Shown here piece by piece: positions 1 to 64,000 of a DNA stretch of 64,000 bases. The notes under the pieces were generated by a model. That model saw only the letters and a program-made list of their open reading frames with translations, made no database searches and was not told where the DNA came from. Origin of the DNA: Dehalococcoidia bacterium (GTDB lineage: Bacteria > Chloroflexota > Dehalococcoidia > Plut-88900); the NCBI GenBank assembly GCA_965197645.1, contig OZ240219.1, positions 1,888,001-1,952,000 of the forward strand. Direction: 5' to 3'. The stretch's first letter is position 1, and every line of letters starts with the position of its first letter. A program made the translations under genes and the position numbers.

Positions 1-1257
1 GACAGCCCGAGCACCTATGACTATCGGGGCCACCAGCATCGAGTCACATCCGATGAATGCGCCATCTTCTATGGTGGTTGGGTTCTTTCTGACGCCATCG
101 TAATTGCAAGTGACGGTACCGGCGCCGATGTTCACGTTGGCTCCCAACGCAGCATCCCCCAGATAGGTAAAGTGTCCCACCCGAGTGCCCCGCCCCAGAC
201 GGCTTTTCTTCACCTCTACGTAGTTCCCCAGGTGGACTCCGGACTCCAGATGAGAGCCCGGCCTTACATGGCTGTAGGGCCCGACATCGACGTTCTTCTC
301 CAGGGTGCTGGCCTCGATCACCGATGCCCTGATCCGGCACCCATCGCCCATCACCGAATCAGTGACGATGCTATGGGGACCAATCTCGCATCCTTGTGCT
401 ATTCGGCTCTTGCCGCCGATGCTGGTGCCCGGATGGACCACGGTATCTATGTCAATCTCCACGTCAGTATCGATGTAGACAGTGCCGGGGTCGGGGAGAG
501 TGACCCCCTCCCGCATCCATCGCTCACGATTACGCTGATAAACAATCCGAGAGGCGCTAGCCAGGTCCAACCTATCGTTGACGCCGATAGCTTCTTCCGG
601 CTCGTTCGGCCTGGTGCTCTCAACCCTCTGACCTTCGCCCGAGGCTATAGCCACCAGGTCCGTCAGGTAGTACTCCCCAGAGGCGTGGGGTTCGAGCCGA
701 CTGAGGACCGGCCACAACCAGGAGGCCTGCAGGCAGTAGGCCCCGGCACAGAACTCCCGGATAGCCAGCTGTTCAGAGGTCGCGTCCCGCTCTTCGATAA
801 TCTCGGAGATCGAGCTGTCACCGTCCCTGACTACCCGACCTAACCCGTCGGGATGCTCGGTTTCAGACGTCAGGACGGTGACGACAGCCTCGGTGGCCAG
901 GTGGTGCTCCATCATCTTACCGAGGGTCTCGCTGGTGATGAGTGGCTGATCGCCGTTTACGACTAGTACGGAGTCAACTACCTGCTCGAGGAGGGGTTGC
1001 GACTGTACCAAGGCGTCTCCCGTACCCCTGGCCTCTGCCTGTGTGACCAGCGAGACCCCGTTGCCGACCCTATCGCGGATGGCGGAGGAATTGGGCCCGA
1101 CTATCACAAGCGATTTCCGAGGCTCGGTCTGGCCAATTGCATCCAAGACGTAGCGTAGCATCTCTTTGCCCGCGATGGGATGCAACACCTTCGGAATCTT
1201 GGAGCGCATGCGCCTTCCCAGACCGGCTGCCAGGACCACGCTGCCCCAGCCTGTCAT
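1..1257 (-). CDS. glmU: Bifunctional UDP-GlcNAc pyrophosphorylase / glucosamine-1-P N-acetyltransferase (3' end outside window)
   Basis: Manual minus-strand translation from ATG at 1257 gives MTGWGSVVLAAGLGRRMRSKIPKVLHP; near position 1 it reads NVNIGAGTVTCNYDGVRKNPTTIEDGAFIGCDSMLVAP. AGGAGG RBS upstream. Missing from the ORF track because there is no stop in the window. Confidence 0.95.
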   Translation of the reverse strand, partial: MTGWGSVVLAAGLGRRMRSKIPKVLHPIAGKEMLRYVLDAIGQTEPRKSLVIVGPNSSAIRDRVGNGVSLVTQAEARGTGDALVQSQPLLEQVVDSVLVVNGDQPLITSETLGKMMEHHLATEAVVTVLTSETEHPDGLGRVVRDGDSSISEIIEERDATSEQLAIREFCAGAYCLQASWLWPVLSRLEPHASGEYYLTDLVAIASGEGQRVESTRPNEPEEAIGVNDRLDLASASRIVYQRNRERWMREGVTLPDPGTVYIDTDVEIDIDTVVHPGTSIGGKSRIAQGCEIGPHSIVTDSVMGDGCRIRASVIEASTLEKNVDVGPYSHVRPGSHLESGVHLGNYVEVKKSRLGRGTRVGHFTYLGDAALGANVNIGAGTVTCNYDGVRKNPTTIEDGAFIGCDSMLVAPIVIGARAV

Positions 1258-1600
1258 AGACCTCCTAAGCAAAGGAGCCCACTGCCCTTCGAGACATGGC
1301 TCGATTGGGCGGCGGGCTCACTAGTTCCTATATACGAGTGGCGGTGAGCTACTATCGTCGGGATCGCTAGGTTCACTCATCGTCTATCCACAATCCATAT
1401 TAAATCCGGTATGAGACTACTGTCAAGGACGCCTGATATTCTAGCCGCCAGTAAGTCGTTTCTTCTTTGCCGCCGGTAAGCCAGCGTGCTATACTCGGCC
1501 GGATGAGTCCGACCGGGCAAATCCTTCATTTCTAGCGTCACATCGCAGCCGCTTCCGTTGACCCGCTCCATTATTTCCTGAATACGACTGAGGTACGCGC

Positions 1601-2908
1601 TTGTTTTTTGCAGGTGGAGAAGGAGGCATAACCGAGGTTGTAACGCTGCTGATCTTCCAGCTGGCAGTGATTCTAATTCTCGCCAAGCTGGGCGGTGAGC
1701 TGTTTACACGCTATCTGAAGCTACCGGCCGTCATCGGCGAGCTTCTCATCGGTGTGGTTATAGGCCCCTTTGCCCTGGGCGATCTGATCGACTTGGGGAC
1801 GATAATCCCGGGCTCCGGTTTGGGAACGCTGTTTCCCAAGCCCGATGTTCCCATCGACGCAATCTCCTCGGAGCTCTTCTCCATTTCCGAGATAGCGGTC
1901 ATAGTCCTGCTTTTCGTGGTCGGGTTGGAGACTGACCTAAAACTGTTCGTCCGCTACTCTCGCCCGGCATCGGTGGTGGCTCTAGGTGGGGTAATCATAC
2001 CCTTCTTCATGGGCGTCTATGCCACCATACTGTTCGGTCATGCCGATAGCCTCGCCAGTCCGCAGGCCTTATTCATGGGGGCTGCCATGACGGCCACCTC
2101 GGTGGGAATTACCGCCAGGGTCCTGAGCGATAGGGGAAAGCTGGGCACTCCCGAAAGCGTGACGGTGCTGGCGGCGGCGGTAATAGACGATGTTCTTGGC
2201 ATTCTGGTCTTGACCCTTGCCGTGGGCGTAGCCGAGACCGGGGAGGTGTCCATCGTAGACGTACTCGCGGTCGGTGGTAAGGCGCTGGCGTTCCTGGCGA
2301 TATGGTTCGGCGGCGGCCTGGTTGTATCCAAGTACATCTCCCGATTCATTCACTCGCTGAGGGGTGTAGGAGCGGGAATCGCCATAGCGCTGGGGCTGGC
2401 TTTTCTCTCTTCGGGACTGGCGGAGAGCTTCGGACTGGCCTTCATTATCGGAGCCTATGCCACCGGTCTGGCCCTTTCCAACACCGACCTTTCCGAAACC
2501 CTGGAAGGACCAATGTCCGCGGTCTACAATGCCCTGGTACCCATCTTCTTCGTGGTGCAGGGTATGCAGGTGGATGTGACGACCTTCAGCCACGCCATCG
2601 TCTTCGGTATAGTACTGAGTGTTCTGGCCATCCTGGGCAAAGTTCTAGGCTCCGGCATCCCGGCGTTGGCCGTGGGGTTCAACAATATCGGGTCGGCGAG
2701 GATCGGGTTCGGCATGTTGCCCCGGGGAGAGGTCGCGCTGATCATTGCCGGCATAGGACTCGCAAAAGGGGTCATAGGGCAAGAGCTGTTCGGGGTGGCC
2801 ATCCTCATGACCATTGTCACCACCCTCATAGCCCCTGTTGTGCTGGTCTTTCTATTCCAGCGTGAGACATCCGGCCTGCGTACGAGACCGAGGGTTTCCT
2901 CGGATTGA
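1601..2908 (+). CDS. Cation:proton antiporter (CPA2/NapA family)
   Basis: Multi-TM protein with LLFVVGLETD, TATSVGITARVL, AAVIDDVLG and GMLPRGEVALI motifs. Confidence 0.9.
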   Translation: MFFAGGEGGITEVVTLLIFQLAVILILAKLGGELFTRYLKLPAVIGELLIGVVIGPFALGDLIDLGTIIPGSGLGTLFPKPDVPIDAISSELFSISEIAVIVLLFVVGLETDLKLFVRYSRPASVVALGGVIIPFFMGVYATILFGHADSLASPQALFMGAAMTATSVGITARVLSDRGKLGTPESVTVLAAAVIDDVLGILVLTLAVGVAETGEVSIVDVLAVGGKALAFLAIWFGGGLVVSKYISRFIHSLRGVGAGIAIALGLAFLSSGLAESFGLAFIIGAYATGLALSNTDLSETLEGPMSAVYNALVPIFFVVQGMQVDVTTFSHAIVFGIVLSVLAILGKVLGSGIPALAVGFNNIGSARIGFGMLPRGEVALIIAGIGLAKGVIGQELFGVAILMTIVTTLIAPVVLVFLFQRETSGLRTRPRVSSD

Positions 2909-3103
2909 CACCTACAGGCCGCCCCTCGAAGGGAGTGTGCCGCTGGCTTCTCTTAACCTTCTCGGAGGGATCAAGTCTAGGATCCAGGCAAGACTAATAC
3001 CGGGACCAGCCTGTTGTTCCTGGGTACGGGTCTGTTGGGCCCGGGAGAGCAGGGGTAGCGTTCCGGCGCTTTGAAGCCGTAGAATAGGGTCGGTTAGTCA
3101 AAC

Positions 3104-3178
3104 GCCCCCGTAGCTCAGAGGATAGAGCGCCAGCCTCCGGAGCTGGAAGCGTGGGTTCGAGTCCCGCCGGGGGTACCA
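3104..3178 (+). tRNA. tRNA-Arg(CCG)
   Basis: Acceptor stem GCCCCCG/CGGGGGT, anticodon arm CCAGC-CT-CCG-GA-GCTGG, GGTTCGAGTCC T-loop, encoded CCA. Confidence 0.95.
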
Positions 3179-3373
3179 CTCCTTGACCGTATTGCCACCA
3201 CTTCCAAAGTCACGTAAAACCGCAAGAGGACTGAGCATGGGAACGGAGGGGTAGGACTCGGGTGCTGGTAGATGAGAGCAGATAGCGCATAAGCGGTGAA
3301 TTGCCGGATTCACTCCACACCACGACCCACGTCAACACGGGCGGTGCGCCAATCGACTCTTGGAGGATAGACC

Positions 3374-5470
3374 ATGCATGAAGTGAAATCGATTCAGAAC
3401 CTGTTGGATGAGATTGGGCACGGAGAAATTCTGGTGCCAGAGTTCCAGCGCGGCTATGTCTGGAACCGGGACCAGGTTCGTGGACTAATGCAGGCCCTAT
3501 ATCTCAAGCACCCTACAGGGCATCTGTTGACTTGGCGCACCTACAAGCCATCGCTAGTACGAGGTACTCAGTCTCCACGAAACGGCCACTCCATACTGCT
3601 TCTGGATGGACAGCAGCGTCTTACGACGCTTTACGTGCTGTTCGAGGGAAGAGCACCGTTGTTCTATGAGGGCGAGTCCCTGTACTTCGACCTGCACTTT
3701 AATATGCAGACGGAGGAGTTTCGCTTCTATCAGAAATCGCGAATGGCGAACGACCCGACATGGATCGGCGTGCACGAGTTTCTCCGGCATGGGCTGACAA
3801 AGACACTGGAGAAGATCGATCAACTGGACGAGAATCGGCGGGCTGTCATCCAGCAGAATTTGGCCCGGTTAAGTCGTCTGGATGCGATCCGAAACTACAC
3901 ATATACGGTCGACCAAGTAGCTGGTGACGAATACACCGTAGATCAGGTCGTGAGTATCTTTAACCGGGTCAACAGCCAAGGTACGCCTCTCACGAAGGCG
4001 GACCTCGCCCTTGCACATGTCTGCAGCATCTGGCCGGAGGCGCGGGAGGAGTTGCGAACATTCAGCCTGAAGATGGCAGGTGTGGGATTCGATGTCAATC
4101 TCAGTTTCTTAGTCCGGTGCATGGCGGGCGTGGCCACGGGATCTATCGTGCTCGAGGGCACCTTCATGAGAACGCCAGCGGAAGAGCTCCAGAGCGCTTG
4201 GCAGGAGATGCAGCCAGCTTTCGAACATCTGGTTGGAGTACTCCGGCACGAAGCGTACATCGGCAGTCTGTCAGACCTGACTACGGACAATGTCCTGGTC
4301 CCCGTTACGATTTATCTGGCCCGACACAACGGGACATTCCCGAGCGAAACCGTCAAGCGAAGGTTTATTCGATGGCTCTGTCTGGCCGGACTGTGGGCGC
4401 GGTACTCAGGAGCCACCGAAACCAAGCTCCAGCAAGACGTGGCACTGGTAGCCGGCAGCGATCCAGACCCGACGCACGAGCTGGAAGCGGCAATCATTCG
4501 AGAGCGTGGCCGGGTAGCCCTAGAAGAGGGTGACTTGGACCGGGCTCGCATCAACTCATCTGTTGCACTTCTCAGTCAGGTCGTGGCGCGAGCGCGAGGT
4601 GCCCGTGACTGGTTTACTAGCATCCAGATCTATGATCCAGCAGTCGGCAAGAGTCATGGCGGCGAACGTCACTACATTTTCCCGAAGACATTGTTGAAGA
4701 GAGCAGGGATTACTGACTCAACCAGAATCAACGCGGTCGCTAACCGGGCGATCCTTGGGCAGAACCCATCTCTAGCGGATCGCCGGTCGTCGCCTGTCGA
4801 TTATCTGCCCAAAGTCGAAGGGGATGCACTTAGGGCTCAGTCCGTGCCGATGGCATCTGAGCTATGGGAACCGGAGCGGTTTCTAGAATTTCTCACGGCC
4901 CGGCGACGTCTGCTGGCAAAGGCCATGAACGAATTCATCGAAAGTTGGATTTCAAAGATTGACTCAGAGACGATTAGTGAACATGATGTTCGCCGTCTCA
5001 TGGCTTGTGGCGAAAACGAGAGGGTGGAGTTCAAGTCAAGCCTCCGCTGGGCCGTAAATGAAGAAAGGGTCAATAAAGCGCTTGAAGCTGTAACGATCAA
5101 AACGCTGGCGGGTTTCCTCAACTCAGAGGGAGGTACTCTTCTGATAGGCGTTGATGACAGCGGACGTGCGGTTGGACTTGCCGAGGACTACAAGACTCTT
5201 AAGGGACAAAGCCGTGACGCGTTCGAGCAACACTTGCAGCATATCGTGGCGAGTAATCTAGGGGAGGCCCTGTCGGTATCCTACATGACGGTCAACTTCC
5301 ACGAGATTGATGGTAAGGACATCTGTCAGGTTGCCGTCGATACCAGCGATGAGCCGGTCTATGTAGAGAACGCCAGCCAACCACTGTTCTACGTGAGGAA
5401 CGGGAACCTGACTCAGCCACTCCCGGTAGATGAGACTGTGAAGTACGTGCAGCGACATTGGGGGCTATGA
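3374..5470 (+). CDS. GmrSD-like (DUF262 + HNH/DUF1524-like) restriction protein fused to a C-terminal Schlafen/AlbA_2 domain
   Basis: PEFQRGYVW, LLDGQQRLT and IFNRVNSQGTPL (DUF262); ERHYIFPK...INAVANRAIL (HNH-like); ENERVEFKSS, LAGFLNSEGGTLLIGVDD and FYVRNGN (AlbA_2). Confidence 0.85.
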   Translation: MHEVKSIQNLLDEIGHGEILVPEFQRGYVWNRDQVRGLMQALYLKHPTGHLLTWRTYKPSLVRGTQSPRNGHSILLLDGQQRLTTLYVLFEGRAPLFYEGESLYFDLHFNMQTEEFRFYQKSRMANDPTWIGVHEFLRHGLTKTLEKIDQLDENRRAVIQQNLARLSRLDAIRNYTYTVDQVAGDEYTVDQVVSIFNRVNSQGTPLTKADLALAHVCSIWPEAREELRTFSLKMAGVGFDVNLSFLVRCMAGVATGSIVLEGTFMRTPAEELQSAWQEMQPAFEHLVGVLRHEAYIGSLSDLTTDNVLVPVTIYLARHNGTFPSETVKRRFIRWLCLAGLWARYSGATETKLQQDVALVAGSDPDPTHELEAAIIRERGRVALEEGDLDRARINSSVALLSQVVARARGARDWFTSIQIYDPAVGKSHGGERHYIFPKTLLKRAGITDSTRINAVANRAILGQNPSLADRRSSPVDYLPKVEGDALRAQSVPMASELWEPERFLEFLTARRRLLAKAMNEFIESWISKIDSETISEHDVRRLMACGENERVEFKSSLRWAVNEERVNKALEAVTIKTLAGFLNSEGGTLLIGVDDSGRAVGLAEDYKTLKGQSRDAFEQHLQHIVASNLGEALSVSYMTVNFHEIDGKDICQVAVDTSDEPVYVENASQPLFYVRNGNLTQPLPVDETVKYVQRHWGL

Positions 5471-5480
5471 ATCCGCAAGG

Positions 5481-5663
5481 GACTCCGCGGTAATAGTCGC
5501 CACGGTGACCGACGTGTGCGGCTTTCTGCTCTTCCTGGGTGTGGCCACCCCGGTATTCACCGCCCTGCACTTTGTTCCAGGTGGGTTCGCCGAAGTGCTT
5601 CTGGGCGCCAGTGCGAACCCCGAGGTCATTGACCACATGAATGTGAAGTTTGGCACCGACTGA
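5481..5663 (+). pseudogene. Chimeric remnant: MgtE C-terminus joined to DppB-type ABC permease N-terminus
   Basis: Startless frame DSAVIVATVTDVCGFLLFLGVAT (MgtE-like) continues into VFTALHFVPGGFAEVLLGASANPEVIDHMNVKFGTD* (DppB-like). Confidence 0.5.
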
Positions 5664-5717
5664 TGCCGTCGCTGTATAATCCCATCACTTTAGGGGAAGC
5701 TACACTAGGAGTCGATC

Positions 5718-6134
5718 GTGACAGCAGAAGTGAGGGAGCAAACCGGCCAGATTAGAAACGTGAACGTACGTTGGGCGCATGTTGTTGTCGAAGGACACAC
5801 CGTGGAGCAGGTCCTGTCCTTCGACGTTGCTGAAGCAGAGGCGGTGTATGGACGGCCCTTTGATGACGAAATGGACAAGCATATCCAAATGGGTATGTTC
5901 GCCATAGACCGTATAGCTGCCTCTGAAACAATGCATAAGGTCGCGTCTGCAACCAGCTATGTCCTCGATGGCGAGTGCATGAGGACCGCTAAGATAGTGC
6001 ATTGCAAGGACATCGAGCCAGCGGAGATGCACATAGTCCAACGGGACGGACGCGAGGTACACCAGGACCCTTGGAGTTGTGTTCCCGGAACAGCGCCAAT
6101 AGACCACAGAAAGCTGACAGCTCTTGACAGATAG
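5718..6134 (+). CDS. Hypothetical protein
   Basis: 138 aa ORF with AGGAG RBS and a TATAAT upstream; no recognised motif. Confidence 0.55.
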   Translation: MTAEVREQTGQIRNVNVRWAHVVVEGHTVEQVLSFDVAEAEAVYGRPFDDEMDKHIQMGMFAIDRIAASETMHKVASATSYVLDGECMRTAKIVHCKDIEPAEMHIVQRDGREVHQDPWSCVPGTAPIDHRKLTALDR

Positions 6135-6341
6135 AGAAGAAAGATCTGTCGCGGTGAGTGTCCAGCGAAGTCCAGGCTAGAAGGAGCTAGGACGGACTCT
6201 CGAGGAGAGGAGGCAGCGGATTCAACCCGAATCGGCTGGACCCGGTGCGTCAGCTCCTTCGAAACAAACCACTCTCTCTTGTGCCTCGTGGTAATATGGG
6301 TAATCAAAGTCCACCCCCTCCAGCAAGAAGGGAGCAACGGT

Positions 6342-7484
6342 ATGGGCGCTAGCAAGGTTGTCGACGCCGACGGACACATCATGGAGCCTTCCGACCTGTG
6401 GGAGAAGAACCTGGAGCCCGAGTACCGAGACCGAGCGATACGCATAAGGAAGGACACCAACGGCGCCGAGTACCTGGAAATAGAAGGCAAGAGGTCCGCA
6501 GTGGTGCACGGCGGCGGACTGGCTACCTTCGGCAGCTTGGACGCCAGCACCAAGCCTCTCTACGAAGCCAGTGAAAAGGTGGGAGGCCTGGACTACGAGG
6601 AGGGCGTACCAGGCGGCGCTAGGGACTTCGATGTCCGGCTCAAGTGGATGGATGAGCACGGCATCGACATCGCCCTTACCTATCCCTCCCTCTTTCTAAG
6701 CTGGCAGGACGAGACCCGGGACCCCGCCCTTGCGGCTGCCTACTGCCGGACCTATAACACCTGGTTGACCGACCTGACCCGGCCCTATTCAGACCGCATC
6801 GTCGCCATTGCTCACGTGGCCCTCCACGACATAGAGGAGGCGGTGGTCGAGGTGAACAGGGCAGCCAAGCTGGGCGCCAAGGGTCTCTACCTTTTCCCAA
6901 CAACCCCAGTAGATGACATTCCCTACGGGGACCGCCACTACGATCCCTTCTGGGCCGCTTGCCAGGACCTGGGCCTGCCGCTGGGCATTCACGTCAGCAA
7001 CACTCCCAAGCACGCCGGGCATCGGCTCTACCCGGCCACATTCGATACCAACGTCTGGTGGCTCAACCTGATGTATAACCAGGACTGCCAGGCAGCTTTC
7101 ACATCCTTCTTCCACGGCGGTGTCTTAGAGCGATTCCCGGAACTGAGCGTAGGGGTGGTGGAGACCGGGTGCGGCTGGATAGCTCACTGGGTCGAGTTCA
7201 TGGACTCCAAGTACGGTATGGGGGGGCACCCGGAGATGAAGCTGCGGCCCAGCGAGTACTTCGACCGCCAGTGCTGGATCACCGGTGAAGCCGACGAGAA
7301 GACGTTCCCGTTCATGGCCCAGCTCGTGGGCGCCCACAAGCTGATGTTCGGCTCGGACTATCCCCACGAGGAGGGTCACGAGGAGCCGCTCACCGAGCTG
7401 AAGGAGACGATCAGAACCCTATCGGAAGAGGACCAGGACAAGATACTCGGCGGTAACGCCATGAGAATCTACAATCTCAACTAA
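6342..7484 (+). CDS. Amidohydrolase_2 family protein
   Basis: VVDADGHIMEP, YDPFWAACQDLGLPLGIH, VETGCGW and FGSDYPHEEG; start set to the ATG after GGAG. Confidence 0.9.
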   Translation: MGASKVVDADGHIMEPSDLWEKNLEPEYRDRAIRIRKDTNGAEYLEIEGKRSAVVHGGGLATFGSLDASTKPLYEASEKVGGLDYEEGVPGGARDFDVRLKWMDEHGIDIALTYPSLFLSWQDETRDPALAAAYCRTYNTWLTDLTRPYSDRIVAIAHVALHDIEEAVVEVNRAAKLGAKGLYLFPTTPVDDIPYGDRHYDPFWAACQDLGLPLGIHVSNTPKHAGHRLYPATFDTNVWWLNLMYNQDCQAAFTSFFHGGVLERFPELSVGVVETGCGWIAHWVEFMDSKYGMGGHPEMKLRPSEYFDRQCWITGEADEKTFPFMAQLVGAHKLMFGSDYPHEEGHEEPLTELKETIRTLSEEDQDKILGGNAMRIYNLN

Positions 7485-7573
7485 GCTCTGAACGCCCCGC
7501 GGTATAGCCCGCATCTCCAAGCCGCATCGCGAAGAGCCTCACTATTTCCTGTCACCTGAAAGGGGTCGATGCT

Positions 7574-8728
7574 ATGGAAGTCAAGATCGTCGACGCGGAT
7601 TCCCACGTCCTCGAGCCTTCCGAGCTTTGGGAAGAGAACCTGGAACCTGAGTTCAGGGACCGGGCCATACGGCTCGGTAAAGACGAAGGGGGTCTGGAGT
7701 CCTTTTACATCAACGGCAAGAAATCGCTGATGCTCAGGGACGGGACTCTGGGCACGGTCGCCGCTGTCGGGCAATCGCACAAGGAGATGAGGGAGCGGTT
7801 CCTCAAGGCCGGAGTGATAGGCTACGAGGAAGGCAGGGCGATCGCCTCCGGCTCCAAAGACCCAGACGAGCGCATCCGCGTGATGGACTCGGAAAACACC
7901 GATATTACCTTTCTCTACCCCACCGTCGGTCTGAGCTGGGAGGTGCTGTGCGAAGACCCGGAGCTGTCTGCCGCATGCTGCAGGGTCTACAACGACTGGC
8001 TCGCCGATTTCTGCAACGCCCATCCGGAGCGTCTGAAAGGCATTTCCCACGTCCCGATGATAGATGCCGCCGAGGCTGCGAAGGAGTTGGACAGGGCCGC
8101 CGCAAAAGGACTGAAAGGGGTGTTCTTCACCATCTGGCCCCCTTCGGAAAGGACCTTCGGTGATAAGTATTATGATCCCCTCTGGTCCGTTGCCCTCGAT
8201 GCCAAGATAGGGGTGTCGCTGCACGTGTTCAACAGTTCGAAAACGGTCACGTCACACCAGCGGCCGGACTACTTCGCGGAACCGCTTTTCGAGGACTGGA
8301 CGTCCGGTGTCATGTTCAACGTAGACGTCATCAAGGCCTACACCACCGTGGTGGCCGGAGGGACTATGGACCGGTTCCCGGACCTCAACTTCGTCATGCT
8401 GGAGGTGGGATGCGGCTGGGTGCCCTACTGGCTCGATAGGATGGACAGTGCCTACGAAGCTGCGCCGTGGAATGCGCCGATGAAGCTAAAGCCCAGCGAG
8501 TATTTCTTCCGCCAGTGCTTCGTGACCATGGAGCCGGAGGAGCGGACCGTAGCCGCCACCGCTGGGCTGATAGGCTCCGATAAGATCCTGTGGGCGTCGG
8601 ACTACCCCCACTCGGAAGGGCACGTGGGTACCGTGGCCGAGGTCAAAGAGAAGATAGCGCCGCTATCGGAAGAGGACCAGGCGAACATACTTGGCAACAA
8701 CGCCTTCCGGCTGTACGACATCGGCTGA
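7574..8728 (+). CDS. Amidohydrolase_2 family protein (tandem paralogue)
   Basis: IVDADSHVLEP, LEVGCGW and WASDYPHSEG. Confidence 0.9.
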   Translation: MEVKIVDADSHVLEPSELWEENLEPEFRDRAIRLGKDEGGLESFYINGKKSLMLRDGTLGTVAAVGQSHKEMRERFLKAGVIGYEEGRAIASGSKDPDERIRVMDSENTDITFLYPTVGLSWEVLCEDPELSAACCRVYNDWLADFCNAHPERLKGISHVPMIDAAEAAKELDRAAAKGLKGVFFTIWPPSERTFGDKYYDPLWSVALDAKIGVSLHVFNSSKTVTSHQRPDYFAEPLFEDWTSGVMFNVDVIKAYTTVVAGGTMDRFPDLNFVMLEVGCGWVPYWLDRMDSAYEAAPWNAPMKLKPSEYFFRQCFVTMEPEERTVAATAGLIGSDKILWASDYPHSEGHVGTVAEVKEKIAPLSEEDQANILGNNAFRLYDIG

Positions 8729-8738
8729 GGCGAGGCCG

Positions 8739-9506
8739 TCATCCGTCGATTATCGCCGTGACTGGATCGCCGATGGACACAACGCCCGGGTTCTCGACCA
8801 CCCCGTATACCCCGAAGTAGGCCTCCTTGTCAGGTCTGTAGCTGAGGATAGCGCGCAATGTGTCCGCGTCCCGCTTTCCCGTATCGGGATCGTGGGTGGT
8901 GATGGCGCATCTGGGGTCTCGATAGGCCACCCGCACGCGGAGATCATTGCCGATCTGGACCATGTTCCAGACCCATTCGTCCTCCTCGTGGGGCCGGCAG
9001 CCTCCGATGAGAAAGTTGGGTCGGAACCGCCTGTTGTCCAGGGTCTTGGTGATGCCGGGCTGGCGGCTGAGCTCTTCTATCGATGCCTGGGTCAGAATCG
9101 AAACGGGAAACTCATCGAAGGCCTGGCCCGGCTTGTCGGTGATCACCAGCTTGACACGGCGGTTGCAGAAGTCGGACAGGGCATCGTTCCAGTTTCCCAA
9201 AACGACGTTCCCCGATACGTCCCGGCCGAATACATCGACCGTTGCCGCTTCGCCCCGTTCCGGCACTCCCCTAAGCGTGGGCGAGTCGGGAATGGACAGC
9301 GCCAACTCCTCAGTCGCAGCATCATATTCCGCCTTGACCTGCACCAGCCTGCCGATCTGCCGTTGGGTGACGAGCTTACCCCGGTTGCTCATAAGCAAGA
9401 AACGCCGGTCTTCCAGGATGCCCTCGGACCCTACGTGCACCCGCTGCGGATGACTGAGCCCGAAGGACTTGACCGGCGAAATGTTGATGGCTTCGACTGT
9501 TGGCAT
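8739..9506 (-). CDS. MOSC domain (mARC/YcbX-like) protein
   Basis: ISPVKS, DRRFLL, RRFRPNFLI, EEDEW, PRCAITTHDPDTG and FGVYGVV. Confidence 0.9.
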   Translation of the reverse strand: MPTVEAINISPVKSFGLSHPQRVHVGSEGILEDRRFLLMSNRGKLVTQRQIGRLVQVKAEYDAATEELALSIPDSPTLRGVPERGEAATVDVFGRDVSGNVVLGNWNDALSDFCNRRVKLVITDKPGQAFDEFPVSILTQASIEELSRQPGITKTLDNRRFRPNFLIGGCRPHEEDEWVWNMVQIGNDLRVRVAYRDPRCAITTHDPDTGKRDADTLRAILSYRPDKEAYFGVYGVVENPGVVSIGDPVTAIIDG

Positions 9507-9659
9507 GGGACCGTCCTGTCTAGGGATTAGCCCACATACGGTAGGCCAACAGACGGGACTATGTCAATCTAGCTTGCGGCTCTAGATTCAAGCTGGTACC
9601 ATTTCATCGTTCTTCCAGAAATCCCAGGCGTCCTTCCACAAACGCTAGGAGGTGGCCCA

Positions 9660-10829
9660 GTGAGATTTGCATTCACTTCGGAGCAGGAAGCATTCAGAGA
9701 AGAGGTCAAGGAGTTCATTCGCACCGAGCTGCCCGATGGCTACGAGGATGCGGTGGGCGGCACGGATGAGTGGTGGGAGAACGAGACCACCACCCGAAAG
9801 AAGCTGGCCGACAAGGGTTGGCTGACCATGGCCTGGCCCCAGGAATATGGGGGCTTGGACGCGCCCATCATGCAGCAGGTGGTCTTCAACGACGAGTGGG
9901 CCTACGCCCACGCTCCCGGCTGGGACGGCGAGGGCATAGGGTACATTGGGCCTGCCATAATGGTCCATGGCACCGAAGACCAGAAGAAGACGCACATCGG
10001 CGGAATCGCTCGGGGTGAGGTGGTCTGGTGCCAGGGGTACTCGGAACCGGAAGCGGGCTCGGACCTGGCTTCGCTGCAGACCCGAGCCGTGGACAAGGGC
10101 GACCACTACGTGATCAACGGGCAGAAGATATGGACCAGCCAGGCCCACTACGCCGACTGGATCCTACTCCTTGCCCGGACCGATCCTGATGCTCCCAAGC
10201 ATCGGGGGATCTCCATGTTCCTCGCCGACATGAAAGACCCGGGCGTAGAAGTGCGCCCCATCATCAACATGACGGGCTCCCATGAGTTCAACGAGACCTT
10301 CTTCAACGATCTGAAAGTCCCCAAGGAGAACGTTGTCGGAGAGGTCAACCGGGGCTGGTACGCCGGTATGACGTTGCTGGACTTCGAACGGTCCGGTGTC
10401 GAATACGCCGCCCACAGCCGTAGAGTACTGGACGACACGATTCAATACGCCCGGGAGACCAAGTCCAACGGCGAGGCCCTGATCGAGCTACCCGGCGTGC
10501 GAAACAAGCTTTCCGAAATGGCCGTGGAAGTGGAAGTCTCCTACATGCTTTCGTACCAGATAGCGTACCTGCAGGGAAAGGGAGACGTGCCCAACAAAGA
10601 GGCTTCGATGGGCAAGCTGTTCGGCAGCGAGGTCCAGCAGCGGGCATCCAAGATATCCATGGATATCCTCGGTCTGTACGGTCAGCTGCGCGGCGATTCG
10701 GCGCCTCTCAAAGGGGCTGCGCCCGATCGGTACATGGGCACCGTGTCCTCCACGATAGCGGCGGGTACGTCGGAGATACAGCGGGGAATCATCGCTGGCC
10801 GGGGGCTTGGGCTGCCGCGAGGCACTTAG
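9660..10829 (+). CDS. Acyl-CoA dehydrogenase family protein
   Basis: WCQGYSEPEAGSDLASLQTRA, NGQKIWTS and TIAAGTSEIQR. Confidence 0.92.
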   Translation: MRFAFTSEQEAFREEVKEFIRTELPDGYEDAVGGTDEWWENETTTRKKLADKGWLTMAWPQEYGGLDAPIMQQVVFNDEWAYAHAPGWDGEGIGYIGPAIMVHGTEDQKKTHIGGIARGEVVWCQGYSEPEAGSDLASLQTRAVDKGDHYVINGQKIWTSQAHYADWILLLARTDPDAPKHRGISMFLADMKDPGVEVRPIINMTGSHEFNETFFNDLKVPKENVVGEVNRGWYAGMTLLDFERSGVEYAAHSRRVLDDTIQYARETKSNGEALIELPGVRNKLSEMAVEVEVSYMLSYQIAYLQGKGDVPNKEASMGKLFGSEVQQRASKISMDILGLYGQLRGDSAPLKGAAPDRYMGTVSSTIAAGTSEIQRGIIAGRGLGLPRGT

Positions 10830-10849
10830 GTTCAACATAAGGAGTTGAA

Positions 10850-10885
10850 AAAGGGGGGCGTGCGGCCGGCCGCACGCCCCCCTTT
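10850..10885. terminator. Bidirectional intrinsic terminator between convergent genes
   Basis: Perfect 36-bp palindrome AAAGGGGGGCGTGCGGCC|GGCCGCACGCCCCCCTTT with A/T flanks. Confidence 0.8.
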
Positions 10886-10898
10886 ACGTTTGTCCAGG

Positions 10899-12173
10899 TC
10901 AGCTGGCCGCCTTGCCTATCGCACGGTGACCCAAGCCCACCCTGTTCCATCGCCCCGGCAGCATCAGAGCGCACACCGTAAGGCTTAGAGCGGAGAGACA
11001 GGTGACTGTGAGCGCCAAACGCAGGTCGTCGGTGGCGCTCTGTATCGATCCTGACAGGACCGGCCCTATCACGCCGCCCGCTGTCATCGTCGTCCTGAGA
11101 AAGGCCAGCGCCACCGCCGTTTCTCTGGGTCTTATGCCGGATAGCTCGAAGGGGATGCTTAGGACTATCGGGAAGAATGCGAAGGACAGGCCTTGACCGA
11201 TGGACATGAGGATGAGCAGGCTGAAATTACCGGTGTACACCAGTCCCAACGCCGTTCCCGCTACCGCCAGCCCGGAAACCGCCAATATCAGCTTCCTTTG
11301 TCCTATCCTTGCGACCAAAAATCCCAGTGCAACGGCACATGGAGCGGAGACGGCTGTGCTTAAGGCAAACAGGGCTGCAGAAGCGGTCAACGAGATGTCG
11401 TAGGTGTCCAACATGTAGCTGGGCCAGAAGGTGCTGAACGCCGAGAATCTCATCTCGATTCCCACTACCCCCAACCCCACCAGCCACAGCTCCTTGTATT
11501 TGAGTATGCTGCTTATGGGGCTGCTGCCCTGTTGGGAATCGAGCTCGCTGGTGTACTCCTCGGTAACGCGCTCGCGGCCGATTGCCACCCAGAGGAGAGT
11601 CAACACAAAACAGATGACGGCGAGCAGGTAAAAGGTAGCCCTCCAGCTATCATCCAACAGTCCCAGTATCAACGGCATGAGGATGAAAAGCCCCGCTCCG
11701 ATGCCAAACAGGATATGTAACGAGGCATTGGCCAGCATTATCTCTTTCGGCTTCATCCACTGCTTGATCAACAACGCCCTGGCAGGTTCCCGGCTCACCA
11801 CCGTCAGGCCGTAGATAAGCCGAGCCAGCAACAGCAATCCGAAGAAGGGAGCAGCTGCCTGAAACAGCATTATCAGGGTACCGGCCAGCAGGGTTACCGT
11901 GGTCAAGGGTTTGGGTCGGAACCGGGAAAACAGCCACCCGGAAGGGATCGCTATCAGCAGAATCCCAACTTTGGGAGCGGAACCCAACCAGCCTTCCTGG
12001 ATTGGTGACAAACCCATGTCCTCTCTCATGCTGGGAAGAAAGATTCCCAGGGTCTCGATGAGTATGATGCCCCACATGTGAGCGCCCATCCAGGTAATGA
12101 TCACCACCCACCGGTAGGCCGAGGCTGGAGTCGCCGAGTCCATAGTCGCAGTCTGGCGCATAGCAGGCATCAT
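10899..12173 (-). CDS. MFS transporter
   Basis: About 12 hydrophobic segments with MFS loop motifs (GWLFSRFRPK, GFLVARIGQRK). Confidence 0.85.
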   Translation of the reverse strand: MMPAMRQTATMDSATPASAYRWVVIITWMGAHMWGIILIETLGIFLPSMREDMGLSPIQEGWLGSAPKVGILLIAIPSGWLFSRFRPKPLTTVTLLAGTLIMLFQAAAPFFGLLLLARLIYGLTVVSREPARALLIKQWMKPKEIMLANASLHILFGIGAGLFILMPLILGLLDDSWRATFYLLAVICFVLTLLWVAIGRERVTEEYTSELDSQQGSSPISSILKYKELWLVGLGVVGIEMRFSAFSTFWPSYMLDTYDISLTASAALFALSTAVSAPCAVALGFLVARIGQRKLILAVSGLAVAGTALGLVYTGNFSLLILMSIGQGLSFAFFPIVLSIPFELSGIRPRETAVALAFLRTTMTAGGVIGPVLSGSIQSATDDLRLALTVTCLSALSLTVCALMLPGRWNRVGLGHRAIGKAAS

Positions 12174-12283
12174 ACTACCCGGCTGGGGGGATTGTTAATG
12201 TAAATGGGTCTCGGCGCCCAGGGTAACGGCGTGGGCGTAATAGACAGACAATGATGCCTGGGATATGATGTTTAGAGGCCTTA

Positions 12284-12375
<92 letters not shown>

Positions 12376-12531
12376 ACTACCCTTCCGACCCCGTCTTCTG
12401 TTGTCCCGTACTGCCCCTAGTTCATAGCTAAACAGCGTCGATCTATGCTCATTCAAGCCTTATGATTCCCCTGCTATCCAGCGTCAAATGTGGTAAAATA
12501 TGTGGGAAGACTTTTTGCAGAGGACGACCTT

Positions 12532-13776
12532 ATGGAGCTATCGGCGACGCGGATCAAGGCACTAAGGAAACCAGGGAGATACTCCGACGGCGGAGGTCTG
12601 CACCTATACATCAGCAAGGCGGGACGCAAATCTTGGGTCCTGCGAATCACCATAGACGGACACCGACGCGATATCGGACTGGGAGGATTTCCGGCCGTAG
12701 GCTTGGCCAGGGCTCGCGAGAAGGCGTCGCAGGACAGGGCTGCAGTAGCCAACGGTCGGGATCCTCTGGCCGAGAAGCACGCGCCTCCGATGCCGACCTT
12801 CAGGGAGGCCGCCCACGCTGTCCACGAGGCCAACAAGCCACGCTGGAAAAACCCCAGGCATGCAGCCAACTGGATGCAGACGTTGGAGCGTCATGCCATG
12901 CCGGCACTGGGCAACACGCCGTTGGACCATATAGACCGGGGCGAGGTGCTCGGAGTCCTCAAACGGATATGGACGTCCAGGCCGGAGACGGCCCGAAGGG
13001 TGCGTCAACGGATGAGGACCGTCTTTAGGTGGGCCATGGCTCACGGTTTCATCGAAACCAACCCGGCAGGGGAAGCCATCGACGGAGCCCTGACGCCCAT
13101 GCCCAAGGTGAAGGCACACTTTAGAGCGCTGCCATACCAGGAAGTCGGGGCTGCTTTTGAAACCGTTGAAGCATCCCCGGCCTCAATGTCGGCCAAATTG
13201 TGCTTCCGGTTCCTGGTCCTCACGGCGGCCCGCTCAGGAGAGGCCAGGGCCGCCGCCTGGGACGAGATCGACTTCGATGACCAGGTATGGCGGATACCAC
13301 CGTCGCGGATGAAAGCCGGTTTGGAGCACCGGGTGCCCCTCAGCAGGAAGGCCCTCGAGGTGCTTGACCAGGCTTCTGTCTTGCGTGACGAGACCGGCCT
13401 GATATTCCCATCTCCGCGGAAGTGGAAGACCCCCATGTCCGATATGACGCTGACGAAGGTCCTCCGCACCGTCGGCCTAGCGGAACGTGCCACGGTCCAC
13501 GGGTTCCGCAGCAGCTTCAAGAACTGGACCCTGGAACAGACGGATACATCCTGGGCCGTCTCGGAGGCGGCACTGGCTCATACCCTGGGCAATTCGACTG
13601 AACAGGCCTATGCGAGGTCCGATCTGTTCGAGCAGCGTCGTGAGCTTATGCAACTCTGGGCGGACTACCTGACGAAAGGCCGGGATGGTGCAGCAGCTAC
13701 CCCGACGATGCCTAGGCCGCTTTCGTCGCGTCAAACTCGCCCGTCGCAACTGGCCGGGACTCCAGCCAGGCTGTGA
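12532..13776 (+). CDS. P4-type tyrosine integrase
   Basis: Arm-binding N-terminus (PGRYSDGGGLHL, RRDIGLG); catalytic TAARSGE, TVHGFRSSF, ALAH and AY. Confidence 0.93.
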   Translation: MELSATRIKALRKPGRYSDGGGLHLYISKAGRKSWVLRITIDGHRRDIGLGGFPAVGLARAREKASQDRAAVANGRDPLAEKHAPPMPTFREAAHAVHEANKPRWKNPRHAANWMQTLERHAMPALGNTPLDHIDRGEVLGVLKRIWTSRPETARRVRQRMRTVFRWAMAHGFIETNPAGEAIDGALTPMPKVKAHFRALPYQEVGAAFETVEASPASMSAKLCFRFLVLTAARSGEARAAAWDEIDFDDQVWRIPPSRMKAGLEHRVPLSRKALEVLDQASVLRDETGLIFPSPRKWKTPMSDMTLTKVLRTVGLAERATVHGFRSSFKNWTLEQTDTSWAVSEAALAHTLGNSTEQAYARSDLFEQRRELMQLWADYLTKGRDGAAATPTMPRPLSSRQTRPSQLAGTPARL

Positions 13777-13918
13777 TGTCACTAGTCCTCCACCGGACGG
13801 CTGTGGGACCGACCCTGACGGGCCTTGGAAACTGACCGACCTGCATCAAACGATAGATCGAGGAGCGGGTCAGTCCCGTGACCTCCTCTACCTGTCTGCG
13901 CCTGAGTAATCTATCCAT
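13712..13918 (-). CDS. AlpA family excisionase/regulator
   Basis: MDRLLRRRQVEEVTGLTRSSIYRLMQVGQFPRPVRVGPTAVRW. Confidence 0.9.
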   Translation of the reverse strand: MDRLLRRRQVEEVTGLTRSSIYRLMQVGQFPRPVRVGPTAVRWRTSDITAWLESRPVATGEFDATKAA

Positions 13919-14380
13919 TGTTCTCGATACCTCGCTTAAGTTCTTGGAATGTAGTGGCAGAGCCGACTGGCCCGGTTGGTGCAGGCAACGCATGGAAGAC
14001 CAGCCTGGTGGTAGTCGGGGTGCAATGTGTCATCGACGCCAGTGAAAGGGTTTGAGCTGTTCTCCGCCACGTGCATGTTATCCGGGGGTCTGTTGCTAAT
14101 CATCGGGTTTGCTCGGTTGTCGTAGTCGTTCGGGTCACTGACCTCTCCTCGATTGCCTGTACTGGGCCGCAAACGCGAAAGCTCCCCTGCCCAGAACGGA
14201 CGGACGCTCTCCTGTCAGTGTGCGATGTGCAAAGGCCGGTCGGTATCCCCTGCAAGGGACTTCATCGATGAAATCCCCTCTGGGGTTGCAACGGACCAGG
14301 GGCGGTGAAGTCCTGCTCGGAAGGCGTCTCAGGTGTTAATGTCCACGCTACGCGATAGGAAGAGCAGACTGCACGAAACA

Positions 14381-14647
14381 TTAACGACGTCGACGGATCC
14401 TGGCCGTAGGCAGTAAGTGGCTGAGGTCCATGCTTTCTGCGAGGTCCTGGAGGGCCAGGAGGTGACGAGCATTGGGCTGGACTCCCCGGCTCCGCCAACG
14501 CCACAGATTGAGCCCGCTGGTGCCGAGAAGACGGGCTATCTCGGCCCACGGCAGGCCAGAGGCTTCCTTGAACCGCTGAAGGCTCTGGGAGAAGTCTCCG
14601 GTCAATGCATAGGCGGCTCTCTTACGACGGATGCGTTTACGAGGCAT
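14381..14647 (-). CDS. XRE-like HTH protein
   Basis: LQRFKEASGLPWAEIARLLGTSGLNLWRW. Confidence 0.75.
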   Translation of the reverse strand: MPRKRIRRKRAAYALTGDFSQSLQRFKEASGLPWAEIARLLGTSGLNLWRWRSRGVQPNARHLLALQDLAESMDLSHLLPTARIRRRR

Positions 14648-14972
14648 AGGGGCACTCTTTCAAGATCGGGTCCAGGAAGTCCTCACCCATCAGGATGTCC
14701 AGGCCTCCCGGGACCCACGACGCAAGACCCACGAGGCAGTGGTAGGCTCCTCCAGACGGTTCTGTACCGTTCCGCCATCTGAGCACCTGCTTGAGCTCGA
14801 CGCCCAGCACCTCTGAGAACTCCTGCCAGGTGAGGCCGCTGGCCTGCTTAAGCCGGATGAGGCGCTTCACGAAGTCCTCCGGCAACTCCCCACTGCCGGC
14901 CGGCAAAGGACGCCCATCGATAAATGGGTCCCCGTGATGGATAGGCAGCCGGGGAGAGCTATGAGTGGTCAT
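14637..14972 (-). CDS. XRE-like HTH protein
   Basis: DFVKRLIRLKQASGLTWQEFSEVLGVELKQVLRWRNG. Confidence 0.75.
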   Translation of the reverse strand: MTTHSSPRLPIHHGDPFIDGRPLPAGSGELPEDFVKRLIRLKQASGLTWQEFSEVLGVELKQVLRWRNGTEPSGGAYHCLVGLASWVPGGLDILMGEDFLDPILKECPYAS

Positions 14973-15204
14973 TCGGGTGTTGCAATGCGAACAGTTCATC
15001 GAACTCCTTCACTCCCAGGACCTCCTGCATCCGCCGCCGGATGCGGCCCGATGGGGCGCGTCCCCTGTTGATTAGCGTGGACAGGTAGCCGGGGCTGATC
15101 CCGACTTCACGGGCAAACCAGTTCTGGGAGCGGCCCAGCAGGTCTAGCCGCTTCCAGAGGGCTCTTGGCTTGAGTAAGACTGCGGTACGTGGTTGTTGTT
15201 TCAT
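14959..15204 (-). CDS. Cro-like HTH protein
   Basis: RSQNWFAREVGISPGYLSTLINRGRAPS. Confidence 0.8.
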   Translation of the reverse strand: MKQQPRTAVLLKPRALWKRLDLLGRSQNWFAREVGISPGYLSTLINRGRAPSGRIRRRMQEVLGVKEFDELFALQHPNDHS

Positions 15205-15244
15205 GGCGCGTTGCAAGACTTTCACCCCCTAAGTCCCGATTATG

Positions 15245-15296
15245 TTACATTGTAAGTACTGAGCAAATTGCTTGTCAAGAACGCCTGTGCTACTAT
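15245..15296. promoter_or_regulatory. Overlapping divergent sigma70 promoters with palindromic operators (phage-like switch)
   Basis: Rightward TTGCTT-17-TACTAT with extended TG; leftward TTGACA-18-TACAAT; palindromes TTACA-T-TGTAA (15245-15255) and AGCAA-A-TTGCT (15262-15272). Confidence 0.65.
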
Positions 15297-15346
15297 GAGC
15301 ATAGATATCTCCGTTATGGGGCCATTGACCAGGAGACAATCAAACT

Positions 15347-15703
15347 ATGACCGATGACCGGGGTTACCACTGGAACAGCATCGGAACCCGCATCAAGGAG
15401 GCCAGGATGAAGGTGGGCCTCACCCAGAAGCAGGTGAGCGATCTGGTTGGGGTCAGTCCCCACGCCGTCTGGTCCTGGGAAGCGGGAAAGATGAAGCCCA
15501 CCCCGGAGCATCTGCTGGAGTTGGCCTACCGCTGCGGGACGAGCACCGACTGGCTGTTGGGTAGGGACGTGGTCGAGGGGGAGATCCTGCAGGAGGCGGA
15601 CGTATCCTTCCGAAAAGCCATAGAGGGGCTTCCCATGGAGGACCTGGAGTCGATCATGAACTTCATAAGGTTCGTCCGGGAGCAACGTCGTAGGAGGAAG
15701 TAG
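15347..15703 (+). CDS. XRE family repressor (ImmR-like)
   Basis: IGTRIKEARMKVGLTQKQVSDLVGVSPHAVWSWEAG...STDWLLG. Confidence 0.88.
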   Translation: MTDDRGYHWNSIGTRIKEARMKVGLTQKQVSDLVGVSPHAVWSWEAGKMKPTPEHLLELAYRCGTSTDWLLGRDVVEGEILQEADVSFRKAIEGLPMEDLESIMNFIRFVREQRRRRK

Positions 15704-15711
15704 GCCGAGGG

Positions 15712-16140
15712 ATGAACCGGGCGCAGAGTAGGGGAGTGGAGCTCCGGCGAAAGCTGGAGCTGCGGGGCAGAGTGGACGCCGAGGCGGTGGCCAATCAATT
15801 CGGGTTGGTCGTACAGCCCTGGCCTCTAAAGGTCCAGGAGGAGCTGCTGATGGACGGCTTCATCTGCGTAGCCGAACGGCTATGTCCTCGCTGGAGACGC
15901 TGGGTCACGGCTCACGCGATGGGTCATAGGCTTCTGCATTCGGGCAACCACCTGTGGATACGGGATCACACCAGCTTCAGCAGCCGGTTCGAGCGGGAGG
16001 CTGAGGATTTTGCCCGCACGCTTCTAATGGATGGACAGGAGGCTATGGAGGCGGGTCTCACCGAGGTATGGGAGGTGGCCGAGCATTTTGGGGTGCCGGA
16101 GGAGACGGTCCTGCTTCAAGCGCCTTTCCTAATGGAGTAG
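15712..16140 (+). CDS. ImmA/IrrE family metallopeptidase-like protein (HExxH altered to HAMGH)
   Basis: RWVTAHAMGHRLLH...EREAEDFARTLLM...VAEHFGVP. Confidence 0.8.
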   Translation: MNRAQSRGVELRRKLELRGRVDAEAVANQFGLVVQPWPLKVQEELLMDGFICVAERLCPRWRRWVTAHAMGHRLLHSGNHLWIRDHTSFSSRFEREAEDFARTLLMDGQEAMEAGLTEVWEVAEHFGVPEETVLLQAPFLME

Positions 16141-16302
16141 ACGTTTTGCGCCGAGCCGTCAAGAGCGTTGCGTTGGTCAGTCGAGCGGGCAGCATCTCGC
16201 ATTGTTGTTCGGCACATGACAACAAGGCTGTGTGGTAAGAACCCTGGTACGCAACGCCAGCTCTGCAATGAGCAGGTTACTTTGTCGGTAGTCTTGGCGG
16301 CA

Positions 16303-17490
16303 CTACTCAGAAGAAGTTCGAATCTCCTTAGGTGGGCCGACGTGTACGGTAGACAGAACTGAGGGTTCAAGGGCTACCTTTTCGCTGGCCCGCCCGGCTA
16401 AAAAATTGTCGTCTGGCATGGGCACCGTGTAGCGAATCAGGGCGTCGCCGGGGATGACCATGATCTCCTTAACGAAGGACTCGATGAAGGCCCGGCGCTC
16501 GGTCAATTCGCTCTCTTCCAGGAAGTCCTTCATGTCCTTGGCGTAGGCCGAGATGGTGTTGACGTCGTCGAGGTATGCCCTGCGCTGGGACAGCACCGCC
16601 CTGGCGTCCGCAGCCGCATCCTCAAGACGCTTCTTGCGCTCCCGGTGCTCTTTGATCCTGTCCGCTGCGTCGGAGATGTCGAGGTCGGAGGTCTCGATGG
16701 CGTTCCAGATGACGCCCAGCCGCCGCTTCACATCCTCAAGCTCATCGTCGATGGTCTTGAGCCGCTTGCGCTGGTCGCTGGCGATGCCGTCCATTTCCTC
16801 GTCCACGGCCTTCACCAGCTCGGTGATGCTCCCCTCGGTGAGGATGTTGGAGCGAATCTTGTCGACGATCATCTGCTCGAAGCGGCGGGCATTGAGCCTC
16901 GGGGTAACGCAGGCGCCCTTGCCCCGCTTCATGATCGACTGGCAGACGTAGTAGGCGAACTGGCCGCTCTTGGCGTCCTGACCACTGAGCGCCCTGTTGC
17001 ACTTCTTGCACTTGACCAGTCCGCTGAGGAGGTAGGTGCTTCCGACCCTCCGGGGGTGGGACCTCTTGGGCGCCCGGGCGCGCATCAGCTTGGCGACGCG
17101 GCCGAACTGAGCCTTGGTAACGATGGCGGGGAACGCCTTCTCCACCCGCACCGGCTCGGCGTTGTCCTTTGCGTTGACTCCCCAGACCAGCGTCCCCGTG
17201 TAAGCCTCGTTGATGAGGATGGCATGGACGCTGGTCTTGCCCTTGGGGCTCAGGATGCCCTCATCGTTGAGGGTGCTGGTAATCTGAACCATCCCGTTGC
17301 CAGCCTCGGCCATGTCGAAGATGCGCTTGACGATGCGGGACGCATCCGTATCGGGTTCCAGGGTGGGGCGCTTCTTGGGTCCGTCCTGCACCATGACCCG
17401 GTTGTAGCCGAAGGGGGCGTAGCTGGAGACCCAGAACCCGCGCGAGGCCGCCTCACGCATCCCTCGCGTGACCTCCTGGGCCAGGATATC
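16303..17490 (-). pseudogene. Large serine recombinase lacking the N-terminal catalytic resolvase domain
   Basis: Frame begins abruptly at DILAQEVTRGMREAASRG; has APFGY, YLLSGLVKCKKC zinc ribbon and coiled coil; no Y-R-S catalytic region upstream. Confidence 0.8.
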
Positions 17491-17667
17491 AGTTATCCAA
17501 TCGACACAAAAAGCTTAGGTATACGTGGGGGGTGGTGCTTGAAGCCAGTTGACTACGACCACGAAGTCGCGTGGAACGGCTACGCGATAGGGACATATAG
17601 TAAACAACCGTCGGAGCACTGCTATCTGGTTGAATAATGCCCGTTGAGAGCGGGCAGCATTCCGTCT

Positions 17668-18393
17668 TCATTGCAGTCGGCGCGCGTGTTCAGTAATTAC
17701 AGCAATCTCATCCTCTGAGACACTCCGCAGCCCCCTACCACGGGAAGGATCTGACAGGAGGCTGTGAATTTCATCCCTGTTGGGAAAGTCTCCACTAAGC
17801 TCAGAATATCCGTTGGCCAGCAGGACATCGTCGATAGCGCCAACTGCCGTCATAGCTATTGAGTAAGTGTCGTCAGTGGTTTCGGCCATCCGGTCTCCAA
17901 CCGTTTGCCCGGCGCAGAGAGCTTCGGCTGCCACTTGAAGAGATGCTCCTGTGTCGCTGGCCACGTTGGCAATTTGCCCAGCTAGGAAACGAACAGCATG
18001 ATAATCCTTCTGTGCGTTTTCTAATGCAGCGTGCTGTTCCTCCGTCAAGAGTGAGTTTAACTCTGAGACGATGCTCAGCATGTGAGATTGGTCGCCATCG
18101 TATTCCGCTAGAAGGGCCGCGGTGATAATCTGAGAGTGCGTCTTTACGAGAGTTGGATCTATGCTGGGGTAATGTCCTAGCATATCTCTGTAAAGCGCTT
18201 TGGACAACCGAGCATGCTGTTTGTGCGTGATGGGCTGTCCTCGGCCGTGTCCTAGCATCACCTGTTTGGCTGTCTTGTTGAAGTTCTCGAGGTCATCGGG
18301 CAGTATCGCGGTACTGCTATAGCTATCCCGATATCGCTGGGTGGTGGAGGCCATATTTAACGCCCTCTGATACAAGAGTGGTAACTGAATCAT
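17668..18393 (-). CDS. Hypothetical protein
   Basis: 241 aa ORF with GGAGG RBS; no recognised motif. Confidence 0.55.
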   Translation of the reverse strand: MIQLPLLYQRALNMASTTQRYRDSYSSTAILPDDLENFNKTAKQVMLGHGRGQPITHKQHARLSKALYRDMLGHYPSIDPTLVKTHSQIITAALLAEYDGDQSHMLSIVSELNSLLTEEQHAALENAQKDYHAVRFLAGQIANVASDTGASLQVAAEALCAGQTVGDRMAETTDDTYSIAMTAVGAIDDVLLANGYSELSGDFPNRDEIHSLLSDPSRGRGLRSVSEDEIAVITEHARRLQ

Positions 18394-18688
18394 GATGGGT
18401 CCTCCTTCCTCCTAGCGATTCGTACAATTGACGTCATGGAAAACCCCCTTCTGAGGCAGTGCGTAGCCTTGGCACGGCAATGAGGAAGGTTTCCGAATCC
18501 GATTGTCGGCCACGGTGTCTTGATTCGGATCAAATATGCCCTATCGCTCATTTGGCCTCAGTTAGCACCGTGTGATACTAGTCGGTAGGGTGTCCCGGTT
18601 GTTGGGACCACCTACGTACCCCGATGTTGTGGCGTTGATAGATGTTAGTATAGATGCTACAATTCTGACATTCAAGGGAGTCGTGCCG

Positions 18689-19286
18689 ATGCCGAGTTCG
18701 CCGGAACAAATCATGACCTACGCCACCACTCAGCCCGAAGGCGCGCTGCTGCATCCGAAAGTGCTGCTGCACTTGGGGAGCAGAGCAGCCATAGACCAGG
18801 CGTTGTCCCGACTCTCCAAGAAAGGAAGATTGATACGAGTCTGCCACGGCACCTATGTATGCCCCGTGGAGACCTGCTTCGGTCCTCGCCCGCCTGCCGT
18901 GGAGAAGGTGATCGCCTCGCTGTCGGCTCTATGGGGCGAGACGATAGTGACCTGTGGCGGCACTGCGGCGAACGCCCTTGGGCTCACTACCCAAGTTCCG
19001 GTCAAGTCAGTTTACCTCACATCCGGACCCAATCGCGAGCTGACGCTTGGCGAGTTGACAGTGGAGCTGCGCCATGCCCCCCCGTTGGCAGCTGGCGGCC
19101 CCGCACCGACCTGCAGGCGAGGCGGTTCGCGCATTGTCCTGGCTGGGGCCTGATGAAGTGGAGTCGGGTTTGGACGTAATTTGGCGCAGGCTCTCCGCCG
19201 AAGACCTTGAGGAGTTGGCGGCTTTGCGGGCAATCATGCCAACTTGGATCGCCGAACCCGCAAGTGCATTGGTTGCCAATGGCTGA
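18689..19286 (+). pseudogene. AbiEi/DUF6088 type IV antitoxin, frameshifted
   Basis: LHLGSRAAIDQALSRL and ANALGLTTQVP; one extra C in the C7 run at 19077-19083 breaks HAPRWQL. Confidence 0.75.
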
Positions 19287-19327
19287 AGCATACCTTTCGA
19301 TCAATACAGATAGGGAGGACATCGCGG

Positions 19328-20788
19328 TTGACCATCGACGCCGCCATTCGTGAAGGCCAGGTACTCACCGGGCCGTTGTTCAATGAGCCTATGCGTGTGG
19401 AGACCGTGCGTCCAAACGGTCCTGATTCCGTGGAGGCAGGACTGGTCGGGCAGCGGACCGAGCGGTTTCGGCGGGTTACGTTGACTTCAATAGACCTCGC
19501 GGACTTGACCATCGCCGATGCCACTTGGCCTTATGACGGCGACGGAAGTCTGTTGAAGCTCGGTCTTCAAGCCTATTCCCTCGGCATCGCCCACGAGTTC
19601 GACCCCTACTTCGGCCTATCCATCTCGCGAGTGGACCCGTTACCCCACCAGCTTGAAGCGGTCTACGAATACTTCATGAAGCTCCCCAGCGTGAGGTTTC
19701 TGCTGGCAGACGACGCTGGAGCCGGCAAGACTATTATGGCTGGGTTACTCGTCCGCGAGCTCAAGCTCCGGGGTCTTGCCGAGAGGATACTCGTAGTGTG
19801 CCCGGCGAACCTGGCCTTTCAGTGGCAACGGGAGTTGAAGGAGAAGTTCGATCAACAGTTCCTGGTGTTGAAAGGCGGCGACATCCGCGACCAGTTCGGC
19901 GTCAACCAGTGGCTGAGCCAGAAGCAGGTCATCACGTCCCTAGACCTCGCCAAGCGCGAGGACATCTTGCCGGGATTGAGGCAGGTTCGCTGGGATCTCG
20001 TGATCGTAGATGAGGCGCACCGCATGTCGGCGAGCGACGAGACGCACAAGAGCCAACGTTACAGGCTCGGCGAGCTTCTGAGGGACAGCGCGGACAACTT
20101 GCTGTTGTTGACCGCAACCCCCCATAAGGGTGACCCGCACAACTTCACGCTCTTCCTACAACTCCTCGACCGGGACGCCTACGCCGACGTGAAGTCCATC
20201 CGCGAGGCGATGGAACGGCGACGGGCACCCTTCTATCTACGAAGGACCAAAGAGGCGATGGTCTACTTCCCGGAGCGGCAGCCCGACGGGGCTTGGGCAG
20301 CGCAACCGGTCTTCACCAAGCGGATCACCCGTACGGCCGACTTCGCCATCGATGGAGACGAGTTCAAGCTATACGAGGAGGTCACCAGGTTCGTAAAGAG
20401 GCAGAGCGCACGCGCCGCTGCGCAGGGCGACGACCGGCGCGCCCGCGCGGTCGGGTTCCTCATGTCACTGTACCAGCGGCGGCTCGCCTCCAGCGCCTAC
20501 GCAATGCGCCGGTCGCTGGAGAACCGGGCAAGGCGGCTGGACGAGGGCCTGAAGCAGGCCCAGGACGTGGCGCGGTCGGCACCGCCCGACCTCCCTGATT
20601 TGGAGGATTTGGAGGAGCTGGAAGACGCCGAGCGCGAGCGTCTTGAGCGAATGCTGGAAGCGGTCACGCTGGCCGGCAATGCCGAGGAGATGCTGCCGGC
20701 TCCACCCGGACTGGCGCTCATTCGAACACCGCGATACGCCAATCGCAAGTGTTACAGACCTACCGCCAACCCGCTAAAAGTGAATTAG
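19328..20788 (+). pseudogene. SNF2-family helicase (defence-associated), C-terminally truncated
   Basis: PLPHQLEAV, LLADDAGAGKT, IVDEAH and LTATPH; homology stops near 20690 with no HELICc domain. Confidence 0.8.
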
Positions 20789-21164
20789 TTGGAACGGATG
20801 GTCAAGGAGCGGCCCCTGTAAACCGGCGTTGTCGATGCGGTCAAATGGGGCGGTAGACACCTCAACGACGAAGACCCTTCTGCGGGAACTGGGCATCGAC
20901 AATCACGGGCAAGCGCGGGCTACGACTAAAGGAGAGAGTGTTGTCACCATCGTGGTCTGAAAGAGGACCAAGCCCTCCTGCTAGGGATCAACACGCTAGA
21001 AGGGCCTGGTGTTGGCGGTGGCCCCGGAAACTCATCGGGCTGATTCCCACCCAACATGATCTTGTACTAAAACTCTGCGGCACTTGCCCCGCATCCTCGC
21101 CCCGCACCGAATCGCGTTAGACGTTCGGAGCATCCACCTGTCTCCGCATAATGTCCATTTCTTG

Positions 21165-22133
21165 CTAGACCACCACAATACGAAACTGATGGATCTGAGT
21201 GCCAAAGCTCAGTAAGTCCACCTCCTTCTGTTCTCGCGTGCCAGTATGCAGGATGATCATGTCCACATCGGTGGACTCTCTAACTTTAGGGCGCTCGAAT
21301 ATCCTCAGCCCTCTTCCAATCCGGAATACACTTCCGTCGAAGCGAATGTGCCTGTCGTGAGCGTACTTTCTGAAGTCCGCCTCTTGAAAGAGGAGGACCT
21401 GGACCAATTTGATGCCATTGCCGTTCAGCCTGGCCACCTGCGACCTTATTTTACCCTCGGTGACTTTTGCTCCTTTGGAAGAGGGATCAATGGACGAGTA
21501 AATGGTCACACGACATCTCTTCGCGTCTCGGTCAAGAAAGTTGAATAGGCGAAACAACCCACTTATATTGTTATCCCGTGTGGCGTATTGATCTACAATT
21601 ATGGCTTCCCTTGAAAACTTTGCTATTCTTTGAAATCGCTCCGTCCAGACGTCTCCTATTGCCTCACCAACGCTAATCGCTGTAGTGCTGAGCATTTCTG
21701 AGTTCGAGAATCTCGCGGATACGTCTATATCCCATAACCTGATACCTTCAACTTGCCCAAAATATCTACTCTCGCCGTTGGGTATGTCCAAATCAAAGGC
21801 TCGAGTGTCTTCCAATATAGCGACTTCAAACTCGCTTTCGAATACTGCCAAGGAATCAGAACTGTCTACTTGGTCCCAGTCAAATGAGATGCCATCATTT
21901 GGAATCCATCGGTACGAATTTCCGTTGTTCTTGATCGCCTTCTCCCATGCCATTGTCCAGTGTTTCCTTGGGGCTGGAGCAAGCGCCGCGATCGCCTTTG
22001 CCAAGGCAGGATCGCCTCGTCGAGGGTACACTAGCATTCCAAAGCGTTGCCACCTGTCCAAGAGCCTAATTATGTGTGCGGGGCTCGCAGAGTCATTCAC
22101 CGCTTCGTCTTGAATTGCGAACTGCACCAACAA
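21165..22133 (-). CDS. Hypothetical protein with C-terminal PLD-like (MIT_C-type) nuclease motif
   Basis: IIVDQY ... HDRHIRFDGSVFRIGRGLRIF. Confidence 0.6.
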   Translation of the reverse strand: MLVQFAIQDEAVNDSASPAHIIRLLDRWQRFGMLVYPRRGDPALAKAIAALAPAPRKHWTMAWEKAIKNNGNSYRWIPNDGISFDWDQVDSSDSLAVFESEFEVAILEDTRAFDLDIPNGESRYFGQVEGIRLWDIDVSARFSNSEMLSTTAISVGEAIGDVWTERFQRIAKFSREAIIVDQYATRDNNISGLFRLFNFLDRDAKRCRVTIYSSIDPSSKGAKVTEGKIRSQVARLNGNGIKLVQVLLFQEADFRKYAHDRHIRFDGSVFRIGRGLRIFERPKVRESTDVDMIILHTGTREQKEVDLLSFGTQIHQFRIVVV

Positions 22134-22145
22134 ATGCTCTTCTCC

Positions 22146-23693
22146 CTACGCCATGAGTTCGCCAAAGCCATCCTCGAAAAAGCCATCCGGCCATTCGTCA
22201 ACAAAGTCCCCCTTATCATTGAGACGAAGTCGATATATCGCGCTTCCCTCTGTTTCAGGTGCATTCGGATCCACATAAAGTATCGACACGTCAGAGGGAT
22301 CCAGTGTACCTTCACGGATTCGGCGTTGAAGTCGCAAAATTAGCAATTCGCTGTGGGTCTCAACAATCCACTGCTTTTGGCCCCGACCGGCGATATTCGC
22401 AATCATGAGGTCAGCTAAATGTGCCTGAAGCCTTGGATGGAGGTGAATCTCAGGTTGTTCGACGCAAAGAACGCGGTCTTCACGCCCAGTAAAGAAATCA
22501 ACACCCTCTACAATCACGGGCAAAATCTGATTTATGCCAAATCCGACGTCGGCGAGACTAACAGGCGTTTTCGAGGAGCGGTCGATCAGAACCAGAGCTA
22601 TATGCTCACCTGACACAGCTATATCGCCAAATCTTCTAACGTCCAGTTCATAGGGTATTTGGAATCGCTCGAACCAATCATTCACAATATGGATGAGTCC
22701 AGGCTGATAGTACAACCTGTGATGGGTAAATTCTCCTCTCAACCCTGAAAAGTAGCTATCCACGCCTGGAACCTTGTAGAGTCTTTCTGGATAACTTCTG
22801 AGCGGCCCTAAGTATCTGACCTCGCTGAGTTGGTCTTTGAATGATATCGGCATACCCTTTAAGGCAAGCATCTGCTCCAAATGCAGCGTGCTTTCCAATG
22901 CCTTTAGGAGTTCTGGGTCGGGCTGACGGTTGAGGGCCTCCATTGTCGCTTGCGTTCTAGACAAATCCCTGTCAAGAGGCGGAAGTCTTTCTAGTTCCTC
23001 CTCAGACATGCTAACTAACTCTCTGTAGCGCTGTTGTTGTCGGTCCTGCTCCAACTGCCTGAGTCTTGCGCGCTCTCGAACGAGGCCACGTTCTCGTTCG
23101 GGCAACTGGGCCTCGTTTTGCTCTATCAGACGCTCTAATTCCAACAGCTTCAACTCTGGCAAGAAGCGTAGTTCCAACCCAAAGTCAAGAACCTTGTAGA
23201 TGCCAAACGTGTCCGCGACGGAGACATGAGCGTCCCACCAACTGCCACCAGAGCTGTCCAATCTCGCTTCTGCAAGTAGTGTACCTTCACTGCCGATCTG
23301 ATACGTCACTTCAGACAGAGCTGCGGAATCTTCCAGATACTCTTCTCCTTTGGCATCTATGTCTGTCACGCCATGAAATGACATGTTGGCACTAAGGTAG
23401 GAATCATCGTGCCCATAGGTCATCCTGATGCCAAGTCGCCTCTCTTGGTTGTGGTTGTGGAGCAGAGCGACGTGACTGCCGAGGTCAACGTATTCTCCTC
23501 TCGTGACCAGACCCCAAATCGTGGCAGCGGCTCCGGCTTCCAATGCTGACTGCTTGAGCATCAGAATCGCTTGGATGATTGAACTTTTGCCGCCAGAGTT
23601 GGGACCGTATATGAGGGTTATTTTGGATAGTGGTGCTCTCTGTTCCATGTCACCAAATGCCTTAAAGTTTCTCAACCCAAGTTCAAATAGCAT
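22146..23693 (-). CDS. ABC/AAA ATPase with DUF3696 C-terminus
   Basis: LRNFKAF, GPNSGGKSS, YLGPLR, DVGFGINQILP, EQPEIHLHP, IVETHSE and WPDGFF. Confidence 0.88.
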   Translation of the reverse strand: MLFELGLRNFKAFGDMEQRAPLSKITLIYGPNSGGKSSIIQAILMLKQSALEAGAAATIWGLVTRGEYVDLGSHVALLHNHNQERRLGIRMTYGHDDSYLSANMSFHGVTDIDAKGEEYLEDSAALSEVTYQIGSEGTLLAEARLDSSGGSWWDAHVSVADTFGIYKVLDFGLELRFLPELKLLELERLIEQNEAQLPERERGLVRERARLRQLEQDRQQQRYRELVSMSEEELERLPPLDRDLSRTQATMEALNRQPDPELLKALESTLHLEQMLALKGMPISFKDQLSEVRYLGPLRSYPERLYKVPGVDSYFSGLRGEFTHHRLYYQPGLIHIVNDWFERFQIPYELDVRRFGDIAVSGEHIALVLIDRSSKTPVSLADVGFGINQILPVIVEGVDFFTGREDRVLCVEQPEIHLHPRLQAHLADLMIANIAGRGQKQWIVETHSELLILRLQRRIREGTLDPSDVSILYVDPNAPETEGSAIYRLRLNDKGDFVDEWPDGFFEDGFGELMA

Positions 23694-23957
23694 GGTTTGA
23701 CCCTCACACCGGTATCAGGACTGACTCATTCCCCAGCGTTTCGACTAAAGCTACCACCTAGGTTGGAACTCCTGCAAGTAGAGGTCTGGCGACCGCCCTG
23801 TCTACTACGTTCATTCCGGCGAGCATCCGACATCGTTGCGCTGAATGTTCAATTCCTGTGTGGGGCCAATGATAAATGAGCAGATCACGAACCCTCAAAC
23901 TCCACAGTGTCCCTCGCACTCGTTGCCGAACCCGTCGGCCTGTCCGTCTGCTTCCAA

Positions 23958-24731
23958 CTAGCTCTCGTCATATACGACCGCTTCGTCCAGGGGCCTCCGC
24001 AGCATGTGCAGATAGGGAGTCTTCTGCAGGGCCAGTCCGCCCCGCAACCTGGCGTCGATCTCGACGGCCTCGGCAAAGAGCTCGGGCCACCTGCGCTTGG
24101 TCTCCACCCACCTTGCGCGTGACTGGAAGGGGCAGGCGGCGCAGGCCGAGCGTTCAAGGGGCCTGTCGTACCGGGCCGTCCACCAGTCGGCGAAGTCCCT
24201 CCGGGACATGCCCGCGTCGATGAGCGGGTAGCGGTTCGTTATCCACCGGTCGCGCTAGGTCTTCATGCGGATGGCCTCGTCGGTGGATATGCTCAACCAT
24301 ATCTCGACAGTGGTTCCGGCGGGGACGCGCTGCTTCGGTTTCAGTCCCAGCATATCCCGTATCCTGCGGCGTATGGGCTTGACCTTGTAGTTCTCGGTGC
24401 ACTGCCGCTTGCCGATACCATCTGCCTCGCCATCGCCTCCCTTCAGATAGACTGGGATGTCCACGTAGTTGCGGTGACCCGAGTGGCTGGTGAGGGTCTT
24501 CACGTCCTCGCGGAGGCTGCGCCCGTTGTCCACGACGTACAGGGGGAATCCCAGCCGGTCCCCGAGCCACTCGACGTGCTCGTAGACGCTGGGCGGCTCC
24601 CAATGGGTATCGGCGAAGATGGCGCAGTCCGGCACCCGGCCGAACGCGCCCTCTCGGGCCATGAGGGCCATGACGGAGGACTGGACGCCTCCGCCCAGGC
24701 TGAGCACGGTGAGGGTGGGAGGTGCGTTCAT
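23958..24731 (-). pseudogene. PAPS-reductase/PP-loop family protein interrupted by an in-frame TAG
   Basis: LSLGGGVQSS, FADTHWE, RQCTENYK, MKT*RDRW, YPLIDAGM and RSACAACPF; the two ORF pieces are in the same frame. Confidence 0.75.
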
Positions 24732-24937
24732 TGGGGCTCCTCCCCGCCGCCGTCCTCGGCAGCCTCAGGCAGGGACCCTGCCTCCTTCTTCCGCATGTAG
24801 GAGCGGATGGCCACCCGCGCCCAGATGCGCACGCCCCTGCGGACCAGCCTCCGCTGCTCCGGGGTTAGGGACGCGGGCGGCCAGGCCGGCGAGTCCTCGG
24901 GCCTGTCCTCCTCGTTCTGTCTGCTGGTATCTTTCAT
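24728..24937 (-). CDS. Small hypothetical ICE protein
   Basis: 69 aa ORF whose stop overlaps the next gene's start (ATGA). Confidence 0.5.
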   Translation of the reverse strand: MKDTSRQNEEDRPEDSPAWPPASLTPEQRRLVRRGVRIWARVAIRSYMRKKEAGSLPEAAEDGGGEEPQ

Positions 24938-25007
24938 GGTGCATAGTCGCAGCGGCGGTAGTTGGGCCGCTGGCCTCTCATTGGCGGTGTGCGGCGGGGC
25001 CGTTGGT

Positions 25008-25337
25008 CTAGCTGTCCTCCTTGAAGAAGCTCATCTGGAAGCTCTCGGTAACGAGGATCGCCATCCCTCCGGGTATCCGGGCTGCGAAGCGGAAGATGGC
25101 GTGCATGGCCCAGCCGGAGGGCTGGACGCCGTTGCGCCACCTGTGGACCAGCTTGGGGTCCACGCCGATGGCCCTGGCGAATGCAGCCCACGTGAGGCCG
25201 CTGACCTCGTGCAGCCGTTCGAGGCGCTTGGGGAAGTCCTCCGCCAGCGCGACGGCCTGGAGCACCAGGTCCTGTTCCTCGTCGTCGAACTGTTCCATGG
25301 TCCCGTCGAGACGGGACGAATCGGTTTGGCTAGTCAT
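25008..25337 (-). CDS. XRE-like HTH protein (paralogue of 14637-14972)
   Basis: EDFPKRLERLHEVSGLTWAAFARAIGVDPKLVHRWRNGVQPSG. Confidence 0.75.
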   Translation of the reverse strand: MTSQTDSSRLDGTMEQFDDEEQDLVLQAVALAEDFPKRLERLHEVSGLTWAAFARAIGVDPKLVHRWRNGVQPSGWAMHAIFRFAARIPGGMAILVTESFQMSFFKEDS

Positions 25338-25604
25338 CTCTATCCTCCATCGTGAAGAGTTGGTCGAAGTCGTCGAAGTCCAGGGCTCTGAGCATCCGGC
25401 GGCGGATGCGCCCGGAGGGCGTGCGCCCCGCGTTGACCAGCATCGAGATGTAGCCGGGGCTGACCCCGACCTCCCTGCGAGCCAGTTCTGGGAGCGGTTC
25501 AGCAGTGTGAGCCGCTCCCAGAGGGCCGCCGTGTCGAGCCGGACAACGGTCCGTCCTCCACGCCTCCGGGGGCCTTTCTTCCTGTCTTGGTCTTGTGAAC
25601 GCAT
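25330..25604 (-). pseudogene. Cro-like HTH (paralogue of 14959-15204), frameshifted
   Basis: RSQNWLA, then in another frame EVGVSPGYISMLVNAGRTPSGRIRRRM; 1-nt deletion near 25478. Confidence 0.7.
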
Positions 25605-25670
25605 GGCTTCACGTCTCCTCTGGGGAAGAGAGCGCGAGCCGTCGCGCCGCTTCCCCGTGTCAGTGGTCGG

Positions 25671-27047
25671 TCATTGAGGGGGCATGGCCTGGGGCGACTG
25701 CCAGTCGCCCGGGGAGCGCCATGCGCGTCCCAGCGGCCCCAGCTGCTCGATGGCGGCCTTGTGGGAGACCCACAGGGGCACCGTCAGCCCTCTGGCCTGC
25801 ATCTCCTCCCGCGCCAGGCGCAGGAAGTGGGTCTGGACGATCTCGTCGTCGAAGACGATGAGGACGGAGGGCCGCGTGCCGTGGTCGTCGGTGGGCCGGT
25901 GGGAGGATAAGTAGCGCAGATAGGGGGCGAGGCGCTCGGACATGGTCGAGGGCCGCACGGCCCTTCGCTCCCACTCCAGCAGGAACGGCCATGCGGTTTC
26001 GCCCTGTCTGAGGACGCCGAAGGCGTCGGGGTTGACCGAGCGCATCCCGTCGCCGTGCCTGAAGTGTCGAGAGGCCCTGCGGGGCGGGTCGACCTGGGAG
26101 ACCTCCCACTCCAGGAGGCCCGCCTGCACGGTCATGGCCGCCAGAAAGGAGTGGACGGCGGCGGTGTGCTCGACGTTCCTGAGCAACTGGCGGCTCCTCG
26201 CGCCGGCCACGTTGTCCCAGACGAACGGCGTGCCGGGGAACAGGGGAGCGGCGCTCCAGCGCCTCCTCGCCACGGTCACCGAGGTGCGGTCCCTGCGGGC
26301 CAGGAGCGACAGGGCCCGGTTGGTGAGGGTCATGCGCCCGCTCCCGGCGATGGGCCGGGCGACGAGGCGGAACCCTTCCAGGGGCGTCACCAGCTGGGAC
26401 GCTCTGGGCGGGGACACACCCATGAGTCCGGCCAGGTCCGTCAGGGCGATCCAGGGCCAGTCGGAGATGAGGTAGAGGGCCCGCTTCTCGGCGGGCTTGA
26501 GGGTGGCGGGGAGCAGATAGTCGGAGATCCTCCATCCCGGACCCTCGACGGAGAGGTCGGCGGTGACCGAGGCCATCTGGAGCTCGTCCTCCTCGGGAAG
26601 GGGGATTCCCTCCTCTATCCGGTCGAGGACCGAGCGCAGCTCGACGGAGGCGCTGACGGCGGACGGACTCCACGCCGGGTCGTCCGGCGACGCCGCAACG
26701 GCCGCGCGCTCGACGGCGAGGTAGATGGGCACGGGTGCGCCGGTCAGCGTCCTGCGGACGTGCCGGAGCCGGATGGGGTCGGCCGTCAGCACGAGCACCG
26801 CTCCGGGGAGCTCCCCCTGTCGCAGCCTCCACATCCGGTTGGAGAAGGAGGACCTGTCGGCGGTGAGCCCCTGCCTGACGATGCCGACGGTGCGGCCGCC
26901 GGGGAGCTCGACGGCGGCGTCCAGGGGCGATGCCCTGTACCAGCGGAAGCCTATCGGGTATGCGACGGCGGAGACGGAGACGGCCAGCCGGTAGATGGAT
27001 GCAAGGGAGTCGAGCCGTCCCATCAGGTTGCGCCGCCACTGGGCGGA
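25671..27047 (-). pseudogene. Replication-relaxation family relaxase, N-terminally truncated paralogue of 54355-56025
   Basis: Shares LKPAEKRAL, LLARRDRTSV, PDAFGVLR and LEWERRAVRP; homology starts at SAQWRRNLMG. Confidence 0.75.
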
Positions 27048-28123
27048 GCCGGGGCGGTCGCGCTCCAGCTCAGGAGGACGCCGCCGCCGGGCCCGTCGTC
27101 TCCGGCCAGGTCCGCGGGCGGCGCCAGGGCCGTGACGGTCAGGGTGTCGGAGAGCTCGCTCATCGACCCGGCGGTGCGGGACCGCACGGCATAGACATAG
27201 GTCGCTCCGGCGGAGGCCGTCAGGTCGGTCCAGGACGTGGCCGTGTTTCCGGTGTCGCGCACGAGCGGCGCCAGGGACTCGGCGTCGGGACCCCGCAGGA
27301 TGCGGTACCCCGTGACCTCGCCGGCGGCGGAGCCCTGCGGCTCGTCCCAGCCCAGCGTCACGCGGCCCTCCTCGTCGAAGGAGGAGGCCAGCCCCGGCGG
27401 GGCTGGCAGGTCCGGGTCGACGGCGGGCGCCGCCGTGGTCACGGAGAAGGCGTCCGAATCCGGCCCCGGCCCCAGGTCGTTCAGGGCCGTCACCCTATAG
27501 GCGTAGGTAGTCTCCGGGCTGAGGCCCGCGTCGGCGTACTCGGTGAGGGTGGAGCCGGTGTCGCTCGCTACCGTCTGCTCCGGCCCGTCGCCGGAGGAGC
27601 GCGTGACCCGGTATCCCGTGACCTTCGAGTTCGGGGGGGCCTCCCATCGCAGGGTCGCCCGATCGCCCGTGACCCCGGAGAAGGTCGGGCCGGTGGGCTG
27701 CCCCGGCAGGCCGTACGAGACCCGTCCGGTCACCTCCGCGAAGGGGCCGCTCCACTGCGGTCTGTGCACGGGCCGCAGGTACCGGGCCCGCACCCGCACC
27801 CGGTACTCGGTGTCCTCCTGCAGCCCCCTGATCTTTCTGAACTACAGCGTCGTGTAGTGGTTGAATTCGTCGTCCCGCCACGTGGGGACCGGGTCCCCTA
27901 CCTTGTGCCACACCAGCCTGTAGTCGCTGGGCCGCGGCTCCGTGCCGTCCCACTCGACCAGCAGGATTCCCGGCTCCGGGCTGGACGCCCTGAGCCCGGT
28001 GACCTCTCCCGCGGGCGGGTTCTCGGGCTCCTGGGCCTGCGCCGCCGCGGCGAAGGCCCCGCCGAAGATCGCCACGGCCAGCGCCAGGGCCGCCAGGACG
28101 GCCCACCGCCGGGAGCGCAGCAT
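27048..28123 (-). pseudogene. Secreted fibronectin type III repeat protein with in-frame TAG, truncated by deletion
   Basis: Signal peptide (RRWAVLAALALA...AQA); Fn3 motifs LRWEAP, GLSPETTYAYRVTALN and YVYAVRS; TAG at 27842-27844 is in frame with the downstream part. Confidence 0.75.
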
Positions 28124-28299
28124 TCTTAGACCCCCCAAGGGGGGGAGCCTCTGCCGCGGTCTGAGAGCGAGATTATGGTCAAGGTAGGGTTCCTCCAGTT
28201 ATGGCTTTGCGGAAACAGCGAGCGGGCCGGGGGTTCGGCACGGGTGGCCGCCGGCCCTCTATCTTCAGAAGGCGGTCGAGGCCGGGGGACTCGACGGCG

Positions 28300-28875
28300 G
28301 ACGGAGGGCAGGCGCGGGACGGCGTCGAGGCGGTGAGGATGGCGCAGCGGGTCGAGCCCGACGTCATCGTCATGGACGTGATGATGCCGGGCAAGGACGG
28401 CGTCGACGCCTGCCGGGAGATCATGGAGGAGCTGCCGAACGTCCAGGTGCTGATGCTCACGGCCTCCACAGCAGAGGATGCCGTGATCGAGGCCGTGGCC
28501 GCGGGCGCGACGGGCTACCTGCAGAAGCACTCGGGGCCGGAGGACCTGGCGGTCGCGATTCGGGACCTGGCCCAGGGGCGCCTGCGCATACCGGACCGGT
28601 ACATACGGCGGGTCTTCGCCATGATCAGGGGCCAGCGCGGTCTCGGCGGCGGGCGGACCCTGGAGTCGATAAAAGACCGGGAGAGGGAGATCCTGAGGCT
28701 GTTCGCCGGCGGCAGGTCATACGCGCAGATCGCCGAGACCAGGGGCACCAAGGCCTCGACCATCAAGAACGCGATCTACCGCATCCAGGAGAAGCTGGGG
28801 GTCGAATCCAAGCAAGAGGTCGTCGTCTGGGCGGTGCGAAACGGCCTGCTGGACGAAGCGGAGCAGGCCGGATGA
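28300..28875 (+). pseudogene. NarL/LuxR response regulator, N-terminus missing
   Basis: GQARDGVEAV, PDVIVMDVMMPGKDG, GATGYLQK and LuxR HTH; the first beta strand with the DD motif is absent. Confidence 0.7.
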
Positions 28876-28908
28876 GGACGGTGAGGAGCTCGCGGTCCAG
28901 GGAGCGGC

Positions 28909-29754
28909 ATGCCCATCCCTGAGCGGACACGGTCACGGTGGAGCCATCATCGTGCAGCGACGGCCTTCACGCAGGCGCACGTGCCCATCCGGAAGGCGAT
29001 GGATGAGCACAAGGGGCTGTCGCAGTTCAATTTTGAGGTCTTCCTCCAAGGGTCGTACAAGAACGACACCAATCTCGGTGGGGACAGCGATGTCGACGTG
29101 GTCATGCGGTTGGCCTCGAAGCTCAAACCCCGCATGGCCGTCCCAACAGGGAAGCAGTTAAAGAAAGACGTTTCCCACAAGGTGGCACACCAAAGATGGA
29201 AGTCATTCCATGACGAAGCGTTGAAGGCGATGAGGGCCGCGTATGGTAAGGATGCGAGCAGCGGCCGCAAGACCATCAAGGTCGCGAAGGGCAAGATACA
29301 GGCCGACGCCGACCTCGTGGTGACGCTGAGCTACAGGGAGGGCATAGCATTCTACCTCTCAGACGAGGGACGCTGGGTGGTGAGCTATCCGCAGCAGCAC
29401 CATCAGCGAGGGTCGAAGAAGGAGAAGACCACCGGCGGGCGGTTCAAGAGGGCGGTCCGGATGTTTAAGGCGGCCCGCAACAGGCTGATCGAGAAGAAGG
29501 TTCTCACCAAGGACGACGCGCCCTCCTATTTCATCGAGTGCCTGTTGTATAACGTTCCCGACAGGCTGTTCAAACCGAAGCTGGCGCCGACCTTTACGGG
29601 CATCATCGGCTGGCTGAAGACAGCTGAGCTCGATGGTTTCCAGTGCCAGAACAGGAAGGTGGCGTTGTGCGGGCCTGGAAAGGAGCAGTGGTCGGTGAAG
29701 AAGACGCGGGCGTTCGTCAGGGCGCTGCAGGGTCTGTGGGAGGCGGGGGGGTGA
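28909..29754 (+). CDS. cGAS/DncV-like nucleotidyltransferase (CD-NTase, CdnE-like)
   Basis: FLQGSYKNDTNLGGDSDVDVV, ADLVV, SYPQQH, FKRAVRMFK and APSYFIECLLYNVPD. Confidence 0.88.
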   Translation: MPIPERTRSRWSHHRAATAFTQAHVPIRKAMDEHKGLSQFNFEVFLQGSYKNDTNLGGDSDVDVVMRLASKLKPRMAVPTGKQLKKDVSHKVAHQRWKSFHDEALKAMRAAYGKDASSGRKTIKVAKGKIQADADLVVTLSYREGIAFYLSDEGRWVVSYPQQHHQRGSKKEKTTGGRFKRAVRMFKAARNRLIEKKVLTKDDAPSYFIECLLYNVPDRLFKPKLAPTFTGIIGWLKTAELDGFQCQNRKVALCGPGKEQWSVKKTRAFVRALQGLWEAGG

Positions 29755-29840
29755 GAATGGAAGTCTCCTACGGGCGACCATGGCGTGATAGCGGTTGGGC
29801 TGCTTATCCCAACTGAAGACACCCTTAGGAACGAGAATCC

Positions 29841-30842
29841 ATGAGCAATATAGGTCGAGAACACATCATCGAGGTTCCGGGACTACCGGCTGAATTGCAG
29901 GCCACCGCTAAGGAGGACATCGGCAGGTTACTGGGCGCAATCGCGGGAGTGGCCGACAGACAGGGGAAGCAATTCCTGTTGGACAGGGTCCGTCTCTCCG
30001 ACCGCTTTGAAGATGACGTGAACCGGTTCCTCGATGACCGTTCAGGTCTTAAGGGGTATGTCGCTGCCCGGCGCAATGCCCACGCGATTGGCAAGACCAT
30101 TTGGACTCGCTCCCAGCAAGGGAACAACCGTTTTGTGGTGATTATCGATGCGAGTCAGATCGGCCCGTGGGCGATCACCAATGCTCGGTGCCTGACTACC
30201 GTCCTGCACGAGCTCGTCCATGTGCTCCGAGAAGAGCGTCATCTGGAGCGGCTGGGGGAACAAGAGTACACCGCGGACAGAGACACTAGGGAGCGGTGGC
30301 TGGACGGTTGGGCCAGCTTGCTTCTCGATGAATTCGATGTGGACCGACTGGTGGACGTCATAGTTAACGGGCTAGCTACGAAGGATGACGGACAACCCTG
30401 GTCCTTGCGAGAGCTCGATGAGGCTCAGGGACTGGATTGGGTTCACGGGTTGCTGAATACTCTCGATCGCTTGCCACAGTTCGTAGACGAAGAGGTCTGG
30501 AAGTTTCGGACTTGGGAAATGGGGATCGACGACCTTGCCCTGTCGGTGATTCCTTATATCAAGGACGTACTTAGGTTGCTGAGCCACACCGCTGCGAGGT
30601 ACATGGGAACTGATCGTTGGCCAGACATCGTTGAGCGAATCAAGGAGACGGACGCCTCTCAGCGGTTCCTGAGGGAACACCTTGATACCGTCCTTGCCCA
30701 TCTCGATGATGCGCAGTTGCCCCTGGAGGAGTCCATTCGAATCGTTGGTCAAGCAGTGGAGGGGATGTTCCAGAACTGCGGATTTGGGTTTCGGACAATC
30801 CCCCGGGGTGTGTACATCTCAGTCGGGGAGCCGTCGGGTTAG
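29841..30842 (+). CDS. Hypothetical protein with HExxH zinc-metallopeptidase-like motif
   Basis: TTVLHELVHVLRE ... LLDEFDVDR. Confidence 0.6.
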   Translation: MSNIGREHIIEVPGLPAELQATAKEDIGRLLGAIAGVADRQGKQFLLDRVRLSDRFEDDVNRFLDDRSGLKGYVAARRNAHAIGKTIWTRSQQGNNRFVVIIDASQIGPWAITNARCLTTVLHELVHVLREERHLERLGEQEYTADRDTRERWLDGWASLLLDEFDVDRLVDVIVNGLATKDDGQPWSLRELDEAQGLDWVHGLLNTLDRLPQFVDEEVWKFRTWEMGIDDLALSVIPYIKDVLRLLSHTAARYMGTDRWPDIVERIKETDASQRFLREHLDTVLAHLDDAQLPLEESIRIVGQAVEGMFQNCGFGFRTIPRGVYISVGEPSG

Positions 30843-31153
30843 TTGGCAGGCGCGAGGATTGAATCACGTCATAATAACTTGGTTTCCGCGGCAAGCTGGT
30901 AGAGGACGGGAGCAGCCCGAGGCTCATATTCGTCGAGCCCCGCATGAGCTACAGGATACCGAGGGCCGAGGGGGATGAAGAGTCAAAGGAATCGTAGCTC
31001 GATGTGCTTCGTGGCGCCGCGTACCCTCCGCTGTTATGGGCCACGAGGGTCGGGGCGAAGGTTCGATGGACTTTCAGACCTCCAGCCTCTCTCTAGGGCC
31101 GTTGAACGGTGGGCGCCTCTACGCATTCTTGGGGCGACGACTCGCAGCGGCCT

Positions 31154-31732
31154 CTAACGTCGGGAGCGTCTATTATTCAACAGGGCTTGGTGCTGTTTCG
31201 CCACACCGGTAACTTCCAATCTGTACTTGGCCATTCTCTCGCTAACTCCGCACTTACTGGCGATGTCGTTCGCGCTCGATCCCCGGCGGACTTCTGCCAC
31301 TAGTAGTGCGCGGGGTAGGAGGAGGCAACCGGAGAGCCACGCCGCCTCGTCTTCCTGGGTCGCGTCACCCGACAGGAAGGTGACATCGCCAATTCGCTCT
31401 ACTCGGCTCAACTCGTGATCGAGGAGAGCGTGCGCGAGTTCGTGCGCAATATCACTCCTCCGGCGTGTCGCTCCCGAGCGGGGATTGTAGACTACGACCG
31501 TGCGATCGGGCGAAGGTCGGAGAGTGCATGCCGAGAAGGAATCGGGCTGAATGTCGTCGAGATAGTTGAACCGCTCTCGCGGGATCAGCTCGTCGCCTGC
31601 CCGGACCTCTATACCCAACAATTCCGCGAGAACTTCGGGCGCAACGGATTGGGTGGCGCCCATTCCTAACTCCGTTCGCACATCCCTCGCGATTCTCTCA
31701 GCCTCGGACTTAAACCCTCTCCGCAGAGCCAT
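31154..31732 (-). CDS. ImmA/IrrE metallopeptidase (CapP-like)
   Basis: RRGFKSEAE, RRRSDIAHELAHALLDH and QEDEAAWLSGCLLLPR. Confidence 0.88.
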   Translation of the reverse strand: MALRRGFKSEAERIARDVRTELGMGATQSVAPEVLAELLGIEVRAGDELIPRERFNYLDDIQPDSFSACTLRPSPDRTVVVYNPRSGATRRRSDIAHELAHALLDHELSRVERIGDVTFLSGDATQEDEAAWLSGCLLLPRALLVAEVRRGSSANDIASKCGVSERMAKYRLEVTGVAKQHQALLNNRRSRR

Positions 31733-32189
31733 CGGCGGATTCCTCCAGGAGCGCTTGATTCAGGTCGTTCAGCAACGCGCTCAGCGCACGAGCGGCTTCA
31801 GGGCGAAAGGTCTTCGCAGCCCGCAGATGCACGGCGGCAACATCCCCAGGCCGAACCAGGGCTTGATAGAGGTCGCCGACAATGTCTGCGATTCGTTCTG
31901 CGGCTTCCGGAGGGAGGTTTCGGTCTGCACGAAGGTGCTCAGCGATCACGTCGGTCGTAGCGGTCGCCCTCTCTTGGTTCTCGAAGAACTGCTTGATATC
32001 GGCGCCACACCATTCTACGAGCCGTTTGAACTTCGGTAGGTCCGGAACATGTCCTTTCTCAACGCGCGCCAGCGTATTGAAGGGGATACCTGTATCGAGT
32101 GCAGCTTCCCGGAGGCTCATCCCCCTGCGGGTTCGCTCGGCCAAGACAAGACCACCTAGGTCGCTGAGATCAAGCTTGCCTGCACTCAT
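31710..32189 (-). CDS. XRE HTH repressor (CapH-like)
   Basis: RRGMSLREAALDTGIPFNTLARVEKGHVPD; HLRADRNL and a similar second HLRAAKTF C-terminal motif. Confidence 0.85.
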   Translation of the reverse strand: MSAGKLDLSDLGGLVLAERTRRGMSLREAALDTGIPFNTLARVEKGHVPDLPKFKRLVEWCGADIKQFFENQERATATTDVIAEHLRADRNLPPEAAERIADIVGDLYQALVRPGDVAAVHLRAAKTFRPEAARALSALLNDLNQALLEESADGSAERV

Positions 32190-32232
32190 CGCGCCTCCTG
32201 TGCGCAAAATGGTACACTGTGCCACTGAAGGC

Positions 32233-32306
32233 TTGACATGGGGTCGACCATCTCGTACCCTGTATTTTGTTATACCGCAGTTGGTACTGTCAACATCTTG
32301 TAGTAC
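32233..32306 (+). promoter_or_regulatory. Sigma70 promoter and candidate operator for the ubiquitin-like operon
   Basis: TTGACA-17-TACCCT (32233-32261); imperfect inverted repeat GTACTGTCAA...TTGTAGTAC (32284-32306). Confidence 0.55.
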
Positions 32307-32323
32307 AGCGGAAGAAGCAAACG

Positions 32324-32572
32324 ATGAACGGTCACATTGAGATCTACGTTAGCGGGCGAGAGTACAAAGTCCCGGACAACCTCGTGACCTATGACCAAAT
32401 CGTCAAGATTTGGAACGAGCTGCACGAGCCGGAGAACAAACACATCATAGGCACTCCCGGCATCGACTACGAGGACGACCTGAAGGGTGAGGACGGTGTC
32501 CTCCTGCCGGGTAAGGACGTCCAAGTCACAGATGGCACCAGTTTCACGGTGGACCCGGAGCATGTCTCCTAA
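32324..32572 (+). CDS. Ubiquitin-like (multi-ubiquitin domain) protein
   Basis: IEIYVSGREYKV...VTYDQIVKI...IDY...GVLLPGKDVQVTDGTSFTV matches the beta-grasp Multi_ubiq pattern; ends EHVS. Confidence 0.75.
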   Translation: MNGHIEIYVSGREYKVPDNLVTYDQIVKIWNELHEPENKHIIGTPGIDYEDDLKGEDGVLLPGKDVQVTDGTSFTVDPEHVS

Positions 32573-33749
32573 AGACCGCCTCACCGCGTTCGGTGAGGCG
32601 GTCTTGTTTGACGTCAGCCTCGATACCGACGTGGTTCGGGCCGTGAAAGTTCCTTGTCTCCTGGCAGATGGGGTCGTTGGCACCTGCACCATTGAGAAAT
32701 CTTGCGACCCCGACAGCGGCAAGCCGACCGAGCAGATAGGTGGTGCTGTCCATGCCGTACGCATAGTGCCAGACGAGGCGAAGGATGGCTGCGTGTACAA
32801 CGCAGATGGGACACTGATCGGGAGCCGGATAGACGGTGACGGCGAAACCTGGTCGAACATTTCCATCCACAAGGGAAGTCAAAGCAGACCGGAGAAGGAC
32901 GAGTCGGCGAGAGACGTTGTTCACCGCTATGCCAAGCAGATCGTTGGGGCAGCATCGGCCGCAGGGCATGTTGCCCCCGCTTCACCCGCTATACCTGACC
33001 CATTCAAGATTCCCAACACGTTCGAGGCACGTGCGGGGATAATTCCGGTTCAGGACCGCATCCGCAGTCAGAATATTGTGATCATCGGCCTAGGCGGGAC
33101 GGGCTCCTACGTTCTCGATCTCATTGCCAAGACGCCCGTGCGGGGAATCCACGTCTTGGATGACGACTACATGGATTGGCATAACTTTATGCGGGCCCCC
33201 GGCGCGCCTACCGACGACGTGATTGAGTTACGTCGGAAGGGGAGTTTGCTGAAAGTGGACTACTACCGTCCAATATACGAACCCCTGCGGGAAGGCATCC
33301 AGCTGCACGAGATCCGTGTCGACAGCAAGTCCACGTTCAACGAGTTTCTGTCGGATCATCCCATCGACTTTGCCTTCGTGTGTATTGACCAGCTGACCGA
33401 AGGCGATTCACCGCGGCAGGATGTGGTCTACTGCGCCTTGTCCGAGGCAAGGGTGCCGTTCATAGACTCGGGCGTGAGCATAACGGTGGAGGACAGCGCT
33501 ATAGCCGGCGCCGTGACTACGAGCTTCTATGAGGCAGGCTCTGTTGCATGGAAAGGCCCCATACCGAATTCGAAGGTCGAGGGCGATGTCCCCGGCTATC
33601 GAAACGTCCAGCTGCCGGAAGTGAACGCCTTGGCGGCATCTCTCGCCGTGATGGAGTGGCGCCGCCGCACGGAGCAGTTTATTTCCAAAGACGCCTCGTT
33701 TCTCCATAAGTTCCGCCTCGAAACACCCCGCATGGTCAGAGCAGACTAA
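32562..33749 (+). CDS. DUF6791-like N-terminal domain + ThiF/E1 adenylyltransferase
   Basis: IVIIGLGGTGSYVLDLIAKTPV, HNFMRAPGA, DFAFVCID, PFIDSG and YRNVQLPEVNALAASLAV. Confidence 0.85.
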   Translation: MSPKDRLTAFGEAVLFDVSLDTDVVRAVKVPCLLADGVVGTCTIEKSCDPDSGKPTEQIGGAVHAVRIVPDEAKDGCVYNADGTLIGSRIDGDGETWSNISIHKGSQSRPEKDESARDVVHRYAKQIVGAASAAGHVAPASPAIPDPFKIPNTFEARAGIIPVQDRIRSQNIVIIGLGGTGSYVLDLIAKTPVRGIHVLDDDYMDWHNFMRAPGAPTDDVIELRRKGSLLKVDYYRPIYEPLREGIQLHEIRVDSKSTFNEFLSDHPIDFAFVCIDQLTEGDSPRQDVVYCALSEARVPFIDSGVSITVEDSAIAGAVTTSFYEAGSVAWKGPIPNSKVEGDVPGYRNVQLPEVNALAASLAVMEWRRRTEQFISKDASFLHKFRLETPRMVRAD

Positions 33750-33758
33750 CTCGTAGGA

Positions 33759-34184
33759 GTGGGTGGCGTGAAACTACGTCCCATCTTTGTAGAGGTGATG
33801 CCCGGGTTCGAAGCAATCAAAGACGGCGAGCTTTGGATCAGCCACAAGCATAGAACTATTAACCTGCGCTGTCCGTGTGGTTGCGGCGAGTTGACGGTCC
33901 TGACTCTTCATCCCAGTCGATGGCACGTTTGTTTCGACGGGAAGGCGGTCTCCCTTGAGGGTCCAACGGGCGGGTCAGTGTGGGCCAATTCCGGCTGCGG
34001 CAGCCACTATGCTATACGAAGCAACGCCGTGGTCTGGCTGGGCAGGATCGATCCAAGTCGTCATTTGGAGTACGCGGAGGACGAGCGGTCACGCATGCTT
34101 GGCTCCACGTCGAGCCATCAGAGTCTTCGTTCCTGGCTGGCGCGCGTCTGGCGTGGCCTTCGGTTCGGGACGTGGCGCAAGTGA
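33759..34184 (+). CDS. DUF6527 family protein
   Basis: FVEVMP, GELWIS, CPCGCGE, FDGKAVSL and CGSHYAIRSNAVVW. Confidence 0.82.
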   Translation: MGGVKLRPIFVEVMPGFEAIKDGELWISHKHRTINLRCPCGCGELTVLTLHPSRWHVCFDGKAVSLEGPTGGSVWANSGCGSHYAIRSNAVVWLGRIDPSRHLEYAEDERSRMLGSTSSHQSLRSWLARVWRGLRFGTWRK

Positions 34185-34350
34185 AGGCCCGTATGCTGCC
34201 ATGGCGAGGAGAGAACGATGGGACGGCCAATACTGGGAAAGAGTGAAGGTGGCATCACGCTGATTGCATCCATTCTTATTCCGGACCGGAGAGGACTCGC
34301 CAGATTGAGAAGCCCAGCGTGAATGTCCACATCTCAGGAGGTAGGGGCAG

Positions 34351-35418
34351 ATGCCATCGCAACAACACGAACAGTGGAAGCTAGACCTCTTCGACCACCT
34401 GGACCGCAAGCTGAGCGCATGCATCTCATGCGAGTTCGGGGAGAGCAGGGACAGTTACACGCCCAGGCATCGAGGGCGGCTCCGCGAGCCTTCCCAACAG
34501 ATCCTGTGGGCATGCGAACGGATGCACCCTCACAGCTACGACCTGCTGAGGGGCGCCGGATACGTAGTACTGGAACAGAATCAGTCCTCGCCGGTAAATG
34601 GGACGAGCTGCCGGCCGGACATCACTATCCTGAACACTCATCGCCAGCCTCTGGCATTCATAGAGATCGTTCGCTCCAACCGCCCTACTAACTCTCTTCG
34701 AGTGGCGGAAGAGCTGGGCATTCCGTTGTTCACGATTCTCGCCCCTCACAGGCAGTCCCTTGTTCCCGGGCTCGGGCCGTCTCGTCCCTGGTGGGACTTT
34801 GACCCCAGCCTGCCGGCGGACGCCAAGCAGCAGATGTACTTCATGGAACAGGTGGCAGACGAGTTGATGCGCCGGAGCGGCGATGGCGACTCGACGTGGG
34901 CCGACCTGGACATGATGCTGGATGACGACGGGAACTTGGTCTTCGCGAGCTTCCGCGGCTCTCCGCCCGACTTGGCGGGCCCCACGTTTCCGAGGACGGG
35001 CGACCTGATTGTCGCGGAGCTGTGCTCTTGGGACTGCGACAAGGCGATGGAAGTGCTTGGGCGCGAGCAGCTCATGGACCAACAAAGCGCCATTGTATCC
35101 GTGCGAGAGACTCTGGAGCAGGACCTGGGGAGGATCCTGCTGGGAGCCATTCGAGGTGCGAGGGACGGGACCAGCCGGTTCGTCGTCCCGGTCGGGTCTG
35201 AGGAGGTTCACGTTGAGATGAGCCTGAAGCCTCTCAACCCACACGTGAGCGCTAACGACCCCGTAGTCCTCAACCTGATGGCCCAAGTCGCCAAGGCAGC
35301 CGACAAGGTTCGCACCCGCCATAGGCCAAAAACTGCCGCCTTCGTCGCGAACGAGTGTGAGATGACAACACTGACGGAGATGAGTGGCCCACAAGCCGAG
35401 GGCCGAGTCGAGATCTGA
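34351..35418 (+). CDS. Hypothetical protein with PD-(D/E)xK-like motif
   Basis: VVLEQ...RPDITILN...LAFIEIVRSN. Confidence 0.55.
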   Translation: MPSQQHEQWKLDLFDHLDRKLSACISCEFGESRDSYTPRHRGRLREPSQQILWACERMHPHSYDLLRGAGYVVLEQNQSSPVNGTSCRPDITILNTHRQPLAFIEIVRSNRPTNSLRVAEELGIPLFTILAPHRQSLVPGLGPSRPWWDFDPSLPADAKQQMYFMEQVADELMRRSGDGDSTWADLDMMLDDDGNLVFASFRGSPPDLAGPTFPRTGDLIVAELCSWDCDKAMEVLGREQLMDQQSAIVSVRETLEQDLGRILLGAIRGARDGTSRFVVPVGSEEVHVEMSLKPLNPHVSANDPVVLNLMAQVAKAADKVRTRHRPKTAAFVANECEMTTLTEMSGPQAEGRVEI

Positions 35419-36268
35419 GAAAAGACGGCGGAGGACACGGGTGGCAACAACTAGGATTGACTTTGAACGAATCAGGAGGGAGTGGTCTTTCCATTGGCAC
35501 CGCTTTGACCGGTTCATACGTTGTTGGCTTAGTAGACTCTTCTTCTTCGTAACAGTTTGCTGTGTGGCCGTTACCACGCTCATTTGGCATTTTGCTCTAT
35601 TTGATGACCTGCAGGTCCGTATCTTCATGAGCGTAGTGATTGTCCTGGTGCCAATGTTCGAATTCCAGCCCCCACCTAGAACGTGGGCATCGCGAGAGGA
35701 GCTGCTTTGGATCTCGTCGTTTCTTGCGCTAACTATGCTGATCGTGGCGAGCGATAAGTTCGACTGGACTGGGGTTGGGATCCAGGCTGTCCTATTGCTA
35801 GTGGCACTTCCTTACGGGTGGGTGGTCTGGAAGCTGGTGCGCCGCAATTGGCTGTTGGTAACCGGATTGATACTGGCACTGGCTGCCATGATGGTTTACT
35901 GGGTGGCGGCGTTGGTCGGCGAGCAAGATTCCCCAGATTTGCTGCTATTGCCTCTCTTGGTGGTGCTTTTCTTTAGGGTTGCCTGGACACCGGTGGCGTG
36001 GCGGGCATTGGACCTTGCCCAACGATGGAAGAACCGTAGAGTCGGCGGTCCTGGTATGCGTGCAGTTGCCATGGCCGTCCTATTCTTACCCGTAATCCTG
36101 GTTGCGATGGCCGTACCCGGCATGGTCGGTCTCAGTATAACCTGGTCGGCCGTATCCCTGATGCTCGTAGGCTTTCTGCTGAGCACGGTGATCTCCGAAC
36201 CATTGAGACGTTTTCTGCTGGAATGGGGAAACCTAATGCCAGATGGGGAAACGGTCTCTAAAGTGTAG
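35384..36268 (+). CDS. Multi-pass membrane protein
   Basis: About 8 hydrophobic segments; no family recognised. Confidence 0.6.
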   Translation: MAHKPRAESRSEKRRRRTRVATTRIDFERIRREWSFHWHRFDRFIRCWLSRLFFFVTVCCVAVTTLIWHFALFDDLQVRIFMSVVIVLVPMFEFQPPPRTWASREELLWISSFLALTMLIVASDKFDWTGVGIQAVLLLVALPYGWVVWKLVRRNWLLVTGLILALAAMMVYWVAALVGEQDSPDLLLLPLLVVLFFRVAWTPVAWRALDLAQRWKNRRVGGPGMRAVAMAVLFLPVILVAMAVPGMVGLSITWSAVSLMLVGFLLSTVISEPLRRFLLEWGNLMPDGETVSKV

Positions 36269-36316
36269 TACGGAAGCTCGGAAGGCTTTCAAGCATTCAA
36301 TCTAGGCAGGCTATTC

Positions 36317-36694
36317 ATGAAGAGAAACATGGACTTGATCCGACAAATCTTACTGGCAATAGAAGGCGAACCATCAACCCAGCATGAGTTCAAAATGGCG
36401 GGCATAAACGATCTAGAGTTGTGGTACAACGTTGATTTGCTAGTACAGGCCAATCTCATTAGAGGCGTAGAAGTTCGCTGGGCAGCCGATGGTGCGGGGC
36501 CATACGCACATTCCAAAGGGCTAGTTGCCCTGACTTGGGACGGCCACGAATTCTTGGAGGCAATTCGAAATGAATCAGTTTGGCGAAAGGCCAATCAGAA
36601 GGCGAATGCCAGTGGCCTAGACTTACAGAGCTTGACGATTGAGGTGATCAAATCACTTTGCGTATCGACTGCTAAACAAATTCTGGGGGTGTAG
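36317..36694 (+). CDS. DUF2513 domain protein
   Basis: MKRNMDLIRQILLAIE ... LTWDGHEFLEAIRNESVW. Confidence 0.85.
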   Translation: MKRNMDLIRQILLAIEGEPSTQHEFKMAGINDLELWYNVDLLVQANLIRGVEVRWAADGAGPYAHSKGLVALTWDGHEFLEAIRNESVWRKANQKANASGLDLQSLTIEVIKSLCVSTAKQILGV

Positions 36695-36790
36695 GTGCTG
36701 GTTGACGGCTGCACCATCGCTTACACTGCACTGTGGGCTAACTGTGGTGCCATAGCGACTCCCCAACACCGCAAGCAACTTAGGACAAGA

Positions 36791-37672
36791 ATGGTCATAG
36801 ACTCCCAGAATCCTTACGCTCAGCGCTGTAACGAATCGGATATGGTCACAAATGCGTGCCGCATCGCCGAGGACGATGGTCTTCGCTCCCAACACATGAG
36901 ACGGCTAATCCAAGGCATGATCCCGACAGCATCTCATCCTCATGCAGCCACAATCCCGAAGGTTGTCATTCAATTCTGGCACGATTCCAACAACATACCT
37001 TCGGACGTCCAAGAGTGCCTCGACAGCTGGAAACGACTAGACAGTCAAGGTTTCAAGCGAATTCTCTTTGACGACTGCAATGCGAGACGGTTCATATCCA
37101 AGAGCTTCGGTCATAACCACGTTGCGGCTTTCGACCGTTGTCCCCACCCGGCGATGCGATGTGATTATTTTCGCCTATGCTACATACTGAAGAACGGTGG
37201 CTTCTACGTGGACGCCGACGAGTTTTACCAAGGAGGAGACTACGACTTTCTGTTTCTAGACGATCGACTAAAGATCCAACCTCTGTGCTATGACGTCGCA
37301 TCTGCGACAATGGTTCCCTACGACGTATTCACAAGAGAACATGGTGGCGCTCCTAGTTGGATCTTCTACGTAAACAACAACCCACTTGTGGCACCAGCCT
37401 CTCACCCCGTTGTTCGTTTGGCCCTGCGACGCTCGACTGGAATTCTCTTGAACGATGAAAGCAAACGACTCGACATACAATCAACGACTGGGCCAGGAAA
37501 CTTAACCGCCAGTTTGGTTAGACACGCAGTTATCTCCGAGCTGGAGAGTCAGGATCGCGACTTTTCCTTCATTGCAAACTGGGAAGCCATCTCCATCAGC
37601 CGTTGGCCTCTAAGCTATCGAAGTGATGACCGGAATTGGAGGCTATGGAATCATGCCCAACCGCTTATCTAG
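36791..37672 (+). CDS. GT32-like (DxD) glycosyltransferase
   Basis: IPKVVIQFW, CDYFRLCYILKNGGFYVDAD and TTGPGNLT. Confidence 0.82.
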   Translation: MVIDSQNPYAQRCNESDMVTNACRIAEDDGLRSQHMRRLIQGMIPTASHPHAATIPKVVIQFWHDSNNIPSDVQECLDSWKRLDSQGFKRILFDDCNARRFISKSFGHNHVAAFDRCPHPAMRCDYFRLCYILKNGGFYVDADEFYQGGDYDFLFLDDRLKIQPLCYDVASATMVPYDVFTREHGGAPSWIFYVNNNPLVAPASHPVVRLALRRSTGILLNDESKRLDIQSTTGPGNLTASLVRHAVISELESQDRDFSFIANWEAISISRWPLSYRSDDRNWRLWNHAQPLI

Positions 37673-37774
37673 AAGTGCATGGCGACCCCTGCAGCCTCAT
37701 ACTACGCCCGTAGCCGCTATCAACCTGCATCTTTCCTACTGGCACCTCGCCAGGAAAAGTGACTTGTACTTCTG

Positions 37775-39994
37775 ATGAATACCAAGAGACGAGCTAGTTT
37801 CCTTCCGCGTATGTGGTTTTGGGCCAAGCTGGGTGCGAGATGCCTAGAAAGCAAAACAACCTCTGGGTCATTTGGCAGGGAGGGCTCACACGATCCGGTT
37901 CAGCGAATATACGTAATCAATCTGGACCGACAGCCTGATCGCTGGCGGCGGACGAGTCGGGAGCTCAGCAGGCTACGCGACCGGTCCGGAAGGCCTTTAG
38001 CCAGGTTGAGCAGGCGCTTTTCTGCTGTGGATGCAAGGTACATTCCCGACGTAACGGGTAGAGACCTAGTTCAATCCAGTTATCAATTGTCCGACCAACT
38101 CTTCGTTCAGCCGGAGCCACGGTTGGACGAAATTGCAGATGCACAAGCCCGCGATATCGAAATGTCGCCGCAGGAAGTAGCAGTCGCGCTCTCGCACATC
38201 GAGGTTTGGAACCTGATAGCCTTGGGTCAGCCCCGCTATACACTTGTGCTGGAGGATGACATCTATTTCCCAAGGGGATTTGCTAACGTCTTTGATAAAA
38301 TTTGGAAAGAGCTTACTCATCGGAATGGGCAGGGCGCCGTTGCCGACCTCGTTTATCTGTCGTATGAGAAGGCTGTAAAGCAAGTGCCGGGAAGTCCTTT
38401 CTCTGGGCTATTGTTCAGACCATCGACTGGTCTTTGGCAACTGTCTGGTTACATACTGTCTAAGGAGGGCGCGCAGAAACTCCTCCGGCTACTACCCGTT
38501 CGAGGACCCGTGGATCTCTGGCTTAATCATCAGTTCAGAAAACTCGACGTGTTCGCGACACGGCGTCCGATAATAGTGCAGAGACCAGATGTACCTTCCA
38601 CAAATTCCTACTCTGTTCTACCGATTCTCTCTCAGGTCGGGGTGATCACCCGCGAAAAGCCGCTCCTCGTCAAAAGTAAGTCAATGCCCGGACCTGTCTT
38701 TGCTTTCGGCAAGGGTGGTTCGGGCTTAGCTTCTCTTGCAATGGCACTATCAATCTTGGGCTACAGGTGCTGCAGCGACGTTACGGCATTGCCCGCAGCT
38801 GAACACGCTGACCTGTTTGGGAAAAAGCGCGGGCGAGTGTTTGACGCCTACGTGAATATTGGCGCACTGGATTCTCAGTCGTTGACCGAACTGGCGAAGA
38901 TCTATCCCAAGGCGCGATTCATTTCGACAGTAAACGATGATGCGCCGCTGAATAGTTCAGCTAGGGAGTCTCATATCGGAGGTACTGTAGATCCTGTAGC
39001 TAACGGATACGCAACTGACAGCATCTTGACGCAACTATCATTAGAGATATCCAACAGGCTCCTAATACTGCCTACCCAACACCGTGACAAATGGGAGTTG
39101 CTTAGTGGTTTCCTAGGATGCGAGTATCCTGCGCATCCTTATCCCGATTGCGAAGACCAAGTGCAACGTCCACTTGTGGTGGGAGCGGATGAGAATCACA
39201 ATGGCTGGAGACCTCGGGTAAGACATCTCCAGAGAGATTCTTCTCCGTGGATTGTCCCTAGAAGAGACTGGCGCGGTCTGCCGCTCGCCGAGACTGGGGA
39301 GGCACAACGGTTGGATCGCCACAGTGTTGGCTTTTCTGATGAGTTCAGAGAATCGGATAGTGGAACCTGGATGCTACGCGATGACACCTTCCCAAGCAAC
39401 CTTGCGCTATTCACGCCAGACAACTTCGCGATTAACACAAACGGCGTTGGACAGCTCACGCTGCGTGAGGAGAATGTGTCTGTAAGACAATTCACATCCG
39501 CATCAATTGCTAGTCGGCAGCGGTATCTTTACGGGCGATTCGTAGCGGATCTGAGGCCATCAAAGGTGCCGGGTGTGATTACGGGAATGTTCTTGCACCG
39601 CAATGCGCCTCGTCAGGAAATCGACCTTGAGTTCTTGGGCAAGGATACGACGAGCTTGCTTGTAAATGTGTACTACAACCCCGGAGTCGAGGGGACGAAG
39701 CTGGAATACGGCTACCGAGGCGCTCCGACCCTCATCGATCTGGGGTTCGACGCCGCGTCGGAATTTCATCAATATGAAGTTGAATGGTGTTCAGACTTTA
39801 TCCAATGGCGTGTCGACGGACGGCTTGTATACAAGCGAGATATTTGGGACCCGACGCCCATCCCCCATTTGCCGATGCAGTTCAACGTAAATCTGTGGCC
39901 CTCCAGGTCCAAGAGGCTAGCTGGAAGGTTGGCTACTGGCGACCTGCCCACGCAGAGTTGCATCAGGAACATTGGTGTACAGTCACTGTCCTGA
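37775..39994 (+). CDS. Three-domain fusion: GT25 glycosyltransferase, sulfotransferase-like domain, GH16 glycoside hydrolase
   Basis: IYVINLDRQPDRW, RFSAVD, LVLEDD and GPVDLWL (GT25); FAFGKGGSGLASLAMALSILGY...WELLSGFLG (sulfotransferase-like); QEIDLEFLG and FHQYEVEW (GH16). Confidence 0.8.
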   Translation: MNTKRRASFLPRMWFWAKLGARCLESKTTSGSFGREGSHDPVQRIYVINLDRQPDRWRRTSRELSRLRDRSGRPLARLSRRFSAVDARYIPDVTGRDLVQSSYQLSDQLFVQPEPRLDEIADAQARDIEMSPQEVAVALSHIEVWNLIALGQPRYTLVLEDDIYFPRGFANVFDKIWKELTHRNGQGAVADLVYLSYEKAVKQVPGSPFSGLLFRPSTGLWQLSGYILSKEGAQKLLRLLPVRGPVDLWLNHQFRKLDVFATRRPIIVQRPDVPSTNSYSVLPILSQVGVITREKPLLVKSKSMPGPVFAFGKGGSGLASLAMALSILGYRCCSDVTALPAAEHADLFGKKRGRVFDAYVNIGALDSQSLTELAKIYPKARFISTVNDDAPLNSSARESHIGGTVDPVANGYATDSILTQLSLEISNRLLILPTQHRDKWELLSGFLGCEYPAHPYPDCEDQVQRPLVVGADENHNGWRPRVRHLQRDSSPWIVPRRDWRGLPLAETGEAQRLDRHSVGFSDEFRESDSGTWMLRDDTFPSNLALFTPDNFAINTNGVGQLTLREENVSVRQFTSASIASRQRYLYGRFVADLRPSKVPGVITGMFLHRNAPRQEIDLEFLGKDTTSLLVNVYYNPGVEGTKLEYGYRGAPTLIDLGFDAASEFHQYEVEWCSDFIQWRVDGRLVYKRDIWDPTPIPHLPMQFNVNLWPSRSKRLAGRLATGDLPTQSCIRNIGVQSLS

Positions 39995-40808
39995 ACCGAC
40001 TCTGTTTCACACGCGGCTGGCTGCGTTAGCAGCACAGAATCGAGAACTACCTCACCGTCCGCTAGTTGAATTCCTTTGGGCGCTTCCTGTGCAAAAGGCC
40101 ATGGCTTCCAGCGGCCCGCGTAGAATCTAGGCACTGCGAACAGGTGGCCTTGCCTGAACTAGGGGCGGCCCCAATCGGAGGAGTGCTGATCTAGGAGAAT
40201 CTGTTTGTGCAATGACGAAGAGCTCCGGCGCTGGGGCATGTCCGATGTAGCCTAGACAATGCGGCTCGATCTCTCGGTTAGCATAGCGGTGCTTGCGATC
40301 AGAGACCCCCGAGCCAAAGCTCGAAGACGGTTCTGTCTATCGTCAAAATAGGCCCACCACCGCTTACGGTAGATACCACTATCTTCGAGATGTGGCTAGG
40401 CAGCCTGTCGGCGCAATTTGAAGGGGAGATTCCAGTTGAGCCGACTCCACCGAAAGTTCCTCGACGATTACTTGGCAAACCTTTGATCAAAGCCCGCCGC
40501 TGCCTCTCGAGTGATTCCCTCTAACTTAGGGTTACTCTCTAGTAGCACTGTTGCGCCTTATCCCGCTCGGCGCCTGCTCTAGGTTGCCTCCTTGCAGTTG
40601 GCTAGATAAGTTCTTTCTGTAGTCTGCTTTATGTGGCCGCCTGACTCTGTCCTTCAATTGCGACGCATCAGGTAGGTCACAGGCTCTTGAGGTTCTGCTC
40701 CTAGACACACGCACACATGCCGGGATCTGCTGGCGAGCTTTGAGCTAGTTCATGGACGAACAGAAGAGGGTAATGTCGAGACATCAGTGAATCGCTTACC
40801 TCTGAGTC

Positions 40809-41732
40809 TTAGGAGTTCGGGCGCTCTAACAATTCTAGGATGTAGACTCGCTTCGGGATGATAAAGCTTGGAGACGATTCGTGGTCATCGTCCATGTCCC
40901 TAGAGTCTACTCCTATGCCAAATTCCTCGAAATCAACTTCTATTTCACTATTCTCAAATGGCCCACTCGAGCCATTGGCCAACCGTGGGTACATTTGACG
41001 CTGGCTTTCCTCAAGCAAAACCCCTATGTCATGAGGAAGCCTCGGGTGAGTTATTGAATCAGTGTCCAGTAAGGGAGACAAATCGTCGGGATTAATGACT
41101 CCCGTTGAAAGTGACTTCTGCAATCGTGGGCATATGGCTAGGCAACGCCATGGTACGGTTCGTGGGTCCCTCTGCAGGGAACGAAAGTCCTTTCCTCCTG
41201 GCGTGGCGATAGCCCATTCGATCGCGCCAGCAGGAGTCATAGTACAACCCAACTCACCTTCTGGGAATTGCCTCGAACAGCACCGCAAATCGGCCCTGTC
41301 TACGTTGAAGGAGTGGCTATAGAGGCAATACCTAGGAGTTAACTTGCGCGCCTTTGCATATGCCTTCAATATCTTGACTTGCCTCTTTTTTTGTCCCTTA
41401 ACCACGTGCCCCAGGTAACGGTAGTTCCCGGTTCTAAAGTCCAGTTTCTTGGCCTGAACAGCATATCCGACCCAGCCCATGTTACAGTTGCCCAGCCAAC
41501 ACTCGAAATCCGTCCCATATTTTGCTTCATCTCGCAGAGAGGTCTGCTTGAAGAGTTTGAATCCCTTCCGTCGTAAACCAAGCATCAGGATGTCAGTAAT
41601 GGTCTCTTCGCCGTAGCGCACTGAAAGCCGCTTGGCCTCCCGTAGATTTTCCCAGGTGTCTTCGGCGAGCGTCTGAAGCAAGACGTCCAGTGTTGGGACG
41701 AGGGAACTTGATATGGCTTGGGAATCAGACAT
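40809..41732 (-). CDS. DUF6615-like PD-(D/E)xK nuclease
   Basis: GEETITD, EAKYGTDFECW and YAVQAKKL. Confidence 0.7.
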   Translation of the reverse strand: MSDSQAISSSLVPTLDVLLQTLAEDTWENLREAKRLSVRYGEETITDILMLGLRRKGFKLFKQTSLRDEAKYGTDFECWLGNCNMGWVGYAVQAKKLDFRTGNYRYLGHVVKGQKKRQVKILKAYAKARKLTPRYCLYSHSFNVDRADLRCCSRQFPEGELGCTMTPAGAIEWAIATPGGKDFRSLQRDPRTVPWRCLAICPRLQKSLSTGVINPDDLSPLLDTDSITHPRLPHDIGVLLEESQRQMYPRLANGSSGPFENSEIEVDFEEFGIGVDSRDMDDDHESSPSFIIPKRVYILELLERPNS

Positions 41733-42368
41733 CCTTTGGCCTGCTACTGGATTCTTCCTCTGGGAAAAGATAACACAATCTGTCGGCTGGTCCCGCGATT
41801 TCTAACATCATTCCCCTTGGTTGGTTAATGGAAGGTTGGAGACACGCTGCCTCCTTGGAGGAGTATACTCGTCTCGACTGATTACTGGCATCACTGAACC
41901 TGTGAAACCACCTAGAGCACGAGCCTCGCGACCGGCATATGGAACCTTGCCAGTCAGGTCAGATGAAAAGCGGGCATTGATCACGCCTATGGGCGGTTCT
42001 GGGCTGACCATGGATACACCGGTCGGCCGATAAAATGCCAGGAATTATCTGGCGTTCGAATAGTCAATAGGTCGGTCAGCGTTGTGATAGCTGCTAGCGG
42101 AAGCGTCTAGATTGTGGTGCATCCGAGTTTCCAGGTGCGGTGAGTTGATACAGCCTTGCAGTAGTCGGCACTTCTTCGAAATTCACCGTCCTACTAACGA
42201 GAGCCCTTCCGATGAATTGGTCAAAGATAAAGTCGTCGCTGCCTGCTCATTCTTCATTAAGAAGTAGACAGGCTTCAATAATGGGAACCGTCAACTACGT
42301 TCAGCCATTCACTCACCCCTCGACTCCGTCTGCCCGAGAGCGCGATAATGCAACCTGTGACGTCACTC

Positions 42369-45300
42369 ATGGAGAATCGCTTTTTTGAACAACCCGTACT
42401 TAACTCTCCCTACGAGTACCCGGCCAAGCACTGGGAGCTCGATGATCAGGGTCAGCCGACCCAACAGGTCATTGAGAACCGGCGCGGTGCAGAATTCATC
42501 ACGCCAATCCCAAAGCCGAGGAAACGCAGGGCAGCGAAGAGTCAGCAGCAGTTTGTCTTCGACGAGGGCAAGGGACTGTCCACCGAGGAACAGCAGTACG
42601 ACGTCACTGCTTTGGTGAACGAAATCCGCCGCCACGTGGACCAGTGGCGCACTTTGCCTAATCCAAACCAATGGGGCGTCGCCCCTGCAACTGCCCGGCT
42701 GCTTCGGCATTGGAGACACCATCAGTTCAGCGACATCCAGCCCTTCTTCTGCCAGGTTGAGGCAGTCGAGACGGTCATCTGGCTCACTGAGGTTGCGCCC
42801 AAGCTCGGACAGGTCGGAAGGCGTCTCCTAGACCGCCTCGCCAACGCCAATAACGACGCCAACCCCGAGCTGTCGCGTCTGGCCTTGAAGCTCGCCACGG
42901 GTGCTGGCAAGACCACGGTCATGGCTATGACCATCGCATGGCAGACCATCAACGCCGTCCGGCACCCCAACAGCAGGCGCTTTACGCGAGGCTTCCTGGT
43001 CGTGGCTCCGGGCATCCCCATCAAAGACAGGCTGCGCGTACTTCAGCCCAATGATCCGGACAGCTACTACGCCAGTCGAGAACTGGTGCCTAGGGACATG
43101 CTCGGGGACCTCAATCACGCAAGTATCGTTATCACGAATTACCACGCGCTCAGGCTACGCGATCGCACGGAGCTTTCCAGTGGCGGCCGTGCCCTTCTGC
43201 AAGGCAGAGGGTCCGATCTGAATACTATGGAGACCGAGGGGCAGATGCTCCAGCGCGTCATGCCCGGTCTCATGGGTATGAAGGACATCTGGGTGCTGAA
43301 TGACGAGGGGCACCACTGCTACCGGCACAAGCCGGGGGAGAACGCCGAGGAAGACCTGAAGGGTGACGACAGGAAAGAGGCGGAGAAGAACGACGAGGCT
43401 GCCCGCGTCTGGATTTCCGGCTTGGAAATCGTCAAGCGTAAGCTAGGCGTCAGGCAGGTCTTGGACCTCTCGGCCACACCCTTTTTCCTGCGAGGCTCCG
43501 GCTATGCCGAGGGTACGCTGTTCCCCTGGACGGTTAGCGACTTCTCGCTTATGGACGCCATAGAGAGCGGAATCGTCAAACTGCCCCGCGTGCCGGTGGC
43601 TGACAACATCCCGGGCGGAGACATGCCAAAGTACCGGGCTCTATGGGAGAACATCCGGGGCGACATGCCCAAGCGGGGACGCGGCAAAGCAAAGGGAGAC
43701 CTCGACCCGCTCAGCCTGCCAACAATGCTCAAGAGTGCTCTTGATGCTCTCTACGGGCACTATGAGAAGACCTACAATGAATGGAGGAAGGAGGGAATCC
43801 CCGTCCCGCCATGCTTCATAGTGGTCTGCAACAATACGTCCACGTCAAAACTAGTCTACGACTATATCTCTGGATTCCACCGTGAGAACAACGACGGCTC
43901 CAAGACATTGGAACGGGGGCGCCTTGCCCGGTTCGATAACTTCGACGACAACGGCAACCCGTACGCCATTCCCCGCACAGTACTGATCGACAGCGAGCAG
44001 TTGGACTCCGGCGACACGCTGGACAGGGAGTTTCGCAGCGCGGCTACGGAAGAGATAGAGCGCTTTCGCAGAGAGCGGGTCGACCGCACCCGCGATGCCC
44101 GCGATGCGGAGAACATCACCGACCACGACCTTCTCAGAGAGGTGATGAACACCGTCGGCAAGGAGGACCGCCTAGGTCAGTCCATCCGGTGCGTCGTGTC
44201 GGTGTCCATGCTTACCGAAGGCTGGGACGCCAGCACTGTCACGCACGTTCTCGGTGTGCGAGCCTTCGGGACACAGCTCCTGTGCGAGCAAGTGGTTGGG
44301 CGGGCTCTGCGTAGACAGTCCTACAAGCTGAATGATCAAGGTCTGTTCGACGTGGAGTACGCCGACGTGCTCGGAGTGCCCTTCGATTTCACCGCGAAAC
44401 CCGTCGTTGTGAAGCCTGCGCCGCCTCGCCAGACGGTCCAGGTCAAGGCGGTCCGGCCTGACCGTGACCACCTCGAAATCCAGTTCCCCAGGGTATCGGG
44501 CTACCGCACCGACCCGCCTAGAGAAGAGCTCTCGGCCAAGTTTGGCGACGACTCCTATCTGGTGCTGACGCCGGAGCTTGTCGGTCCTTCGAGGACCAGA
44601 AACGAAGGCATCATTGGCGAAGGCGTCGATCTCAACCTGGAGCACACCAGCGACATGCGGCCCTCCAGCTTGCCGTTTCACCTCACGCGGCGGTTGCTTT
44701 ACACGAAGTGGCGCGATTCCAACGAAGACCCAAAGCTGCACCTTTTCGGCAGCTTGAAACGGATCGTAAGGCAATGGTTGGACTGCTACTTGGTCTGCAA
44801 GGGCGGGACCCATCCCGCTCAACTCATGTACCAGGAGCTGGAGGACAGAGCTTGTGAGATCATCACCGCCGGCATCACCACCAGCCACGCGGACGAGTAT
44901 CCCGTCAAGGCGCTGCTCGACCCCTTCAACACGACCGGCTCGACTGCGCATGTGAACTTCACAACGTCCAAGACGAGCCGATGGGAGACGGACGCCCGCA
45001 AGTGCCACGTGAACTGGGTCGTCCTCGATAGCGACTGGGAGGCGGAGTTCTGCCGCGTGGCCGAGGCTCATCCCAAGGTGAGGGCCTACGTCAAGAATCA
45101 CAACCTGGGCTTGGAGGTGCCGTATCGTTCAGGCTCCGAATCACGCATCTACATTCCAGACTTCATCGTCCAGGTGGACGACGGGCATGGCCAGGACGAC
45201 CCTCTCAACCTGATCGTGGAGATCAAGGGGTACCGCGACGAGGACGCCAAGGCCAAGAAACTCACCATCGAATCCTACTGGGTCCCCGGCGTGAACAACC

Positions 45301-45521
45301 TTCGGCAGTACGGACGCTGGGCCTTCGCCGAGTTCACCGACGTTTTCGATATAGAAGAGGGGTTCGACAAGCTGGTGCAGAGGGCCGCGAGAGAATCAGG
45401 AATCCCTGACTACAGCGCTATGACCGCTAAAGAATTGCTCGCGTCCTGCCCGATCGATGATGAATATCTCGTCCGACCTCCCGAGTTTCCGAGAGACATA
45501 GACTTTGGCGTATCTCCTTGA
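42369..45521 (+). CDS. res: Type III restriction enzyme Res subunit (BPTD_3080-like) with an extra C-terminal tail
   Basis: FFCQVEAVET, KLATGAGKT, NDEGHHCY, LSATP, SMLTEGWD, QVVGRALRR and YIPDFIV...VEIKG. Confidence 0.9.
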   Translation: MENRFFEQPVLNSPYEYPAKHWELDDQGQPTQQVIENRRGAEFITPIPKPRKRRAAKSQQQFVFDEGKGLSTEEQQYDVTALVNEIRRHVDQWRTLPNPNQWGVAPATARLLRHWRHHQFSDIQPFFCQVEAVETVIWLTEVAPKLGQVGRRLLDRLANANNDANPELSRLALKLATGAGKTTVMAMTIAWQTINAVRHPNSRRFTRGFLVVAPGIPIKDRLRVLQPNDPDSYYASRELVPRDMLGDLNHASIVITNYHALRLRDRTELSSGGRALLQGRGSDLNTMETEGQMLQRVMPGLMGMKDIWVLNDEGHHCYRHKPGENAEEDLKGDDRKEAEKNDEAARVWISGLEIVKRKLGVRQVLDLSATPFFLRGSGYAEGTLFPWTVSDFSLMDAIESGIVKLPRVPVADNIPGGDMPKYRALWENIRGDMPKRGRGKAKGDLDPLSLPTMLKSALDALYGHYEKTYNEWRKEGIPVPPCFIVVCNNTSTSKLVYDYISGFHRENNDGSKTLERGRLARFDNFDDNGNPYAIPRTVLIDSEQLDSGDTLDREFRSAATEEIERFRRERVDRTRDARDAENITDHDLLREVMNTVGKEDRLGQSIRCVVSVSMLTEGWDASTVTHVLGVRAFGTQLLCEQVVGRALRRQSYKLNDQGLFDVEYADVLGVPFDFTAKPVVVKPAPPRQTVQVKAVRPDRDHLEIQFPRVSGYRTDPPREELSAKFGDDSYLVLTPELVGPSRTRNEGIIGEGVDLNLEHTSDMRPSSLPFHLTRRLLYTKWRDSNEDPKLHLFGSLKRIVRQWLDCYLVCKGGTHPAQLMYQELEDRACEIITAGITTSHADEYPVKALLDPFNTTGSTAHVNFTTSKTSRWETDARKCHVNWVVLDSDWEAEFCRVAEAHPKVRAYVKNHNLGLEVPYRSGSESRIYIPDFIVQVDDGHGQDDPLNLIVEIKGYRDEDAKAKKLTIESYWVPGVNNLRQYGRWAFAEFTDVFDIEEGFDKLVQRAARESGIPDYSAMTAKELLASCPIDDEYLVRPPEFPRDIDFGVSP

Positions 45522-45920
45522 TACCAACGTCATCTCGGAGCTCCGCAAGGGCGACCGTTGTGACGCCAACGTCAGTGGTTGGTACGCTGAAGTGGAGGAA
45601 ACCGACATATACCTCAGCGTACTGGTACTTGGAGAGATGCGTAGAGGCATTGAGCAGATACGGAGGCGAGATCCACAGCAGGCCGTCGTTCTGGAACGCT
45701 GGCATGAAGCGACTGCTCAAAGCTTCGCCGGTCACATACTGGCCATAGATGAAACGATTACGGAAGCCTGGGGTCGGGTGTCCGCCGTTCGCCCGATCCC
45801 TGTGGTCGACGGACTGCTGGCCGCCACCGCCTGGTCCACGATTTTACCCTGGTGACTCGTAATGTTTCGGATGTTGAAGGCCTAGGTGCACGAGTGCTCG
45901 ACCCCTTCAGTCGACGATAG
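45505..45920 (+). pseudogene. vapC: VapC/PIN toxin with a 1-nt frameshift near 45830
   Basis: YLLDTNVISELRK, SVLVLGEMRRGIE and DGLLAATA, then in a shifted frame VHDFTLVTRNVSDVEGLGARVLDPF. Confidence 0.85.
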
Positions 45921-45959
45921 CTTTCACGAGATGGTCCTGTAGAGAGGATTGCAACTCCG

Positions 45960-48845
45960 ATGCCCAGAAGACAAGCCAAACAGCCCAAGTCAGTTGAATC
46001 GCTGACCCATGAGGAGGCGCGACGCCGCAACCTACCCTCTGCCGAGCACCAGCCGCTGATGCGGAAGGAGGAGCAGAGCCCAGTCTGCGTGGCCTACGAG
46101 CGGCGCAACCGCGACCTCGACCCGCAGCTGGTGTGGCGGGGCAAGGACGAGCAGGACTCGTCAGACCTGGTGGTAAACGCGCCGCCCCTGTACATCCAGG
46201 AGCGAGTGCAACCCAAGGCGCTCATAGACGAGCTGATGCGCCAGTCGCGAAACGGCCACAAGCCCGACGAGTTCCAGACCGACATGTTCGCCGACTTCAA
46301 CGGCCTGCCCTCTGAGGATGCCAAGACCGAGTTCTACCGGCACGACGCCAACTGGTCGAACCGCATGGTCCTGGGCGACAGCCTGCAGGTGATGGCATCC
46401 CTGGCTGAGCGGGAGGGGCTGCGCGGCAAGGTGCAGTGCATCTACATTGACCCTCCATACGGCATCAAATTCAACTCCAACTTTCAGTGGTCGACCACCA
46501 GCCGTGACGTGAGGGACGGCAACGCCGCCCATATCACCCGGGAGCCGGAGCAGGTCAAGGCGTTCCGGGACACGTGGCGCGACGGCATCCACTCCTACCT
46601 CACCTACCTGCGTGATCGCCTAACCGTGGCCCGCGACCTGCTGGCCGAGTCCGGCTCCATCTTCGTCCAGATCGGTGATGAGAACGTCCACCGCGTAAGG
46701 GCTCTAATGGATGAGGTGTTTGGAGAGGACAATTTCGTTTCCTTGCTGACGATTCAAAAGACCAGTAGCCAAACAGATAGGAACCTTTCATCAGTCTCTG
46801 ATTACTTGCTTTGGTTTGCAAAGAACGAAGCATCGCTCAAGTTCAGGAGACCGTTCCTGGAGAAAGGGGCTGGCTTTACCGCTGGAGGTCAATACTCTCG
46901 GCTGCAACTGAACGATTTCAGCCGAATCGCTATGACAACCGAACAACGTTCAAATAGGTCGGCTCTTCCATCCGGAGCCAAGATCTATCGTCACGATACT
47001 TTAACGTCTCAGAGCGGAGGGCAAACGACTGGGTTCGAATTCTTCGACCAAGGCCGTACCTTTCACCCTGGCAGAGGCTTTTGGAAGACAAACTTCACCG
47101 GATTAACTCGTCTTTCACGTTCTAAGCGGTTAGGACATGCTAGGAATAGCTTGAGCTATATTAGATTCATTGATGATTTTTCGGTTACGCCGGTAGGAAA
47201 CCTCTGGACAGACACCTTGACCGGCTCATTCACCGAAGACAAGATTTACGTTGTTCAGACCGCGCAAAAGATTCTTCAGCGCTGCATCCTCATGACCACG
47301 GATCCCGGTGACCTAGTTCTTGATCCCACCTGCGGTTCCGGCACGACCGCCTACGTCGCCGAGCAGTGGGGCAGGAGATGGATCACCATTGATACCTCCC
47401 GCGTCGCCCTGGCTCTGGCCCGCGCCCGCGTAATGGGCGCTCGCTATCCCTACTACCTGCTGGCGGATAGTCCCGAAGGACAGATAAAGGAGGCAGAGCT
47501 CGCCGGAACGGTAGACCACGAAGCAATTGAGGCCTTTGAGAGGTCCCAATCCGGCGAGCCGGTATCCACAGAAGAGGCGGAGTCCATCGTCAGTCGTGGC
47601 CTGCCCTTGGAGCGACCAACCTACAGAGACATCCGCCAGGGGTTCGTGTACGAGCGGGTGCCGCACGTCACCCTGCGGGCCATCGCCAACAACACAGAGA
47701 TAGATGTCATCTGGGAGGATGCTCAGCGAGAGTTGGAGCCGCTGCGGGAGGAGCTGAACCGTGCCCTCGGCGAGTCGTGGGAGGAGTGGGAGATTCCCTG
47801 CGACGCTGAGGAGACCTGGCCGAATGAGGCGAAAGACATCCACACTCAATGGTGGGAACGACGCATCGCCCGTCAGAAGGAGATAGACGCCTCCATAGCC
47901 GCCAACGCCGACTACGAGTACCTGTACGACAAGCCCTACGAGGACCGGGCCAAGGTGCGGGTCGCCGGGCCATTCACGGCAGAGAGCATCTCGCCTCACC
48001 GCGTCTTGGGAGTGGACGAGAACGGCGACGTCATAGCCGAGTCGTCCAATGGTTACGGCAGCGAGTACGACTTCGCCCAGGTAATGCTCGATAACCTTGG
48101 GACATCAGGCGTGCAACAGGCGCACAGGGAGGACAGGATTGAGTTCTCGTCCATCGCCCCCTGGCCCGGACGGCTGGTATGCGCGGAGGGGCGCTACCAG
48201 CAGGGCGATGAGGAGGACGGCATCGAGCGCCGCGCCGGAATCTTCATTGGCCCCGAGTTCGGCACGGTATCGCGCCCGGACCTGGTGGAAGCAGCGCGGG
48301 AGGCCGCAGACGCCAATTTCGACGTGCTGATCGCCTGCGCCTTCAACTACGAGGCGCACACCACGGAGTTCGAGAGCTTAGGCCGCGTCCCGGTGCTGAA
48401 GGCACGGATGAATGCCGACCTCCACATGGCCGACGATCTCAAGAACACCGGCAAGGGTAACCTGTTCGTGATATTCGGCGAGCCCGACATCGACATCCTC
48501 GAGGCGGGCGACGACCAGATACAGGTCAAGGTCAACGGCGTGGACGTGTTCCATCCCAACACTGGCGAGGTGCGCAGCGACGGGCCGGAGGGCATCGCCT
48601 GCTGGTTCATCGATACCGACTACAACGAGGAGGCTTTCTTCGTACGCCATGCTTACTTCCTGGGAGCCAGTGACCCGTACAAATCCCTGAAGACCACCCT
48701 CAAAGCTGAGATCGACGCCGACGCCTGGGCAACACTCCACAGCGACACGTCGCGCCCCTTCTCCAAACCTGAGTCGGGCCGCATCGCCGTCAAGGTCATC
48801 AACCACCTGGGCGACGAAGTGCTGAAGGTGTTTAGGGTGGGATAA
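45960..48845 (+). CDS. mod: Type III R-M Mod subunit (N6-adenine methyltransferase)
   Basis: IYIDPPYGI, VLDPTCGSGTT, WITIDTS and IAVKVINHLGDE. Confidence 0.92.
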   Translation: MPRRQAKQPKSVESLTHEEARRRNLPSAEHQPLMRKEEQSPVCVAYERRNRDLDPQLVWRGKDEQDSSDLVVNAPPLYIQERVQPKALIDELMRQSRNGHKPDEFQTDMFADFNGLPSEDAKTEFYRHDANWSNRMVLGDSLQVMASLAEREGLRGKVQCIYIDPPYGIKFNSNFQWSTTSRDVRDGNAAHITREPEQVKAFRDTWRDGIHSYLTYLRDRLTVARDLLAESGSIFVQIGDENVHRVRALMDEVFGEDNFVSLLTIQKTSSQTDRNLSSVSDYLLWFAKNEASLKFRRPFLEKGAGFTAGGQYSRLQLNDFSRIAMTTEQRSNRSALPSGAKIYRHDTLTSQSGGQTTGFEFFDQGRTFHPGRGFWKTNFTGLTRLSRSKRLGHARNSLSYIRFIDDFSVTPVGNLWTDTLTGSFTEDKIYVVQTAQKILQRCILMTTDPGDLVLDPTCGSGTTAYVAEQWGRRWITIDTSRVALALARARVMGARYPYYLLADSPEGQIKEAELAGTVDHEAIEAFERSQSGEPVSTEEAESIVSRGLPLERPTYRDIRQGFVYERVPHVTLRAIANNTEIDVIWEDAQRELEPLREELNRALGESWEEWEIPCDAEETWPNEAKDIHTQWWERRIARQKEIDASIAANADYEYLYDKPYEDRAKVRVAGPFTAESISPHRVLGVDENGDVIAESSNGYGSEYDFAQVMLDNLGTSGVQQAHREDRIEFSSIAPWPGRLVCAEGRYQQGDEEDGIERRAGIFIGPEFGTVSRPDLVEAAREAADANFDVLIACAFNYEAHTTEFESLGRVPVLKARMNADLHMADDLKNTGKGNLFVIFGEPDIDILEAGDDQIQVKVNGVDVFHPNTGEVRSDGPEGIACWFIDTDYNEEAFFVRHAYFLGASDPYKSLKTTLKAEIDADAWATLHSDTSRPFSKPESGRIAVKVINHLGDEVLKVFRVG

Positions 48846-48991
48846 CGGGCCGGGTGACGGTTCGCAACGCCAAAAGAACCTTTATGTGGCGTACTGCGTT
48901 CAACTATGATGTATGGTAAAGTTACACCCCGAACGTTCGCGACCTTCAGGTTATGCCGCAAGACCGAACGTAAGGTCAACGGGAAAGTACG

Positions 48992-49666
48992 GTGGCTGTT
49001 ACCACACCAGAGGTAATCAAGGCGAACCTGACACTGGTCGGTCCGCGCCTGCTCAGGACTCCGGAGGAGCTTGAATCTTTCAAGCGCGCAATCGGCACCG
49101 ATGTTCAGTTGGCTGGAGTCGGCATGGGTGTGAATGTTCAGACTGGCGTTCCAGAGTCAGGGGTTACGCTCATTCTTAATCGTGAGCGGATCGCACTCGA
49201 CTTGACCCCTGGACGGTCCATCATCAACCGGGATTACCCATTGCGTGAAGACCTGCCCAAGTTGGCAAATGTAGCCGGACAGGCGATCAATTGCACGTCC
49301 ATCGGTGAGCAGCAACTCCGAGCCTTTGGTTTCAACATTGATCTGATCTTTGACCAAGACCCAGAGACTCCTGCGTTCACGTACATCTCAAGACGGCTCT
49401 TTGATGTTGATGCACTCGGTAGCCAGGGTTGGCAGTTTATTGGTGGATCTGGAAAGCTCATATTCTCGGACGGCGAACGACGGTGGACAATTACCTTAGA
49501 GCCTCGGTTTAACGACGAAACAGAATCGAGGATCTTCTCGAGTGTCAACCTACACAGAGCTGAACGGACCATACCGACAGAAGATGAGATAAGGAGTTCC
49601 CTTCAACGGATGTGGGACGAGGTGCATAACTTCGTAGAACGATTAGATGAGAGGGGCTCGGAATGA
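48992..49666 (+). CDS. Hypothetical protein (TIGR04255-like)
   Basis: 224 aa alpha/beta protein with LRAFGFNID; stop overlaps next start; family call tentative. Confidence 0.5.
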   Translation: MAVTTPEVIKANLTLVGPRLLRTPEELESFKRAIGTDVQLAGVGMGVNVQTGVPESGVTLILNRERIALDLTPGRSIINRDYPLREDLPKLANVAGQAINCTSIGEQQLRAFGFNIDLIFDQDPETPAFTYISRRLFDVDALGSQGWQFIGGSGKLIFSDGERRWTITLEPRFNDETESRIFSSVNLHRAERTIPTEDEIRSSLQRMWDEVHNFVERLDERGSE

Positions 49667-50604
49667 CTGAGACAAGTACGTTAGAACGAGCTAGTAACCT
49701 AGGCATAGAGGAAGAACTGGTATCTCTGTTCGAAGAGAAAGCCACATCGGAAAACAAGAGGATCATGGGCCCACCCAATCGCCCACCCAATGTTCTTTTT
49801 GACAGCCAACGAAGGCAGACAATTCCTGACGCCAGTTGGCCTCACACTGTCATCCTAAATCATCGTGTGACCGATGAGCAGTTACTGCCCGTGACGAGGA
49901 TTGCCGAACATATAGGCGCTTTCAGTGACCTTTGGAACCAAATATCAAGTAAGTGGATGTCGTTCGAACGTACCCTGACAGAAGGATCGAACTACGGTCA
50001 TGATTGGCGTCACAGCTATGCTCCGGGCCTTCAGGGCAACGGACTATCATGGGAGTTCGTACACCATGATGGTGATTCGACCAACGCAGAGCTAGCCGAA
50101 GTACTGAACGATCTGAATAGTGGGATTGTACAGGAATGGACTGCGATCGTTCACGACCCGACAAAGCCGCTAGACGTCGGCATCGGTAATCGTGCTCAAG
50201 AGCGTCTTACGGCCAAACTACAGGCCAGCTTTGAAGACAGTCCCTTGGAAGACGGAATGGGACATCCAGCGGAGGAGATCATCGCTGAAGAATTGCGGTC
50301 CACGAAGGACCAACAGGTTCCTGACTGGCTTAAGGTTCTCTCCACGGACGCCTCACGGCCGAGCTTCGCTGCGTCAGTACTGCGGTGCCTGGGACGTCAA
50401 GACCGTGTAGGTACTACTTCATGGCGTGTGGAACTAGTGCGTGATGGCTTGGCTAGCGACAATGTGGAGATCAGAGACGCTGCCGTACAAGCAGCGGAAT
50501 CGTGGGGCGACTCAGATTCGCTTGACGTTCTAAGGGCACATTCTGAACCGGAGCCATGGCTTCAACAGTACATTCGGGATGTTATCGAAGACCTGACTGA
50601 ATAA
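49663..50604 (+). CDS. Hypothetical protein with C-terminal HEAT-like helical region
   Basis: LEDGMGHPAE ... GLASDNVEIRDAAVQAAESW ... EPEPWLQQY. Confidence 0.6.
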   Translation: MTETSTLERASNLGIEEELVSLFEEKATSENKRIMGPPNRPPNVLFDSQRRQTIPDASWPHTVILNHRVTDEQLLPVTRIAEHIGAFSDLWNQISSKWMSFERTLTEGSNYGHDWRHSYAPGLQGNGLSWEFVHHDGDSTNAELAEVLNDLNSGIVQEWTAIVHDPTKPLDVGIGNRAQERLTAKLQASFEDSPLEDGMGHPAEEIIAEELRSTKDQQVPDWLKVLSTDASRPSFAASVLRCLGRQDRVGTTSWRVELVRDGLASDNVEIRDAAVQAAESWGDSDSLDVLRAHSEPEPWLQQYIRDVIEDLTE

Positions 50605-50607
50605 ACC

Positions 50608-51105
50608 GTGTTCCTCGCTCGAAAGATCACACGCGCGAAGTGGGAGGACCGTCAAGGGTTAGCAGAGGATGAGATTTCGGCAGATGCGGTCACTATCGAT
50701 CTAAGGACGCAGGGAAACGCACTATCCTTCTGGCGGTGCCCTGCTGGCACGGTTGATGATGTCGAAGAAGCTGCCCTTGCAATTGCCGCTGCGGGTGAAC
50801 GCGTCGATAAGCTAGATATTGTTTGGTTGGATGACCAAGAGTTGCAGAACGATGGTCAAACTCTCAGGAGTAGCGAGGGGCGCACCCCGGTCAGGAGCTT
50901 GGCCGACTTACACGTCGAAGTGTCTCTACTAGATTACGTGCGCCTTGGCGACGTAGCTCGCAGAGTAGTTGCTGCCATAGAAGCGGATAGGTGTCGGCGC
51001 CTAACAAAAGGGCGTGTCAAGAAACTCGTCGCGGCGGCTGTTAAAGAAGGGCGTGTAGACCTTGACGCGCTTCAGGATAAGGTGCGAGCTGAAGTGGCGA
51101 CTTGA
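50608..51105 (+). CDS. Putative ADP-ribosyltransferase-fold toxin
   Basis: ARKITRAKW, ADAVTIDLRTQGNALSFW, GRTP and HVEV: R / SxW / H pattern. Confidence 0.5.
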   Translation: MFLARKITRAKWEDRQGLAEDEISADAVTIDLRTQGNALSFWRCPAGTVDDVEEAALAIAAAGERVDKLDIVWLDDQELQNDGQTLRSSEGRTPVRSLADLHVEVSLLDYVRLGDVARRVVAAIEADRCRRLTKGRVKKLVAAAVKEGRVDLDALQDKVRAEVAT

Positions 51106-51126
51106 GCACAGACCTCTTTAGCGCCT

Positions 51127-53199
51127 ATGCAGTTCCGAATCGCCGATACGTTCACCGCTAGTCTTGGAAGGCTGACCGGTGATGAGCAGAAGGCCGTCAA
51201 GACGACGGCCTTTGATCTCCAGATGGACCCATTCCGTCCGGGCTTGCAGCTTCACAAAATAGAAGGAGCGCGTGACCGAGACTTCTGGTCTGTCCGGGTC
51301 AGCCGAGACATCAGGATCATCGTACATCAAACGCAAGGCAGTTTCATGCTCTGTTACGTTGATCACCATGACGACGCCTATAGGTGGGCCGAACGCAGGA
51401 AGCTGGAGACCCATCCACGGACTGGCGCGATGCAGATCGTCGAAATGCACGAGACCGTCAGAGAGGTTGAGGTGCCCGTCTACGTCGAAGCAGAACGCCG
51501 AGCACCGCCGAAGCCGCGGCCGGCAGCGGGGATACCAGATGATCAGCTACTGAGTTACGGCGTTCCAGTCGAGTGGCTAGGCAGTGTGCGCGCCGCGGAT
51601 GAGGACGACCTACTGGACATCGCCGACCACCTTCCCGAAGAAGCGAGCGAAGCTTTGTTGCAGATTGCCGCCGGTGAAACTCCACAACCCGCCCTTCCTG
51701 TCCGAGTCGACGCCGACCCGTTTGATCACCCAGACGCGATGAGACGCTTCAGGGTCATGAGGGACATAGAGGAGCTCTCCCAGGCTCTGGAATACCCTTG
51801 GGAGAAGTGGAGCATCTTTCTTCACCCGGCCCAGCGCGCGATCGTCGAGCGCGAGTACACCGGACCCGCAAGAGTGTCGGGCTCGGCGGGAACGGGAAAG
51901 ACCATCGTTGCGCTCCACCGGGCGGTACATCTAGCCCGCACGAACCCCAATGCCAGGGTGTTGCTCACTACCTTTTCTGAGGCCCTTGCCAACGCACTGC
52001 GTGACCGGTTGCGGATTCTCGTCAGCTCAGAGCCGCGGCTAGCGGAGAGAGTTGAGGTCTACTCCCTCGACACACTAGCGAAGAGGTTGTACCAGCTCAA
52101 CCTCGGTGTTCCTTCGTTTGTGTCAGCGGAACAAATCCGAGCGCTGCTTGAGGAGGCGGCCAGTAGTGTCGATGTCAACCGGTTCTCGCTGGGCTTCATG
52201 CTGACGGAGTGGGAACAGGTGGTCGATGCGTGGCAGTTGGATACCTGGGAAGCCTATCGAGAAGTGCCAAGGCTCGGCCGGCGGCGCCGGCTTCCCGAAG
52301 GCCAGCGGCGCTCCCTCTGGTCAGTCTTTGAACACGTCCGGTCCAGCCTCCGCGAGCGAAACCTCATCACTCGCTCGGAAATGTTCGCTCAGCTTGCTAC
52401 CACGTTCGGCGAGACCCAGAGGTCGCCATTCGATTTTATCGTAGTCGACGAGTCACAGGACGTCGGCGTTGCGCAGCTCCGCTTATTGGCAGCCTTGGGA
52501 GCCGACCGAACCAATGGACTCTTTTTCGCCGGAGACCTAGGGCAACGCATCTTTCAGCAACCGTTCTCATGGCAGGCCCTCGGTGTAGAGGTGCGTGGAC
52601 GCTCACGCACTCTGAAAATCAATTACCGTACGTCGCATCAGATCAGGAGGCGCTCCGACCTTCTGCTGGGAGAGGAGATAGCAGATGCTGATGGGAATGC
52701 GGAAGGCCGAGCAGGAACCATATCCGTATTCAACGGACCTGAACCGGCCATAGTGATTTCGCAATCAATCAACGAAGAAGCCAAAGTGGTCGCCAATTGG
52801 CTCACGCAACTGACGGAACGGGGCCTGGAGCCTCACGAGATCAGCGTTTTCGTCAGGTCCACCACACACATCGACCGGGCGTCTATTGCGATTGAGCGGA
52901 CCCGACTAGAACTCATCGTACTAGACAATCAAGTGCAGACAGCCGTCAGCCACGTTTCTGTCGGCACCATGCACTTGGCGAAGGGATTGGAGTTCCGTGC
53001 CGTGGTTGTGATGGCCTGCGACGATGATGTCATCCCACTCCAGCAGCGAATCGAGTCGGTCACCGACGACTCCGACCTCGAGGATGTCTACAACACCGAA
53101 CGGCATCTGCTCTACGTCGCCTGCACGCGTGCCAGGGACCATCTCCTGGTCACAGGCGTCGAACCCGCGTCGGAGTTCCTGGAAGATCTCCAGGTATGA
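51127..53199 (+). CDS. UvrD-like SF1 helicase with N-terminal RelE/ParE-like domain
   Basis: N-terminal PGLQLHKI...FWSVRVSRDIRIIVH; GSAGTGKT, VVDESQD, GDLGQRIF, NYRT, HLAKGLEF and LYVACTRA. Confidence 0.88.
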   Translation: MQFRIADTFTASLGRLTGDEQKAVKTTAFDLQMDPFRPGLQLHKIEGARDRDFWSVRVSRDIRIIVHQTQGSFMLCYVDHHDDAYRWAERRKLETHPRTGAMQIVEMHETVREVEVPVYVEAERRAPPKPRPAAGIPDDQLLSYGVPVEWLGSVRAADEDDLLDIADHLPEEASEALLQIAAGETPQPALPVRVDADPFDHPDAMRRFRVMRDIEELSQALEYPWEKWSIFLHPAQRAIVEREYTGPARVSGSAGTGKTIVALHRAVHLARTNPNARVLLTTFSEALANALRDRLRILVSSEPRLAERVEVYSLDTLAKRLYQLNLGVPSFVSAEQIRALLEEAASSVDVNRFSLGFMLTEWEQVVDAWQLDTWEAYREVPRLGRRRRLPEGQRRSLWSVFEHVRSSLRERNLITRSEMFAQLATTFGETQRSPFDFIVVDESQDVGVAQLRLLAALGADRTNGLFFAGDLGQRIFQQPFSWQALGVEVRGRSRTLKINYRTSHQIRRRSDLLLGEEIADADGNAEGRAGTISVFNGPEPAIVISQSINEEAKVVANWLTQLTERGLEPHEISVFVRSTTHIDRASIAIERTRLELIVLDNQVQTAVSHVSVGTMHLAKGLEFRAVVVMACDDDVIPLQQRIESVTDDSDLEDVYNTERHLLYVACTRARDHLLVTGVEPASEFLEDLQV

Positions 53200-53570
53200 G
53201 TAGCGACGATGTCGCCTCGCTCCGCTTCCAAGACTACCAGCCGCTGTTCGACCAAGCGACGCTGCACGGCAAAGTACTTTCGCCGCCCGTCCAGCGACAT
53301 CCTCAATCTCTTGAGACCGGATGGGAGAGTCTCTTTCAGCTTCTTGAGCCGGGCCTCCAGCTCGTCCCCGCGTTTCCTCTGCCGCCTATCGGCTATGGAA
53401 CCGATCCCATCCTGTAGCGCACGATCCAAGCTGTCGCACACCCGGTGTGTCAGCCGGTCTGACTTCACGTTGGAGGTCACTGCCCCGCGGTCGATCTCCA
53501 GCACCCGCGCCGTACCCCCTAAATCTCCACTCCCACACCAACATCCCTGCCGGACCGGAACTCTCCCCAT

Positions 53571-54326
53571 TCACCCCCTGACGATCCCCTGCCGGTCGCT
53601 TCCCGACGCCTTCCGGTTGAGCGCCTTATCGAGGATGGAAAAGACTTCGTGGATGCCGGGGCTCTCTACCACGGGGACGGAAGTTTCCTCCTGCACTAGC
53701 AATGCGTGGGCGACTAACCCGGCCACCTGCAGCAGGTAGTCGCAGCCAGAGCTTCTAAATACGGGGCCTCCGATGACGTTCTCCACGGGGATGTTCCTGA
53801 TCCTCTCTCCCTCCTCCCATAGCTCGTACCTGCTGGGCACGGGGTTGAACTTCCTCAGCCGCCGGTAGGTACTGGTGATCATGTCCTCGTTGCCGTCATC
53901 AAAGATGAGGAAAGCGTACCGGCCAGACGACTTGACCGAGGCGTTGATGCGGTTGAGGAGCCGGTCGAGGCTGACCTGGACGTACCGCTCGCAGTTCGTT
54001 TTCCGCAGGCACACGTTTATCACCTCGACGCCGCCCATGCCCCTTGCGGCTTCCTCGATGAGGCGCAGCCCACCCCGGAAGATCTCAGCTCCCTGTACCG
54101 GGGTGAGCAGCCGGCAGATCTCCCCATCCGGGACCAGCATACCCTTCGCCAGCAGCTCGCAGGGGCGAAGCTCTCTACCGGTAGGGATGCCGTAGTGGCG
54201 ACGCAGTTCGATCCTCCACTCCCGGATGTCCCGGAACAGGTCGTTCCACCGCTCTGCGTCCACGCCCAGGGCGGAGCGAACATAGTACCTGGGACCCTCG
54301 GACTCGTTGATGTAGTACAGCCTCAT
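53571..54326 (-). CDS. DUF3800 family protein (degenerate acidic residues)
   Basis: YYINESEG, LIFDDG and LLQVAGLVAHA, versus the typical YxDESG and QxADxxA. Confidence 0.65.
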   Translation of the reverse strand: MRLYYINESEGPRYYVRSALGVDAERWNDLFRDIREWRIELRRHYGIPTGRELRPCELLAKGMLVPDGEICRLLTPVQGAEIFRGGLRLIEEAARGMGGVEVINVCLRKTNCERYVQVSLDRLLNRINASVKSSGRYAFLIFDDGNEDMITSTYRRLRKFNPVPSRYELWEEGERIRNIPVENVIGGPVFRSSGCDYLLQVAGLVAHALLVQEETSVPVVESPGIHEVFSILDKALNRKASGSDRQGIVRG

Positions 54327-54354
54327 GGCTTTCACGTTTCTATGGGATTCGTCG

Positions 54355-56025
54355 TTAGACAGCACCCACATCGAGTTCGGGACTGCTCCGGAAGGCGTAG
54401 CCGGGTTCCGAGCCGCCCGTCGTGTGCCAGGCCCGGCCCAGAGGCCCCACCTTGTCCAGCAACCTCCTGTGGGAGACGAACAGGGGGACTTGAACCCTAG
54501 ACTGGCCCATCTCCTCCCTCGCCACCCGCAGGAAGTGGCCCGCCGCCAGGTCGTCGTGGAAGACTACGAGGACTGAGGGTTGTACTCCATGGTCGTCGGT
54601 AGGCCGGTGGGACGAGAAATAGCGCAGGTAGGGGGCGAGCCGGTCGGCCATGGTCGTCGGCCGTACGGCACGGCGCTCCCACTCGAGAAAGAAGGGCCGT
54701 GTGTCGGCGCCCCTACGCAGGACGCCGAAGGCATCGGGGTGGACGGAGCGCAGCGAGTCCCCTTGACGGAAATATCTCGCCGCCCGCAGGGGCGGGTCTA
54801 GCTGGACCAGCTCCCATCCCAGGGAGCGGGCCCGGCGTGCCAGGGCAGCCATGAAGCCGTGGACCGCCGCCGTGTGATCGAGGTTCCTAAGCAGCTGGCG
54901 GCTTCTCCTGCCCGAGACGTTGCGCCATCCGAAGGGGACCTGCTGGTCTATCGGTGTCACACTCCACCGCCTCTTTGCCACGCCCACCGAGGTGCGGTCC
55001 CTGCGCGCCAGCAGGGCCAGCCCGGCGCCGGTGAGGGCCAGGCGGCGGCCGGCTGCGTGAACACGGGTCGCCAGGCCGAACCGTTCCAGGGAGCTCAACA
55101 GCTGGGATACCCTGGGACCCGAGACGCCCAGCAACCCAGCCAGGTCCTTCGCCGTTATCCAGGGCCAGTCGTGGAGGAGGTCGAGGGCGCGCTTCTCGGC
55201 GGGCTTGAGCAGGGCCGGCAGCATATGATCAGGGACGTCCTGCCCAGGGGCATCAGGGACCAGGTCTTCGGGCAGGGCCGCCCAGTCCAGGGGCCGCTCC
55301 GCCGGAAGAACGCCGCCAGGAACTGCTCGGGCCAGCCCCGACCTCAGGTCGATGGCTGCTCCTGTCGAAGGCAGATGCCATATCGGGTCGTCCTCGCCGG
55401 CCAGGACCGCATCCCGCTCCAGCGCCAGCAGGGCCGGTACGGTAAGGCCGGCCAGCAGCCTGCCGGCGTGTCTCAGCCGCACATCGTCCGGCAAGAGGAA
55501 GAGGAGAGCGCCGGGGAGGGGCCCATCTCTGAGCCGCCACAGCCGCTTGGCGAAGCCCGTCCTATCGGAGGTGCGTCCCTGCCGGACGATACCGACGGTC
55601 CGGCCATCGGGTAGTGCAACAACGGCGTCCATTGGCATGGCCCTGTACCAGCGCAGATTTATGGGGTGGACGACGCCGGAGACGATCGATGCCAAACGGT
55701 AGATGACGGCCACGGCGTCGAGGCGCCCCATCAGGAGACGACGCCAGTGGGCCGAGACGGGAAAGCCGCGAAGCAGCTCGTCCAGGCTCATGTCCTCGTG
55801 ATGGGCCAGCCGCCTCAGACCGGCGACAGTGAGGTGGAACCTTCTAGCCGGTGGAGTTAGATCGGTGGCGTGGGGGACGGCGGCGGCCAGTCCCTGGTCT
55901 TCCAGCTTGCGCACTCCTGCGTAGACCGCTCCCCTGGACATTCCCAAGATGGCCGTCATGTCCAGCCGGTCGAGGAAAGGCATCTCGGCCATGAGAGGAA
56001 GCAGCGGGCCTTCGATGGGTTTCAT
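54355..56025 (-). CDS. Replication-relaxation family relaxase (tandem wHTH/nuclease-like halves)
   Basis: HTAAVHGF, HPDAFGVL, FFLEWER and YLRY; directly downstream of the coupling protein gene. Confidence 0.75.
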   Translation of the reverse strand: MKPIEGPLLPLMAEMPFLDRLDMTAILGMSRGAVYAGVRKLEDQGLAAAVPHATDLTPPARRFHLTVAGLRRLAHHEDMSLDELLRGFPVSAHWRRLLMGRLDAVAVIYRLASIVSGVVHPINLRWYRAMPMDAVVALPDGRTVGIVRQGRTSDRTGFAKRLWRLRDGPLPGALLFLLPDDVRLRHAGRLLAGLTVPALLALERDAVLAGEDDPIWHLPSTGAAIDLRSGLARAVPGGVLPAERPLDWAALPEDLVPDAPGQDVPDHMLPALLKPAEKRALDLLHDWPWITAKDLAGLLGVSGPRVSQLLSSLERFGLATRVHAAGRRLALTGAGLALLARRDRTSVGVAKRRWSVTPIDQQVPFGWRNVSGRRSRQLLRNLDHTAAVHGFMAALARRARSLGWELVQLDPPLRAARYFRQGDSLRSVHPDAFGVLRRGADTRPFFLEWERRAVRPTTMADRLAPYLRYFSSHRPTDDHGVQPSVLVVFHDDLAAGHFLRVAREEMGQSRVQVPLFVSHRRLLDKVGPLGRAWHTTGGSEPGYAFRSSPELDVGAV

Positions 56026-58631
56026 TCCCTCTCATCCCCGTTCCCAGCCGCCTTGTAGTCGGCTAGGCCGTCCCGGTCATGCTTGCTGCGACGCTTCCAC
56101 CGCCGCAAGGGCTGAAGGGCCTCGCTCTCCTCCTCTTTAGCTTCTTGCCGCGGAGAGGAGTCTTCGCCTTTCTCTATGGTGTCCAGGCCTCGCCTGTACT
56201 CCTGCACCTTCTTCTGCGCTTCTGCATCGCCGCCGGCTATGTCCCGGGCATCGGTGACATATGAGGAGGTCCCGGCGCGAATGTGGGCCGCCCTCTCCGG
56301 GTCTCCCCCCTCTGGTTTGCGCACCATCATGGAGAAGGCGGGTACCCGCGTGGTGCCCACGGTGGCGCGGACGTAGCAGTGGTACACCGGCAGGGACGTG
56401 ATGTCCTCCTCGGACACCCGGTCCCTGCCCAGCTCCCACACCAGCTGGCGGGCGTCTGACCCGGCGACCTGGAAGACGGCCAGGCAGCCGACGTTGGCCA
56501 GCAGGGTGTCCCGCATGGTGTGGGAGAGGTCGTCCAGCTTGGCCAGGCTCTGGGTGGCCAGGATGAAGGAGGCCCCGAACTTCCCCAGCTCCGACAGCAT
56601 GCTCTCGTAATCGACGCCGGGCATCGACTGCATCTCGTCCACCACCACCAGGGCGCCTCGCCGCTTCTCGAAGGGCAGGCTTCCCTGCTCCCGTATCACG
56701 GCGTCCACGAGGTTGAGCAGCGAAGCGCCCACCAGGGCCGCCACGTCCCGACCCGCCGTCCCCTGGGCGGTGGAGACCAGCAGGATGCCGCCGTCCCGGA
56801 TGGTACTGCGAAGGTCGATGGTGGAGCGGGGCTGTCCCAGGATGGCCCTTGCCCGCTTGGAGGATGCGTAGTAGGAGAGGCGGGTCTGCACCGGCGCCAG
56901 CGCCTCCGCCTTGTACTGGCGGTGCCAGCTGGCGAAGTCCCGGGCCCACCACTCCAGGAGGTAGGGGTCGTCCACCTTGGCCAGGACGGAGTTGCGGAAG
57001 GGATCGTTGGAGAGCAGCTTCAAACCATCGAGAATGGTGTGCTGCTCCTCGGCGCTCGTCGTCGGGTGCTCATTGGCCTCGTGGAGGGTCTTGACCGTCT
57101 GCTCCAGGATCGACTGCATCCTGGGCCCCCACTGGTCCCAGAGGCCCCTGGCCACGCGCACCACCGAATCGGCGGTGCGGTCCCTGTCCTCGAAGATCCT
57201 GGTGTCCAGCAGGTTGATGCCGGGAGCGCCCCGGTCGTCCGCCAGATCAATGAGGCGCACCCGGTGGATGAGAGACTCCGGGACCTGTTCCAAGAGCCCC
57301 TCCACCAAGTCGGCGTGGGGGTCGACGACGACGATGGCGTCGTCATCCCTGCCCGCCGCCTTCTCCTGCATCTTGTGAACCACGATGTGGTGCATCAGGG
57401 TGGACTTGCCCATGCGGGTGCGGGCCACGTAGAGGTGGTGGCGACGGGCCACGTCGCCGGGGAAGTGGACCTTCCGCGGCGTTCCCGTGGTGGTGTCCCC
57501 CACGTGCGCCCCGTCCTCGACGCTACGCGCCGTGGGAAGGAGCACCCTGGCCCCTGAGCGGGTCACCAGGGGCGTTTCGTCCCGCTCTCCCGGCGGGTGC
57601 CATAGAGCGGCTACCTCCCTGACGCCCAGGATGCTGCGCCTACCCAAGAGCCCCGAACCTACGGGGTGCAGGGATACTGTGGGCACAGCCGGCCGTACCT
57701 TACCCACTGTGAACCTTGCCCCGGCGGGGTTGTCGTAGTGGCGGTATGCCGCCCCCACCTGGCCCAGCAGCTCCCTGGCCCGTTGGGGCCGGCTCCCCTG
57801 GGGCAGGACGGCGACGACCTGAAGCTCGGCGTCGAAGGCGATGCGGGAGACCTTCTCCTTTATCAGCAGCGGGTCGTACACCCGGGAGCGAACCCTCTTC
57901 CAGCGGTGCCAGGCCCAGCCCGCCACCGCCAGCCCCAGGGCCGTGCCCGCGCCCAGCAGGACCGCCTTCCAGGTCTCCCCTGCCTGAACCCACAGGTAGC
58001 CCTTGACGGTCGCCAGCACCGCCACTCCCAGGACGGCCATGGTGATACCGTCGACCTGGAGGGGCCTGGTCTGGTAGGTGTAGGGCGGGTCCTGGCGCTC
58101 GACCACCGGGCGCTTGTGGGCCCTGTCCATGTGGGCCTGCGACCAGTCGGGTCCCAGGGAACGCAGAAGCAGCCGCGCCACGATGCGCTCTCCCGCCTTC
58201 AGGTCCGACAGGGAGCCCAGGAGGGTGAGTAGGGGATCGGAGCCGGGGTCCAGCAGGTCGTCGTCTCGGAAGGTGCGCAGTGGCACGTACTCGGGGCCGC
58301 TGGACCGCAGGGTCATGCTCCACGCCTGCTCTCCCTCGCCGGGGCGCAGGGGGTCCTCTTCCTCGGGCACCTCGCGTATGCTGGCCTGGGGATAGTGGAT
58401 CAATATCTGCTGCCGCACCACCTCGCCGTCGAGGCAGCGGGCCATCAGCGTGACGCCGTCGGCCTCCCCCGCCAGCTCCAGGGAGAAGGGCTCGGGGACG
58501 GCGATGGACTGGAGCAGGTTCTCCACGCCCAGCAGGGTGCGCTCCCCCGTGCGCGGCGGCGTCACCGCCAGCAGCACCGGGGACCTGGGGGTGGTCTGGC
58601 CGAACAGTATGTGCTTGGGGTTGAGATTCAT
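56022..58631 (-). CDS. Type IV coupling protein (VirD4/TraD-like)
   Basis: RHHLYVARTRMGKSTL, VVDPHADL, VVVDEMQ, LATQSLAKL and LLANVG; two TM segments. Confidence 0.88.
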   Translation of the reverse strand: MNLNPKHILFGQTTPRSPVLLAVTPPRTGERTLLGVENLLQSIAVPEPFSLELAGEADGVTLMARCLDGEVVRQQILIHYPQASIREVPEEEDPLRPGEGEQAWSMTLRSSGPEYVPLRTFRDDDLLDPGSDPLLTLLGSLSDLKAGERIVARLLLRSLGPDWSQAHMDRAHKRPVVERQDPPYTYQTRPLQVDGITMAVLGVAVLATVKGYLWVQAGETWKAVLLGAGTALGLAVAGWAWHRWKRVRSRVYDPLLIKEKVSRIAFDAELQVVAVLPQGSRPQRARELLGQVGAAYRHYDNPAGARFTVGKVRPAVPTVSLHPVGSGLLGRRSILGVREVAALWHPPGERDETPLVTRSGARVLLPTARSVEDGAHVGDTTTGTPRKVHFPGDVARRHHLYVARTRMGKSTLMHHIVVHKMQEKAAGRDDDAIVVVDPHADLVEGLLEQVPESLIHRVRLIDLADDRGAPGINLLDTRIFEDRDRTADSVVRVARGLWDQWGPRMQSILEQTVKTLHEANEHPTTSAEEQHTILDGLKLLSNDPFRNSVLAKVDDPYLLEWWARDFASWHRQYKAEALAPVQTRLSYYASSKRARAILGQPRSTIDLRSTIRDGGILLVSTAQGTAGRDVAALVGASLLNLVDAVIREQGSLPFEKRRGALVVVDEMQSMPGVDYESMLSELGKFGASFILATQSLAKLDDLSHTMRDTLLANVGCLAVFQVAGSDARQLVWELGRDRVSEEDITSLPVYHCYVRATVGTTRVPAFSMMVRKPEGGDPERAAHIRAGTSSYVTDARDIAGGDAEAQKKVQEYRRGLDTIEKGEDSSPRQEAKEEESEALQPLRRWKRRSKHDRDGLADYKAAGNGDERE

Positions 58632-58658
58632 TGTTTTCTCCCTTCCGTTCCGGTGTGC

Positions 58659-60881
58659 CTACCTGTGAGAGCCAGGTTTCCACTCGATGACCTCGGCCTC
58701 CTCGGGGGTGGCCTCGATGCGCACGGGGAAGCGGCCGCCCCTGGCGAGAAGAAGCCCGTCCCCCCTGGGACAGGACAGCAGCCAGCGCTGCAGCTCCTCG
58801 GGAAGGTCGAAGGCGTCTCCCACCGTGCTGATGGCGGCGGCGTCCTGCTGAAGCAGCAGCTTGAAGGCGGCGTTCTGCAGGAGGGCTCTCCCCGAGTGGC
58901 CGGTGATGGCCCGGGAGGAGTCCTCGCTGAGGAGGTCCTGGACGTCCTGGGTGATGAACTGCAGCCCCAGCCGGTGCTTGCGGGCCCGCTTGGCCATGGA
59001 GACCATGAAGGCAGCTCCCTCCGGGTGCTGCATGATCGACCACACCTCGTCGACAACCAGCAGCCGTGGCTTGGGGTCCCGTCCCGCCGCGGCCCACACC
59101 GTCTCGGTGCAAACCATCGCCGCGGCGGGACGGAGCTCCGGCTCCAGCAGACGCAGGTCGAACACCGTGACCAGCGCCTCCTTGGACAGGAGATCGTCCC
59201 CCTCGTCGGAGAGGAGGTGTCTGAGGCTGCCGGTGGCGAAGGGTCGCAGCAGCCGTGCCAGGTCGCCGTCTCCGTCGCTTTCGAGATAGGCGTAGAAGTT
59301 CTTGAAGCCGGTGCGCTCCCGGGGCTGGGCGTAGTAGCCCGCCAGGGAGTGGTCCAGGGAGGCCCGGCGCTCCGCGCCGAGGTTCTCCCCCACCATCACC
59401 TCGATCAGCCTTCTCAGGCTGCCGATGCGCTGCAGAAGCTCCTCCGAGTCTCCCCCCTTGATGACGAAGGGGTTCATGCCCTGGCCGGGCACCCCCGGTG
59501 AGAGCACCCTGCCGCCCGCGGCCCGGGCCATGTCGGCGTACTCCCCCTCCGGGTCGATGACGTAGGCCGTTACTCCCCGTGTGATGCCTCGAAGGACGCC
59601 GAGCTTGGTTGCGAAAGATTTACCTGACCCGGACCTTGCGAGGACGGCCGTGTTGGCGTTGAGGTGGGTGCCGTCCCAGGGGTCGTAGTCGATGGGGGAG
59701 CAGGCCCGCAGGTCGATGCCGTAGAGGGTTCCGCTGCGGGTGTCCAGGTCCGGCGGAGAGAAGGGGAACAGCCTCGCCAGGCTGGAGGTGTCCAGAGTGC
59801 GCCACACCGCCACGGCGTTGAGGGCCAGGGGCAGTGTTGACAGCATCCCCTCCCTTTGGCGAAAGGACAGGGCGTCCAGCTTGCCCAACGTGGCGGCGAA
59901 GTGGGCCCTGGCCCGTTGGGTGATCTCCTTGAGGGATTTTAGGTCGTTGGCGTGTAATGTGATCGATAGAGACGAGTGAAACAGCCGCTCCCTTCCCCGC
60001 TGCACCTCGTCTCTGAGCCGGGTGACATCCTCCAGGGCGATCTCGGCCTCCGGCGACATAGTGCGGCCCCGCTTGAAGGAGAGGGACTGGGCAGACTCGA
60101 AGCGCACCTTCTGCCACTCCAGGGTGCGAGCTGCCTGCTCCGCCGGTATCGGCCCCAGGTGGATGGACAGGTCCATGGGCGCTCCCGCCGCCATGAGGCT
60201 CTGCAGGAAGCCGGGGGCCAGGGACCGGGGCCACTTGCCCAGGTGCAGCGAGCGGGTGAGGCGGCCGCCAGTCGGATGGCCTGGAGGACCGATACGGATG
60301 TCCCGGCGGTTGATCTCCACCTCCACCGGCTCGCTCTCGTCGACCTCCCTGGGAGAGCCACCCAGGGTCGCGGCCAGGAGGAACATCCGTAGCTGGCGGC
60401 CCTGCAGAGGGTGGACCGACAGACCGGCCCTTGCCAGCAGGCCCCGCAGCTCCTCCACCCGCTCGAACTCGCAGGCGGCGTAGAAGCGCCGGTCGAGGAT
60501 GCCCTCGCGGGCTTCGAGGTCGGTCAACAGGCGCTGAAGCGACTCCGAGGCCACCTTCGTCTGCGGGGGCAGATCATCGGGCTGGGCTTGGGCGAGGTCC
60601 TCTCGAAGGCGGTCCAGGCCGGGCGGGTGCTGGCGCACCAGAAGCTGCACCGGAAAGTCCAGGGCGTTGAGGGCGCCGGCGAAGGCACCAATCTTGGGTT
60701 GGTCCAGCTCCAGGCCCATCACCTCGCAGACGCCCAGCTTCACCCTGTCCAGTCGAACCGGCCCGTCCTCCTCCAGGTGGGAGAGCATGAAGCAGAGGGG
60801 CAGTGGGAGCGGGGGCTTCCCCGCCTGTGGCTGCCCGGCGTTAACGTCGGGAGGTTTCTTCTTCTTGGGTATGAGTCTCAA
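58659..60881 (-). CDS. VirB4-like conjugation ATPase
   Basis: VLARSGSGKSF, IDPEGEY, LVVDEVW, KRARKH and ITQDVQD. Confidence 0.9.
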   Translation of the reverse strand: MRLIPKKKKPPDVNAGQPQAGKPPLPLPLCFMLSHLEEDGPVRLDRVKLGVCEVMGLELDQPKIGAFAGALNALDFPVQLLVRQHPPGLDRLREDLAQAQPDDLPPQTKVASESLQRLLTDLEAREGILDRRFYAACEFERVEELRGLLARAGLSVHPLQGRQLRMFLLAATLGGSPREVDESEPVEVEINRRDIRIGPPGHPTGGRLTRSLHLGKWPRSLAPGFLQSLMAAGAPMDLSIHLGPIPAEQAARTLEWQKVRFESAQSLSFKRGRTMSPEAEIALEDVTRLRDEVQRGRERLFHSSLSITLHANDLKSLKEITQRARAHFAATLGKLDALSFRQREGMLSTLPLALNAVAVWRTLDTSSLARLFPFSPPDLDTRSGTLYGIDLRACSPIDYDPWDGTHLNANTAVLARSGSGKSFATKLGVLRGITRGVTAYVIDPEGEYADMARAAGGRVLSPGVPGQGMNPFVIKGGDSEELLQRIGSLRRLIEVMVGENLGAERRASLDHSLAGYYAQPRERTGFKNFYAYLESDGDGDLARLLRPFATGSLRHLLSDEGDDLLSKEALVTVFDLRLLEPELRPAAAMVCTETVWAAAGRDPKPRLLVVDEVWSIMQHPEGAAFMVSMAKRARKHRLGLQFITQDVQDLLSEDSSRAITGHSGRALLQNAAFKLLLQQDAAAISTVGDAFDLPEELQRWLLSCPRGDGLLLARGGRFPVRIEATPEEAEVIEWKPGSHR

Positions 60882-60902
60882 CTCCGTGTTCTCCTTGCTC
60901 TG

Positions 60903-61214
60903 CTATGGAATAGGTACGATGCCGTTCAACAGGGCCACCGCCACACCCTTGGCCGACAGGACAAGGACCAATCCAATAACCGCACCGACGACGGCGCTCC
61001 TGGCCCTTCCTCCACCCCGCTCCTCGCCTCCCTCGGCCATCAGGACGAACCCCGCCCAGACGATGGCAAAGAGGCACAGGCCAGCGGCGGCGTAGGCCAT
61101 TGCGGTCAGGACGTCGTTGACCGCCCGGAGCATCTCTTGCTCCTCGGCCGGGGCCGCTCCCGTCGAAACCAGCGCGGCCCCGGAGAGAAGCAGTACTGTG
61201 GCGAGCCGTCTCAC
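60903..61214 (-). CDS. TrbC/VirB2-like pilin
   Basis: Signal peptide plus two TM segments, IVWAGFVLM...ARSAVVGAVIGLVLVL. Confidence 0.7.
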   Translation of the reverse strand: MRRLATVLLLSGAALVSTGAAPAEEQEMLRAVNDVLTAMAYAAAGLCLFAIVWAGFVLMAEGGEERGGGRARSAVVGAVIGLVLVLSAKGVAVALLNGIVPIP

Positions 61215-62932
61215 CTGGGCCTCCGCCCCTCTAGGATCTCGATCACGTCGTTCAGATCCTCGCCGGTTAGGGGCACCTGCTCAGCGGGAAGCGTTTCCGG
61301 TTCTGCTTCGGGCAGCACCAGCGTCTCGAAGGGCTTGTGGGAACCGATGCTCGACCCCATCACCAAAGACTCGCCCCTGGTGCGGGTGAAGGGCCGTCGC
61401 GCTACGATCTGGGCCTCCACCCGCTCCGGGTGAACGACCTCGACAGTGACCTGCCGGTAGACCAACTTGCTGGGCACCGACAGGTGAGCCGTGACGACGT
61501 GCTCCGTAACCGTTCCGTCGGCATGCTCCACCGTGACCGTCTTACTGACGGTCCTGCTCACCCCGGGGCGCAGCAGGCTCACCGTTTCGGTGACGTACCC
61601 GGTCCGCTCCCGGTGGTGGGTGAGCCGTACCAGCGGGGGCATGGCGATGCGCAGCGCCGCCTGCAGGTCGGCCTCTATGGTCACTTCGTGAACAGCCGCG
61701 CCCACGGCGACGTCAACCCGGAAGGTCATGTCACCATCTGCGATGAAGGGTACGCTTGCCCGGGAGCCGCCAACGGTTACCGTGACGCCCCCGGTGACGG
61801 CGGTTACCTGGGCCTCCATCAGGGCCGTCTCGGTTACACTCTCGTACCCGGCCACCGTCTGGAGCCTGACCGCCTCCTCCACGGACGGAGCGCAGTCGGA
61901 GCGGACGACGCCGCTGACCTCCGCCGGCGTCCAGCCCAGGGAGACGACCCGCAGATCGCACAGCTCCCCTTCCACCGAGGGCAGGGGATATGGAAGCTGC
62001 AGGTCCCTGAGGGTATAGGCCCCGGCCTGGGACAGGCCGTCCACCCACGAGAAGGTGAGGGACGGCGTCGGGCCGTGCAGGGGCAACGAGTAGTCGGCCC
62101 GCTCCCCCTGTTCAAGTCTCGACGATCTCCAGAACCGCTGCATCCGGCCGTCCGGGCCGCCGTAGGCCCGCACCCTCAGGTACAGGTCGGTGGAGGCCCG
62201 CAGGGTCACCTGGGCCCGGTCTCCGGAGACCTGCAGCCCCTCGACGTAGACCCTCCTACCGGGGACAGGCTCGGGCACCTCGAACTCGATCTCGTCCTGC
62301 CAGTGGTCGTCGGCCGACGCCGCGTGGGGAGCAGCAACGGCAGCCACCGCCAGGGCAACAGCCAGGAACGGAAGCCACTTCCTGGGGGTCTTGTTTCGCC
62401 CGGTTTTGCGGGCCACGACCTCGTCTCCCTTGGTCTTGATCGCGGTCTTCTTCTCCTCTACGACCCCGCGCCGGCGGCGCTTGCCGAACCAGCCGTGGGG
62501 ACGGAAGGGCCGGCGCCCATTGCGGCGCTCTCCCCTTCTGGTCCTCTTCAGCCTGTCAAGGCCGCGGCCCAGACGTTTAGCCAGGAGGCCGAGGGAACCG
62601 GGTTTGCTCTGCACCGGCGGGGGTGGCTCGCTGCGCACCAGCTGGGCCGGAGGCCCGGCGTAGCGCCGCGCCCCCAGCCGGAACCGCAGCAGGTCGGCGA
62701 CCACCAGCGGCAGACGCCTTCCCCCGATCCTCCCCACGATGGTCGCCACCCCCGCCAGGCCCTGGACGACGGCCAGCGCTATCCTGGCCTCCGCCGGGCC
62801 CAGCGGGGCGTAGCGGTATACGCCGTAGGAGAGGGCGCACACCGCCGTCAGGGCGACGATCTGTGGAAAGGTGAACCACAGCAGCACCCGGTCCTCGGCC
62901 TGCACGTGGGTCGGCACCTCGTGCTCTCTCAT
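61211..62932 (-). CDS. PrgI family protein with long extracellular extension
   Basis: MREHEVPTHVQAEDRVLLWFTFPQI, TM pair, then beta-rich C-terminus. Confidence 0.7.
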   Translation of the reverse strand: MREHEVPTHVQAEDRVLLWFTFPQIVALTAVCALSYGVYRYAPLGPAEARIALAVVQGLAGVATIVGRIGGRRLPLVVADLLRFRLGARRYAGPPAQLVRSEPPPPVQSKPGSLGLLAKRLGRGLDRLKRTRRGERRNGRRPFRPHGWFGKRRRRGVVEEKKTAIKTKGDEVVARKTGRNKTPRKWLPFLAVALAVAAVAAPHAASADDHWQDEIEFEVPEPVPGRRVYVEGLQVSGDRAQVTLRASTDLYLRVRAYGGPDGRMQRFWRSSRLEQGERADYSLPLHGPTPSLTFSWVDGLSQAGAYTLRDLQLPYPLPSVEGELCDLRVVSLGWTPAEVSGVVRSDCAPSVEEAVRLQTVAGYESVTETALMEAQVTAVTGGVTVTVGGSRASVPFIADGDMTFRVDVAVGAAVHEVTIEADLQAALRIAMPPLVRLTHHRERTGYVTETVSLLRPGVSRTVSKTVTVEHADGTVTEHVVTAHLSVPSKLVYRQVTVEVVHPERVEAQIVARRPFTRTRGESLVMGSSIGSHKPFETLVLPEAEPETLPAEQVPLTGEDLNDVIEILEGRRPR

Positions 62933-62945
62933 CTCTCTCCTCCCT

Positions 62946-63296
62946 CTATCTCGGTCCAGGGCCTGTGGCGGGGCCGGGGCCAGGGGCGGTACCGCCGCCC
63001 CCGTCGCCGGACCCGCTGCTGCCGACGCTGGTCGTGGGCTCGGGCAGGTCGGGGTCCACCGGCGATCCCACCACGGCGTTCATCACCAGTTCGACGATCC
63101 CGTAGGCCACCATCGCCAGCACCACGCCGGCTACGGCGGTCATCATCGCCGACTTGCCCCGCTCCATCTGGTGGGGCGCCCCGGATGCCGTCAGGTACAG
63201 GTAGGCCCCGTAGACGAAGTAGCCCACGCCCACCGCTCCCACGACCCCCAGCAGGATGCCCACGATGTTGGATATGGTCTGGGTAAGGTCATCCAT
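62946..63296 (-). CDS. TrbC/VirB2-like pilin
   Basis: YGAYLYLTASGAPHQMERGKSAMMTAVAGVVL. Confidence 0.75.
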   Translation of the reverse strand: MDDLTQTISNIVGILLGVVGAVGVGYFVYGAYLYLTASGAPHQMERGKSAMMTAVAGVVLAMVAYGIVELVMNAVVGSPVDPDLPEPTTSVGSSGSGDGGGGTAPGPGPATGPGPR

Positions 63297-63439
63297 TCCT
63301 TTTTCTCCTGTCTGCTTTCGTTTTTTCTCCTAGCTACCGGTCGGCTCAATCTGTTTACTTGCACATCTCCCCACCTCCTCTGCGTGATGATTGCTTTACG
63401 CTGCAGTTGTCGTATATCTCCGCTCATGCGTTGTTGTCG

Positions 63440-64000
63440 TCACTCGCGGGCGCTCCTGGGCGCTGCCCCACCCTGTCCCCCACTCGCTGGGGTGGCCATC
63501 TCCGCCATCGACCGGATGCCGGAAGAGGCCGCCGACACACCGGCTCCCGCAGCCGCTGCTCCCGCCGCCATCCCGCCCGGGCCTCCGGCGGCCCCGCCGG
63601 CCAGCAGGCCGAGGGTTTTTGCCGACCGCATCAACGTCCCGGGCAGCGAGAAGCCGAAGTAGAGCGCGCTCAGCCAGGAGTCGAAGGTGCCGGCGTTGCC
63701 CATCATCGAGGGCACACGGGTGGCCATGTAGACGAAGGCCAGCGACATCAGAAGCTTCCACGCCAGGTCCCGCACCGGCTCCACGTCGCCTATGCCGGCG
63801 AACTCCCCCAGGAACCCGAACCCCAGGGCCAGGGCGATGAGCTGCACCGCCTGCTGGAACACCGTGGTCATGAAGAGCCGCAGCCAGTGGCGGCCCCAGC
63901 CCGCCGTGTGGGGCAGGATCCACAGCCCCAGGGCGATGGGCGCCAGTGCCAGCAGGATGTCGATCAGCGCCAGGCGCAGGATCATCTGCACCAGCACATA
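63440..64000 (-). CDS. VirB6/TrbL-like conjugation membrane protein (5' end outside window)
   Basis: LRLALIDILLALAPIALGLWILP..W, TM segments and Gly/Ala-rich tail. Confidence 0.75.
   Translation of the reverse strand, partial: YVLVQMILRLALIDILLALAPIALGLWILPHTAGWGRHWLRLFMTTVFQQAVQLIALALGFGFLGEFAGIGDVEPVRDLAWKLLMSLAFVYMATRVPSMMGNAGTFDSWLSALYFGFSLPGTLMRSAKTLGLLAGGAAGGPGGMAAGAAAAGAGVSAASSGIRSMAEMATPASGGQGGAAPRSARE

Follow-up and report, generated by a model that had tools for sequence, protein, structure and literature searches.

Do the sugar-transfer genes that follow a ubiquitin-like (Bub) operon at positions 31154 to 39994 of the window, by which we mean the whole 64,000-nucleotide stretch analyzed here, belong to that pathway, or do they only adjoin it? 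An earlier note on this DNA had proposed the former. All ten genes that it described in this interval were recovered at the same coordinates by ORF calls, Pfam, and PADLOC. We conclude, with a probability of roughly 0.8, that the interval is no single system but a run of independently acquired modules in a low-GC defense island; the surrounding genome belongs to a member of the Chloroflexota, probably one of the Dehalococcoidia, and has a GC content of 68%.

Results

A complete Bub operon with its regulators. The five genes of module 1 (capP, capH, bubA, bubBD, and bubE; 31.12 to 34.19 kb) make up a full Type II Bub operon together with its CapH/CapP regulators, a class that has already been described and not a new kind. 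We surveyed its neighbors in 43 related Bub loci that span several phyla, covering close relatives only (54 to 79% BubBD identity), and because these loci are mostly metagenome-assembled genomes (MAGs), many of them kin, the counts drawn from them are not independent. The MAG titles in this clade name Chloroflexota, Acidobacteriota, Latescibacterota, Gemmatimonadota, Pseudomonadota, Binatia, and Acidimicrobiaceae.

On the minus strand, capP (31154 to 31732) encodes a 192-aa M78/ImmA-type Zn-metallopeptidase with a HELAH motif (Pfam Peptidase_M78, PF06114, E 1.2e-17; PADLOC capP, E 1.2e-9), and capH (31710 to 32225) is a 171-aa ORF for an XRE-type HTH repressor (Pfam HTH_3, E 7e-6; a weak PADLOC capH match, E 0.0039), translation of which likely starts at the ATG at residue 13. 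The divergent HTH and ImmA peptidase pair reported earlier is thus confirmed by both Pfam matches. Of the 43 related loci, 16 have a CapP match at E ≤ 1e-5: in 10 of them the identity is 59 to 78%, and in the remaining 6 the match is weaker. A CBASS-type cyclase lies on the far side of capP and converges on it.

Four elements lie in the divergent promoter/operator region (32190 to 32323): the palindrome GGTACAcTGTgCC, a −35 box reading TTGACA, a second palindrome, aTACCgcagttGGTAC, and, on the minus strand, a promoter-like TTGACA/CAAAAT site. Both palindromes (GGTACAnTGTACC and GTACCn6GGTAC) and the TTGACA are kept in 6 of 9 aligned loci and are perfect at a second Bub operon of the same genome, which has the same operators and a CapH and CapP 82% and 71% identical to those of the window; the candidate operator proposed earlier is therefore conserved across six homologous loci and the second Bub locus. 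In the accessible portion of Ye et al. 2024 (PMC11601596), CapH and CapP adjoin 168 of 544 Bub operons, and the CapH+CapP pairs of CBASS and other defense operons are described as DNA-damage responsive in the portion of PMC13373217 available to us. By analogy, CapH would act at the two conserved GTACC/GGTAC palindromes to repress the divergent promoter, and DNA damage would lead to CapP activation and then to CapH cleavage.

The first of the three plus-strand Bub genes, bubA (32324 to 32572), encodes an 82-aa ubiquitin-like protein (Ubl) with a single beta-grasp domain (Pfam Multi_ubiq, E 5.2e-7) and a C terminus reading ...VDPEHVS, in which HVS is invariant in 39/39 intact homologues (4 of the 43 loci, where the reading frames are not BubA, were left out). 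The next gene, bubBD (32562 to 33749), shares its first 11 nt with the end of bubA. Its 395-aa product joins a putative E2-like domain to a ThiF-type E1 (ThiF, E 6.3e-12; NCBIfam PRK06153, E 1.4e-48), and homologues conserve Ser101 (43/43) and Tyr346 (43/44). A model of the N-terminal domain (pLDDT 83) finds its best fold match in Citrobacter BubB (Z 5.4), followed by UEV/E2 proteins, which weakly suggests that the N-terminal 150 residues are E2-like, at the fold level only. The earlier description of this protein as a DUF6791-ThiF E1 is borne out by Pfam for ThiF, whereas DUF6791 is not detected at E ≤ 0.01. The last gene, bubE (33759 to 34184), encodes a 141-aa DUF6527 serine protease (Pfam DUF6527, E 1.4e-13), whose homologues keep Ser73, His83, and Cys80 in 35/35 cases and Cys38/40/42 in 32 to 34 of 35; the spacing agrees with that of Citrobacter BubE, given as S92/H102 and C57/59/61/99 in the part of Ye et al. 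2024 (PMC11601596) open to us. The conserved catalytic residues of the operon are intact, and they agree with Pfam and PADLOC in upholding the CapH/CapP-associated Ubl/E1/DUF6527 operon. We infer all biochemical steps, like the regulation, by analogy: BubBD would adenylate the C terminus of the 82-aa BubA, which would pass through oxyester intermediates, at Tyr346 and at Ser101, to lysines on its targets, and BubE (Ser73/His83) would take the tag off.

Module boundaries downstream of bubE. DNA homology to six related loci begins at the capP stop and stops at the bubE stop, and blastn of the window against L001, L024, L011, L020, and L009 aligned only 31.12 to 34.24 kb, at 72 to 81%. The genes 3' of bubE vary in nearly all related loci; at L021, the Bub genes are followed after 1.2 kb by a Type III restriction-modification (R-M) system, the same one as in the window, where it is found 8.3 kb downstream. 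GC3 shifts between the blocks, from 0.67 to 0.72 (about 0.69) in the Bub genes and 0.76 in ORF6 to 0.53 to 0.63 from ORF7 through DUF6615 (about 0.55 in the glycosyltransferase [GT] genes) and 0.76 in the R-M genes. The shared orientation of the eight genes is real yet uninformative, because nearly all of the 22 candidate ORFs tabulated at 28.2 to 53.2 kb are on the plus strand; 4 are on the minus strand, of which 3 (capP, capH, and DUF6615) were accepted as genes. A minus-strand ORF at 34426 to 35628 was rejected, with a GC3 of 0.62 versus 0.76 for the overlapping plus-strand ORF6.

Module 2 is ORF6 (34351 to 35418, plus strand), a separate mobile gene for an orphan 355-aa protein with a predicted restriction-endonuclease-like core and conserved Cys/His clusters. 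It has no family match in Pfam, NCBIfam, PHROG, or PADLOC, and the best 120 of its 137 homologues, 55 to 90% identical, are all named simply "hypothetical." Its AF2 model has a pLDDT of 77 to 86 for residues 71 to 130, and every top VIA-align match is to a nuclease fold (restriction-endonuclease-fold proteins at Z 8.8); the earlier label "PD-(D/E)xK-like" survives as a fold assignment, its basis being the fold alone of a model with a mean pLDDT of 56.5. An ORF6 homologue adjoins Bub in 1/43 loci (L002). Module 3 comprises ORF7 (35384 to 36268, plus strand), a 294-aa membrane protein with an Arg-rich N terminus and several hydrophobic segments, and a 125-aa DUF2513 protein (36317 to 36694, plus strand; Pfam PF10711, E 2.4e-21; phrog_585, E 2.8e-19). 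ORF7 has no family match in the same four databases and only weak "hypothetical membrane protein" leads in Atlas (score 0.82). Neither an ORF7 homologue nor a DUF2513 gene near Bub or the GT pair was found in the 43 Bub loci and 61 metagenome GT loci.

A mobile two-gene sugar-modifying cassette. Module 4 is an autonomous, horizontally mobile cassette that adjoins the Bub operon in the defense island. Both of its plus-strand genes are as the earlier note had them by Pfam: a GT32-type glycosyltransferase (36695 to 37672; Gly_transf_sug, E 2.1e-5; DAD [DXD] motif) and a 739-aa GT25/P-loop sulfotransferase-like/GH16 protein (37775 to 39994; GT25, 1.3e-16; Sulfotransfer_4, 4.5e-6; GH16, 5e-27) with an intact GH16 motif, EIDLEF. 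The GT25+GH16 architecture recurs in 119 of the best 120 of its 1993 homologues. Among 61 metagenome loci, which include near-duplicates, GT32 lies immediately upstream of GT25-GH16 in 53, and the remaining 8 are truncated, with a contig end no more than 231 nt away; in L045, the gene preceding the GT25-GH16 homologue matches the GT32 of the window at 60% identity across 303 aa. A carbamoyltransferase gene follows the pair in 16/61 of these loci and in L024. Many phyla carry the pair without any Bub genes, and so do plasmids: the full-length fusion is present on 9 plasmids, and in the two inspected it lies directly 3' of a glycosyltransferase gene, with DUF6527 absent from both. The literature that we searched yielded no reported function for any cassette member; most plausibly, the cassette acts by itself to build or remodel a glycan.

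Discussion

The case for the sugar genes as the effector arm of Bub, glycosylating Ubl-tagged proteins or themselves tagged within one undescribed defense system, draws on eight genes in one orientation, separated by short gaps and with no terminators detected, on Bub targets and function that are unknown in the accessible text of PMC11601596 and PMC13373217, and on two other loci, L024 and L078, in which both elements lie ≤10 kb apart. The distribution data contradict and largely refute this reading, which we regard as highly improbable. Within 10 kb, the GT32/GT25-GH16 pair was present in just 1 of the 43 non-independent Bub loci (L024), where two minus-strand genes, one of them a ThsB-TIR gene, stand between it and Bub, and a distant Bub operon was present in just 1 of the 61 metagenome GT25-GH16 loci, near-duplicates included (L078), where the pair is upstream of Bub and an M78-UvrD-nuclease gene intervenes. 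The two elements do, then, co-occur elsewhere, but the recurrent pairing for which the earlier note had proposed a search did not emerge. The GT genes are absent from the genome's second Bub locus, and 0 of 14 other DUF6527-bearing genomes (DUF6527 above cutoff, in a 400-genome sample of the phylum) carry a GT25-GH16 homologue. Proximity in L024 and L078 is more than one would naively expect, genome-wide, of two rare elements, and it fits shared residence in defense islands; the rate of GT-Bub co-occurrence is not above that of other defense genes neighboring the cassette. Given these counts, a homologous unit that ends at the bubE stop, the GC3 difference between the Bub and GT blocks, and plasmid cassettes that live without Bub, the proposed output arm is not supported. 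Nor is the proposed new defense or stress system, the Bub part being a published class and the GT pair a separate cassette.

Modules that are biochemically independent might still be transcribed together, with the CapH/CapP promoter reading through ORF6, ORF7, DUF2513, and the GT cassette and DNA damage co-inducing them, which strikes us as unlikely, if far less so than a shared pathway. Co-orientation and short gaps without a terminator would permit such read-through: neither an intrinsic terminator nor a significant hairpin was detected between bubE and ORF6 or between later genes, no plus-strand terminator-like site occurs at 34.2 to 40.0 kb (the sole plus-strand match is inside the bubE start), and intergenic fold z-scores are near 0 except for −2.55 at 37660 to 37780. 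ORF6 and ORF7 overlap, DUF2513 and GT32 abut, and the second Bub operon is followed by co-oriented DNA-damage genes (ImuB-like, DnaE2-like, and SRAP). Set against this are a 167-nt gap and a separate AGGAGG ribosome site ahead of ORF6 and a structured 103-nt gap ahead of GT25-GH16, and the absence of terminator matches is weak evidence in this phylum. We consider it less likely still that the cassette serves in its own right in phage defense or exclusion, for instance by remodeling a receptor glycan on the surface, and is sited here because defense genes cluster. Among 145 ORFs within 3.5 kb in 36 loci (dereplicated by eye from the 61), the raw counts, for which there is no scored control set, include UvrD/GajB-like helicases (3), ResIII (2), HNH (2), and SLFN_AlbA_2 (2), alongside BrxL, DUF3375, AbiJ, a DNA methylase, resolvases, IS110, and integrases, but housekeeping genes are likewise among the neighbors. 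Individual cassette neighbors include a Type I HsdR, a PLD-SNF2 helicase, and a STAND NTPase. The Aliarcobacter plasmid copy has a Lit-family gene on one side and a Shedu gene on the other, and the GT25 domain matches a PHROG "moron" glucosyltransferase; yet the cassette has no PADLOC-DB v2 match, none was found in IMG/VR viral contigs with the query used, and neither protein shows a signal peptide or membrane segment by eye.

Comparison with known systems

The GH16 domain of the 739-aa protein has its closest solved structures in the Bacillus 1,3-1,4-beta-glucanases (lichenases, such as PDB 1GBG; E 8.4e-21 over residues 520 to 709), whose catalytic motif, EIDLEF, it shares. Unlike them, it forms the C-terminal third of a protein, is fused to GT25 and P-loop domains, and is without an obvious export signal, and a role in hydrolyzing external glucans is therefore unlikely. 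The cassette itself resembles the plasmid pairs annotated "Glycosyltransferase" and "family 16 glycosylhydrolase" on Klebsiella michiganensis pKmfe267-2 and Aliarcobacter cryaerophilus pACRY43158. The window copy falls in a subclade without the carbamoyltransferase gene, but the inspected pairs have the same two-gene order, a GT25-...-GH16 fusion matching over 97 to 100% of its length at 41 to 45% identity, and variable flanks rich in defense and recombinase genes.

The regulators resemble known CapH+CapP pairs in joining an HTH repressor to an M78 Zn-peptidase, divergent from the operon that they would control, with palindromes over the promoter. They differ in that the window CapP is short (192 aa, matching positions 39 to 149 of the 242-position PADLOC profile) and in that CapH matches its PADLOC profile weakly. 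The closest counterpart of module 1 is bubA-bubBD-bubE of E. coli ZDHYS365, as far as it is presented in the accessible part of PMC11601596. Although the window Ubl is a short single-domain form and the E2-like domain has diverged so far that neither Pfam DUF6791 nor a BLAST alignment to a DUF6791 BubBD recovers it, the two share the gene order of Ubl, E2-E1 fusion, and DUF6527 protease with no JAB peptidase, the invariant crossover-loop Tyr (Y346 in the window, Y342 in E. coli), the E2 Ser (S101 and S106), the BubE Ser-His dyad and four Cys, and a site in an island with defense genes.

The Bub operon ends at bubE

All ten genes described in the earlier note were recovered at their positions by ORF calls, Pfam, and PADLOC. 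The genes capP-capH-bubA-bubBD-bubE (31.12 to 34.19 kb) form a well-delimited unit of 3.05 kb, now spread over several phyla. Blastn homology to the window covers only ~31.12 to 34.2 kb, at 72 to 81%, in the related Bub loci L001, L024, L011, L020, and L009. Across the window and 43 related Bub loci, the recurrent ORF clusters are BubBD, BubE, and BubA and, less often, the M78-peptidase and HTH genes, with no others, and the genes 3′ of bubE vary almost everywhere among the 43. Tblastn at E<=1e-5 found ORF6 (355 aa, 34351 to 35418, plus strand) in 1/43 loci, the membrane ORF7 (294 aa, 35384 to 36268, plus strand) and the DUF2513 gene in none, and the GT32-type gene (36695 to 37672) and the GT25/P-loop/GH16 gene (37775 to 39994) in 1/43 each. 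The genes downstream of bubE are thus neighbors and unrelated island cargo, not parts of the Bub operon.

L002 has the Bub genes in common with the window, then a break, then ORF6 at 87%. L021, from a metagenome-assembled genome titled Longimicrobiales, carries Bub genes followed by Type III restriction-modification (R-M) genes, both common with the window, at a Bub-to-R-M distance of 1.2 kb versus 8.3 kb in the window. Because the same Type III R-M genes follow a related Bub operon in L021, the Bub and Type III R-M neighborhood recurs across phyla. The L021 R-M pair (L021:12660-19026) is 61 to 64% identical in amino acids to that at 42348 to 48845 of the window, and the L021 neighborhood is without the window's intervening 8 kb. 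One flank of L011 matches 53.6 to 56.7 kb of the window, and this is the same chromosomal neighborhood carrying other island content. Searches for direct or inverted repeats flanking the inserted block returned chance-level matches only. Three Bub operon copies (L005, L006, and L041) lie on one 5.8-Mb contig titled Candidatus Latescibacterota, from a single metagenome-assembled genome; their BubBD proteins are 72% identical to that of the window, and in one of the three the frame that was read lacks an intact start of bubA.

ORF6 falls in a compact orphan family of 137 proteins (55 to 90% identity among the 120 listed) and has no Pfam match. Its Cys/His clusters are invariant, and P89-D90 and E105 of a P-D...E motif are conserved; relative to the PD-(D/E)xK catalytic residues, the "K" position reads V107/R108. 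Its AF2 model has a low overall pLDDT (56.5) but is good at residues 71 to 130, and the best VIA-align matches of this model among 48,161 chains are restriction-endonuclease folds (Z, 8.8 to 8.0). Atlas leads were CoiA-type nucleases with scores of <0.9. For this gene the plus strand is coding. A 400-aa minus-strand ORF (34426 to 35628) was considered as the gene in its place and rejected, with a GC3 of 0.62 versus 0.76 and an L002 homologue matching at 68% in the minus frame versus 85% in the plus frame. ORF7 has no Pfam or PHROG family match.

A widespread glycosyltransferase cassette

The GT32 and GT25-GH16 pair is a cassette of its own, separate from Bub, and is widespread in defense islands and on plasmids. 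A metagenome contig scan recovered 61 loci with a full-length relative of the three-domain protein (35 to 67% identity). A GT32 homologue directly precedes its gene in 53 loci, and in the remaining eight the contig ends within 231 nt upstream. A carbamoyltransferase gene is found 3′ of the pair in 16/61 and in L024. At E<=0.001, 1993 of the scored proteins fall into the three-domain family and bear automatic names only, and the GT25 plus GH16 architecture is present in 119 of the best 120 of these homologues.

Full-length copies also reside on nine plasmids. On the Klebsiella michiganensis IncFII plasmid pKmfe267-2 (L107:5687-10948), two small integrase genes of the tyrosine-recombinase type, each 603 nt long and oriented alike, bracket the pair, which looks like a recombinase-bounded cassette. 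On an Aliarcobacter plasmid, the pair has a Lit-family gene on one side and a Shedu gene on the other. Among 145 neighboring ORFs at 36 loci, chosen from the 61 by visual dereplication, we found GajB/UvrD-type helicases, ResIII, HNH, BrxL, DUF3375, AbiJ, and methylase families, together with resolvases, IS110 transposases, integrases, and housekeeping genes; this uncontrolled tally describes context and not enrichment. No GT25-GH16 relative was found in viral contigs with the window query, and a literature search returned no report joining GT25, GH16, sulfotransferase, and defense islands.

DXD-type motifs are intact, as DAD in GT32 and EDD in GT25, and the GH16 domain (PF00722; Pfam E, 5e-27) retains EIDLEF; an ExDxxE-type motif in a beta-jelly-roll domain is the GH16 catalytic signature. 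Given these motifs, the lichenase- and transglycosylase-like matches of the GH16 domain, and a PHROG match to "moron glucosyltransferase," our best guess is that the cassette would synthesize or remodel a beta-linked glycan or glycoconjugate in the cytoplasm. An exclusion or defense role is possible.

Relationship of the glycosyltransferase genes to Bub

A fixed partner module would be a strong clue to Bub function, and the earlier note had suggested such a part for the GT genes, as a possible output arm of Bub. They are not that partner: co-occurrence is not recurrent, at 1/43 Bub loci and 1/61 GT loci. The sole GT-bearing Bub locus, L024, has a pair 47 to 48% identical to that of the window, 4.4 kb past bubE; in between are three ORFs on the plus strand and two genes on the minus strand, of which one encodes a ThsB-type TIR protein. 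The sole GT locus with a nearby Bub operon, L078, has a distant DUF6791-type operon ~6 kb downstream, beyond an Xre-like gene and an M78-UvrD-PD-(D/E)xK fusion. In a sample of 400 further genomes of the phylum, none had a GT25-GH16 homologue and 14 encode DUF6527 above the cutoff (0/14 for co-occurrence), and DUF6527 was absent from both GT plasmids inspected (Klebsiella and Aliarcobacter; 0/2). None of 10 GT25-GH16 plasmids was among the 60 listed of 117 plasmid records with a BubBD-like E1.

Composition also divides the stretch. GC3 is 0.67 to 0.72 in bubA, bubBD, and bubE, 0.76 in ORF6, 0.63 in ORF7, 0.53 to 0.56 in DUF2513, GT32, GT25-GH16, and DUF6615, and 0.76 in the R-M genes, and overall GC drops from ~0.61 to 0.52 at ~35.3 kb and climbs again at ~42.4 kb, a pattern that fits at least three separate origins. 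Downstream of GT25-GH16, at 40265 to 40415, lies a short high-copy sequence that recurs in the genome as five further partial copies and is very deeply covered in other samples' contigs. One genomic copy forms the 3′ terminus of a small gene of the HTH type, and the sequence is therefore probably a mobile-element remnant at a module junction.

Simple read-through, with co-induction of the downstream genes from the Bub promoter and no biochemical coupling to the Bub proteins, is an unlikely account that we nevertheless retain because no convincing intrinsic terminator was found on the plus strand after the Bub genes. Five intergenic folds were indistinguishable from shuffles, except that at 37660 to 37780 (z, −2.55). 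The co-orientation of eight genes is real and is silent on a single operon, since minus-strand ORFs make up just 4 of 22 candidates tabulated from 28.2 to 53.2 kb (the accepted genes capP, capH, and DUF6615 and the rejected 34426 to 35628). Short contigs from four other runs tile 35.17 to 39.7 kb at ~90 to 95% identity and span the ORF6/ORF7, ORF7/DUF2513, and DUF2513/GT32 junctions; they are silent on transcripts and probably derive from close kin, and hence are not independent support. A more far-reaching and still less likely reading is that a DNA-damage promoter under CapH/CapP would drive a long transcript co-inducing Ubl tagging, the nuclease-fold protein, and the mobile glycan-remodeling cassette, with the GT cassette, which would repeatedly land beside Bub, Thoeris-like, Shedu, Lit, and R-M systems, serving as an exclusion or defense module in its own right. 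We assign this reading, all of its parts taken jointly, a probability of about 12%.

The surrounding defense island

Window GC is ~68% at 24 to 29 kb and 54 to 64 kb and 52 to 61% between ~29 and 53.5 kb, and this low-GC stretch is a defense island. A CBASS-type oligonucleotide cyclase (28909 to 29754; PADLOC Cyclase E, 3.5e-76) and a following 333-aa ORF occupy a block (28909 to 30842) just upstream of, and converging on, capP; together they could constitute a minimal CBASS with an effector that matches no family. A minus-strand DUF6615 gene separates the stretch studied here from the Type III R-M res (42348 to 45521) and mod (45960 to 48845; PADLOC MTase_III E, 0) genes, after which come three ORFs and a NERD/UvrD-like helicase gene. 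A second low-GC block (21000 to 24000; ~50 to 53% GC), which contains two large minus-strand ORFs (21165 to 22133 and 22146 to 23693), is bordered by a 60%-GC region on one side and the 67 to 73%-GC core on the other.

Regulators, operators, and a second Bub operon

The regulators fit a CapH/CapP pair. In Pfam, capH matches HTH_3 (E, 7e-6) and capP matches Peptidase_M78 (E, 1.2e-17); PADLOC calls capP at 1.2e-9 and capH weakly, at 0.0039, and the CapP translation contains HELAH, of the HExxH type. The capH and capP genes diverge from the Bub genes, and palindromic candidate operators overlie the promoter. When the capH-bubA intergenic regions of nine loci are aligned, GGTACAnTGTACC and GTACCn6GGTAC flank TTGACA and are kept in the window and five other loci. 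The palindromes were recognized in this alignment only; an inverted-repeat tool found no pairs at seed 6 in the operator region. The operator suggested in the earlier note thus gains ground as a candidate, conserved in six loci including the window and in the genome's second Bub locus. Both palindromes are good operator candidates that CapH would be expected to bind, with induction presumably following DNA damage through putative cleavage of CapH by CapP.

The second Bub operon lies outside the window (G000:C1, ~2,999,800 to 3,008,940; L106), and its intergenic region contains perfect copies of both palindromes. The two Bub operons of this genome share regulators and operators: CapH is 82% and CapP 71% identical between them, BubBD 35%, and BubE 42%, and the L106 bubBD is a canonical DUF6791 plus ThiF gene. 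Downstream and co-oriented are genes for a 159-aa membrane protein, an ImuB-like protein, a DnaE2-like polymerase (split over three ORFs), and an SRAP peptidase. The ImuB-like, DnaE2-like, and SRAP genes are a DNA-damage mutagenesis cassette, and this location is consistent with a stress-response reading of Bub.

A small hydrophobic protein (159 to 196 aa, 48 to 52% identical) is encoded directly 3′ of bubE at five loci in two Bub clades (L106:7470-7949, minus strand; L002:12658-13248; L011:11697-12215; L015:11697-12215; and L020:11842-12327) and may be an unrecognized Bub accessory gene. The window's Bub operon is without it. ORF7 was tried as a homologue of this protein and ruled out (BLASTP E, 0.40 and 9.7; hhalign probability, 0.06).

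Comparison with known Bub systems

Bub is a recently described bacterial ubiquitin-like pathway; as of a 2026 paper (PMC13373217), it was not known to protect against phage. Type II Bub, in the definition of Ye et al. 2024 (PMC11601596), consists of BubA (Ubl), BubBD (an E2-E1 fusion), and BubE (a DUF6527 serine protease), and CapH and CapP adjoin 168 of 544 Bub operons. The Multi_ubiq, ThiF, DUF6527, M78, and HTH matches here fit that definition, bearing out the earlier note's view of a CapH/CapP-associated Ubl/E1/DUF6527 operon and assigning it to a class already published. As in Type II Bub, no JAB domain was found by Pfam in the ten scanned proteins.

BubA, encoded first, has 82 aa (Multi_ubiq E, 5.2e-7), is conserved in 40/43 related loci, and most likely starts at ATG 32324, preceded by a purine-rich stretch. 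Its C-terminus reads ...PEHVS in 39/39 intact homologues, and two unrelated Type II BubA proteins, from L078 and L106, likewise end in serine. The bubBD start, ATG 32562, overlaps the bubA stop.

BubBD has a ThiF-type adenylation domain (Pfam E, 6.3e-12). Its crossover-loop tyrosine Y346, equivalent to the Y342 published by Ye et al. (PMC11601596), is kept in 43/44 homologues; S101 is invariant (43/43), as are H64 and K125. The DUF6791 label that the earlier note gave this protein was not confirmed at the sequence level, with no Pfam match at E<=0.01, and no BLAST alignment was obtained with a DUF6791-type BubBD; the E2-like domain of this whole clade is missed by the Pfam model. PDB sequence searches gave no match for BubBD or GT32, and viral contigs contained no BubBD relative with the window query. 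The N-terminal 150 residues were modeled confidently, at an AF2 pLDDT of 83. Foldseek returned no match to this domain at E<=0.001. The top VIA-align match is Citrobacter BubB (9eae_C; Z, 5.4; rmsd, 4.3 over 106 aligned residues). The next ones are mostly E2 folds, UEV and Atg10 among them (Z, 2.7 to 3.7), and together these matches weakly suggest an E2-like fold.

The conserved residues would be consistent with an ATP-dependent route that conjugates BubA via oxyester intermediates, and by analogy the module probably works as published. BubE is a DUF6527 protein (PF20137; Pfam E, 1.4e-13) that keeps S73 and H83 of the Ser-His dyad, together with C80, in 35/35 homologues and C38/C40/C42, the other cysteines of the C4 zinc site, in 32 to 34 of 35, and its Ser/His/Cys spacing is the spacing published for Citrobacter BubE.
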